DNA of 64,000 bases from Syncephalis fuscata S228 (Eukaryota; Fungi; Zoopagomycota): positions 186,001 to 250,000 of the forward strand of contig JAHLTZ010000036.1 in assembly GCA_025786725.1 (NCBI GenBank), in the 5' to 3' direction. A program made the position numbers and the translations under genes. Positions 1 through 64,000 of the stretch are shown in pieces; position 1 is the stretch's first letter; each line of letters begins with the position of its first letter. The notes beneath the pieces are model-generated. The model made no database searches. It saw nothing but the letters and a program-made list of their open reading frames with translations, and was not told the DNA's origin.

Positions 1-147
1 GGTAAGTCATTCATCGATTATTAACTAAATGGCTATTAATAAAAGTACACTGATTAAATAGATAAATGGATTAAAACATCCAATAGTATTACTAGTACCA
101 GTGGTAAATCAACCACCAGCACACTTAAACTGCCGTCCGTACTTTAA
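1..147 (+). CDS. 3' end of an unidentified gene (last intron 2-61, terminal exon 62-147)
   Basis: G|GTAAGT donor at the window start and AAATAG acceptor at 61. The exon reads DKWIKTSNSITSTSGKSTTSTLKLPSVL* with TAA at 145-147, followed by a T-rich 3' UTR. Confidence 0.5.
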
Positions 148-337
148 TACACTTTTATTTCTAGTTATAGTTTAGTATTTATACAAATACTAGGCTTTAT
201 CTTGATTCTTTATTTCTTTCCTTCTTTTTATTCTTTTTATTCTTTAATTTTAACCATTGATACTTTCATATACACCTATCTATTTACTCTTGTTTTTTCT
301 GTTTTATATCACCATAATTGATTCAATACATTTAGAG

Positions 338-5262
<4,925 letters not shown>

Positions 5263-5469
5263 CTAGTCTAGTGGATACACTTGTGGTAGTGGAAGTAACA
5301 GTGTAATACCATACAAAAAAAAGTAAGCGACGACGTTAAGAAAGTGCAGCGTAGAAATGCACGCGTGTGCTTACGGTCGCCGTCTCGGTACTTTTAATTG
5401 CCTCAACAAGCATGCTTTAAAATGCCTTGTGGATCACGTGACTTTCTAAGTAATGTACGGCAAAAAATA

Positions 5470-5541
5470 AGGTCTTACCGAGGATCGAACTCGGATCTAG
5501 AGATTCAGAGTCTCTCGTGCTAGCCATTACACCATAAAACC
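5470..5541 (-). tRNA. tRNA-Gln (anticodon CTG), intronless, 72 nt
   Basis: Minus strand reads GGTTTTATGGTGTAATGGCTAGCACGAGAGA-CT-CTG-AA-TCTCTAGATCCGAGTTCGATCCTCGGTAAGACCT. Acceptor, D, anticodon and T arms all pair, and a Pol III T-run follows at 5462-5467. Confidence 0.95.
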
Positions 5542-7387
5542 ACGACCTTGAAACTTTTTGGCGTTTGTGCAATTTATTCCAAAACTTAATTTTTTAGTAA
5601 AAACACGTTTGAACAGCTTTATTGTAGTTTAGTCTGTGTTGTATGTGGCTTTAGATTATATTTACGTATTTATTTTACTAGAATATATATGGGAAATAAT
5701 ACTTTGCTCATTTCAACACTATAATGTATAAATCATAAAAGATTTGCAGTTATTTTGTTAGTTTCACTATATATTTTTTTGTTTGCAAAATAAAAACTAA
5801 CTACATCAAGCATATAGTATTATCTGGAAGGTCGACTAGGTTAAATAGAATACACGCTTGTTTATTAAATACATATTGCTGGTCAAATATGTATAAAGCT
5901 TTACTGTTTGAGATCTATGTAAATTGTTTTGTATACCGTGTAATCTTTGTATTTCATGCTTGAATAGAGTATAGCAAGACTATATATATACATCATTATG
6001 AGCAACAAATAATATATATATTAGCAATTGTCCAAGAAATACAATATATTGGTAAAGTAATTACTACTGCGTTACTCAATCAGTTTATACAAAGGAGTGT
6101 ATAGTATAGGCAAAGTTAGAACTAAACCATTCAATTCCGTAGTATTGTGCAGACATTATTACTACTAGTGAGTATCTTAAAGTACAAACAATAGAAAGCA
6201 ACCGTGTATTTTATAAATAGAGGGACAATTGCGGCTAGATTACTTTTGTAATAAAGTATATAGTAGATTATTAGCTTGTTCTGAGCAGTGTTAATTTTGC
6301 TATTGTTTCGTATATTTTTATTGGATAAACTGATTTTACTTGTTAACTAATAGTCGTATACAAACATGTACTTATGCAGTATACAATAAGGCTGCATTTT
6401 ATACGTACTTTATCTATATAATTGAATGTACTTATCTGCAAAATATTGTGAATATTATAATAATTGCCACTTTCATCTACTTTACTATCTAAAAACTCCA
6501 CTACCACATAATAGCTTAATAATGATTTACTCGATAATTAGCCTGTTTATACCTTTTCTATATGTATATAATTTTTATTCCTTAGCTTTACTGTATCCTC
6601 CCATCGTGTTCTGCTTGTATATTTGTTTTTATATATCGTTCTGTCTTCCACTGCTAATATACCATTAATAAAAATTATTTGTGTATTGCAAGCTATATTT
6701 GGTATGAGTTTGTTATTTCTGCCTATTGCACATATTCAGTTGTGTACTCTATAGCTTTGCCATCATTATTCATGTATTTTCTTTTGCCTATTCGTTTCGT
6801 TTTATATTGTTTTATCAAAAAATTATCTTTTATTACTAACCACCTTCTTTGTAAATTTCATTTTGATTTATTTAAACATATAAGCTGACAGTATCATGTA
6901 TGTAGCTTAATAATAGGAATCACATATTGATTCATACAACATATATGGAGTGTAAAAATGTATCCAATGAACAAACAGCGCCAGTATAAACGAGGAGAAA
7001 GGTGACAATGTGGATTTTTAGATGTGCAGCTAGCAGATAGTATCTATAAAGACTTAAGGTAAATATAATAGCGGCAAAATAACAATCAAATATGAATGAT
7101 AAAAAGTTATTAATTCAAGGCATATGTATATTAATAGAATAATATGTGTAGTGAAAATATTAAAAAGTAAATGAAAGTATGTAATGGCAAAGGCGAGTGT
7201 AATTATAGGATGTTCAATCAATGTGTTTTTAGGATGTTAAGTTAAGAGCAGGCCTTTACTTGATTAATTTAGTGGTTGATTAGGCCTAACATTTATCCAA
7301 TATTAAGCCGAGCTTTATTGTGAAAAACCTAAGAATTGTATCTTAATTCTTTGTTGTTCCAGCCATCTGGTTTACCATCCATTAATC

Positions 7388-8137
7388 ATGAAAAATTGTG
7401 CAATTACTATTCTTATGCTGCTAGCAATAGTTGGTGGATGCCTGGCACAAAACAATCCACTTGGGCAGAATAATAAAGCCATTAGCAGTAGCAGTAGCGC
7501 TACAGATAACTCACAAACCAAACAAGGGCCAGGCCAAATGAACGTCTCCCGTACTTGTCAAGTGGCGTTAAAAGGACCAGATGCGCACCACAATTGCAGT
7601 CAAATGAATCCCAACGGACCTATAAAGCAATATATGACCAAACTATGCAGTTCCCCAGCCGATGGTAATCAAAATCATTTCTGTTCCACTGTCCAGATCA
7701 ACAAAGCATTGGATGCCATTGAAAATGGCTGCAAAGACGAACTAAAGAAGGCGCAAAAGGACGTCCAGGAACTGTATGATTCCTGGCTGCTATACACACT
7801 CGATTCGAAGGCTATGTGTGTAAAGACAGATGATGATAAATACTGCTTTTCCAAAATGTTTGCTCAAAATTCAACAGCACCCAAAAGTCCCAGCGATGAA
7901 TGTGAAGGTTGTTTTGGTAAAATAGCGGCAACTGCACGCCAATGGGAGCCACCACGTTCGCCCGACCTTGCCGGCCAGAATTATTACGATAAAGTCAGTA
8001 ACGTACGAAAGTCTATTAGCAGATGCAATGCTATTACAGAAAGTTCAAAGTCATCTAGCACTAGCATTCATATTGGTGCTACTACATTTTCTCTAGCAGC
8101 TGTAGTAATGCTAGCAGCAATTACCTCTAATTTTTAA
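7388..8137 (+). CDS. Uncharacterised secreted, cysteine-rich, probably GPI-anchored protein (249 aa, single exon)
   Basis: Signal peptide MKNCAITILMLLAIVGGCLA, about 10 Cys in the mature region, and a Ser-rich stretch followed by a hydrophobic C-terminus (SSSTSIHIGATTFSLAAVVMLAAITSNF). Confidence 0.8.
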   Translation: MKNCAITILMLLAIVGGCLAQNNPLGQNNKAISSSSSATDNSQTKQGPGQMNVSRTCQVALKGPDAHHNCSQMNPNGPIKQYMTKLCSSPADGNQNHFCSTVQINKALDAIENGCKDELKKAQKDVQELYDSWLLYTLDSKAMCVKTDDDKYCFSKMFAQNSTAPKSPSDECEGCFGKIAATARQWEPPRSPDLAGQNYYDKVSNVRKSISRCNAITESSKSSSTSIHIGATTFSLAAVVMLAAITSNF

Positions 8138-8347
8138 AGCTCATGCCAACTAATTATTTTTCTTAAATTCTAATATATGGGCAATAAACACTATTAATCG
8201 AGATATTATTGACTTATTATATTAATTTATTATAAATTTGTGCTAGCTTAGTAACATAGTCTAGCATTTGCTTTTTTGGTACGACAACAGAGTCGTTTTT
8301 TTGCTCATCTTTAGTTGTAACTGGATTTCAATAGTTGTAGTTTTAAC

Positions 8348-8752
8348 ATGTTTTCTTTCTTTAATCGTATTTGGGCGGCTATCTTTGGGTCGGAAACACC
8401 GCGCGACTGGGACTCTGAAGAAATGACAGCTATCAAGCAGCTAGTTCAGCGTGCTATTCATGGCAACAAAGTTGTTGTCTTCAGTAAGAGTTGGTGTCCC
8501 TACTGTAGCCGGGCCAAAGAGATATTTCAACGCGAGAAAGAAGCAGCTATGGCCGTCGAATTGAATCAAACAGAAGGTGGTGCCGATATTCAAGCCTACC
8601 TTGAACATATAACTGGCCAGCGAACTGTGCCCAATATTTTTATTGGTGGCAAACATATTGGTGGCTGTAGTGATTTAGAAGGTCTACAAAGCAGCGGCCA
8701 GCTACACAAGCTACTCGCCGATGCAAAAACCAACAGCGGTGACCATAGCTAA
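8348..8752 (+). CDS. Dithiol glutaredoxin
   Basis: VVVFSKSWCPYC active site, TGQRTVPNIFIGGKHIGGCSDL motif, and a short amphipathic N-terminal extension. Confidence 0.95.
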   Translation: MFSFFNRIWAAIFGSETPRDWDSEEMTAIKQLVQRAIHGNKVVVFSKSWCPYCSRAKEIFQREKEAAMAVELNQTEGGADIQAYLEHITGQRTVPNIFIGGKHIGGCSDLEGLQSSGQLHKLLADAKTNSGDHS

Positions 8753-8935
8753 TTTGATAAATAGTTTTGAATGGCTAGCTATACGCACCTACATACATAT
8801 CGTATGAATTAATAAACCATCAAAGTGTTAATAATGTTACTCGTTGGTTGTATAGCTACGTAATATCAAACTGTTTCTTTCATTGATTCTTTATTAAACG
8901 ATACTTTTTGTTCTTGCATTATTCTATGACTTATC

Positions 8936-11538
8936 ATGCGTGCTTCTAAACGGCCTCTCTCTTCTAGCCGACAGCGGCGCAGAGAACGCTACAAACCGCG
9001 CCATAGCAACTCGACCGTTCTGTCACCTTCTATGTCTTTAAATTCGTCTAATTCCTATGCTCTTCTACAGACATCAACCTCGCAACCAGAGTCCTGGCTA
9101 TCGTCGCACTCATCCACAATGACACAAACGACCAATAAAGAAGAGCACAGCCGACGTAGCAACGTGGAGGAGCAAGCTCAAGGTAATTCGAGTAGATTGC
9201 ACGAAGAAAGCATAGCGGGCCAGTCAAAGACGGGTGAATTCTATGCCACGTTAAAGAGCAGTGAACTGTCGCAAAACACCATAATGCCAACTAGTCTGCA
9301 CCGAAGGCGCAGTTCTTTGCGTTCCATTGCCAATCGACGCGATAGCCCACAAGAAACAGTGGGCGAGTTCTCTACTTTATGGGATTTTCTTAAAGCTGAA
9401 CTAACTACCAGCGAGAACGATGCCACCGCTGAATTGAAACGGGAACGTGTAACCAACTTTTTTCATGTACCCAAAGAAATAGAAAAGGTAGGCTGCCGTA
9501 CAGCAATAGTCTATACACACAACGTATATACTTAAGTAGTTTGATTATAGCTTTTTACATTTGGCTATTTCATCTGTTTTGACTCGTTCATACACGTTTT
9601 CACCATTCTACCTATGCGTGTTCTACTAGCAGCACGTCATTTAGTAGGATCTATGATGGGAAGAGCAAGGTAGGCAGTCAATGGGCCATCATCAAATCAT
9701 TATTACTAATAATGTTATTGCTATAGTCAATTGAAAGCGGCACATAAAGTTGATTTAATCAAAGCATTGCTAGTGTTTAATTGCTGTGTTGCTTTACAGT
9801 TGGTTGATGCATCACGGTTATATCATGGTGTACGAGGACAGTCATTAATCAAATTATATGTTATATACAACATGTTAGAGGTAAGTAGCGTGTTTTAATT
9901 TGGTGTAATGTTAACAATACGTAATAGATATTTGATAAACTGTTTTGTTCATTTGGACAAGATATTTTAGATTCACTTTTTTACAAGATTGGTGTTGATG
10001 CTAATAATGAAAAGTCATCAACGTCCTCATCCCCATCGTCGTCACGGACTAAGCACTTACATCCTATATCACATTTTATTATAGCCTCAATCTATATATG
10101 TATCCTTGTATGGTGGATGTAGAGTGAGATGGCTGGCATAGCTAATACCTTAACTGTACACTGCTGATTATATAGTTATTCACAGTATGATTCTATTTTA
10201 CCAATTGGTGACATTGAATGTCGCTATTAACTCGTATCACAATTCTTTATTAACGATGTTAATATCGAATCAGTTTGTGGAGATCAAAAGCAATGTATTT
10301 AAACGCTTTGAAAAGGAGAATCTATTCCAACTTACCTGTGCCGGTAAGTAATGGACGTGTATACAATATATAATGCTTATTTGCATTCCTGTATATTCTA
10401 TGTTAGATATTGTTGAGCGATTTCAATTATCCGTATTTCTAGTTATTATAGCTATTCGTAATGTAGTTGAATTATCAGGTACAACAATGTCGTCTTCATT
10501 ACCTGCATCGTTCTTTCCACTGTTCCAACTAGTACAATATTTCTATACAATGTATTGACACCAGTAGTTCTTGTCTTTGGATGTGAATTGCTCGTTGATT
10601 GGTTAAAGCATGCATTTATTACAAAATTCAATCATATAAGACCAACTGTGTATCAGCGCTATGCTGAAATATTATCGCGTGACTTGGTTGTTGGTACAGC
10701 TACAGGTACAAATGCAGAAAGTTCAACCAGACCAAATGAAGCTACACGCCGTGTAAGTATAGATATTAAGATCTATAACTATTTTACTAATAGTATACTA
10801 TCTACTATGCTATACTATAATAGCAATTTATTGATCATTCTCCTGTTGTGGCTCGTCGTATGGGATTAGCAACATTGCCGCTTGGTTGTCTGGTAAATAG
10901 ACTTGCTATAAGCCACAATTTAATGAGTAACATACATACATACATACATACATATATACATGCATATATATATATATATTGTAGGTTATTCGTAATGCTA
11001 TTCAATTGTTTAAAATGTTTGCTATTTCAGAAGCATCAGAAACAAAAAGTGATGCTACTGCCATCTTTCAAGCCATGGTACTTTCAAGTGATGACTGGAA
11101 GACAAAATGTTTAGTGGCCATTGTTTGGCTTTTATTAGGTGTAGTTGTTTACGTATGGTAAGTGTAAATGGGATGACTAGATAGATGTAGTACAAGTTAA
11201 TAATGTGTGTGTTATAGTATGGTATTTTTAAAGCTTGCTGTAGGCGTCAATCTATTCCGATATGCTTCGGCCAAGTATACTCAAATGCGCCAACGGGAAC
11301 AGACAACCAGTGAATGGGAACATGCAGCCACCGACTCACAACGTGTTGATGTTGTAAGTATAAATAATAAGCTATTCATATAAATAATAGATGCTAATGA
11401 CTGTATATTAAGGATTATCGAAATCAAGTTAAACGCGATTTAAATAAGGATAAGCATTTGATGGCCGACACTTCGCGTGGTTCTGTTACATTAGAAAATA
11501 TTGATCGATTTACTCTGTTTAAAAGCCGCATTCCATAA
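8936..11538 (+). CDS. TAPT1: TAPT1/Emp65 family ER membrane protein, multi-exon
   Basis: Motifs KRERVTNFFHVPKEIEK, YHGVRGQSLIKLYVIYN, LNVAINS...SNQFVEIKSNVFKRFEKENLFQ, ELLVDWLKHAFITKFN, and a C-terminal IDRFTLFKSRIP*. U12-type intron at 10100-10175; apparent 1-nt deletion at ~10524. Confidence 0.93.
10100..10175 (+). other. U12-type (minor spliceosome) GT-AG intron in TAPT1
   Basis: 5' site GTATCCTT and branch TACCTTAAC at 10146-10154. Removal restores IASIYI-F-IHSMILFYQ in frame. Confidence 0.85.
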
Positions 11539-11718
11539 TGTTAATACTATTAGGAATAATTGTGTGGCATTATAAATAATATACATAGAATACCACGATT
11601 AAGGATAAATAAAAATGGTTTAAACAGTTAATTTGTATTATTATTATTATTATCCCTTGGTTATTACTGTTATACTGTCATATCGCTCTTTATTTTCTAT
11701 ACTGTTTTACTTTTCACT

Positions 11719-12443
11719 ATGCGCATCAACTGTATTGCCGTCATTGGTAAACAGGCAAGGCGGTCATCTATTGTTTATAGGCCGACTATAGAGCTAACGA
11801 TGACCTTAGAACAATCCATTATTTGTTCGTAACTTTTCTCAACAATATCCTGATTTAAAGTTTCATTATATTGCGCATACAGCATGCGATGCAATAGAAG
11901 AGCGAGGTAACTAGCTCAAGGGGTAATTACAAAGTATAAATACTAATACAGTGATAAATATCCAGTAAGTACCGGTGGTGCCAATGCCAATGAGCCATAT
12001 GTTGGTTTATTGTATTCTATGGAAGATATGGCAGTGTATCCTTTTTACTAATATTAATTAGAACTAACTAGCATCAATACTGTTGACTATTCATTCTTAC
12101 TACTACTACTACTACTACTGTTGCTATTGTTATTGCTATTGCTACTACTATTAACTTTATTAGTTATGGCTATATGACGAATACTCGTATCAAATTTATT
12201 GTGGTTATTACTGTACCGCAGTCACCTATTCGAGATGCTGATATGAAACCAGTAAGCATAGATTTACTCATCAGGTTATTAGTACTCAGTAATGTGTAGA
12301 TATTTCGTCGAATTCACTCGGCATACATTGGACTCGTCAGTAATCCGTTCCATGAACTGGATAACAATCAAACGATTGACAGTAAAATGTTTTCAAATAT
12401 GATTGAGCAAATTGCCACAGCGGTTGGCACACCATCAAGTTAA
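11719..12443 (+). CDS. TRAPPC2L: TRAPP complex subunit 2-like (sedlin family; Tca17), 5 exons, absent from the ORF track
   Basis: Spliced product MRINCIAVIGKQ|NNPLFVRNF...LKFHYIAHTACDAIEER|...YVGLLYSMEDMAV|YGYMTNTRIKFIVV...|IFRRIHSAYIGLVSNPF...*. GC donor at 11755. Confidence 0.92.
12036..12163 (+). other. U12-type (minor spliceosome) GT-AG intron in TRAPPC2L
   Basis: 5' site GTATCCTTTT and a weaker branch-like CTATTAAC close to the AG. Removal restores EDMAV-YGY. Confidence 0.75.
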
Positions 12444-12766
12444 TTAATTAATTAATTAATTGGTTTGAAAATGTGTTTTTACAATAAATATTTGGTTCAC
12501 GCATCAAAGTCATCATTAGTAGAAATTGACCCAATCAACAGTTTACACGCATTTCTGTTACGGATTTGCTGTAAGCATACACGCACATATACACGTGCAT
12601 ATATCCATTCACTTGCCTGCACCGACTATTGATCGTCACTTTATTCTTTGATCCGCGACTTTACCTCTGTTTATTCTATCGGATAACGTAGATACTGTTG
12701 TGTGCACCGCTTCATAAACTCTATTCCTCTTCTTTATTTGATTCCTTTTATTATTGCTATTTGATC

Positions 12767-15700
12767 ATGTCGGCATTAATGAGCGACTTTCTTACTATTC
12801 GTCCAGGCACTTCATTGCATACCGACGATTCAACAAGCGGCCTAACCGAAAGTGTAGGCGGCGATAGTGAGCACGGCGGCATTGATAGCAATGACCCGAT
12901 CTATGTGCCATCGGCAGAGGATCGCGACGCTACGGGCGTTGTTGGTTCGGCCCCTACACTATCGGCAGCCACAAATAGAGTGGCGCCCGATCTTGACTCG
13001 CAAGATGCATTTCCTGCACTTACCGCATCGGCCACATCAAGTGGTGGTAGTGGTGGGCCTGCTTGGGGCACTGGCCATCCATCGGCACCCAGTTTAAATA
13101 GTGTATTTAGCTGGGGTACAAGTGGACCGACAAAGAATAAACCAGAGAAGGTGAAGGGTCAACAGCACGGATTTCCATTAGAGTCGAGTGCTGCTCGTGC
13201 AAATCAATTGATGGAAATACTTGAACTACCTGCCGCGCAGGTCAAATCAAGTGGCCGTCCAATTGGTGAAGTGATACGTGAATTGACGCGTGCCGCAAAC
13301 CATGGTAGTCTCGAAATTGATGCGTCTACAGGTCGTCGTTCTGGCAATGTTACCTTTTTAATTCGTGGCCACCCAGTCGATGTAGCAAATGCACGACGTA
13401 AACTTACCGTCAGTTTTAGTCCTCGTGGCCAACTTACGCTGAATATTCCAAACAGTACACGTCGATTTATTATCGGTACTGGTGGACAGACGCTACGAGA
13501 GATTGAACGAGTTAACAGCGTTAAAATTCAATTTCCACCACGCGATACGGACACAACAGCATTTGAAACTGAAGAGGAGTCGACAACAGTCTCCATTACC
13601 ATTGAAGGCGACCTTGACGGCGTTAAGGCGGCCCGTGAACGTATTGAGCAGATTGTTAGCGATCGTGTACTGCGTAAAACAATTAGCATTGATAGCATTG
13701 AGCCAATTTACTTCCGTGCATTAACACCAGCTAGAAATGAGCGATTACAACGATTGATTAATGAAACAAATACACGCGTGCGCATTCCATATGGCGGTAG
13801 CAGTAGCGGTGTTAATGGTACGCGTACTGGCTTTAACGACGTTACAGATACGGCAACGATTACCATTATCGGAAAAAGTCCATCGGTAGAAGCCGTTGAA
13901 CAAGAGATTTTAAATCTTTACAAGACGTTAAAACAGCAAATGCGCACTATTGTTGTTGTTATCCCAAAACCACTGCATCGACACATTGTTGGACTGCGCG
14001 GAACTACATTGCAAGAGATTGAAGAAAAAACCGATTGCTATGTTGAAATGCCAGGCTCTGATGAAAACTCTGAACAAGTATCGTTAATTGGGCCGGAAGA
14101 TAAACTTGTACAGGCTATTGAGATGATTACCGAAAAGACAGCGACACTACGATGGAGTGCCGTTGATTTAACAGCTGCCGTACATAGTCCGTCATCGCAT
14201 GTTTTGCGTGTTATTCGCTACTTAACGCATACACGTCAATTGCAGCAATTGGAGACGGAACAGCATGTAAATATTACACTACAACCGGTGCCGGCCCATC
14301 AACCAGTAATTGTAGAGATTAATGGCGATGCTGCTAGTCAGATTCATACAGCTAAGCAACAGCTTATTCAGTTAGTTAAATCTGTGGTAAGTATTGGCGC
14401 TAATACGCTAAATTAAAGTGATAATAGAGATTACTATTATTAATACTAATCATTGTGTATGTATATAGCCTGTAGAATATATGCGTGCTGAACCATTTGA
14501 ACCAATATGGCGCCGATCTATTCTTGGTAATCAAGGAGAACATTGTCGACAGATTCTTGAGTCATTACATGTTGAAGTTTTGTTGCCTAAATTTACTGAT
14601 CCATCTATGGAAGTACTATTGGTCTATAAACCAGCTACAAAGTCAACATCGCCAACTCAACTGGCTGAGGCGACTAAAGCACTAACAGCTGCATCGAATC
14701 GTGTTAATGCGTTAAAACAAGCAACAGTAAGTAATATATATATATATATTTAATAATGGCTAGCAATAACTTTATTTATTGATTAAAAGGTTGATTTTAC
14801 GAGTAAAAATATTACTATTCCACTACGTTACTATCGCCAGTTGATTGAGTCACGCGATACGTTAAACGAGCTTGTTAACGATGAATGCGCCTCAGTATCA
14901 GTTACACTCCATCAATCGACGGAAGAGAACGGCGTATGCATTACAGGTGCCGAGGATGAAGTTGAACAAGTTGTCACAAAGTTACACCAGCTTATTAAAG
15001 GTTTCCATCGCCAGGAAGAGCTAAATTCATATACAACTGAAGTAAAAATACCGACAAAGTTTGAAGCACATATAATTGGTAGAAAAGGCGCCAATCTTAA
15101 TCGTCTACGTGAGCAATTTTCTGTTAAAGTCGATATTACCGAGGCAGCAGAAGGCGAACACGAATTTACAGTAACCATTCAGGGTGTAAAGAAACAGGCC
15201 GACAGTGCAGCTAAAGAGCTACGTGAAATACAAGAACGTTTGGCCGATAGTGTTATACAGCGAATGAAAATACCGGTCAAATTACATCCAGCACTTATTG
15301 GTCCACAAGGCCGATATGTTCGTCGATTAGAAGAAAATTACCAAGTACGCATTAAATTCCCGCGCAGTGCACGCGGCACCAATAACAATATCGATAATGA
15401 CGACGATAATGACGATGAAGAATTATCGGGCAAGCTAAACCAAGCACCTGATGAAGTTATTATTTCTGGTGGTCGTAAAGGTGTAGCAAGTGCCCGTGCA
15501 GAAATGCAAGAACTTATAGACTATGAAGTGGCACGCGGATACGTAACTAAGTTTGAAGTGGCAGCACGTCATTTGCCATTTATTATGGGAAAACGTGGTG
15601 TTCGTATTAATGAGCTACGAGATGAGACTAGCACACAGATTGATATTAAAGATCAAATTGATGATAATGCAAGTGAAAATGACGATGAAGTACAGGGCAA

Positions 15701-16904
15701 GAAGGGCGCTAACGGATCAACTAACACTCGCCGTGCTATTATTTCAATTCAAGGTCGCAAAGAAGATGCAGAACGGGCTCGTCGCCAAATCGAAGCAATT
15801 ATTAACGAACAAGAAGATTTGTGTACACTTGAATTGTCCATCCCCATTGAATATCATCGCCAGCTTATTGGCACAGGTGGTGCACGTATACGCGAACTTG
15901 TTAAACAATGCGGTGGCAGTGAAGAGGCTGCATCCATGGTGCGATTCCCTCGTCCCAATACTGAAGAAGAATTGGTAACTATTCGTGGTCAACGGGCATT
16001 GGCACAGAAGGTACACACAGCATTAAAAGCACTGGTCGATGAACAGTTATCGCGACATACACTTACGATAACTGTACCGACTGCCGACCGATCCACCATT
16101 ATTGGACAACAAGGCAAGACAATGAAGGCACTTGAAACCGACCATAAGTGAAGATTGATTTGCGATCACTAGAAGAACACGACAACACATCCAGCGATGA
16201 GCCAATGACTCTTGTGAGCATTAGTGGCGAGGAAGAGAACTGTGAAAAGGCCAGAACGGCCATTCAGGTAATGTGTAACATGGTGTAGTCATGTATGTTT
16301 ACTAATAAGTAAATGGTGATATGAATGGTGAATTGTTATTTATTATTAGGCACTGGTACGGTTCAGAGAAGTCATTGAAGTGGTGCAGTCCGAACGAAGT
16401 GTGTTGCAAGGCCGAAATAGTTCGGTAATGCAAGTACTACGCCGAGACTATGATGTTGTACTTCGACGCACCGATCCAAATATCACAACCAGCGGTAATG
16501 ATGATGACCGTGACCGTTGGATGCTTGTAGGCACGAATGCCGACCAAGTAACAGCGGCCAAGGATTATCTTGAGTGTATTGTAGGCGAGCGGAAATGCCA
16601 AGAAACGCTCATTATTCCAACTCACCTTCACCGATATGCCATAGGACGGGGCGGCAGTACAGTTCGCCATATTGCAGAAACTACTCGTTGTCTTGTACAA
16701 TTTCCTAGTTCGGCATCACAACGCAATCGTAGCAACAACAATGCTGATGATGAAAGCGTTGACACTGAACAAGATGGTATTGTTATTACGGGTGCAGCAG
16801 ATCAAGTGACCCAGGCCAAACGTATGATAGAAGAAGCAGTGCAGCGGGGTCAGCCACGTTCTCATAATACACAATCAAATTCCTCAGAAGGTGAAGAAGC
16901 GTAA
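12767..16904 (+). CDS. SCP160: Vigilin/Scp160 multi-KH-domain RNA-binding protein
   Basis: Many KH repeats (IIGTGG, HIVGLRG, HIIGRKGANL, LIGPQGRYV, IMGKRG, LIGTGG, AIGRGG) and an N-terminal DAFPAL motif. Three introns. An apparent 1-nt deletion at ~16148 creates TGA, and the frame resumes as VKIDLRS. Confidence 0.92.
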
Positions 16905-17611
16905 AACTGTGCATTGCTAATTACCACCAGAGGATAGAATAATAAAGATGAATTATTTTTAGATATTAATATTTGAAACACAGTGTAACTAATGCTTAAT
17001 GCACAATACTATTAAAAACTGGGCTATTATATTAACAATTCAATTCAATTCATTGTATGTACTAATGTAGATGAATTTATATACTAATGAGCTAGACGAC
17101 ATTTGTTGTATAACTTGATTCTTGTCAAATGTATATCTAAAGTATAGGAGATTAGCATCACATTTATACTGGCAAGGTCGGTGTCTCAAAAATACCAATT
17201 ATTAAATTCAAGCTTTTTTAGAAGCAATAGCTCCCATCTTTCCAGCAGTTTTAGAGAGAGGCTGAGTAATGGCATTAGCATTGATTTAGCGCCCACCATG
17301 GCTGTATTGGCCACAAAGGCCACGGCAATAATACAAACGACAACATTATAAAGTCTTAGTGATACTGATTAAAACAAACAAATAAATAATAAAATACAGT
17401 AGTATAAAGTAAATAGTAGGGAGCATTTGGCAGAAAGTAAAGTGTAATTAAAGCGTTGCTATGCGTTGATTAAGTTATATAACAATTCCCTTTTTTGAAT
17501 AGTTGTCTAACTTTTGCTTATTATTGAAATTGGTGCTTATTGAGCGGTGTTTTAATTAATGCTGCTCAATTGGTCACACGTAGCTGTATTTCTTTTGATG
17601 ATGATGGACGT

Positions 17612-20458
17612 CACATGAACAACACCATTGAACACGTGCCGAAAATCCATCCCTTTTGTTTTGTACATGCTTGTACAGGCGTTGTCTTCACGTGGCAGGC
17701 CCAATAGACGGTTTGCCGTTGCCGTTTTCTAAAATCAAACCACAACATCAACACGAGCAGCATGATGATGAACAATGAACCTATGACGGTCACAGTAAGT
17801 AACCATCTATTATTGTTATTATTATTATTATTAGTATAGCTCATGGTGGACATCACCCATTCTATCAGGTCATTTGCTTTTTACAATTGCCATTGCCATT
17901 CTTTGACTCTTTACCTTTTCTTTCAATTTATGTTTTAATCGTTTTTATACGATTATTTCAACATTGATGCTCTTAGCTGTATTTCCAGCTACCAAGTCTT
18001 TTATTTAAGCCGGTAGTTATTTATTCTTCCATCTTACTGTAGCGTACTATTACCACCATTATTCCATAGTCCTTGACATTATCGTCAACTATTTAGCTAT
18101 TGATTAATTTACTTGATCTTATCCATTGATTTTAGTTATTACGTTAGTCCACGTGTCTCGTTATACATAGCTCGCTAGCTATAGTAAGGCGTCTTAAAGT
18201 GGTAAGTAGTCCAACGCCAACTCTTTATTATTCTTCTTCTTCTTGGATCGATGAGTGCTATTATAATGATCATTATTTGTTAAAAGGGCGGTTGTTGATA
18301 TGGCGGCGTTATTGCCAACCCTCCTTTGCTTGCTCCGGTTTATCATCGATGCATGTCGTCACTGCTGGTGGCACAGACAAAAAGGACACGTGTCGTCTCT
18401 GTCTTTCTGTCGTTTCTGTCTCCTCTTTCACATGACCCTTTTCTTTCTATTCCTGATGTGGTCATGGTTGTTCACAGTGGCCTGCATGATGTATCTGTTC
18501 ACACCCTTGTGAAATGTGGTAATGGCCGTACATCAATTGGCATACCAATCAACTGTTTGTCGCTGCTAGATATGCGCATAGATATGGCGCGTGTTCTATT
18601 GTGTGTTAACAGGTGTATGTAGCTGTAAATGTAACCGTAAATGTAGAGGATATGTAGATGTAACCGTCGTTGCAAATGTGGTTGCGTGTGTGAGAGTGCG
18701 TGTGACCATTATAGTCTAGATGCCGAGCACACCATGTCATGGTAATAGAGCCGTAACATCAAACAGCAGTACCATACTATATAATGTTTCAGTTAATTCG
18801 TTTGTTAGTTATTATTTAATTATTTATTGTTACAAGGTTGACATGCAATACTATTGGGTAAATTGCCCTTGATGACCTGTTTATAGCAAATTAACAAATG
18901 ACATGATCACTGGTAATTAATGTACCGATTTAACATTTGTCTTGCCTGTTTCAAGGTCGGTAGAAAGGTTGAAACCATTTATCCTCTTTGGATGAAACAA
19001 AACACGTGCCAATAGACCAGCATGAACAGATCGTGTCCATCGGATGATGTTGCTATTGATAATCACGAATTAATGTGTCCTTGTCTAGACACAAGTATAT
19101 AATAGATGAGTGATCACACTGATTTGTAATATATAGATGGGAATGATTAAATATTGTGATTGCTAGTAATATTTGTATGTATCTATGAACATGTGTATGC
19201 TACAAGTGAGACAAAGGAGTATGTGTGCCTGTGTGTGTGTGTTAAGCCAGCCCATGTGCACGGCATGTCCAACGATATCCACCACATGCTCTCCATCTAC
19301 GCATGGTCATATCATCTAGATGCTGTCTGTGTACACACAATGGCCGTGTAGAATTATAAATGAACTGTCCCTAATAATAGAGCACACATGGTCAGTGACT
19401 TGTCGTTCACCTTATACCGGTTATTCTTTAGCAATCCATTATCGCTTTTTAGTTTCTCGCTTTCATTCTTTATTCTTACGCTTAAGCCACCGTGTCACTC
19501 GTTGCTTTACCATTAATCATTGTTGTTATCGTTATTGTTAATTATTATTGATCTATTGTTTTATTATTCCTTCTCTCTCTCTCTCTCTACCTATGATCCA
19601 TTATTGTTATAGTGGTGTAAGCCTTATCCTTGCCATTATATCGCCATTTCCATCGCCGTTACTAGCCAATAGTCTAATTGTTTAATTGCCTATTTGTTCG
19701 CCAGTCTATTAGCCATTGTCGTCACGCCTATCGTTGTCGTCGTTGTTGTTATTGTTGCTCGTATTCATACTGTATTCATTTGCCTTGTAAATCCATTTGG
19801 TGTAGCCACATCTCCTATTTTCCCCTCATTGCCTTCTCCTTCTCCTTTCGATCGCTGTTACTGTTACTGTCACCGCCACCACATCATCACCGGCTTCTCT
19901 GTCCCGTCTCTCCTTTGTGAAAGAGCTGACGGTTTGAGCCCCGTTCTTTTTTATTGCTACCACCTGTTACTACCACCATTTCTGTTACCGCTATTTCTAC
20001 TACGTTGTTACTATTGTTGAGGTGCAATACTTTGATTTTATTCTCGTAAGCTTTGCTCTATTACGCCAACGCACAAGAACTAAAGGTAGGCTATTTCTAT
20101 TTCTATTATTGTTGGGAGTGGTGGCTATTCTACTATAGCATTGATCTCGACTTGTATGGTTACGCATTTTGCCTATTTTCTTTATTTTGCCGATGATGGT
20201 TATGCTTGAACCGATATGCCGACGGCAATTGTGGTCTCTTGTCCTTGCTTTTTCTCCTTGGAAATATAGGTGTACGCGCGTGGGCGCGTGACTTGTCCTG
20301 TTCTACCTGTCCCTTCGCCACTGCACATTGCGATGGTGATGATGATGATGGCCACACCCACCCATCCACATACAGTGACTACTACTGCACTTGCCATTTT
20401 TCTTTCCCGTTCATTTTCGCTCTGCCTTGTTTGCCGCGTGGCAAATGGCATCCACATG
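17612..20458. promoter_or_regulatory. E-box-rich upstream region of the bHLH gene
   Basis: CACGTG at 17633, 17689, 18150, 18387 and 19003; CACATG/CATGTG at 17612, 18429, 19190, 19253, 19283, 19385 and 20453. Confidence 0.5.
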
Positions 20459-20996
20459 TCCGGGGATCCATTTTACCTTTTTTGGATGCACAGTATGGCA
20501 TGGACATACTCACACACACACACACGCACACACAATGAGTGGGTGATGGATTGGCCATGGCATGTTTTAATTCTAAATACTTAATCATTGTCTACGGGAA
20601 TAGATAGAATTGGCACGACAGAGCCACGCCTTTCTTCTTTGCCACTCCAGTCTCTTTATTCTATTCTATTCTATTCTGTCTATTCAATTGTCTACAGGGT
20701 CTATTGTTCGTATTATTTGCCCTTCTACTATAATTAAGCTTGTTTAATCTCCTATTCTGTAGTAACCGTTGATTTGTATCTGATTCGTGACAACGTGGCA
20801 AGCTGTCACTACTTGTTTTCGAAACGTGTATAGGAGTACTATTGCTATTTGAAGCGATCCTATTTATTGAAACAGTTCTATTTATTGATATTCATTGATT
20901 GCTTCCACTTTTAGTCTTCAAATCTTTTATTATTCACTTTGCTTTTATTTCTTTTTATCGCTGTGTTTACACATATTGACCACATTATTATTTAGT

Positions 20997-23171
20997 ATGC
21001 CACGTGTACTTGCGCCTGGTGCGCGATTCGCATCCAACACCAACACTACCCATCTCTATCAACAACAGCAACAGCAACAGTACCAGAGTCACCACCATCA
21101 ACAACAGCAACAGCAACAACAGCCGCTCGTATCATCTACGTTACAAGAGGCGATATCGTTTGATACCATGAATACTCATCATTCATCATACTTTAATGGA
21201 TCAGGTAATTAATACGCTTTATATACTATTACAATAAACTAACAACTGATGTATGTACTTATTAGATCCCCACGCACATCGACGTGCTTCTATTACAGGT
21301 TACGAATCATCACTGCCTGTTCATTCCACTGCTACTACTACCAGTACTTCTTCTACTTCTACTACTGCCAATTCATCTACTATTATGACTTCTTCTACAC
21401 TACCATCCATTTCAGGACTGGCCTTGCCTTGTCCCACCACAACAACGGCATCTGATCTACCGAGTACAACTTCTACAACTTCTGGTCCATCTACCGCTTT
21501 GTATACCATGAGACGCAGTTCCATGACCGATCCTTTCCTGCATGCTTCCAACAATTACCACTCGTCTCATTTATCTCACGATAACGGTTCTAATAATAAT
21601 AACATAAATAATAATAATACCAGTAATAATACCAGTAATTCTAATTCTAATAACAGCATATCGTCCAAAATGGCCCACCGAGTCACTCTATCAAACGGAA
21701 ACAATAGCACAACTATGGTGGATACCACGGGCATGAATCCATTTGGTAGACGCCACTCGATTGCCGCTACGACAATGGCCATCCATAGTGGTAGCAGTAA
21801 CGCTACCAACAGCAGCAATAGTAACAGCAATACACATAGTCCTTCTATGAGTATGGCTACTATCAAGGAGTATGAGCCTATTATGACACCATCGGCCATT
21901 GGTAGTGCCAATGGGCATCATAGCCAACACAATAGCTTTATTGCTCCATCCAATAGCACCACCACATCGATGTCAAGTCGTAAACGTATAAGATCCAATT
22001 CACCCATCGGTAATGGGCTATTGAGTGATATCAACACATCTACCACCATGTCACCCACTGTATCTCATGTTATGCTGACCTCTAATGGATTGAATAACAA
22101 CGGCAACAGCGCATCTATAGTTGGATTTAAACGATATGGCTACAATCAAACTGGTATGGGACAATTTAGTAGCAGTCCCACATTACCGGGTGCATCTCCA
22201 AGTATTGCTCATAATACAGGTGGTCATCCACAGCCTAGTTATGAACATAACCACACATCAATGCCACATTATAACATTAATACGAATAATAGCAATGGTA
22301 TGATGTTATCGGGTAGACGTAACACGATGCCGTGCATTACGCCCTTCAAGAGTCAGCATCATCCATCCCACCAACATCCATACAGTATGGCTGAAGAGAG
22401 TAATGGCGAAGGTCATTATGTATGTTCACCAGATGCTGGTGGTAATGACTCGTCATCATCTTCACCGTCGCCATCATCGATGACCCATAATAGTCATGGC
22501 AGTGCAGCAATGCAAGGAACGATGATGTTGGGACACCATAACGGTGTTGGTGCCGGTAATATGAATAGAACACGGCGTAGGGCATCGTTGGCGGTATTCA
22601 ACAATATTGATGCTAGTCATCATGGACATCATAGCGGTAATGGACCCCGACCCGAGGCACCCTATGCACGTTCACCTGAACTACGTATTACTCATAAATT
22701 GGCAGAGAGACGTCGACGACAAGAAATGAAAGAGCTATTTGATGATTTGCGTGAAGCATTGCCCGTTGAACCACATTTAAAGACCAGTAAATGGGAAATA
22801 CTAACCAAAGGTAAATAGAAATGCTATAGAAATGTTATATGCAGACTTGTACTAACTGGTTTGTTGTAGCATTGGAAACAATTCATTCGTTAAGGGATCA
22901 ACAAGTGGACATGGCAGATGAAATCAAACTACTGAGACAGCAACTGAATAATGCCGGTATTGCACCCGTAAATGGGCCATCGTCTTCTACTTCCATCACG
23001 TCTAACAGTATGAATATAACGGCGACAACCAATACGTCCGGTAATATGACAGCTCAATCACCTGAACAAGTATCACAAGATGAGACAGTGTCGGCGACCC
23101 ATGTTGTCTACACTACAACAACAACGACGACAACGAACACGGCCCATGAGATGAAAGAAGAAGCGATGTAG
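20997..23171 (+). CDS. bHLH transcription factor, S. pombe Esc1-like
   Basis: PYARSPELRITHKLAERRRRQEMKELFDDLREALP...KTSKWEILTK|ALETIHSLR. Long Q/N/S/H-rich N-terminus with RRxS (PKA-type) sites; introns at ~21205-21265 and ~22811-22869. Confidence 0.9.
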
Positions 23172-23728
23172 ATTACCAGATGACTAGCAATGAATAAGCA
23201 ATCATAGTTACAATTCATTTTATTAATCTAGCATCTAGTATCTAGTAGTATCTATGGTCTTTATTAAGAAGTATATTATAGTATAGTATATACTATATAC
23301 TATCTATATACTCTCTTTCTGGTCTTTCGTGTATTTGATTATATTATTTTCTGTTCTGTCTTGTTATTATATCTGGTTTTATTGTTATTATTATATTATC
23401 ATTTTTATATGTGACGTTTCTCTACATGTTTTAATGCTTTAATCTTTTTGTGATGTTTAATGATTTTATTGAATACAATGAGTTAATATGTAAATATTAT
23501 ACGTATTTATTACGATGTTATCCTATAAATATGATTTATAACGTTGTCAAATGACTACTGTTTTACGATTGCGTATGATTAATTAAATGCAGTCAATGAT
23601 GACATATTTATAGTCATTTATCAAATCACGTCTTTTTTCTTTTTATTTACCATTTCTATTCAATAACTTGCTTGTAGTTTCTACGGCTATTAAGAAGCTT
23701 GTTTACTTGTCTAGTTATTCACTTGAGT

Positions 23729-26700
23729 ATGGTAACATTTGGTGCTTTGACCCCTTTAAAGGGGCCGTTATCGTCTAGTCTATCTGTGCCTACAGGTAGC
23801 CAGTCATTGTCCTCGTCATTAGTCTCACCTCTAGCGAATAATGGATCAGCCGGTCAGACAAATAGTGGTGCTGGCGACAATAAGCCTCTAGTCAATGACG
23901 ATAGTGTAAATAGTGGTGCTTCTGCTTATTGCATTGCGTCATGTGGCGGAGATCTATTGATTGCACATGGCCAACAACTTCAATTGGCGAACTTGCGTGA
24001 TATAGAGGATGCAGCTCGACACGTCACTGTTAAATCTACACACAAAGACACACCGTCTTTACCACCACCACAGCAGCCAGTACTAGGTGACACATTAGGT
24101 GGTGTATGGCCACTACCCACTCTACTCGAACAAGTAAATACTTGGGTAATTAGTTAATGTTAATACAAAGTGTGACTGCATGCGCTAACCAATACTGTGT
24201 AGATACTTGAAGCGGATGCCATTAAATTTACTGTTAAGCATTTGTCTGTATCGCCTAATCATCGATTGGTCGTTGCAGTAGGAGAATATCAAATGGCTAT
24301 CATTGCTTTGCCGACAGGTCGTCATCATTACAATCCGTTGAAATCGTCGTCAGAAACAACAACCACGGCCAATTCGGCTAAATCTTTAGTAACATCGCTT
24401 TATTGCTCGTAGGTCATTATAATAGATAGAATAATAGTATGCTTATAGTTATTTATATATTAGGAGCTTCCTATTAGGCCATCAATACCATAATAATAGC
24501 GGAGAGTCAGCACGTATTTTAAAAGTGGACTGGCATCCATTAAGTGAAGCAGATGTTCATTTAGGTGTATTAACCGATGATGGATTAATAAGGTAGATAA
24601 ATAAATAAATAAATAGTGAGCTGTATAATTAATAAATTGATTTGATTAGATTATATGATTTGGGAAAGAATTTGGAAGAGCCAGAACAATTGATTGATTT
24701 GACAGATCGATTAGGATTTAAACAAAGATTACGTAAAAGCGCTGGATCAAGTAAAAATGCATCGATATTTGCTGTTGATCCTGAAAGTACACAAGTAGTT
24801 ACTTTTTCATTTGGTCGATCTGAAACGAGTTGGTCTTCAATGGCCGCCTATGTACTTATGTGTAATGGCGATATCTACACCGTCTGCCCTATTCTACCAC
24901 GACGATAGTAAGTAGTCTAACTAAAAAGTAGCATTGATGTTTAAGTTTATTTGTAGTCGACTGAGAACAAGCCATGTTCAACAAATGCTTACTCAAGCTG
25001 AGCGTGACCGTGTTGAATTGGGCTTTTCAGATGATGAGGCCAAATTAGAATTGCTTGGGCGAGAAATTGAATGGCTTTCACAGCAGTTATTATTAGGCAC
25101 ATCATCGAGTAAAGGCAAAGAGTTGGCCGATAGTATAGAGTCGACCGACGGTGATCCTATGATCATTGTGACTCATGAATCTAAGACAAGTCAATTGTTA
25201 CCGGATGTCAGCGCACAAGGCCCATATTTGATGCAACCAGCACCTTGGGAGATTGACGATAATATTCATGCAGCCTGTGACTTATTATGCCTGCCGACTA
25301 ATCCAACTGATTTAATTGTCATTGCTTATACAAATGGTAAATTGGATGTCTGTGTGGCAGCCGATCCGCCTGAACCAAGTACAGGTGTTTGTTTTTGGGA
25401 TCAGGTAATATGAACGAGTTTATTAAATACAGCTATTAACTTATGGACTGGTTAGGATGAGCTCGATCTGCCTTGTTTAGTAGTTCATGAATGCTTACAG
25501 CTATTTGAATCTACACCGAATATGGGACAGTTAACGCGTTTAATAGCCGATCCATCTCATATTGATATGTTTTATTGCTATCATGCTGATGGTGTATTTC
25601 TTATTGACTGTCATGCCTGGCTAAGTATTATGGAGAAGTGGTGGATATCAGAAGGTGAACTGGATTTAGATCAAGCAGAGTTGCCAGGATCTACAGTTAA
25701 GAATCTATTACGCTGTGTTTCTGACACACCAGTGAACAGGTAGGTTATTATTATTGTTATTATTGTTATTATTGTTATTATTGTTATTATTATCAACAGT
25801 GCAGTATAATATTAATGGGTGTCAATATATGTATTTATTAGTTGTCTTGACGAAGATGTAGAGGGTGAGACATGGCCCATAAATTCATTTGAATTGTGTA
25901 TTATCAATGACGCAGCCATTAATTACTCCATGGTCTATGTGTCAGTTCGAGAACAATTGGTGCTGCAAGAGTTACAGCCTCGATCTGAATTAGAAGGACT
26001 TCGGTTAGGTGCGAGTGATGTTGATGAAGAAGTAGATGCCGAACATGTATCATTATTGAATATCGATGTCTTTTCAGGTACAGGTACTACAGCAACTACG
26101 ACACCATATCAAGATACAGCTGGTCCAAGTGATACGAATAGAACATCCTATGCCACACTACTTGATGCCAATGATAAATCAAAGAATGCTGCCCAGCGAT
26201 TAATGGCTTTAACGAAAAGTCTACAAGATAATGCAGCACCTCGTCTTGTACTACCCCAATCACTTAGTAGAGGTGTGGAAAATATTGATTTCGATAATGG
26301 CGATGATAAAGAAACGACTGCTCTATTAGAAGGGCATATACAACATTGTAAACAAGTTATTGAAGCATATCTATTGCGTATAAAGACCGTAAGAGAAGCT
26401 GTTAACTATATGGGAAAACGGTAAATAATATATATAGTATATATAATATAAGTACTAATATCTTTTTATTAGAGCAACGACACAACAACAGGAAATTGGC
26501 CGACAAAAAACGGTTATCGACAATTACGGTCATAGAATCCAAGATGAATTGCAAGAACGAGCTACCACCACCAATGAACGTATGGCTAAATTGTTGGAAC
26601 AACAACGACGATTAACACGACGAGCAGCCGATTTGACACATCGATCCGCCGCCTATCGAGATCCATCACTTAACAAAAAGGAAAAAGTCTTTTTAGAAAC

Positions 26701-27183
26701 ATTACAAAGTATGAAGCAGAAATTAGCACAAATGTTTGAACGTATTGAACAGGTAAGTAATTGGTCAAGATTAAAGCGTATTAAATAACACTAATGCATA
26801 ATTATATAGATTTCATATGAGGTTAAACGAGTACAACGACAATCATCAGGAAAAACGACAACTACAACAACAACAACAACTACGACGACTACATCGGGAG
26901 GATTGTCCAATCATCGTGAATCAACTGTAACAACACAAACAGTTGATCGATATGGATCCAATGGTGTGCCAGTAGAACAATATGAAGAGATTGAATGTGC
27001 TTTACAAAGCGAGTAAGTATTTTCTAATAGTTATACATAATTATATTGATTAATGTTATATAGACGAGTATGTTAAATAGAGCGGTAACACTACTTGAAC
27101 ATATACAAGACCGTATGAAATCGATGGGGATTGACGATACTGAAGATAAAGGAAATGAACAAGGCACACACATTAATAAATAA
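23729..27183 (+). CDS. NUP82: Nucleoporin Nup82/Nup88, multi-exon
   Basis: KVDWHPLSEADVHLGVLTDDGLI|RLYDL, W...YVLMCNGDIYTVCPILP and QGPYLMQPAP motifs, plus a C-terminal coiled coil (PSLNKKEKVF). The last exon needs one extra base at ~27064. Confidence 0.85.
25745..25793. repeat. (TTATTATTG)n microsatellite inside a NUP82 intron
   Basis: Visible tandem 9-bp / TTA-based repeat. Confidence 0.8.
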
Positions 27184-27441
27184 ATACTACTTGGTCTATG
27201 TATACTATGATAATTAAAATTATGATTATTATTTCACGACTGTGCACAACAAACAAACAAACAAATAGAAAAAAGAAATAGAGAGAAATAGGTTCAAACA
27301 TTCAAGATAAAGACGACATAGGTAGGAATATGAGAATAGGAAATATTGTTATTACTTTAAACAAAAATATTAAAAAAATCTGAATAAAAGACTTGTAAAC
27401 ATTGAATTAACTGGAGTCAATACGTTTGTATCTAAATGGTA

Positions 27442-30141
27442 TTAGTTTGAAGTAAATGGCGGTGTAGAAGAACTTGATGAATTTAACAAAGGTGACGAAG
27501 ATACTGAGGACGATGTCGAGGTTAACATAATATTATCGGTATCTTCATGACTATGAATACTACTATTGCTACTACTACTATTAATATGATTGCTAGTATT
27601 AGATGGTGTAGTAGTAATGCCAAGTGTATCGATAGTCTCTTGTTCATCGTTAGTCATAATAGTCATGGGACTAGTATGTCTAGAATTGTTTTCTGAAAGC
27701 GTATTTAATGGCAGAGTAAATGTAGTACGAGATGTTGTGTGCTGTGCACGTTGTTCAGCACGCACCATCATATTGGCATAATCATTGGTTTCCATTAATA
27801 CGCGGATCTCTTCTAGTAACTGGATATTATCATCGTGACCTGATGGATTAAATGATAATGAAGTACTGCTACTGTTATTGCTGCTGTTGCTAATAGTGTT
27901 ATTATTTGTGGTGGTGATGCAAGGCCAGGTGATGTTTGATTTAGTGTATCATCGAGTGCTAATGGAGAAAGCATTGGCGATAAATGAGTGGTTGATTTAG
28001 AATCAGTTAAATAGTCGGAAAACTTTTCTATGGGACTGCTAATTACCGAATGATCATCCTCGCACTATGTTGTTTTACAGAGATTGGTGATGAGGATTTA
28101 GTAGTGGTGGCTGTAGTAGTCGTGGTCATATCCACTTGATTCATATCAATCATATCCTCAAATTTAACTAAATCTGACAATGAATCTGAATCCATAGAAT
28201 CACTATTGCTATTGCTGCTGGTAATGGTGTGGGCAGTAGTAGCAGTAGTGGTAGTTAGCTCGGCCATTAGTGAATCGTAGCGTTGTTATGATATTTATGC
28301 GTATTGAATCTAGAATAGAGGCTGTTGTTGCTGTATTTGTGGAATTAGTGGTAGTAGTGGTGGTGGTGTGAACATTGCCCATGCTATAGTCGTGCCATGT
28401 TGGAAACATTAGTTTGTCAGATGACTCGTTTGTGTTGGCCATTGCTCGGGCTGAATAAGGGTTTGTTTCCCGTGTGGTATGCGATAGATTAGATGGGGAG
28501 AATACATTAGACCATGAGCTATTGGATTCGTTCATATTGTGTAGGCTATTGTAATGGCCACTATTCATGGACGAGTTTGAAAATGCTGTGGCGCTAATGT
28601 TATTTAATGATCCAGATGATACTGATGTTAATAATGGTGCTATGGGTGGCGATGTCGTACTTGATAGAATCGATGAAATATTAGGATTGTTACTTGAATT
28701 ATTGGCGGATGTAGGGAATGACGGTAGCCAATTAGTGTAAGAGTTGAGTTGTTGTTGTAGTTTTGTTGAATCGGCTAGATTTGCTGAAGTGTAGTTATCG
28801 TATTTCATCGTGGCCATCATGGCTGTTGGATTAAGGCCGTTTAAGCCTGTATTGGTCGATGATACATTAGTGCCAAATGGAGCAATTAGACTAAAGGCTG
28901 GATAGTTCATTTTAGATGGGCTCATAAAGGGGAAGCTAGTGCCCATTGTGGTGTTAAGTGTTGTTGATGTCGAAATGGCGTTGTTGTTACTCATACTTGT
29001 TGGTAGTGATGGTGGGCCCGCTGTGGTCATCATAATGGACTGCCGTTTGTTTAGCATAGTAGTTGGACGTAGACGTTTGGCTGAATTGCCTATAGTATTC
29101 ATGGTGTTGGCGCGTGATGATGTCGTGAATTCGGGTGCACTAATCACACGTCGTTTTTTTGTCTTATTATCAATACAGCCAGCGTTTTTTAACAGCATTG
29201 CCGATGACGAAGACACTGAAGAGGACGCCGACGAGGACGATGAAAGTAAAGGCGTTGAAGGTGTACTCGATACTTTAGACGACCGTTTCCGGGATCGCCC
29301 ACTAGATACAGGTCCTTTAGTACGTGAACGTTTCATAGTGCCATCTGCTTGGATCTCTCTATAAAAGTTCTCGTGGATAATCCAATAAGAGCCTTTTCCT
29401 CCTTCGCCTGGTTCGCGTGGCACACGAATAAAGCATTCGCCTAGTGTTAAATTATGTCTAATCGAGTTCTATTTCATAGTTAGTAAATAGAATAGTAACA
29501 GCATAAAGCAATTTAATAAACGAACCTGCCAGCCGTGTTCATCCATTCGGTAGTAGGGATGTCGTTCGGCAATTGATTTGTAAATGCTAGCTAGTGTAAG
29601 TTACCATGTTCCGAGCAGAAAATAGCCTGACTAATAAGTGATCGGTACGACAGATTTGGCTTGGTATGTGTATTATCCGGTACGCGGGACAACTCACTGC
29701 CCATGCTACTAGTCAATTGAGCATGGCGGTAGTTATGGCCATAGGAGCCGTGGCGATAAAGGCCGGATCTTTAAGACTGAAATCGCCACATGATACCGTA
29801 CCCAAAGAGGTGTGTAGATTATTTTGTGTCGATAGCGAACGATCTAAAGGTAGTGTTTTGGGCAGAGCAGTTAGGCTGTGATAGCCGCCGCTAAAGATAT
29901 TCGACATAGAGCTGATCGATGCAGGGATAGCTGCGCTGTTTGGCGATATTGATGCAGCAAATAGCTTGGGTGCAGTTAGTTGGTTCGAAGACATTGCTTT
30001 GTTCGGCAGCTTTGTCATTAAACCCATGGAGGACGCGGTGGACAGTGTCGGACAAAACGATGAACTTGTCGTCACCAGTGCCGGCTGGTTCTGCCCAAAG
30101 GAGCGCGACGGAGCAGTAGGTAAATTGTTGTAATCACACAT
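27442..30141 (-). CDS. Forkhead transcription factor, frame-disrupted in this assembly (possible pseudogene)
   Basis: Reconstructed [20 protein letters not shown](K)[25 protein letters not shown]|[29 protein letters not shown] with intron 29469-29525. At least five frame changes (~29759, ~29601, ~28285, ~28063, ~27905-27950). Confidence 0.85.
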
Positions 30142-32738
30142 GAATACTATTGGCTAGCGCACATCTAGTTTTAATGGTGCACTGTTTTTATAAAGGTAAT
30201 TAGCCATTAATATAAAATGATACGCAAGTAGTTATATAAGTAGTAAAATAATAGAAATAACAAATAAAAGGAGTGCAAAGTTTAAATTAAGGTGTATTGA
30301 ATAATGCATAGTATGATAAACAGCAACAGTGATACATAAGTACTATTATGTATGTAATATATAAATGTGCATGTAATAATCAAAAAAGGAAATGTTAATA
30401 AATGATTGCTTACCTATTCTAATACCGTTCGACGGGAGAAAAAGTTGGTGTAGACGGTTGATTGGTTGATAATGGGCACAAATGCTTGATCAATCTATAG
30501 AGTAATAATCAAAAAACAATGCACCACAATTCAGTGTGGGGCAGTAATTGGTAGTTTAGGAGACGATGTGGCGCGATAGGCCCACAAATTAAATTATTAA
30601 TAACGCAATGGATGCGAAGGGTAATAACGTCGAATGAAAGCGCGTGAAAAGATTAAGCAGTGCTGCAGGAAGGGATAAATGCGCAATTCGGACGCAGAGT
30701 TAATTGCGGGTGCAAGCAGACTGACATACACAGGAAAACGTGTCAAATAAATGATAATAATGATATTGGCGAGTGCACGACTAGTGAGAAGCTAAAGTTA
30801 ATAGTTATATTGACGTAGCACGCGTAATTGGCATCGCTTGATTTATACAATTAGAAAAAAGGGGCGTGGAAGTAAAGGACTGAACTGGTGTTGACACGTA
30901 GGTTCGCGTGGCCGGCAAAAGTTGCGGGACAGCCAGATGGACAAATATGCTACAACAAGGGAGAATTGAGCCGTTCAGGGTTGATTATTAGGGCGTGGCA
31001 GGATAACGGTTATTGCACGAGGCCAGGAGTACAAGGGTCGAGTGGGCCGCGTGCATGAGGTCGAACAGAGAACGAGCGAGTACGCGCCCTGACGACATTG
31101 GATAAAAAAGGGGGTGGGAAGACGTAGAAAGGCCGATGCGCCGTCGATAAGTAACAAGAGATACGCGAAACTTAAAGTGTAAATATTAAATGCTAGCTAG
31201 TTATAGTAATCAATGAATGAAGATGCATGATGCAGTGAGTGTGCGGGGAACTCTATTGCTGGGGTGGTTTGCTAGTAATTTAAGAGTACTTTTATCTTAT
31301 TATATCTAATAGAAAAGTAGCTTGTGCTGTCTGCATTTTACGCTGATGCAAGAAAACTATGTATTTAAATTTAAAAGTTTATTATCTAGGTGAATGAGTT
31401 AAAATGTTAATATTGCTAAAGTAGGAGTATTGGTAAAAATATATACTGTGAATTGGCCGACTTTGATAGCTAAATTATTTACTATTTTTGAGTTACGTAT
31501 ATATTAATAAATTGCTAATAGCATGTATAATAGAATAAAAGCACAAATTGTGTCACTAAAAATAATAGATATTACTAGCCAAATCATATCTGTTAATGAT
31601 ATCATATCTATATTAAAATTCGTCATCTATGAATATTAACCAGTTGGCTTGGCAAATGAACGTGGTTTATTAAAAAAAGGAACGGGCCAAGCCTTTAATT
31701 GCACTATCTGTTGGCTGGCTAAAAGGGTACACTTGTGATAATGATAAATATAAAACTATCCTTTAGCTTTTATTTATAAGCCATTAATAAAATTGTAATT
31801 ATACGCAGATAAAGGTAATTACATTTTAGAAACATTTATATAAAATAATAGTTTAGTACTAGTTATTTATATCGTTATCAAGTAATCAAATAATAAAAAC
31901 AATAATGATATTGGAACGATATCATTATTATTTGTGAAATACATACATAATTGCATAAAGTATACCAAAATTTAACTACAATGTTAATAAATGGTATATG
32001 TTTAGAAAGTGAAATGTTATAAAATAGGTGGCAAGTTGTGCAGTTAATATAAATGAATCTGCAATACTGTGATATAAAATATTAATACCACAGTAATGAA
32101 TGTAATAAAGATAGATGCCATTATTATAGTGCAACAATTTTGTTCCACTAGATTCAATTACTAGACATGTTATTGTGTAAACAAAATAAAGGAACGATTC
32201 TAAATAAAATTGAATGCATATGTCTATTAAGACTATCAGTTAAGCACATTTTATAGGAATATAGTGTTGGATACTTACACAGTGATTTAAAGCAAGCCTG
32301 AAGTTAAAAGAAACATAGTAGCAATAAAGCTAAGCAAGATGTGGGAGTCAGAAAGCGAAAAATGAAAGTTGCATTCAATCTACGCCTTTTTATAATAAAT
32401 TACGTTCATTGGTAAAATGGCGTGTATAGTAATAGTATTCATAAAGTATAACAAATATCATTTTGTTCCCAAATAAATTATTAATATAGAGCATGTTTAT
32501 TAGTGAAGCGATGAGTATAATAAGAATTATTATCATAGAGTATATAATTAGTATAGTTACAAATCAACAGCGATGAACTGTACAAGGTATAGCAACAGCA
32601 CATTAAACTATATAAATAAATGATACTATAATCGTTTGTTCATCATGTGTTTATTCAATTTGTCATATATACGTTTGCGAGGCCAGCCTAGCAATGTTAA
32701 TCTATCTACATTCATAGTTGTATAATTCGTTAAAATTA

Positions 32739-33389
32739 TTACTCTTCGTCCTTGCTACTTGTATCCTCGGAGTCATCTGTATTCTTGCCGCTTTTACCTT
32801 TGGATTCATCTTTATTCTTGCTATTTGAATCTTCAGAATCATTTTTATTCTTGCTGCTTTTACCCTTGGATTTGCCGCTTTTCTTGCTACTTTTCTTGGT
32901 GCTTGTATTCATATTGTCACCCAATGAAGCAGGGCAATCGACAAAACTCCACTTGGCAGCTAATTTACCATCTTTCTTTTTGGCTACTTTTGCAAAAGCA
33001 GCTGGACTAAGATCTATATGACCACTATTACATGCTAAGGATAATAATTAGTATTGTGTTTTTAAACTTAATAAAAAATACTTACATTCACACTTATCAA
33101 CAATTTTGACCACAACGCTACCAAGAGGTCCAGTGACTTTAGCACAGCGGCCGCACACGGATGAGTCTTCAGTATTTTTATCACTGCCAAAGTCGGATTC
33201 TCCTAAAGCTGCTACCATATCATTTTTACTGGAGGATACACCGCTACAGGCATCGTTACTTGGTGTATAATAGGTAATAATACCTCGTCGCTCAAAATGA
33301 TTGACTTGGAATGCTCGTGGATAATGTCTCTTGGCAGAGACAATCACAGCAAGACTGAAAAGGAATAAAGCAGAAAAAGTAATACGCAT
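32739..33389 (-). CDS. Secreted RlpA-like/DPBB (expansin/loosenin-like) protein, copy 1; ~64-aa K/S/D-rich tail
   Basis: Signal peptide, ...FERR|GIITYYTP..AC..DMVAAL..CGRCAKVTGPLGSVVVKIVDKCE|SCNSGHIDLSPAAF...WSFVDC; one short intron. Confidence 0.92.
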
Positions 33390-34667
33390 TTTGATGAATA
33401 AACTTTGTTAGTAAGTGTCGTTGTGTAGATAGTTATCCTGCTATCGTTGTTGTTGATTGTGGTGTTTTGTATTTGATTGCGGTACCCGCCCGACTGTTTT
33501 AATGAATTGTGTAAAAAGATGGTGGAGTTGTGATGATTTGGTCGCAATGATTGTATAATAGACGATGTTGTAAAGTGAATATATCGGCTTATACAACCTT
33601 TATTTAAATAGGAAAATCATATAGGCACTAAAGCGGTTGTTGCAACTATCGGATATGCCAATTTACGGGAATACTATTTAACATCTCCGTTAATGGCCCT
33701 ATTTTTCTTATTCTATTAATATTTCTTCACACGGCCCAATGTATTTATACTCCGTCGTTACTTAATTTAGTAATTTAATTATTGATCAGCTAATTAGACA
33801 CTTATCATACATATCCATATAATTACACAAAAATTGATAACGATATAGCTTTCAATAACATTCATTCAATGGTCTATTTTCTAACAATAATATTATTCAA
33901 AACGTGCTGCCATTTATTGGATAACGTTACTATTGCTGTTATATCGACAGGCCTCCTAGCCTGTGTATCATTACCATAACTGATGACATAAATTATCTAG
34001 CCCCTAATATTTACACTTGTAATAAATGTTTGTTATTCATACGTATGCAATATTTTTCATTTACACAAAATATAGGTATGTAACTAATTAGCGTTTATTA
34101 GCAAATAAATTAGTGATATTTTTACGTTATTTTACATATAATATATATTTGATAACTAGTATATTTTATGCAGCGTGTTCATCTCGGCTTGTTTAGAGCT
34201 GTTTTAAACTAACGCGTATCAATCGTTTCAGAATTACAAATTCATTTATAGGCATTTCTGTTTACAGCTAAATATATTTTCTAACTCGCACGATTGCTTT
34301 TTATTGCACTGCTATAAGCAGTTAATAAGCCATATCCATATCTTAAATAGTAACGCACAATAGCAATTATATCTATTACTACGTTCGTTGACACTATCGC
34401 TATTATTGCCAAGACATTGTCGATGATTTACGCAGTAATCAATCAGTATGTGCAAGTGGATCAGAACAGCGTAGCATTTTTTGTTTCCAAATAATGTATT
34501 TACATTACATTTACGGCTAGCATAAAAGCAAGTTTATTGATGCAGAGTGTAGACATGAATAGAACGCAGTGTAGTTTCATAAGCATTAGTATTAGAATGA
34601 AGGCACAGTAGTTATATATATCAAACATTTATTTGCGTTTGTTTCGGATTAGCACTTTCCATACCAA

Positions 34668-36358
<1,691 letters not shown>

Positions 36359-37240
36359 GATGAAGGAAGAGAAACGGGTATGAGGAGCAGAGGCGTCGAC
36401 ATCGGAGCCTTATTGCGGATGATTTCGGACCAAATTATATATATGTATAAATATTTCAGGTAGTTTAAATAGGTAATAAATAATAAAAATCATTTTACAC
36501 CAACAGTTAGTATATTATAGAATACATTATTGGTAAAATATAAAGAAATGGTTTATTTGTAGCAATTAATAAAATAGTAGCCACTTGTAAGACAAAGAGA
36601 CTTGCACGTCAGACACTGCCACACAAAATAATAATTCGGCACTAGTTTCAATTACTAGACATGTTATCGTGTAAACAAAATAAAGGAACGATTTTAAATA
36701 AAATTGAATGCATATGTCTATTAAGACTATCAGTTAAGCACATTTTATAGGAATATAATGTTGGATACTTACACAGTGATTTAAAGCAAGCCTGAAGTTA
36801 AAAGAAACATAGTAGCAATAAAGCTAAGCAAGATGTGGGAGTCAGAAAGCGAAAAATGAAAGTTGCATTCAATCTACGCCTTTTTATAATAAATTACGTT
36901 CATTGGTAAAATGGCGTGTATAGTAATAGTATTCATAAAGTATAACAAATATCATTTTGTTCCCAAATAAATTATTAATATAGAGCATGTTTATTAGTGA
37001 AGCGATGAGTATAATAAGAATTATTATCATAGAGTATATAATCAGTATAGTTACAAATCAACAGCGATGCATTGTACAAGGTATAGCAACAGCACATTAA
37101 ACTATATAAATAAATGAATACTATAATCGTTTGTTCATCATGTGTTTATTCAAATTTATTGTATTATATGCTTGTTAGTACTAACTCAACGCGCTAATGC
37201 ATCTACATTAGTTGCTATATAAGTTTCTAGAATCATTCTT

Positions 37241-37978
37241 TTATTTTTTGCCGCCAGCTTTTTTTTTGGAGTTACCATGGCTCTTGCCACCTTTATTTTG
37301 CTTGCTGCTATTGCTCTTATTGCCCTGATTGCTTTTCGAATTGCCAACGTTGTTACCTTTAGTTTTGCCGCTACCAGCATTTTTTATTCCGGTATTTTTG
37401 CCCTGTTTAATATTATATCCGTTTTCGGCAGTATCAGTATTGCCACTGGATTCACTGGCTTTTTGTTTTTAGCTGGAGAAGTTGATGCTAAGCTTTTGCC
37501 ACCACTTGACGAGCCAGAGCAGTCAACAAACTTCCATTGGGCAGTCAGTTTACCAGCGCTTTTTTTAGCCACTTTTTCAAAAGCAACTGGACTAAGATCT
37601 ACATGGCCACTGTTGCATGCTAAAGTAACAATTAGTATTGTATTTTTTAAACTTAATAAACAAATACTTACACGAACACATATCAACAATTTTGACCACA
37701 ACTTTACCAAGAGGTCCGGTAACTTCAACACAGCGGCCACATGTGGGTGATTTTTCGGTGTTGCCCCCATAATCGCCACCAAAATCGGATTTTGCTAAAG
37801 CAGCCACCATGTCACCTGAGCCGGAATTGCGACCACAGGCACCAAGTCCTGGCGTATAATAGGTAATAATACCTCGTCGCTCAAAATGATTGACTTGGAA
37901 TGCTCGTGGATAGTTTTTTTTGGCAGAGACAATCACAGCGAGACTGAAAAGGAATAAAGCAGAAAAAGTGACGCGCAT
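37241..37978 (-). CDS. Secreted RlpA-like/DPBB protein, copy 2; basic K/G/N/S tail
   Basis: Same exon/intron structure as copy 1 and near-identical to copy 3. A 1-nt deletion at ~37462 relative to copy 3 shifts the tail frame. Confidence 0.88.
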
Positions 37979-39008
37979 TTTGATGAATAAACTTTGTTTG
38001 TGAATGTTTTCGTATGGATAGTTATCCTATTGTTGTTGTTGTTAATGTGATGTATCGTAGTTAACTGCGGTGCCAGCCCGACTGTTTGTATGGGGTACGT
38101 AAAAAGATAATAGAGCGTTAGTGAATTGATCACTATAATTGTACTTGATGATGTTGTATAGTTTATTTGTCGGTCTATCAACCACCCTTTAAATACGAAA
38201 GTCGTATCGACGTTAAAACCATCCGTCACAGTGTCTCTTGAAACATGTATCCATCCATTTGGTGACGCCACCGTTGGCGTTTCACCAACAGGCCTCCTAG
38301 CCTGTGTATCATTACCATAACTGGTGACATAAATTATCTAGCCCCTAATATTTACACTTGTAATAAATGTTTGTTATTCATACGCATGGAATATTTTTCA
38401 TTTACACAAAATATAGGTATATAGCTAATTAGCGTTTATTAGCAAATAAATTAGTGATATTTTTACGTTATTTTACATATAATATATATTTGATAACTAG
38501 TATATTTTATGCAGCGTGTTCATCTCGGCTTGTTTAGAGCTGTTTTAAACTAACGCGTATCAATCGTTTCAGAATTACAAATTCATTTATAGGCATTTCT
38601 GTTTACAGCTAAATATATTTTCTAACTCGCACGATTGCTTTTTATTGCACTGCTATAAGCAGTTAATAAGCCATATCCATATCTTAAATAGTAACGCACA
38701 ATAGCAATTATATCTATTACTACGTTCGTTGACACTATCGCTATTATTGCCAAGACATTGTCGATGATTTACGCAGTAATCAATCAGTATGTGCAAGTGG
38801 ATCAGAACAGCGTAGCATTTTTTGTTTCCAAATAATGTATTTACATTACATTTACGGCTAACATAAAAGCAAGTTTATTGATGCAGAGTGTAGACATGAA
38901 TAGAACGCAGTGTAGTTTCATAAGCATTAGTATTAGAATGAAGGCACAGTAGTTATATATATCAAACATTTATTTGCGTTTGTTTCGGATTAGCACTTTC
39001 CATACCAA

Positions 39009-39205
39009 TTATTTGGTAACTTCGTACATAGCCTGAGCAAGATATTTGACGTTGTGCGAAGACACACCGGCAATTGAAATACGGCCATCCTTAGTCAAAT
39101 AGACATGATGATCACGCTTCAATACTTCAACTTGTTCGGGCTTCAAACCAGTGAAACAGAACATACCAATTTGGTCTTTGATATGGGACCAGTTAAGCTT
39201 GGAGC
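39009..39205 (-). pseudogene. Near-identical fragment of the AAT last exon
   Basis: Reads [20 protein letters not shown]...AMYEVTK* (one A>V change); truncated at 39205. Confidence 0.92.
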
Positions 39206-39224
39206 AAAAAATTGGCAACTAATC

Positions 39225-39293
39225 TCAATTGCCGGTGTGTCTTCGCACAACGTCAAATATCTTGCTCAGGCTATGTACGAAGTTACCAAATAA
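39225..39293 (+). pseudogene. Inverted short fragment of the AAT C-terminus
   Basis: Reads [22 protein letters not shown], followed by the AAT 3' flank. Confidence 0.92.
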
Positions 39294-40318
39294 TTGGTAT
39301 GGAAAGTGCTAATCCGAAACAAACGCAAATAAATGTTTGATATATATAACTACTGTGCCTTCATTCTAATACTAATGCTTATGAAACTACACTGCGTTCT
39401 ATTCATGTCTACACTCTGCATCAATAAACTTGCTTTTATGCTAGCCGTAAATGTAATGTAAATACATTATTTGGAAACAAAAAATGCTACGCTGTTCTGA
39501 TCCACTTGCACATACTGATTGATTACTGCGTAAATCATCGACAATGTCTTGGCAATAATAGCGATAGTGTCAACGAACGTAGTAATAGATATAATTGCTA
39601 TTGTGCGTTACTATTTAAGATATGGATATGGCTTATTAACTGCTTATAGCAGTGCAATAAAAAGCAATCGTGCGAGTTAGAAAATATATTTAGCTGTAAA
39701 CAGAAATGCCTATAAATGAATTTGTAATTCTGAAACGATTGATACGCGTTAGTTTAAAACAGCTCTAAACAAGCCGAGATGAACACGCTGCATAAAATAT
39801 ACTAGTTATCAAATATATATTATATGTAAAATAACGTAAAAATATCACTAATTTATTTGCTAATAAACGCTAATTAGTTACATACCTATATTTTGTGTAA
39901 ATGAAAAATATTGCATACGTATGAATAACAAACATTTATTACAAGTGTAAATATTAGGGGCTAGATAATTTATGTCATCAGTTATGGTAATGATACACAG
40001 GCTAGGAGGCCTGTCGATATAACAGCAATAGTAACGTTATCCAATAAATGGCAACACGTTTTGAATAATATTACAGAAAACACTTAACATTAATGCAACT
40101 ATCTTATTTAAATGAAGATCATAAATCGACGAATAAGCTTCACAACATTATTTAATATACAACCATAGCGACCAAGTCATTAAAATTATATTATTTTTTT
40201 ACGCATCTCATAGAAACAGTTAGGCAGGCGCCGCAGTTAACTACGAATATCATAATTAACAACAACGAAAAGACAATAACTCATAAAAAACATTCACTAA
40301 CAAAGTTTATTCATCAAA

Positions 40319-41055
40319 ATGCGTATTACTTTTTCTGCTTTATTCCTTTTCAGTCTCGCTGTGATTGTCTCTGCCAAAAAAACTATCCACGAGCATTCCA
40401 AGTCAATCATTTTGAGCGACGAGGTATTATTACCTATTATACGCCAGGACTTGGTGCCTGTGTCGCAATTCCGGCTCAGGTGACATGGTGGCTGCTTTAG
40501 CAAAATCCGATTTTGGTGGCAATTATGGAGGCAACACCGAAAAATCACCCACATGTGGCCGCTGTGTTGAAGTTACCGGACCTCTTGGTAAAGTTGTGGT
40601 CAAAATTGTTGATATGTGTTCGTGTAAGTATTTGTTTATTAAGTTTAAAAAATACAATACTAATTGTTACTTTAGCATGCAACAGTGGCCATGTAGATCT
40701 TAGTCCAGTTGCTTTTGAAAAAGTGGCTAAAAAAAGCGCTGGTAAACTGACTGCCCAATGGAAGTTTGTTGACTGCTCTGGCTCGTCAAGTGGTGGCAAA
40801 AGCTTAGCATCAACTTCTCCAGCTAAAAACAAAGAAGCCAGTGAATCCAGTGGCAATACTGATACTGCCGAAAACGGATATAATATTAAACAGGGCAAAA
40901 ATACCGGAATAAAAAATGCTGGTAGCGGCAAAACTAAAGGTAACAACGTTGGCAATTCGAAAAGCAATCAGGGCAATAAGAGCAATAGCAGCAAGCAAAA
41001 TAAAGGTGGCAAGAGCCATGGTAACTCCAAAAAAAAAGCTGGCGGCAAAAAATAA
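40319..41055 (+). CDS. Secreted RlpA-like/DPBB protein, copy 3; 92-aa basic tail
   Basis: ATG at 40319 (MRITFSALFLFSLAVIVSA). A 1-nt deletion at ~40462 relative to copy 2 (TGTGGTCGC vs TGTGTCGC); intron ~40624-40675. Confidence 0.88.
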
Positions 41056-41909
41056 AAGAATGATTCTAGAAACTTATATAGCAACTAATGTAGATGCATT
41101 AGCGCGTTGAGTTAGTACTAACAAGCATATAATACAATAAATTTGAATAAACACATGATGAACAAACGATTATAGTATTCATTTATTTATATAGTTTAAT
41201 GTGCTGTTGCTATACCTTGTACAATGCATCGCTGTTGATTTGTAACTATACTGATTATATGTTCTATAATAGTAATTACTATTACACGCCCTATTTTACT
41301 AATGGACATTTTACGAAAATGATTTATTTGAGACAAAATGATATTTGTTATATTTTATTGATTGCCATTATTATATTTGGCAATCGTAATTATTTAATTT
41401 TTCCTGTACTCAAAATTGTAATTTACATTTATGCAATATTCCAGTTACTGTTTGTTGCCTACATAGAAAAGGCTGTATAGTTGATTAATTAGTATTTATA
41501 ATAAAAACAAAATATTTAATATAACTCTCTGTATACACAATTATATACATGCATGCTTATTAGTGTTACTTTATTTCCATAGTAGCATTATAATACAGTA
41601 CACTAATCTTACTACTATGCTTACTATTTTGCCAATAATTATAATTTATTTTGACGTAACCTAAATTCATGCCATCTTTTTTTTTAAATCTGTATTCTTT
41701 CTCACGATTTTTATGTAAATGTTGATATTTTATTAGATTATATATGTATTATACAAGCAATAAAAATATCATGCAAATATCTATGCGCATATCCATTGTC
41801 AGTTGCTTAACAATAATTCAGGCAACTAATATTAGATTGCTGTGCGTGATTATAATTACTACAATATATTCAATTATTAGTAATGTGTCATATTTATTAA
41901 TATAAACAA

Positions 41910-42856
41910 TTATTTTAAAGTTTCAATTGAAGAAATACATAAAACGTGGCTGGTTTTTGGACGACACGATAAATCTGTAGTATTGCGCATACTATAGCAA
42001 TGGTTTGTCAACAATAATGATATAAGTAACCTGTACATAGACCTGTTAGAAATAGCATCAAATTATACTACAGAATTACTTACCAATCAATGAAAAAAAA
42101 CATTTCAGAAAAATCACCACTAGCGCTGATAATAACTACGGTTCCGCACGTAATATTACACAATATTGCTAAACACATTGTTTTTACACCGTCTTTTGTA
42201 AGCTTTCTCCAGGCATCAGATCCAAAAGCACAATACTGCTTGTAAGTAACATAGCAGAAAATTGCTGAAAAAAAGCTATTGATTGGTGTAGAGATGACAA
42301 GCCATAACCATGGAACAAATGTAGGATAGCTAAAAGCACAGCCTGCTTTGGCTTCCACAGTAATCGGACACAAAGTGATGACAATAAATATAATGCTAAG
42401 TTGCGGCAATATAAAAAAAATGCCCGCAACTACTACCCAGCGCTGACGAAGTGTTACTAAGTAGGCTTTCTGCAACATAATTGAACTGTTGCAAACGGTC
42501 GATATGGTAACACCAAGTGCTGCACACCACGCTGCCATACGGCAAGGCGGTCCATTAGAGTATAAATTGGCAGAAGTAATGAATACCGACCATGTTATGC
42601 CAGTTAGACATGGCACAAGACAGAGCCAGCCGGACATAATACCTGGGCGTGACACCACCATACGAATGGCCAGGTTGAAATTCCGTATAAAAAGAAAACC
42701 AAATATCATACCAAACACCAGTTGGTGCTTCAAGCCTACCATCCGTTCCCGCACAAGTGTTATATTAGTTGGATCTTCTAATACAAAATCAACAATAGGC
42801 ATTTCGCCCAGCGGATGTAAAGGTACGCCAAGGAATTGAGTAGCATTTCTCGCCAT
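41910..42856 (-). CDS. Uncharacterised polytopic (about 7-TM, GPCR-like) membrane protein, 2 exons
   Basis: About seven hydrophobic segments, with Cys in putative extracellular loops (PPCR, AGCAFSYP). Exon 2 reads LLISLLLTNHCYSMR...PKTSHVLCISSIETLK*. Confidence 0.75.
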
Positions 42857-43936
42857 TCAGCTCCTAAACGCTGATTATCAACATCGACTGGCATTGTGCT
42901 AGTACTGGATTCTATCTACTAAATATTAAAACAAAATTAAAAGAGATTATAGAAAATGGGGAATTAATTATACAAGGATTAATACTAAATACAGGTAGTT
43001 GTAGCGGCAAGTCGACTAAAAAGGCAAGTGATGGGTATGCAATATTGCATGCAAGTGTCTAGTTAAACAAAGACTACAAATGGCTATAAACAATTAAACA
43101 ATAGCAAGTACATCAACGTTTTTCAATTATATAAATGTATGTTAGAATGACAGGAAAAATAGCGTTTAGAATTACTTGATAATGCAGCGTAATTAAAAGG
43201 AAGCTGGTCTATCACGTTCCACATGGCATTGTGCCATATGTTGTTTTCGAGGCAGCTGTGATGGTTCCACAAAGGATTTACACCAGTTAAGCAGTATCTC
43301 ACTTCCAAAAAGCAGGAGCAACACTGGTCTCAAGTTCACGCACATGCAGCGGTATCACCCGTTAGCAATGGCAAGTTTTACCGGTCATTTCTCAATCGAA
43401 CAATGGCCTTTTGAATTATTGCTATGCTGTGTAAGTAAAACCGCATCGGAAATTAACGGCCAATACTAGCTACTAATCCAGTCAATAAGTCTATTATATA
43501 CGTCGCATAACAACTAATACGCTTTTCTATTAAAAAATCAAACGCTAATCATCAGCTTTAGCCTATATCTATTATTACTGAAGTGCTCGTTTTATTACTT
43601 CCATGCAATTATTTATTCTCGATAATAACACATTGTGCAGTCTACATAATTCTCATCGGTAAATATTGTAAAGTTATCCAGCCTGATATTGCTGCATGTA
43701 AATGCATGGATGATACTCGTGACCACTACACATGAAGTAACGCCTAGACCTGTGCTGCACTAGTGTTAAAGTCTCCGTATGAATACATACACGTTGATAC
43801 ATTCTATTTTTATATCACAAAAGTAGGTTAAATCACCACACTACTACTATATATAAACACTTTTACTTCATCAACTCTACTATGGTTACATGTAATATAT
43901 CAATAATAATCATTATTATTAAAATTATTATTAAAA

Positions 43937-44919
43937 TTATGCCTTTGAGTCCCTAGACACATATTCAATATTTTCTAAATCTACCACTACACGATCACCA
44001 ACTTTTATAAACTCGGGCACAGATAAACGTACTTTACCGCCTGCAACATAAGCGGTCTTGTAGCTGACGCCCTTTGATGCTTGACCGGCCGCAGGTTCAT
44101 CACGATCAATTGTGTAAATATGAGTTTTTGGCAATCGATATAGAATTGGCTGATCTGTTTCCAGTATTTGCACACTTATTATCATACCGTCTATTGACAT
44201 AATTAATCTAATAATAAGTGCACTGCATCAATGCTGTAATAGTTAACAATAACTTACCTTCAAGCAAATCCAAATGTTTTTCGCTGCCTATCAGTTAATT
44301 ACAACGATCGTTAGCATTGCTATTACCAATGGCTGTCAAGCATTTATTCATACCATCGATTGCATTTAGATCCATTTCTAGTTCCTCGTAAGTTTCCGAG
44401 TTTAAAAGTAAGCCCGATTCTTTCTTGAATACAGATACTGATGATCCTCAGTACGTAAATGAAGCACTATCCAATTTTCATTAACACAGTACTTATTCAA
44501 TAGCGCCTCCTTACCTTCTACTGTATCGCCTGGATTAAAGCGTTCCGTTTGTCTTCCGCCATTAATTGGGTCTTTCATTTCAATCTACGGTATAGTGTTT
44601 AAGCGACAGTTACTTTAACTGATACCGCCTTACCTTAATCACTGCACCGCCACGTCCAGTTTTACCATGATCGCGTTTGGTAACAAGCCAGATCTTGGAA
44701 CGAAAATCTAATACTTGGCCGCGTCGAACCTGGTTGACAGACGTACGAATCTCACGACACAAGGTCTTTAAGTTTACGCGATAGTTAGTAAGGCGGACAA
44801 CAATGACAATTACTTACCTTGGGTCCAAGTATAGAGGTCGCAAGTCTTGGTCGTAACTGAGGAATAGACGACGCTTTGTTCGACCTTATGCCACGCAAGC
44901 TATTTAGAAATAAAGCCAT
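43937..44919 (-). CDS. efp: Bacterial-type translation elongation factor P with putative mitochondrial presequence, 6 exons
   Basis: Spliced product MALFLNSLRGIRSNK...|...NQVRRGQVLDFRSKIWLVTKRDHGKTGRGGAVIK|IEMKDPINGGRQTERFNPGDTVE|...HQYLYS..LLNSETYEELEM|...LLE|DGMIISV...YRLP...VPEFIKVGDRVVVDLENIEYVSR. Apparent 1-nt deletion at ~44425. Confidence 0.9.
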
Positions 44920-45247
44920 AGTGTTACTTTTATCACTATTGACGTGTAAATAGAAAATAGTGAAAGAAAGGAACAAAAGCAATATACACTTAAAGCCACA
45001 CAAAATAGTTAGTATTAGTAATATTTGGTCATTTATTTTAAATATTTAATATTATTTGTTCTAATAATATATCGGTCTAGTAACTAATCAACGTATAAGC
45101 ATGTCAGTGCACCACATATAAAATAGATACGCGGCTCATTAAGTATAATGTAATAATATATACAAATAAAACATTATTATTAAGGCCACAGATGAAATCA
45201 ATGAGTATCTGACATTATTCTTTTTATTCTATCTTTCTTTTTAGCTC

Positions 45248-46105
45248 ATGACGAAAAGCGATTCCAGTGTCAGTGCTACGCATAGCCATAGTCAGTCGAG
45301 TAGTAAATACACTTTGAAGGCAGATCCTGCCGTTGTAGAAACGAAAGATCTAGAGAATGATAGCACTTTAGACTCTACGGATTTCATAGATCACCTTATG
45401 AATCCACGCAATGCCGCCATAGCAACTGGACTATTGCTAACTATTAGTGCTGGAGCATCGGCGCTTTTATTAAGACGCGGACCATCGGTGAAAGCAGGTA
45501 AATTAAACGTAAAAGATATAGCAATATAATAACAATAATGTAATAATGTAATAACTTACAAACGATGATATAGCACAATTACCAAAACATTTCAAACAGA
45601 TTCATGTACCAACAGCAACACCCACCAATTATAGCCATACCAAAACAGCTAATACAGATGAATTGGAGCCGTTTTCACCAGAGGCACGCCGGGTTGGTCG
45701 TTGGCTGGCTATCAAGGCCCTGCTTGCTGGATCTGCACTCTGTCTAACTGTAAGTTCTGCGGCAGCCTGGGTCGTGGGACGTGCATTGGGTGTTCACAAC
45801 GTAAGTAAAAAAATACTCATCGACACCAGCTTATTTATTAATAAACCTACGATTAGTTAAGGGAATTTTCTGATCTATGTAAGGAGCAAGTACCTATACG
45901 TGCAGCGCCGTTCCGACAGCTTATTTATCGCGGCGTCGACGAGACTGCGGCCAATGCCATTCCGCTATCTAGTGTTAAAGAGCTTGGCGATCAATTTCGC
46001 ATTGAATGGGAGCGAGAGAAGGCGAAACGACGCCAGGAACGTATGCCATCGCCAGCAAATACCATTGAAGACAATGAACATTCATTATCAAACAGCAATG
46101 CATAA
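45248..46105 (+). CDS. TMEM242/DUF1358-like small two-TM membrane protein, 3 exons
   Basis: Two TM segments. LAIKALLAGSALC...VGRALGVHN|LREFS resembles the TMEM242 C-terminal ALRALGWGS...WKALGVHS..DF pattern. Confidence 0.65.
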
Positions 46106-46282
46106 TAAATACTTGGCATTCTTATCGTTGTCTGTTTCATAGAGAATACTATGATGAATTGTCTGTAGACTGGCTAATGGACAAATAACCAACTGACTGA
46201 CTAACCGACTTGTTCGTTATTCATTGATTCTATTAAATGGGTTCTTTGTTTCACAGCATAATTGCCGACATTGACTTAATGG

Positions 46283-47026
46283 ATCAGATAATTCATGCAA
46301 TTCAGTAAAACCTATCCGGTTATTCCGAATGGTTGTTTTCGTGGGATCAGATAAACGGATACAACAATTTATGGCTATCGGCTAAATTAGTCGACGATAC
46401 AGCTCGCTTCAGAGCATCTGATAAGACTCATTCTATCAAAGCATGAACGATAGACTGTCACCAGTCATGATTGACAGGCCTTTCGGCGCTTTAGCAGTAA
46501 TAACGCGCCAATGATTGCTGTTCTTGTAGTCAAACTATTGCTAGAAGCTTCCATTGTTATTTTCCGCCTATTTTACGCTCTATTCTTGCTAAACGAGTAG
46601 TACGCTGTCCAACCAGCTTGGATAAATTAATGTATTTGCACGTGTGAACCAGATCTGATAATTCAGCGAGCGACTGTCCGCCTACTTATGCCAGTGAATG
46701 TTGTAGCAAACTACAGTATTAATGAATAGACAATTGATTTATTTATATATTATTTATATATGACAGATACATAGTTGTATTCATAGTGTTATTTATCAAA
46801 TAGTCCGTTGATTATTCAGCAAACAAAACATCTAAGATGCTGTTAAAGGCATGACTCATCGGCGCTGATTTGTACTATCGGGGTAACTCGGAATAAACGC
46901 GGTGTTATTGCAAACAGTGCTGATTTATGACGAGACTGCCCCAATGAGGCAAATCAGCCAATTTGAGCTATCAGATGGAAAAAAACCTTTTTCTGGGACT
47001 TTCCATTTTTCCTTTCTATCAGATAA
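46283..47026 (+). promoter_or_regulatory. Cluster of five ATCWGATAA GATA elements plus CCAAT boxes and an ATGACTCAT site
   Basis: ATCWGATAA at 46283, 46346, 46416, 46653 and 47018, with a near match at 46968-46976 on the minus strand. CCAAT at 46508, 46941 and 46958; ATGACTCAT at 46851. Confidence 0.7.
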
Positions 47027-48717
47027 AATCAAGCCATAAAATAGCTAGCTACTTTAGCGTATCCGCTAATCGCACCTTTACATCGTTTATTCTAAGCAGC
47101 TACGCTCCCACTTTTTGCTTCTTTTTTCTTATTTGGTCAAACTTTCAAGTGTATGCATGTATGCATATCTGTAGCGATATTAGTAGCCTACTATCCATCC
47201 TTCTATCCATCTGCCACCCATCTACTATCTATCTATAGCGTTTTTTGCCTCTAAACTATCCTTGTATGCCATACAATTTTCACTCGCCTGCAATCACTTG
47301 ACCATTGCTCTACTTGGCACCTTTGACCAGCATACAACACTTACCCACGCACGCACCGTTTTTTATTCTTCCTGCAGCTACGGATACATGCTAGCTATTC
47401 CCCACGCGTGACCCATTGTGCATACAATCTGTCTGCATATATCGAACGGTAGTTTCCACGACGGGCGCTGTGTTATTGTTACCTTCACCATTAGTGGGAT
47501 AATAAGCTACTGTTTCTACGCTTCTTGCTCTATTCTACGCCTTGCATGGACGCTATTGTAAAGTCGATCACTTTTTATTGATTTATCCTACTTGTTTCAC
47601 TATAGTTAACGTCATCAGCCACGTTGACTATCACAAGCAAATAGCTATCATAATCGTTCTATTGATAGTACAAACGTGACAAAGGTATGTATCGGTGGTA
47701 TGTGCGCGTGTGGACTGCGTGGGTATCTCAGCTGCTTCCTGGGTGCATGTGCTCGCGAGTGCATGCACACTGCTAACTCTTACATATGCTGTTATCTTTT
47801 CTTCCCACTCCGCCTGTCGGTTTAGAAAGAAAGAAAGAAGCAGCATATGCTATTGTTAGCTGTGCTACTGCTGCTGCTGCCGTACTACTTGCTTCTACGA
47901 TAGTAGTTCGGCAAATGCTGTTGACCGGGAGTTTTGTTTCAAACTTAAAACTTTTTTTGCGTATGCACGTTGCCATTTGTCACTATTTCCATTGGGTATT
48001 GATGACCATATTCTTTTTTCTATTTCGCTTACTTAAATATCGACCTTTGCTTGTTCATATGCCATTTCCTGTATTGTTGTCTTTCTTTTGTGGTAGTGCT
48101 AATTTCTCCCTATTCAATCTACATCCCTTTTTAGTATTCATTGTTGTAGCTTCCAATTGCATCAGAGGCTATTGCACTGTGTCACTGCAACCTACAACCG
48201 TCCACCTACTACCTTCTTACTAGCCGACTCCCTTTGTCAACGCTATCAGGCGTCCTTTTTTGTTATAACAACAAATACCGTTGTTTAATTTCAAGCTGAA
48301 TTGTGTACGTGCATGTGTGGCAGTTTCACTACAACAATATTTGTGTGCAACAATATCTGTTGATTGTCTCTATATTTACACGCCAAATCCTCCTTGTGCG
48401 TTGCCTTTGTTCTTTATTCCAAACCGGTTTTCCTATAGTTTTTTAATTAGCCGTCTATTGTTTTATTTAGTGTGCTGTGCACGTATTTCATACATTGACT
48501 AACCAGTAACAACCTTTTAATAGATTCTATTGTTAGAAATCCATTCTCTGTTTGTTCAAAACCGGTTTTAGCCAGCCTATATTTTTATATATATATACTG
48601 TCTTTATCGTAATTGTCGCCGATTTTTGATCACCGCATTTTACAAATATCCAGCAATCTATTAGCAATTCATTAAGCAATCAATCCTTTAGCTTTCTACG
48701 GCCATAGCATTAATAAC

Positions 48718-50143
48718 ATGGAAAACGCACGCCTACTTTGCCTTGCTGATGCTGCTCAGCACATTAGCCGTGGATCAGCTACTGCTCCTTCTACTTATTC
48801 TACTTCTTCATCACCTGTATTACCACGACCTGGCTCAGTAGCTTTGCCACGGCCATACCCCTCTCTTCCCGCTGCTACTTCATGGGATCAGCCTTGCTTG
48901 GCACCATTTGAACCTCGTACCGATATATCTTTACCGCCTATTTCCTCTTTTCTATCTTCATCTTATACTGGCCAAGTACATTCGGCTATTCATCATACAC
49001 GTGATGCTGATATATTACGCTCATTTACACCATCACCAAAGATGTCGCCAGCCAGTGGTGGTTCATCTGGTTATGCATCGCCACTAATGCTGCCACAGCC
49101 TAGTTTGAGACTTACTACACCTACATCGTGTACTGCATATTCGCCAAGAGCATCGCCTATTCCATCTCGTCAGGACATGATGGATTGTGATAGCGATGCC
49201 AGTACACCACCACCAGCACGCATATTTGTATCTCCCACCGCCAATGTTGATGTATCAGGTCAATGCTATTTGCCATCACCTCATCCAAGTCCAAATCTAC
49301 GTGCCAATGATCGCGAATCAACTAGTGACTCTGTAGATAGCTATTCCTCAGATGTGGCATCTAAGACTTTACTACAACGAGCAAATGTTAAAGCAGGCAA
49401 TGTGACTCGTCGCCGTCGCCGTCCACCCTTCTCATACGCTTCTCTTATTGCCCAGGCCATTCTATCGGCACCAAGCCGTCAATTGACCCTTCGTGACATT
49501 TATCAATGGCTCATGGATCGTTATCCAACTCTATATCGTGCTGATGACAGCAGCTGGCAGGTGAGTTTACTAATCAACATTTTACCTAGTAACGTGTATA
49601 CTAATAATCATTTATTCATTATAGAACACTATTCGACACAACCTGTCATTAAACAAATGCTTCTGCAAGGCACCCCGTCAATCAGATGAAACCAGCCCAT
49701 TATCCAACAAAGGAAAGGGCGGATATTGGTGCATCAATGATATGTATTTACCATTGTTCCGTGACGGTCAATGGCAGCGGGCCACTGATTTGGAACCAGA
49801 AACTGGCCGACAAGTGGCCGGCCTACTACGTGTTCGTGGTGGTGTACCTCGTAAACATTCGTCCTCGATCACTGCTATGCCCAAAATGAATGCTATTAAC
49901 AGCGTACCCGCTTTAACACCATCGTCTCCTATTACAAAGGATATTGACATGAGACGCATGTCAATGGATCGGCAATCAACGCCCATGCAATCACCATCAC
50001 TCTCTCCTTGCCGTACACCGGTGACACCTCCCATGTCGTTGACCGATATTGAGACTGTACATTCAACAAAGCCAACTAGAATGTACACACCAGAAAACCA
50101 ACACCACTCAGCTTCATTCCGTATTAATCATTTGCTTAATTAG
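48718..50143 (+). CDS. Forkhead transcription factor, 2 coding exons, probable long 5' UTR intron ending at 48523
   Basis: [38 protein letters not shown]...SWQ|[13 protein letters not shown]...GKGGYW with intron 49561-49624; ends in FRINHLLN*. Confidence 0.93.
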
Positions 50144-51306
50144 TAGACCAACATGTTTGTATGTATATAGATATACACTGCATGAGTCTGTCTGGCCATT
50201 CAAGGCCATCTTTCTCCTTCTATCTGTTTACGTATTATCGATCTTGTTTGTAATCTTAACACTTGCTTTTATTACCAATTATTTTATTTTGTGCTGCACT
50301 TTTGTATACTGCATGTGTGCGCTAACAACAACAACAACAACAATGCCTTTCAATTAACATTACTATTTCCCTTAGTTATTTGTTGCTATGTGTGTGTGTG
50401 TACTTTGTCATCTTATTTTGTGTAAATACATTGTTACATAAATAATAATGATGTTGATGATGGACTACACATAGTATATAACAGGTCGGGATGTTATTTA
50501 TGCACTATTAATAAATTAACTACATAATTACTTAATTGATATTGGGAGCTACTTCACTTTGCGTCTTACATTTTTATTTACTCATTTCATCATTATTCCA
50601 TGCATAATATTGCATCTAACATTAATTAATTCATGTGTAATTATTGCTACAATAATGTAATTAATAAGTTATCTTTATTATTGTCATTATGATATAAATT
50701 GCTCAAAATGTCATTTATTTAGTCAGATTGACTATGGAAAAGTGGTTATTTAATAAACGACATTTATAATAATTATATTAATACTGATCTTACATCATAA
50801 ATATGCCTCAGATGCAATAGTAGAATATTAGAAAATAGAAGAGACCATTTAGATACAATAATACATGTTGTACATAGATGCAACAACAACGAATGCAGAA
50901 TGACATGGAATCGCGATCATATGGCTTCTATTAATATTCGGTCAACCTTTCTACACATGGCCAAGAACAATAATAATCGGCCTTAAATGTTTCAAAGAAA
51001 TGAAATAATATGTACATTATGTATTTAAATTAATTTATTAACAATATTTTAATAAAAAGTAATTAACCATGTTGTGTATACTAACAACATGACTCTGACT
51101 GGAACAAACTTTGGGGACAGTCTTTAGCACACATATTCAATATTAATATTTTTATACTAGTTATAGTATCTAATTTAAAACACACAAGCACACCTTTATA
51201 TTTTCCTTTGTTCATTCTTGTTCTTGTTCTATTTATAACGTTACTACGACTAGATAATAGTCGTTTATCTTCTTTGTTGTACTTGCGTCATTACTAGTGA
51301 TCAGCT

Positions 51307-52741
51307 ATGGGGTTTGACTTGGATAGCTGTATCAGCACACTGATGAAGCGTAATCTATTGGCTGAATCGGTTATACGTGAGATTTGTGCCAAGACAAAGG
51401 AAGTTTTGATGAAAGAAAGCAATGTCGTCCGTATAGAGACGCCAGTAACGGTCGTGGGCGACATTCATGGGTAAGTACATTTAATGCGCTATAATCGTGT
51501 ACTGTATAGATACTTATAACAACAACTTGTATAGGCAATTCCACGATTTACTTGAAATATTTCGTATTGGTGGCAAGTCGCCCGACACAAATTATCTTTT
51601 TCTTGGTGTGTGTGTGTGTGTGTGTGTTTGTGCTTTATGCATAGATCATGGTGTAGATGGCGTTTATTAACTAAGGTTTGAATGTACATAGGAGACTATG
51701 TCGACCGTGGTTATTTTAGCGTAGAGACGATATCTTTATTAACATGTTTAAAGCTTCGTTACCCAAAGCGTGTACATCTAGTACGTGGAAATCATGAAAC
51801 CAGAGCAGTTACTCAGGTAATGTCTACTACGTTCAATGTTATTGTAACTCTAAAGTCAATGGTTAATTAGACTTATGGATTTTATACGGAATGTATGCGT
51901 AAATACAATAGTAGTGCCGAAGTTTGGAAGTGCTTTACCGATATGTTTGATTACTTGACGCTCTCAGTTGTTATTGATGATAGTATATTTTGTGTACACG
52001 GAGGTATGTTGTAATAGCAGTTAATGTATATTAACATGGATATCTAATAATTTTCTACACGATAGGCTTATCGCCTTCGATCAAGACAATCGATCAAATT
52101 ATTGTTATTGATCGATTTCGTGGTAAATATATACTACAAATGATAGATTATTTTGTTACTAAGCAGTGGTATTTGAATGATTTGAATCAATAGAAGTGCC
52201 GCATGAAGGTCCAATGGCTGACTTGGTTTGGTCAGATCCTGATCCGGACAAAGAGGACTACATAGTATCGCCGCGGTAAGTTTTTGTCGATTAATGGCGA
52301 ATAATTGATTGGTATACTAACTAGTAATATAGAGGTGCTGGTTACTATTTTGGCAGTGCAGTAGTACAACAGTTTCTGCATATGAATAATATGTCACATA
52401 TATTGCGAGCACATCAACTTTGCATGGAAGGTTATACGGTAACGATGAAAATAAGAATAATATGTGATTATTTGTACATTTATACATGCTAATACTAGAC
52501 ACTAGGTGCTATTTAATGATCAGTTATCTACTGTGTGGTCAGCGCCTAATTACTGCTATCGTTGCGGTAATAAGGCCAGTATTTTAGAAGTGAGTCCCTC
52601 GTTAGAACGTTTTTTCAATGTATTCGATGCAGCACCGGACGAAGAGCGGGAATTAGTACGTGAGGCCAATAAGCGACAGGTAAGACATTGGTGTTTATTG
52701 ATTCACTAAATATTTATAAATAGGCCGAGTATTTCTTATAA
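51307..52741 (+). CDS. PPG1: PP2A-like Ser/Thr protein phosphatase, Ppg1 type, multi-exon
   Basis: [79 protein letters not shown] and a C-terminal YFL. These residues match yeast Ppg1 better than PP2A, PP4 or Sit4 as I recall them. Confidence 0.85.
51606..51627 (+). repeat. (GT)11 microsatellite forming the 5' end of a PPG1 intron (51606-51691)
   Basis: The exon ends TTTCTTG|GTGTGT... and the next exon restores FLGDYVDRG. Confidence 0.85.
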
Positions 52742-54097
52742 GCTGCGTCTTTCAAAAGTTTACAGCGCTGTACTTGTAAAGCTGTGCGTGTCTGTGTGCA
52801 TATCTGTTATCTTCGACTCGTTCATTATACGGCAGTTTGTTTTTTGCTATTATTTCAGCAACGTAATACAAATAGTCAAGCACACAATGTTGCTAATGAA
52901 TTCTATTAATGTTGGGCAAAGATTAAAATGATTAATTTTACAAGTATTGGTAATTATTTTAAATATTTTAATAATTCAATCATCCATTAGTATTACTATA
53001 TCGCCATTTAATGTATTTTATTGTTAGTTTAAATTGTATTTTATTAAAACATTTGTAATTAAATAATTTAATTTATTATTGAAGTAGCCTATGTTATTTA
53101 TTACTGATAGATCTAGAGCGACTGAGATTAACATGAGATAATATAAGAGCGCATATACTAAATATATTTTATCTTTGTTTCTAAAGCAAAATGAATGCAA
53201 ACACCAGCACTGCTATTTAATTTTAGATTTATATGATAAAGCAGATAGCTTAAAATAGAGAAAAATAAAAAATTATTTTGTGTCAATGATGCAAATAGTA
53301 GCTTAGCACTAGTTATTTATATCGTTATCAAGTAATTAAATAATAAAAACAATAATGATATTGGAACGATATCATTATTATTTGTGAAATACATACATAA
53401 TTGCATAGAGTATACCAAAATTTAACTACAATGTTAATAAATGGTATATGTTTAGAAAGTGAAATGTTATAAAATAGATGGCAAGTTGTGCAGTTAATAT
53501 AAATGAATCTGCAATACTGTGATATAAAATATTAATACCACAGTAATGAATGTAATAAAGATAGATGCCATTATTATAGTGCAACAATTTTGTTCCACTA
53601 GATTCAATTACTAGACATGTTATTGTGTAAACAAAATAAAGAACGATTCTGAATAAAATTAAATGCATATGTCTATTAAGACTATCAGTTAAGCACATTT
53701 TATAGGAATATAATGTTGGATACTTACACAGTGATTTAAAGCAAGCCTGAAGTTAAAAGAAACATAGTAGCAATAAAGCTAAGCAAGATGTGGGAGTCAG
53801 AAAGCGAAAAATGAAAGTTGCATTCAACCTACGCCTTTTTATAATAAATTACGTTCATTGGTAAAATGGCGTGTATAGTAATAGTATTCATAAAGTATAA
53901 CAAATATCATTTTGTTCCCAAATAAATTATTAATATAAGCATGTTTATTAGTGAAGCGATGAGTATAATAAGAATTATTATCATAGAGTATATAATCAGT
54001 ATAGTTACAAATCAACAGCGATGCATTGTACAAGGTATAGCAACAGCACATTAAACTATATAAATAAATGGATACTATAATCGTTTGTTCATCATGT

Positions 54098-54761
54098 TGT
54101 TACTATTCCACTAAGAGTAGAATAATAAACGGATTACTAATATTATGCTTGGTCTTGAGTGACCTATAATGTTAGTAATTAGGTTATCTAAGACTTACTT
54201 AATTGTTTTTATCAATAAAGATTATTAACCTTTAATTAATAATTTCCACAGCAGTAGAATAAATGATTAGAATAGTGTTAGCTCAGATAAAAAGATCAGT
54301 TCAGTCTAGCAATCACTGCAAGACTGAAATGATCAAAAAGGTTCAAAATTTAAATAAAATAAAAAAGAATTTAAACCAAGATAAGATAATGTTTATTAAG
54401 ATTAAAAATATGGCTGCCATTTTATAGCAAATGGTCTTGGATATTACGAAGGAAGAACTTGAACAACTTGTCTGTTCAATTTCTTCTTCCGGCAATATGG
54501 GGCTAGTTTTACTGTAATAAGTAATATGGAGCCGTGAACTGCAAGTATTTATAGGCACTGTGTTTCTTGCCAAGAGTTAGGAACGATTGTAGTGTTGGGA
54601 TCGTCGTGGCTTAACCGAAAGAATGGCCATCTTTTACTAGGACCCTGACTATTACCGGAAATGGGAATAGTCACGTGATGAAGTTATTGCTAATTAAGTT
54701 TTCTACCAAATATGGTAAATAACGCAACTTACACCACAATTATACTGGTGAAATAGTAACA
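54098..54761. mobile_element. 664-bp insertion with TGT...ACA ends and 4-bp TSD (solo LTR or non-autonomous TIR element)
   Basis: Left end TGTTACTATTCCAC and right end GTGAAATAGTAACA (13/14 inverted match). ATGT is duplicated at 54094-54097 and 54762-54765. The empty site CATCATGTGTTTATTC is present in the other four RlpA copies. Confidence 0.92.
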
Positions 54762-54845
54762 ATGTGTTTATTCATTTGTCATATATATGTTTGCGAGGAC
54801 CAGCCTAGCAATGTTAATCTATCTACATTTATAGTTGTATACTTT

Positions 54846-55696
54846 TTAAGAATTATTTTTTTGCTTTTTGCCGTCAGAACTCTTTTTGGAGTCGTCATAG
54901 CTTTTGTCGCTTCCATTTTGTTCTTTATTATCCTTCTTCTTACCCTTTGACTTTTTGTCACTGCTCTTGCCATCACCGTTATGCTTGCCGGAATCGCTGT
55001 TGTTATCCGATTTCGAATTGCCATTACTGTTATCTTTACTGTTGCTATTTGACTCCGAACTGTCAGCGCTATCCCCTTCAGTCTTGCTGTTACCAGAATC
55101 TTTCTTCTTTCCATGACCTTTTCCTTTCTTAATGTTAGAGTCGCTTCCAGTAGTGCCATTCGTGTCACTGGATCCATCTGATTCTTTATCTTTAGACGAG
55201 GTTGCTGGTTCGGTAGTATTGCTGCCGCTTGACGAGCCAGAGCAGTCGACAAACTTCCATTGGGCGGCCAATTCACCAACGCTCCTTTTGGCTACTTTAT
55301 CAAAAGCAGCTGGACTAAGATCTATATGACCACTGTTACATGCTAAGAATAATAATTAGTATTGTTTTTTAAACTTAATAAAAAATACTTACATTCACAC
55401 TTATCAACAATTTTGACCACAACGCTACCAAGAGGTCCAGTGACTTCAGCACAGCGACCGCACACTGGTGACTTTTCAGTATCTTTATCATTGCCAAAGT
55501 CGGATTTTCCTAAAGCTGCTACCATGTCACTTGAGCTAGAGGACTTGCCGGAGCAGGCATCGTTACTTGGCGTATAATAGGTAATAATACCTCGTCGCTC
55601 AAAATGATTGACTTGGAATGCTCGTGGATAATGTCTCTTGGCAGAGACAATCACAGCGAGACTGAAAAGAAATAAAGCAGAAGAAGCAATACGCAT
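54846..55696 (-). CDS. Secreted RlpA-like/DPBB protein, copy 4; 131-aa S/K/D/G tail
   Basis: Intact, same structure as the other copies, HIDLSPAAF motif. Confidence 0.92.
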
Positions 55697-56748
55697 TTTG
55701 ATGAATAGACTTTGTTAGTAAGTGTCGTTGTATAGATAGTTATCTTGCTATCGCGCTGCTGTTAATTGTGGTGTTCTGTGTTTGATTGCGGTGCCTGTCC
55801 GACTGTTCTTATGAATGGTATAAAAAGATGATGAAGTTGTAATGACTTGGTCACTATGGCTGTGTGTGGGATGATGTTGTAAAGTTATTTTGTAAATCTA
55901 TGGCCTTTATTTAAATAAGAAAGTTGTATTGACGTTAAAAGTGTTTTCTATACTATTTTTAAAACATGCATCCATCCATTTGGTGACACTACTATTGGTT
56001 TCGCCAACAGGTCTCCTAACCTGTGTACCATTGCTATAATTGGTAATATGAATTACCTAGCACCCGTTTCCTACACTTGTAATAAATATTTGTTATTCAT
56101 ACGTATGCAATATTTTTTATTTACACAAAATATGGATATATAGCTAATTAGCGTTTATTAGCAAATAAATATAACTAAATGTTTACGCTATTCTACACAC
56201 AATATACATTTGATAATTGGTATATTGTATTGATTTGAACATATCATTCATTACACTGTGTTCGTGTCAATTTTTAGAGCTGTTTCAGCCAAGTACGCAA
56301 ATCTATTGTTTTAAGAAATTAAAACTGTTTTATGGCTATTGCCATTATAGTCAAATATACTTATTTCCTAACTCTTACAATTGCCTTTTATTGCATTACT
56401 ATAATCGGCTAATATGACACATCTATATTCCAAATACCAACATCCAATGATGATTTATCTATTATTATATTCGCTGGTACTAGCCCTACTGCTATCAACA
56501 CATGTCAGTGATCTACGTGCTGATCAAACAGCACACAGTAGTGGGTAGCGAAGTGGGGCATATCCTATTTCTATATGCTGTAGCTGTACCATATTAATGC
56601 TAAAATAGATACAGATTTATTGATGCAAGGCGTATATATCAATAAAACGCAATGCAGTTTCATAAGCATTAGTGTTAGAACAAAAGCATTGTAATATATA
56701 TAGCAAACATTTATTTGCATTTGTTCGCATTAGCACCTTTCATACCAA

Positions 56749-57110
56749 TTATTTAGTAATTTCGTACTGACTTGGGAGATATACTTGACGTTATGTGAAA
56801 ACACACCGGCAATTGGAATACGATCATCTTTAGCCAGATAGACATGACGATCACGCTTCAATGTCTCAACTTGGACAGGCTTCAAACCAAAGCAGCGGAG
56901 CATACCAATTTAATCTTTGCTATGAGGTCAGTTAAGTTTTGGGCCAAAACCATTGATTAAATAGTCATACAGCTGGATATATATAGAAATGAGACTTTTG
57001 CCCATCGTCTTAGCTTTACTGAGTTTTAAGGAAGAACATAGGTAATAAAGAAGTATAATAATATGTAATGTTTGATTTATTTATAACCATCTACCGTTCT
57101 TGGCGCAAAG
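56749..57110 (-). pseudogene. Decayed AAT 3' fragment (last exon, preceding intron and a trace of the previous exon)
   Basis: Recognisable ETLKRDRHVYLAKDDRIPIAGVFSHNVKY with stops and indels. 57093-57113 matches the AAT ...LRQEW exon end. Confidence 0.88.
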
Positions 57111-57985
57111 CATTATGTGCAATATGCTAATTGTGTTGATAGTTGAGCACATAACAGTAGAAGAGTTAAAAATACTGTATGTATGATTGTTGAACAGATT
57201 TATAGTAGTATAAACTGCTAGTGATAGTATAATAAGTAATGTTTTACAACAAAGTGAATAATCAAGCCTTAGCAGTATGTAATCAAACATAATAAAATGC
57301 TAATTGAATAAACATTCGCCATGTTAGCGAAAGTGCTGACAAACAAGACAAAAATAAAGAATAACATTACGACGACGTGGTATGAAAAGTATTTACATTT
57401 GAACTAACGTTAGTCAACTACTAGCACTAACTAACTAACTAATATATAGAGTTTATAAGTTTATTTAATGAATGTTGTTAAATATGAAGAAAAATAAAGA
57501 GAAATGTGATGACGTAGATTGTAAACTGTGCAGCTAATATGGGTGAATATATAATAACGTGTTATAAAATATTAATAATATAGTAATAAATGTAATAGCT
57601 ACCATTATTATAGAACGCGCTCATTAGTAAAAATGTTTATTAAAAGAATAGATAAATACGAATAAACTTAGCACTTTTACTAAATGTCCTCGTTGCTACA
57701 TCAAAACTGACTTGTATCAAAATGAAAGGTGGCATTACAATAATATACATTACCTATAATGGTCATACAACGTGTTCAAAGTATTTTATTATATATTAAT
57801 AGGAACATAATGAACAACGAAAGAAGAGAAATACTTTTTGAATACTAGATTACGTCTATATTGCCAGTACAGATAAAAAATGAAACAAAAGGGGCATTAG
57901 GCCAAGTTTCCGGTAATGGTCACTTCATAACGTAACACCTGTTTCCTTTATTCCATTTGTAAACTTTCAAGTAATTCTTTTAATA

Positions 57986-59838
57986 ATGTTGCCTAATTAC
58001 TTTCGTTTCAGCCTACTTTACTCAAAGAGGATAGCAAAACAACAAATAATCTGTTCTTTTACACGAACACTATCGGGGACAGCTGGAAATTCAATAGCAG
58101 TTACACGTTCAGCGCAAAAGAACTCACCACCAGCTGGCTTTTCAAACCGTGGTCAAACAACAACTACAACTACAAATAACGACGGCCAGCTGGCGTTTCC
58201 ATGCGTAGACTTATTGGCTGACCGGCAAAGAGCGCTAGATAACGGACCAGAGCCGGCGTATGACCGTGTCGTTACCGGCTACGAGCTGTTTAACTACAAT
58301 GGAAATCCATTTTTGATGGATCATGGCGGACAGCTCACCAGCTTTCAGCTAGCGTATGAAACTTGGGGCAAGTTAGCTGCGGATAAATCAAATGCTATTC
58401 TGCTTCATACAGGCTTATCGGCTAGTAGCCATGCTCGTAGTCACGCAAAAAACGAAGCACCTGGCTGGTGGGAACGATTTATTGGTAAGAAGGCTGTACA
58501 AAATTCTATTTTTCCACCTCCTAAGCATTGGCGCTATTACTAGGTCCTGGTAGGCCATTAGATACCAATAAGTTTTTTATTATTTGCACAAATGTATTGG
58601 GTGGCTGCTATGGCTCCACCGGCCCAAGTTCAATCAATCCAGATACAGATGAACGTTACGCTACTAGATTTCCAATTTTGACCATTTTTGACATGGTTCG
58701 CGCACAGTTCTGTCTTTTGGATTACTTTGGCATCCAACGCTTGCACGCTAGTGTTGGTGCTAGCATGGGTGGTATGCAGGTTAGTTAATTAGCATTATTG
58801 CTTTACAAGTGATCTATATCTATAACTAAACACTGTTTAGTCACTGACAGCAGCCTCACTGTTTCCGGATAGAGTTGGTCGGCTAATTACTATATCTGCT
58901 TGTGCTCGCTCACATCCTTATTCCATTGCTTTGCGACATACACAACGACAAGGCAAGTTAGTGAGAAAATATACTTTCAATACTAAGTATTTATTTAGTA
59001 TTAATGTCTGATCCCAACTGGAAAAAGGGACATTATTATGGTAGTGCTCCACCACATATTGGTATGAAGGTAATTTGTTATTGTAACATGGATTTATTCT
59101 AATGTTGTCTAATATAGCTTGCACGTGAAATTGCTACAATCACGTAAGTAGTTAAATTTAACATCAATTACTTATTAACACTGCCACGCAACTGCCATTT
59201 AGCTATCGATCTGGTCCTGAGTGGGAGCAGCGATTTGGACGCAAACGTGCTGACGAAGACATGGAACCGGCTATGTGTCCAGATTTTCTCATTGAAACAT
59301 ATCTTGACCACCAGGTAAATAGACTACACCGACTGATTTGCACTAATAGCGCATTTAAATGAATTAAACGTAGGGGGAGCGATTTTGTTTACAATACGAT
59401 GCTAATTCATGGCTTTACATTTCAAAAGCCATGGATATGTTTGATTTGTCCGCATCAGCTCAACAACACTTGGCGGAAAAACGACAATCACACCATTCTA
59501 GCACCGGGTTATTTAATGTCGATTCAACTCCAAGCAAAAGTACATGTTCGTCTGAATTCCCCGTTACTAGCCATGCATCTCAAACTGCTTCGAATAATCT
59601 ACACGACCTCGTAAAAGGACTTTCGCACGTACAAATGCCTACATTAGTATTGGGCGTACAGTCAGATATATTGTTTCCTCATTGGCAACAGCGAGAGATT
59701 GCACAATGCTTACGAGAAGCTGGAAATCATAACATCACACATTATGAACTAGATGCCATTTACGGCCATGACACATTTCTTATCGATGTTGTGACGGTGG
59801 GTGCAGCCGTCAAAGGCCATCTTGAAAACCAAATCTAA
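57986..59838 (+). CDS. cys2: Serine O-acyltransferase (Cys2/CysA type; homoserine O-acetyltransferase family), likely mitochondrial
   Basis: LAFPCVD and GPEPAY N-terminal motifs, [10 protein letters not shown] (not the Met2 CHALTG), nucleophile GASMGG, and SDILFP and YGHDTFL triad motifs. Basic N-terminal presequence; GC donor at 58953. Confidence 0.88.
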
Positions 59839-60499
59839 GTTACTACGGCAACTTGAATACTCTAGTCAATAAATAAAACCGATCTTTTTCTATTTTATTG
59901 CTTTCATTATTATTCTGATGACATGTTGCATGATTATGGGTGTTTGATGTCAAATGATATTATCCATTTTATTATATTCACTATTTTACTAATGAACTAA
60001 ATAAACATATCTACAATAATGGCATTTATTACTATGCTGTCAATATTCTATTTCACATTACTATATACTCATTCATATTAACTAAACAAATTACAAGTTA
60101 CACCATTATACTCCTTTTCTCTTTCTTCAAATTTGACAATATTCATTTATTGAATAAATTTATACACTATAAATGTTACTTGTTTAAAGTTAGTAGCTAA
60201 ATAACTGCTAACTCAAATGCAAACGCATTTCATACCGTGCCATTATAAAAATATTTTTGAATGTTGTCTTTTTTAATTACTTTCATTAATATGGTAGATG
60301 TTTATTGAATTGGTGTTTTATTTTGTTTGAGTAAATACTGCTAAAATTTTGTCATTCATTTTGTTGTAATACCGATCATTAATTATTGTATCAAAGCTAG
60401 TAGGTTACGTCAACATACTAGCATTTAAACTTATTCAGTAATCATAAAATTTTTTCTGTTATGTGCTCAATTGCCGGCACGATTAATGTATTAACTATA

Positions 60500-60864
60500 A
60501 TGCCATGTTCTAAGGGTGGTAGGCGATAAAAAATAGAACAAAACATCATGTATTATTATGCCTCTTTTCGCCTATGTCCTTTCTTAAGGCTCGGTAAATT
60601 GAAGGCAATGGGTAATCATATCATCTCCATACGTATCCAATTGTATGACCATTTGACTGATGATTATAGTTCCAGGCTTAACTGGTCCCATGTCAAAAAT
60701 CAATTGATATGTCCTGTTTCACCAGTTTGAGGCCCGACTAAGGTGAGGTGTTGACGTGTGATCACCATGCTTATTTGACTAAGAACTGTCGTATTTCAAT
60801 CCTCTGTGTTCCTTTGTATAACACAGAAAATCCCGCCCGAGCCATGTATGAGATTATTAATTAA
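60500..60864 (+). pseudogene. Decayed AAT 3' fragment
   Basis: Reads LGKLKAMGNHIISIRIQLYDHLTDDYSSRLNWSHVKNQ, then frameshifts and stops; ends ...AMYEIIN*. Confidence 0.88.
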
Positions 60865-61920
60865 TTGGTGTGGGAGTTGCGGATTTGAGACAAATGCAAA
60901 TAAATGTTTGATATGTGTAAAACTACAGTGCCTTTACTTCGGTAATTCTATGAAACTACACTGCGTTTTATTTACGTCTACACTTTACATTAGTAAATAG
61001 GTCTTTATATTAGCACTAAATATGGCATAAATACAATGTTTGGAAATAAAACAAGCTATACTGTTTTGGCCTACTCCTATACACTGTTTGATTATCGCCT
61101 GGGCCACTGAAACCGTGTTAATAGCGATAGTGGTGGTATTAGCAAGCATAGTAGTAAATGTGACCGTTCTTGAATATTACTATTTAGAATACAAATATGT
61201 CATATTAATTGACGATGGTGGTGCGGTAAAGGGCAATTGTACGCGTTAAAAGATACGTTCAGTCATAATAGCAATAGCCATAAAATAGTTCAGATTTCTT
61301 AAAACGGTTGATGTGTGCGTTTGTTTAAAACAATTCTAAACGAGTTAAGGGGAACACGGTGTAATGAATGACATGTTCAAATCAATACAATATGCTAGTT
61401 ATCAAATATATATTATATGTAAAATAGCACAAAATATCACTAATTTATTTGCTAATAAACGCTAATTAGCTACATACCTATATTTTGTGTAAATGAAAAA
61501 TATTGCATGCGTATGAATAGCAAACATTTAGTACAAGTGTAAATATTAGGAGCTAGATAATTCATGTCACCAGTTATGGTAATGATACACAGGCTAGGAG
61601 GCCTGTTGGTGAAACGCCAACGGTGGCGTCACCAAATGGATGGATACATGTTTCAAGAGACACTGTGACGGATGGTTTTAACGTCGATACGACTTTCGTA
61701 TTTAAAGGGTGGTTGATAGACCGACAAATAAACTATACAACATCATCCAAGTACAATTATAGTGATCAATTCACTAACGCTCTATTATCTTTTTACGTAC
61801 CCCATACAAACAGTCGGGCTGGCACCGCGGTTAACTACGATACACCACGATTAACAACAACAACAACAATAGGATAACTATCCATACGAAAACATTCACA
61901 AACAAAGTTTATTCATCAAA

Positions 61921-62827
61921 ATGCGCGTCACTTTTTCTGCTTTATTCCTTTTCAGTCTCGCCGTGATTGTCTCTGCCAAGAGACATTATCCACGAGCATT
62001 CCAAGTCAATCATTTTGAGCGACGAGGTATTATTACCTATTATACACCAAGTAACGATGCCTGTACCGGCAAGTCCTCCAGCTCAAGTGACATGGTGGCT
62101 GCTTTAGCAAAATCCGATTTTGGTGGCGATTATGGAGGCAACACCGAAAAATCACCCACATGTGGCCGCTGTGTTGAAGTTACCGGACCTCTTGGTAAAG
62201 TTGTGGTCAAGATTGTTGATATGTGTGAATGTAAGTATTTGTTTATTAAGTTTAAAAAATACAATACTAATTATTACTTTAGCATGCAACAGTGGCCATG
62301 TAGATCTTAGTCCAGTTGCTTTTGAAAAAGTGGCTAAAAAAAGCGCTGGTAAACTGACTGCCCAATGGAAGTTTGTTGACTGCTCTGGCGCATCAAGCGG
62401 CGGCAAAACCTCCGAACCAGCACCAGTAACTGAAGGCAAAGAAGCTGGAGACAAGGGGGGTGATGAATCCGGTGACAAGACTGACACTGCCGAAAGCGAT
62501 TCCAGTAACAAAAAAAACAAAGGTTACGGAAAGAAGGATTCTGGTAGCAATAAGACTGAAGGTGATAGTACTGATAGTTCGGAGTCGAATAGCGGCAGTA
62601 AAGATAGCAGCACTGGTAGTTCGGATTCAGGCAACGACGGTGGCAATAGTGGTGACAGCGATTCTGGCAAATATAACGGTGGTGGCAAGAGTGGCGGTAA
62701 AAAGTCAAAGGGTAAGAAGAACAAGGACAAAAAACAAAAGCAAGGTGGCAAGAACCATGATGACTCTAAAAAAAAGTCTGGCAGTAAAAAGCAAAAAAAT
62801 GATTCTAAAAAATCATATGGCTATTAA
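61921..62827 (+). CDS. Secreted RlpA-like/DPBB protein, copy 5; 147-aa S/G/K/D tail
   Basis: Intact, intron 62231-62282, HVDLSPVAF motif. Confidence 0.92.
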
Positions 62828-64000
62828 TGTAGATAGATTAGTATTGCTAGGCTGGTCCTGGCAAACGTGTATACGACAAATGAATAAACACATGATGAAC
62901 AAACGATTATAGTATCCATTTATTTATATAATTTAATGTTCTGTTGCTATACCTTGTACAATACATTGCTGTTGATTTGTAACTATACTGATGATATACT
63001 CTATGATAATGATTTATTTTAAGACAAAATAACATTTATTTGTTTTTATTATATTCGTTTATTGATATGTATGTTCTATGATGATGAGTAGTTTTAATGT
63101 TAAATGGCTTTTATTCTTAATGCATTATTGCTTCACTTGTTGTTCTATACTGTACCGACATGTTGGGTAAATTGACTTTTATTATTTCACACTCCATTTA
63201 TTAATAAATTAAACTCCTTTGTTTATAAATATTGACTGACAGGCTCACATCTCACAATCTACGTCATCACTTTCACTTTCTTTTTCTTCACACTTGATAG
63301 TATACATCCATTGCATATACTTGTACGCTCCATACATGCTACTTAGCTGGTGTCAGTAACTACTGACTACCAGACAACTGCAAACACTTTTGCATTAATC
63401 TCTTGCATTGCTTTTCTTTAAGCTTACCTTTTTGCAAATTACCTTATTCACTTTGAACATTGGTATTGACAGCTTCTTTAACGTGGTAGGTACCTTTCTG
63501 TCTTGTTTCTATGCTATGTTGAATATATGCTATATTTTGCTATAGATTGCCACTACAGGTCAGCTGGCAACAGCTTTACTATTCAACAGCGGCAGTGCGA
63601 TCTACTACTGTCGAGACGGTACGGCTGCTGTCAGTACGATCTGCCGCGGCAATCTATAGCAAAGCAGTGTATATAGTGATTGTGGCAGCATATAGCCAGC
63701 ATAGTCGCCATGTACAGCTGCTGTATGCATACACCACCAATATTAGTATATCGAACTGCTAGTATAGTTGCTAAGTAAGTCTTCAGCACCAGTGCAACGA
63801 TGCGAGTTGCACTGTGCTATTATGTATGTGCACAGCTGTCAATACGATGACTGTGGTGACTATATGCGCTGTTATTACTTCTCTACCTGAACATTCTCGC
63901 TCAACACTGCTTCTTTCTAAACATCGGCGTTTTTAAATGCAACAACTAATGCAAGACCTAACACGCTAACTGTGTAGACTGTAGTATATTTGAGCAAATG

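What the first reader, a model, noticed from the sequence alone, without database searches (positions are those of the whole stretch)
43937..44919. Nuclear-encoded bacterial-type EF-P with a mitochondrial-type presequence and Arg at the modified loop tip
Seen: a six-exon gene encoding all three EF-P domains behind an Arg/Ser-rich, acid-free N-terminus. The loop reads HGKTGRGGA, with Arg where E. coli EF-P has the beta-lysylated Lys34 (KPGKG). Established: EF-P rescues polyproline-stalled ribosomes, eukaryotic cytosol uses eIF5A, yeast and animal mitochondria lack EF-P, and some bacterial Arg-type EF-Ps are rhamnosylated by EarP while others act unmodified. The introns exclude bacterial contamination. 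Inference: a retained endosymbiont-derived mitochondrial EF-P system in a fungus, with unknown activation chemistry.
Basis: partly seen in the sequence, partly recalled or inferred. Interest (0 to 1): 0.75.

Follow-up and report, generated by a model that had tools for sequence, protein, structure and literature searches.

The report
Fungal mitochondria kept arginine-tipped EF-P
This is a real, spliced fungal gene for the bacterial ribosome-rescue factor EF-P, shared by many early-branching fungi and likely imported into mitochondria, where recent papers say EF-P is absent; it likely helps the mitochondrial ribosome through proline runs, probably with an unmodified arginine at its working tip.

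Summary
Observation confirmed. A six-exon minus-strand gene (44919-43937) encodes a 233-aa three-domain EF-P with loop HGKTGRGGA (Arg72). An RNA-derived contig shows all five introns spliced and one extra base in the A-run at 44404-44407. So the frameshift (not at ~44425) is most likely an assembly slip; the same run shows four more one-base omissions in a 16.9-kb control stretch. The window matches Syncephalis fuscata. The gene is not a one-off: orthologues with a presequence and Arg tip were named in 21 genera of Zoopagomycota, Mucoromycota, chytrids and Allomyces, plus an amoebozoan, a glaucophyte and a streptophyte alga. They group with alphaproteobacterial EF-P. A tree joining them to bacterial Arg-type/EarP EF-Ps is rejected (AU p=0.003). 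The loop is canonical length, unlike EfpL, and resembles Thermus EF-P, not EarP substrates, so an unmodified Arg is the best guess. The domain III E-site-codon loop is remodelled. Mitochondrial location, activity and modification state are untested. Prior art: predicted mitochondrial EF-P in Andalucia and a Plasmodium candidate; I found no paper on the fungal branch, and three 2024-2026 papers say mitochondria lack EF-P. Verdict: new variant of a known kind, interest 0.55.

The parts
44818..44919 (-). Exon 1, ATG at 44919; residues 1-34, most of the predicted mitochondrial presequence
   Evidence: net +6, no acidic residue
44766..44817 (-). Intron 1 (52 nt, GT..AG, CTAAC branch-point-like motif)
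   Evidence: spliced in contig of X1
44634..44765 (-). Exon 2: end of presequence (Arg38 is 3 residues before predicted mature start Arg41) and most of domain I (KOW)
   Evidence: Pfam EFP_N 28.8 bits
44643..44669 (-). beta3-beta4 loop HGKTGRGGA; Arg72 codon at 44654-44652 is the tip, equivalent to E. coli Lys34
   Evidence: invariant in 30 of 30 aligned relatives
44585..44633 (-). Intron 2 (49 nt)
44515..44584 (-). Exon 3: end of domain I with the alphaproteobacterial-like ERF motif (Arg93)
44467..44514 (-). Intron 3 (48 nt)
44354..44466 (-). Exon 4: domain II (OB); holds the assembly indel
   Evidence: 16 of 22 residues across 102-123 identical to the intact orthologue
44404..44407 (.). A4 run that is A5 in the transcript contig: apparent frameshift, most likely an assembly error
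   Evidence: control with four more one-base omissions in 500-17400
44288..44353 (-). Intron 4 (66 nt)
44258..44287 (-). Exon 5 (30 nt micro-exon), domain II
44191..44257 (-). Intron 5 (67 nt)
43937..44190 (-). Exon 6: end of domain II and domain III (OB); remodelled E-site-codon loop; Tyr226/Arg229 equal to E. coli Tyr183/Arg186; stop TAA ends at 43937
   Evidence: Pfam Elong-fact-P_C 41 bits
44920..44967 (-). Transcribed 5' leader (minimum extent; contig ends in adapter-like letters)

Best explanation
The gene is a spliced, expressed nuclear EF-P gene that likely came from the mitochondrial ancestor, and its product is likely imported into mitochondria, where it would relieve ribosome stalling at proline runs, probably using an unmodified Arg72. 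Steps: (1) shown: transcription, five-intron splicing and an open 233-aa frame in the transcript. (2) Inferred: the 40-residue basic, nearly acid-free presequence directs import and is cut near Arg38 (the R-3 pattern of matrix peptidases, recalled), releasing a mature protein that starts where bacterial EF-P starts. (3) Inferred from the family mechanism: the L-shaped three-domain protein binds between the E and P sites of a stalled mitoribosome, and the domain I loop steadies the CCA end of peptidyl-tRNA-Pro. (4) Inferred, about 60% given the rest: Arg72 works unmodified, as proposed for Thermus/Deinococcus-type Arg EF-Ps. The alphaproteobacterial Lys tip changed to Arg in the organelle lineage, which would remove the need for EpmA/EpmB. 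(5) Shown in sequence, function inferred: the domain III KGDT/KGQT loop that reads the E-site codon has degenerated in fungi, suggesting weaker codon reading on the mitoribosome.
For: Transcript with all five joints and the extra base; other one-base omissions in the assembly. Intact orthologue in S. plumigaleata. 21 of 22 named fungal proteins have an N-terminal extension; of these 19 have net charge of +3 or more, 20 have at most one acid, and 16 have Arg exactly 3 residues before the bacterial start, against 11% Arg elsewhere in the extensions (the binomial p ignores kinship). AlphaFold model of the orthologue: pLDDT 51-63 for residues 1-40, mostly above 90 after; the top 16 listed Foldseek hits are EF-P/EfpL, ahead of IF5A. 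Fungal profile scores alphaproteobacterial EF-Ps at median 179 bits (n=69) vs 130 for 14 named other bacteria. In a draw of Pseudomonadota genomes not picked by similarity to the fungal protein, 5 of 30 loci carry Arg93 and score 172-185; the other 25 score 96-137. Tree: fungi, other eukaryotes, alphaproteobacteria and 12 unnamed rows form one side of a branch, 99/94. Fungi joined to bacterial Arg-type/EarP rows is rejected, AU p=0.003. Gly71-Arg72 in 23 of 23 named fungal rows; Tyr183/Arg186 equivalents in 19 of 20 each. T. thermophilus loop reads HQKLGRGGA, and PMC12931083 reports no modification on it and unmodified activity of Deinococcus EF-P.
Against: No localisation, activity or mass-spectrometry data. 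No TargetP/MitoFates run; the window protein's amphipathic moment is modest (0.37 at best). Transcript evidence is one contig of one run; no DNA run covers the indel. The orthologue misses the bacterial NCBIfam cut-offs (136 vs 161; 132 vs 186 bits), and the domain III loop is degenerate, so function may have drifted. Bootstrap did not converge (0.966). The tree has no named cyanobacterial, Thermus or myxobacterial rows, and the 12 unnamed rows in the clade need not be alphaproteobacterial. The 69 named alpha loci were fetched with a pattern containing the ERF motif, so their 69 of 69 Arg93 count is circular. In PMC12931083 three of six expressed Arg-type EF-Ps barely worked in E. coli, and the authors say genomics cannot tell unmodified from unknown-modified. 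EarP, EpmA/B, TACO1 and mtDNA proline motifs could not be checked in this organism (no genome).
Confidence: 0.62

Rival explanations
1. Mitochondrial EF-P as above, but Arg72 carries a post-translational modification made by a mitochondrial enzyme not yet linked to EF-P (for example methylation, hydroxylation or glycosylation).
For: Most EF-Ps are modified at this tip (PMC13602936 passage). The loop is canonical length with neither the EfpL extension nor the flanking prolines that stand in for a modification (PMC11611912). Arg72 is invariant.
Against: The residues around the tip vary widely among fungi, which fits poorly with one enzyme's recognition site. Canonical-length Arg EF-Ps of Deinococcus and Nitrosomonas work unmodified in E. 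coli. EarP-type ancestry is rejected, and EarP was found in 1 of 61 genomes of the alphaproteobacterial class draw.
Confidence: 0.2
2. The protein is mitochondrial but has shifted from proline rescue to another ribosome job (first peptide bond, large-subunit rescue or assembly), with TACO1 covering proline stalls as in humans.
For: The domain III E-site-codon motif is lost and variable in length in fungi while alphaproteobacteria keep it 30 of 30. Scores are below the bacterial equivalog cut-offs. Andalucia is listed with both EF-P and Taco1.
Against: The tip Arg, the C-terminal Tyr/Arg pair and all three domains are kept. Bacteria also carry EF-P and YebC side by side (PMC12234827 passage).
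Confidence: 0.12
3. The gene came by horizontal transfer from an Arg-type bacterium (for example a betaproteobacterial endosymbiont of these fungi, recalled) and depends on EarP-like rhamnosylation.
For: Arg tip; Gly-Arg-Gly loops occur in several bacterial rows.
Against: AU test rejects the grouping, p=0.003 (rows chosen after a first tree was seen). The 4 named EarP-like rows (Neisseria, Pseudoalteromonas, Aeromonas, Ilyobacter) have Asn or Ser after the Arg; 18 of 20 fungal rows have Gly. The gene tree broadly follows fungal groups, which fits vertical descent.
Confidence: 0.03
4. In this organism the gene is a pseudogene with a true frameshift, or its product stays in the cytosol.
For: The assembly frame breaks in exon 4, and the database model KAI9592345.1 skips 16 residues there.
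Against: The transcript contig has the extra base. The assembly lacks single bases elsewhere, including two where the PEX6-like reading frame jumps. The skipped region is conserved. The presequence character is conserved.
Confidence: 0.03

Closest known systems
Predicted mitochondrial EF-P of the jakobid Andalucia godoyi (PMC7050145)
   Same: Nuclear-encoded three-domain EF-P with a presequence ending in Arg three residues before the domain start; listed among mitochondrial translation factors.
   Different: Intronless, 218 aa; its loop reads TAQRAA rather than GRGG; one line in a proteome catalogue, no function tested.
Plasmodium PF3D7_0913400, candidate mitochondrial EF-P (PMC8550323)
   Same: Eukaryotic nuclear EF-P homologue ranked as mitochondrial, with a basic tip residue kept.
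   Different: Lacks the C-terminal OB domain; the fungal protein has all three. The passages I read report no functional test.
Unmodified Arg-type bacterial EF-P (Thermus thermophilus, PDB 1UEB/4V6A; Deinococcus radiodurans)
   Same: Canonical-length loop ending GRGGA; top structural match.
   Different: Similarity of the loop looks convergent: the fungal protein groups with Lys-type alphaproteobacterial EF-P, away from bacterial Gly-Arg-Gly rows (Thermus itself was not a row).
Alphaproteobacterial Lys-type EF-P (PGKGG loop)
   Same: Nearest bacterial group sampled; shares the ERF motif (Arg93) and Tyr before the domain III Lys.
   Different: Lys tip with upstream Pro; EpmA over cut-off in 22 of 61 genomes of the class; KGQT loop intact; no presequence.
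EarP-rhamnosylated EF-P (Pseudomonas, Neisseria) and EfpL/YeiP
   Same: Arg at the tip.
   Different: Different loop (KSGRNAA; SPTARGAAT, two residues longer with a Pro three before the Arg); separate branch.
TACO1/YebC and eIF5A
   Same: Same job: relief of polyproline stalls (TACO1 in human mitochondria, eIF5A in cytosol).
   Different: TACO1 is unrelated in fold and binds near the A site; eIF5A lacks domain III and is a much weaker structural match.

Membership tests
EF-P family | Three domains: KOW + two OB folds | tested here: met
   Orthologue passes PF08207, PF01132 and PF09285 cut-offs; window exons 2 and 6 pass two of them on their own; model matches EF-P. The joined window protein was not scanned against Pfam.
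EF-P family | Lys or Arg at the tip of the beta3-beta4 loop | tested here: met
   Arg72 aligns with E. coli Lys34
EF-P family | C-terminal Tyr183/Arg186 equivalents | tested here: met
   Tyr226/Arg229; 19 of 20 fungal rows each
EF-P family | Domain III loop GDT motif that contacts the E-site codon (PMC11611912) | tested here: not met
   Degenerate and of variable length in fungi; intact as GQT in 29-30 of 30 alphaproteobacteria
Bacterial efp equivalog (TIGR00038 / PRK00529) | Score over curated cut-off | tested here: not met
   Orthologue 131.7 vs 185.8 and 136.3 vs 161 bits; still the best-scoring families
EF-P family | Relieves ribosome stalling at polyproline | not testable with these tools
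   needs assay
Mitochondrial matrix protein of endosymbiotic origin | Basic, acid-poor cleavable presequence with Arg near the cut | tested here: met
   by composition only, no trained predictor
Mitochondrial matrix protein of endosymbiotic origin | Alphaproteobacterial affinity | tested here: met
   bacterial sampling limited, bootstrap not converged
Mitochondrial matrix protein of endosymbiotic origin | Observed in mitochondria | not testable with these tools
   needs tagging or proteomics
EarP-rhamnosylated EF-P | Branches with EarP-type EF-Ps; EarP-type loop | tested here: not met
   AU p=0.003; loop comparison
EarP-rhamnosylated EF-P | EarP encoded in the same genome | not testable with these tools
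   no genome held
EfpL/YeiP | Loop longer by two residues with Pro three before the Arg | tested here: not met
   Same loop length as E. coli EF-P, Lys at that place; EfpL model 75.6 vs cut-off 216
Beta-lysylated or PGKGP Lys-type EF-P | Lys tip with flanking Pro | tested here: not met
   Thr70-Gly71-Arg72-Gly73
Unmodified Arg-type EF-P | Active with no mass shift on the tip Arg | not testable with these tools
   loop likeness to Thermus only

The most novel reading that the evidence does not exclude
Mitochondria did not simply lose EF-P. An early eukaryote switched the endosymbiont's Lys-tipped EF-P to a modification-free Arg tip. That single organelle-adapted form survives in early-diverging fungi, an amoebozoan, glaucophytes and green plants, with a rebuilt domain III loop in fungi. 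It was later dropped in yeasts and animals, leaving TACO1 alone. One origin of the eukaryotic Arg forms is not rejected (AU p=0.087; 89 SH-aLRT in the quick tree; unresolved in the careful tree), while other eukaryote-like rows keep a Lys tip.
Probability: 0.3. Interest if true: 0.75.

Novelty: new variant of a known kind. Interest (0 to 1): 0.55.

Why it matters
Three recent papers state without qualification that mitochondria have no EF-P (PMC11381339, PMC12996406, PMC12856214), and the TACO1 story is framed on that absence. An EF-P with presequence kept across four groups of fungi shows the absence is a loss in yeasts and animals, if the protein is indeed mitochondrial. It puts the factor in the sister group of animals and in culturable fungi. 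That makes several questions directly testable: how EF-P and TACO1 share work on one mitoribosome, what let some lineages drop EF-P, and whether a bare arginine suffices at the peptidyl-transferase centre. It also corrects a database gene model that lost 16 residues to an assembly slip.

Tried and rejected
No whole genome is held, so searches for EarP, EpmA/B, TACO1 and mtDNA proline motifs in this organism could not be run. The run search listed no holder on record as RNA; X1 is only guessed to be RNA, but its contigs are spliced here and in the control stretch. X2 covers only 44952-45050 and was not used. A locus scan with the fungal alignment found no conserved seed. I looked for epmA beside efp in alphaproteobacterial loci: 0 of 30 frames scanned (30 of 66 listed, upstream side only, 20 of 80 loci) matched it, so I used a genome-wide search instead. 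The first FastTree resolved the fungal clade but not its bacterial relatives. The atlas search gave plant and green-algal EF-P clusters as nearest (0.94-0.96) and no structure search. Earlier findings of this scan: none by words or sequence. Rejected readings: bacterial contamination (spliced introns, eukaryotic neighbours); real frameshift; transcriptional slippage as source of the extra A (run of only four, and similar omissions at non-run sites); EfpL; EarP-type; eIF5A.

Full report
The observation. Reading 43850-45000 on the minus strand gives six exons with five GT..AG introns of 48-67 nt. As assembled, the joined CDS is 701 nt and stops in exon 4. One contig of run X1 lies on 43943-44967 with no mismatches, skips exactly these five introns, and has one more A behind 44403. 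With it the CDS is 702 nt and gives 233 aa. The indel is in the A4 run at 44404-44407, not at ~44425. As a control I laid the same run on 500-17400: it showed four further one-base insertions and one two-base insertion relative to the assembly, plus 9 substitutions. Two fall where the frames of a PEX6-like AAA gene jump (4651, 4939; the PEX6 name is my reading, Pfam gave only AAA). So the assembly tends to drop single bases. No DNA run covers the site, so 'assembly error' is an inference from one RNA run plus the intact orthologue.

Identity. Exon 6 is 100% identical to a Syncephalis fuscata protein (P0001, KAI9592345.1) whose model skips 16 residues around the indel. The S. plumigaleata orthologue P0002 is intact at 233 aa and shares 152 of 189 core residues but only 7 of the first 38 (ungapped). 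P0002 passes all three EF-P Pfam cut-offs but not the bacterial NCBIfam cut-offs. Its AlphaFold model has mean pLDDT 87, low for residues 1-40 and high after. The top 16 listed Foldseek hits are EF-P or EfpL (E 5e-18 to 3e-13), before IF5A (1e-9). Neighbouring genes are eukaryotic (forkhead, KH, glutaredoxin, AAA).

Distribution. A full phmmer scan gave 2590 hits at E<=0.001, of which 150 were listed. I looked up 20 of those 150 by exact sequence; further names came. Named fungal members cover 21 genera: Syncephalis, Basidiobolus, Coemansia, Dispira, Smittium; Lichtheimia, Rhizopus, Bifiguratus, Mortierella, Linnemannia; Geranomyces, Nowakowskiella, Terramyces, Boothiomyces, Polychytrium, Zopfochytrium, Entophlyctis, Gaertneriomyces, Caulochytrium, Rhizoclosmatium; and Allomyces. 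Their grouping into Zoopagomycota, Mucoromycota, Chytridiomycota and Blastocladiomycota is from my own knowledge. Arg-tipped relatives were also named in Stenamoeba, Cyanophora and Chlorokybus, and the atlas's nearest clusters are plant and green-algal EF-Ps. No named hit was from Dikarya or animals, but about a dozen rows in the fungal clade stayed unnamed, so absence there rests on the literature for yeast and human, not on my search.

Targeting. Of 22 named fungal proteins, 21 extend past the bacterial start; 19 of the 21 have net charge of +3 or more, 20 have at most one Asp/Glu, and 16 have Arg exactly three residues before the bacterial start, against 11% Arg at other extension positions. 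The binomial p of 6e-12 overstates the case because the rows are related. This is the R-3 pattern of mitochondrial presequence cleavage (recalled). The window protein has a 40-residue extension, net +6, with one acid. No trained predictor was available.

Origin. A profile of the 30-row fungal-clade alignment (A1, which includes Stenamoeba and unnamed rows) scores 69 named alphaproteobacterial EF-Ps at 165-195 bits and 14 named other bacteria at 109-148. The alpha set was fetched with a query and pattern that favour this result. I therefore also used 30 loci (the best 30 by TIGR00038 score of a 61-genome Pseudomonadota draw): 5 carry Arg at position 93 and score 172-185; the 25 others score 96-137. 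Those 5 are unnamed; I take them as alphaproteobacterial from their motifs. Arg93 is in 23 of 23 named fungal rows and 1 of 14 named non-alpha rows. In an 82-row tree (184 columns, LG+C20+F+G4; a hand-picked subset of the rows held), 19 fungi, 13 other eukaryote-like rows, 15 alpha and 12 unnamed rows sit on one side of a 99/94 branch. The fungi form a group at 91/75, with chytrids (98/94) and Zoopagomycota plus most Mucoromycota (99/96) inside it; Mortierella falls out of place. Bootstraps had not settled. Holding fungi with the bacterial Arg-type rows (EarP-like and Gly-Arg-Gly) is rejected, p=0.003. Holding all eukaryotic Arg-type rows together is not rejected, p=0.087. Both groups were defined after I had seen the quick tree. 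No named cyanobacterial, Thermus or myxobacterial row was available.

The tip. Gly71-Arg72 is fixed in 23 of 23 named fungal rows, while the flanks vary. The loop has the same length as E. coli EF-P, without the Pro of Lys-type EF-P or the two-residue extension and Pro of EfpL (PMC11611912 passages). EarP-like rows follow the Arg with Asn or Ser; 18 of 20 fungal rows have Gly. The closest loop among the five solved-structure alignments I viewed is T. thermophilus, HQKLGRGGA. PMC12931083 (passages plus sections 5 and 6; Table 1 not shown to me) found 206 Arg-type EF-Ps with no known modifier. It showed three of six expressed ones active unmodified in E. coli, three barely active, and noted no modification in the Thermus crystal structure. 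In a draw of 61 genomes of the alphaproteobacterial class, EpmA passed its cut-off in 22 (one is the unpublished G100; 21 of 60 without it) and EarP in 1. So the likely donor group uses Lys, sometimes beta-lysylated, and almost never EarP. I put unmodified Arg ahead of an unknown modification by about 3 to 1.

Domain III. The motif that contacts the E-site codon (E. coli 144-GDT-146) is GQT in 29-30 of 30 alphaproteobacteria and largely kept in algal and plant-like rows. In fungi it is replaced by a variable-length stretch ending in a conserved Lys-Gly.

What is in print. Ten full-text searches found no paper on fungal mitochondrial EF-P; the library lacks most subscription journals. PMC11381339 (passages and whole Discussion) says a homologue of EF-P is absent in mitochondria. 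PMC12996406 and PMC12856214 (passages) say the same, and the passages I saw of PMC13602936 give TACO1 as the mitochondrial factor. Against novelty: PMC7050145 (passages and one supplement row; one scanned supplement unreadable) lists EF-P among predicted mitochondrial factors of Andalucia, along with Taco1. PMC8550323 (passages) proposes a two-domain Plasmodium candidate and says the family had not been seen in mitochondria. Databases already label some fungal members 'elongation factor P'. PMC12234827 and PMC13252137 were seen as passages only.

Verdict. The feature is real and expressed, and belongs to the EF-P family by domains, tip residue and fold. It is not EfpL, EarP-type or Lys-type. 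It is best read as the fungal branch of an endosymbiont-derived mitochondrial EF-P: probability about 0.9 for mitochondrial EF-P of some kind, 0.62 for the full model with proline rescue and an unmodified Arg. Mitochondrial EF-P has been mentioned before in protists, so this is a new variant of a known kind: Arg-tipped, domain III remodelled, in opisthokonts. It contradicts a general statement in current papers and opens direct tests, hence interest 0.55.

Noticed in passing
window 31843-41309, 53293-57058 and 60702-62893: About five recent direct and inverted duplicates (long arms 74-100% alike, one 852-nt pair at 100%) of a cassette with a secreted-looking expansin/Barwin-like gene (weak EXPB1_D1 hits for two copies) and part of an aminotransferase 3' region. 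A gene family expansion in a mycoparasite, or partly an assembly duplication.
   Followed up: partly
window 4651, 4939, 5317, 10524: Single bases present in transcript contigs but missing from the assembly; two break the frame of a PEX6-like AAA gene. Gene models from this assembly may carry false frameshifts.
   Followed up: yes
window 44424-44466 (database protein KAI9592345.1, P0001): The public gene model drops 16 residues of domain II to get round the indel, so PF01132 falls below its cut-off.
   Followed up: yes
window 42080-42856, minus strand: Intronless 258-aa ORF with several hydrophobic stretches next to the EF-P gene; no Pfam match.
   Followed up: partly
window 45245-46105, plus strand: Divergently placed multi-exon gene of unknown kind; three ORF pieces had no Pfam match.
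   Followed up: partly
proteins P0061, P0062, P0097, P0102, P0103: Unnamed EF-Ps with presequence-like N-termini that keep the Lys-type PGKG loop; the three put in the careful tree fall in the alphaproteobacterial-related clade. They suggest a second, Lys-tipped mitochondrial EF-P type in other eukaryotes, whose modifier is unknown.
   Followed up: partly
protein P0057: Unnamed 200-aa EF-P with the TAQRAA loop also seen in the Andalucia sequence; a jakobid-like variant in which the tip register may be shifted.
   Followed up: partly
window 28212-29468 (-) and 48676-50140 (+): Two forkhead-domain genes within 21 kb.
   Followed up: no
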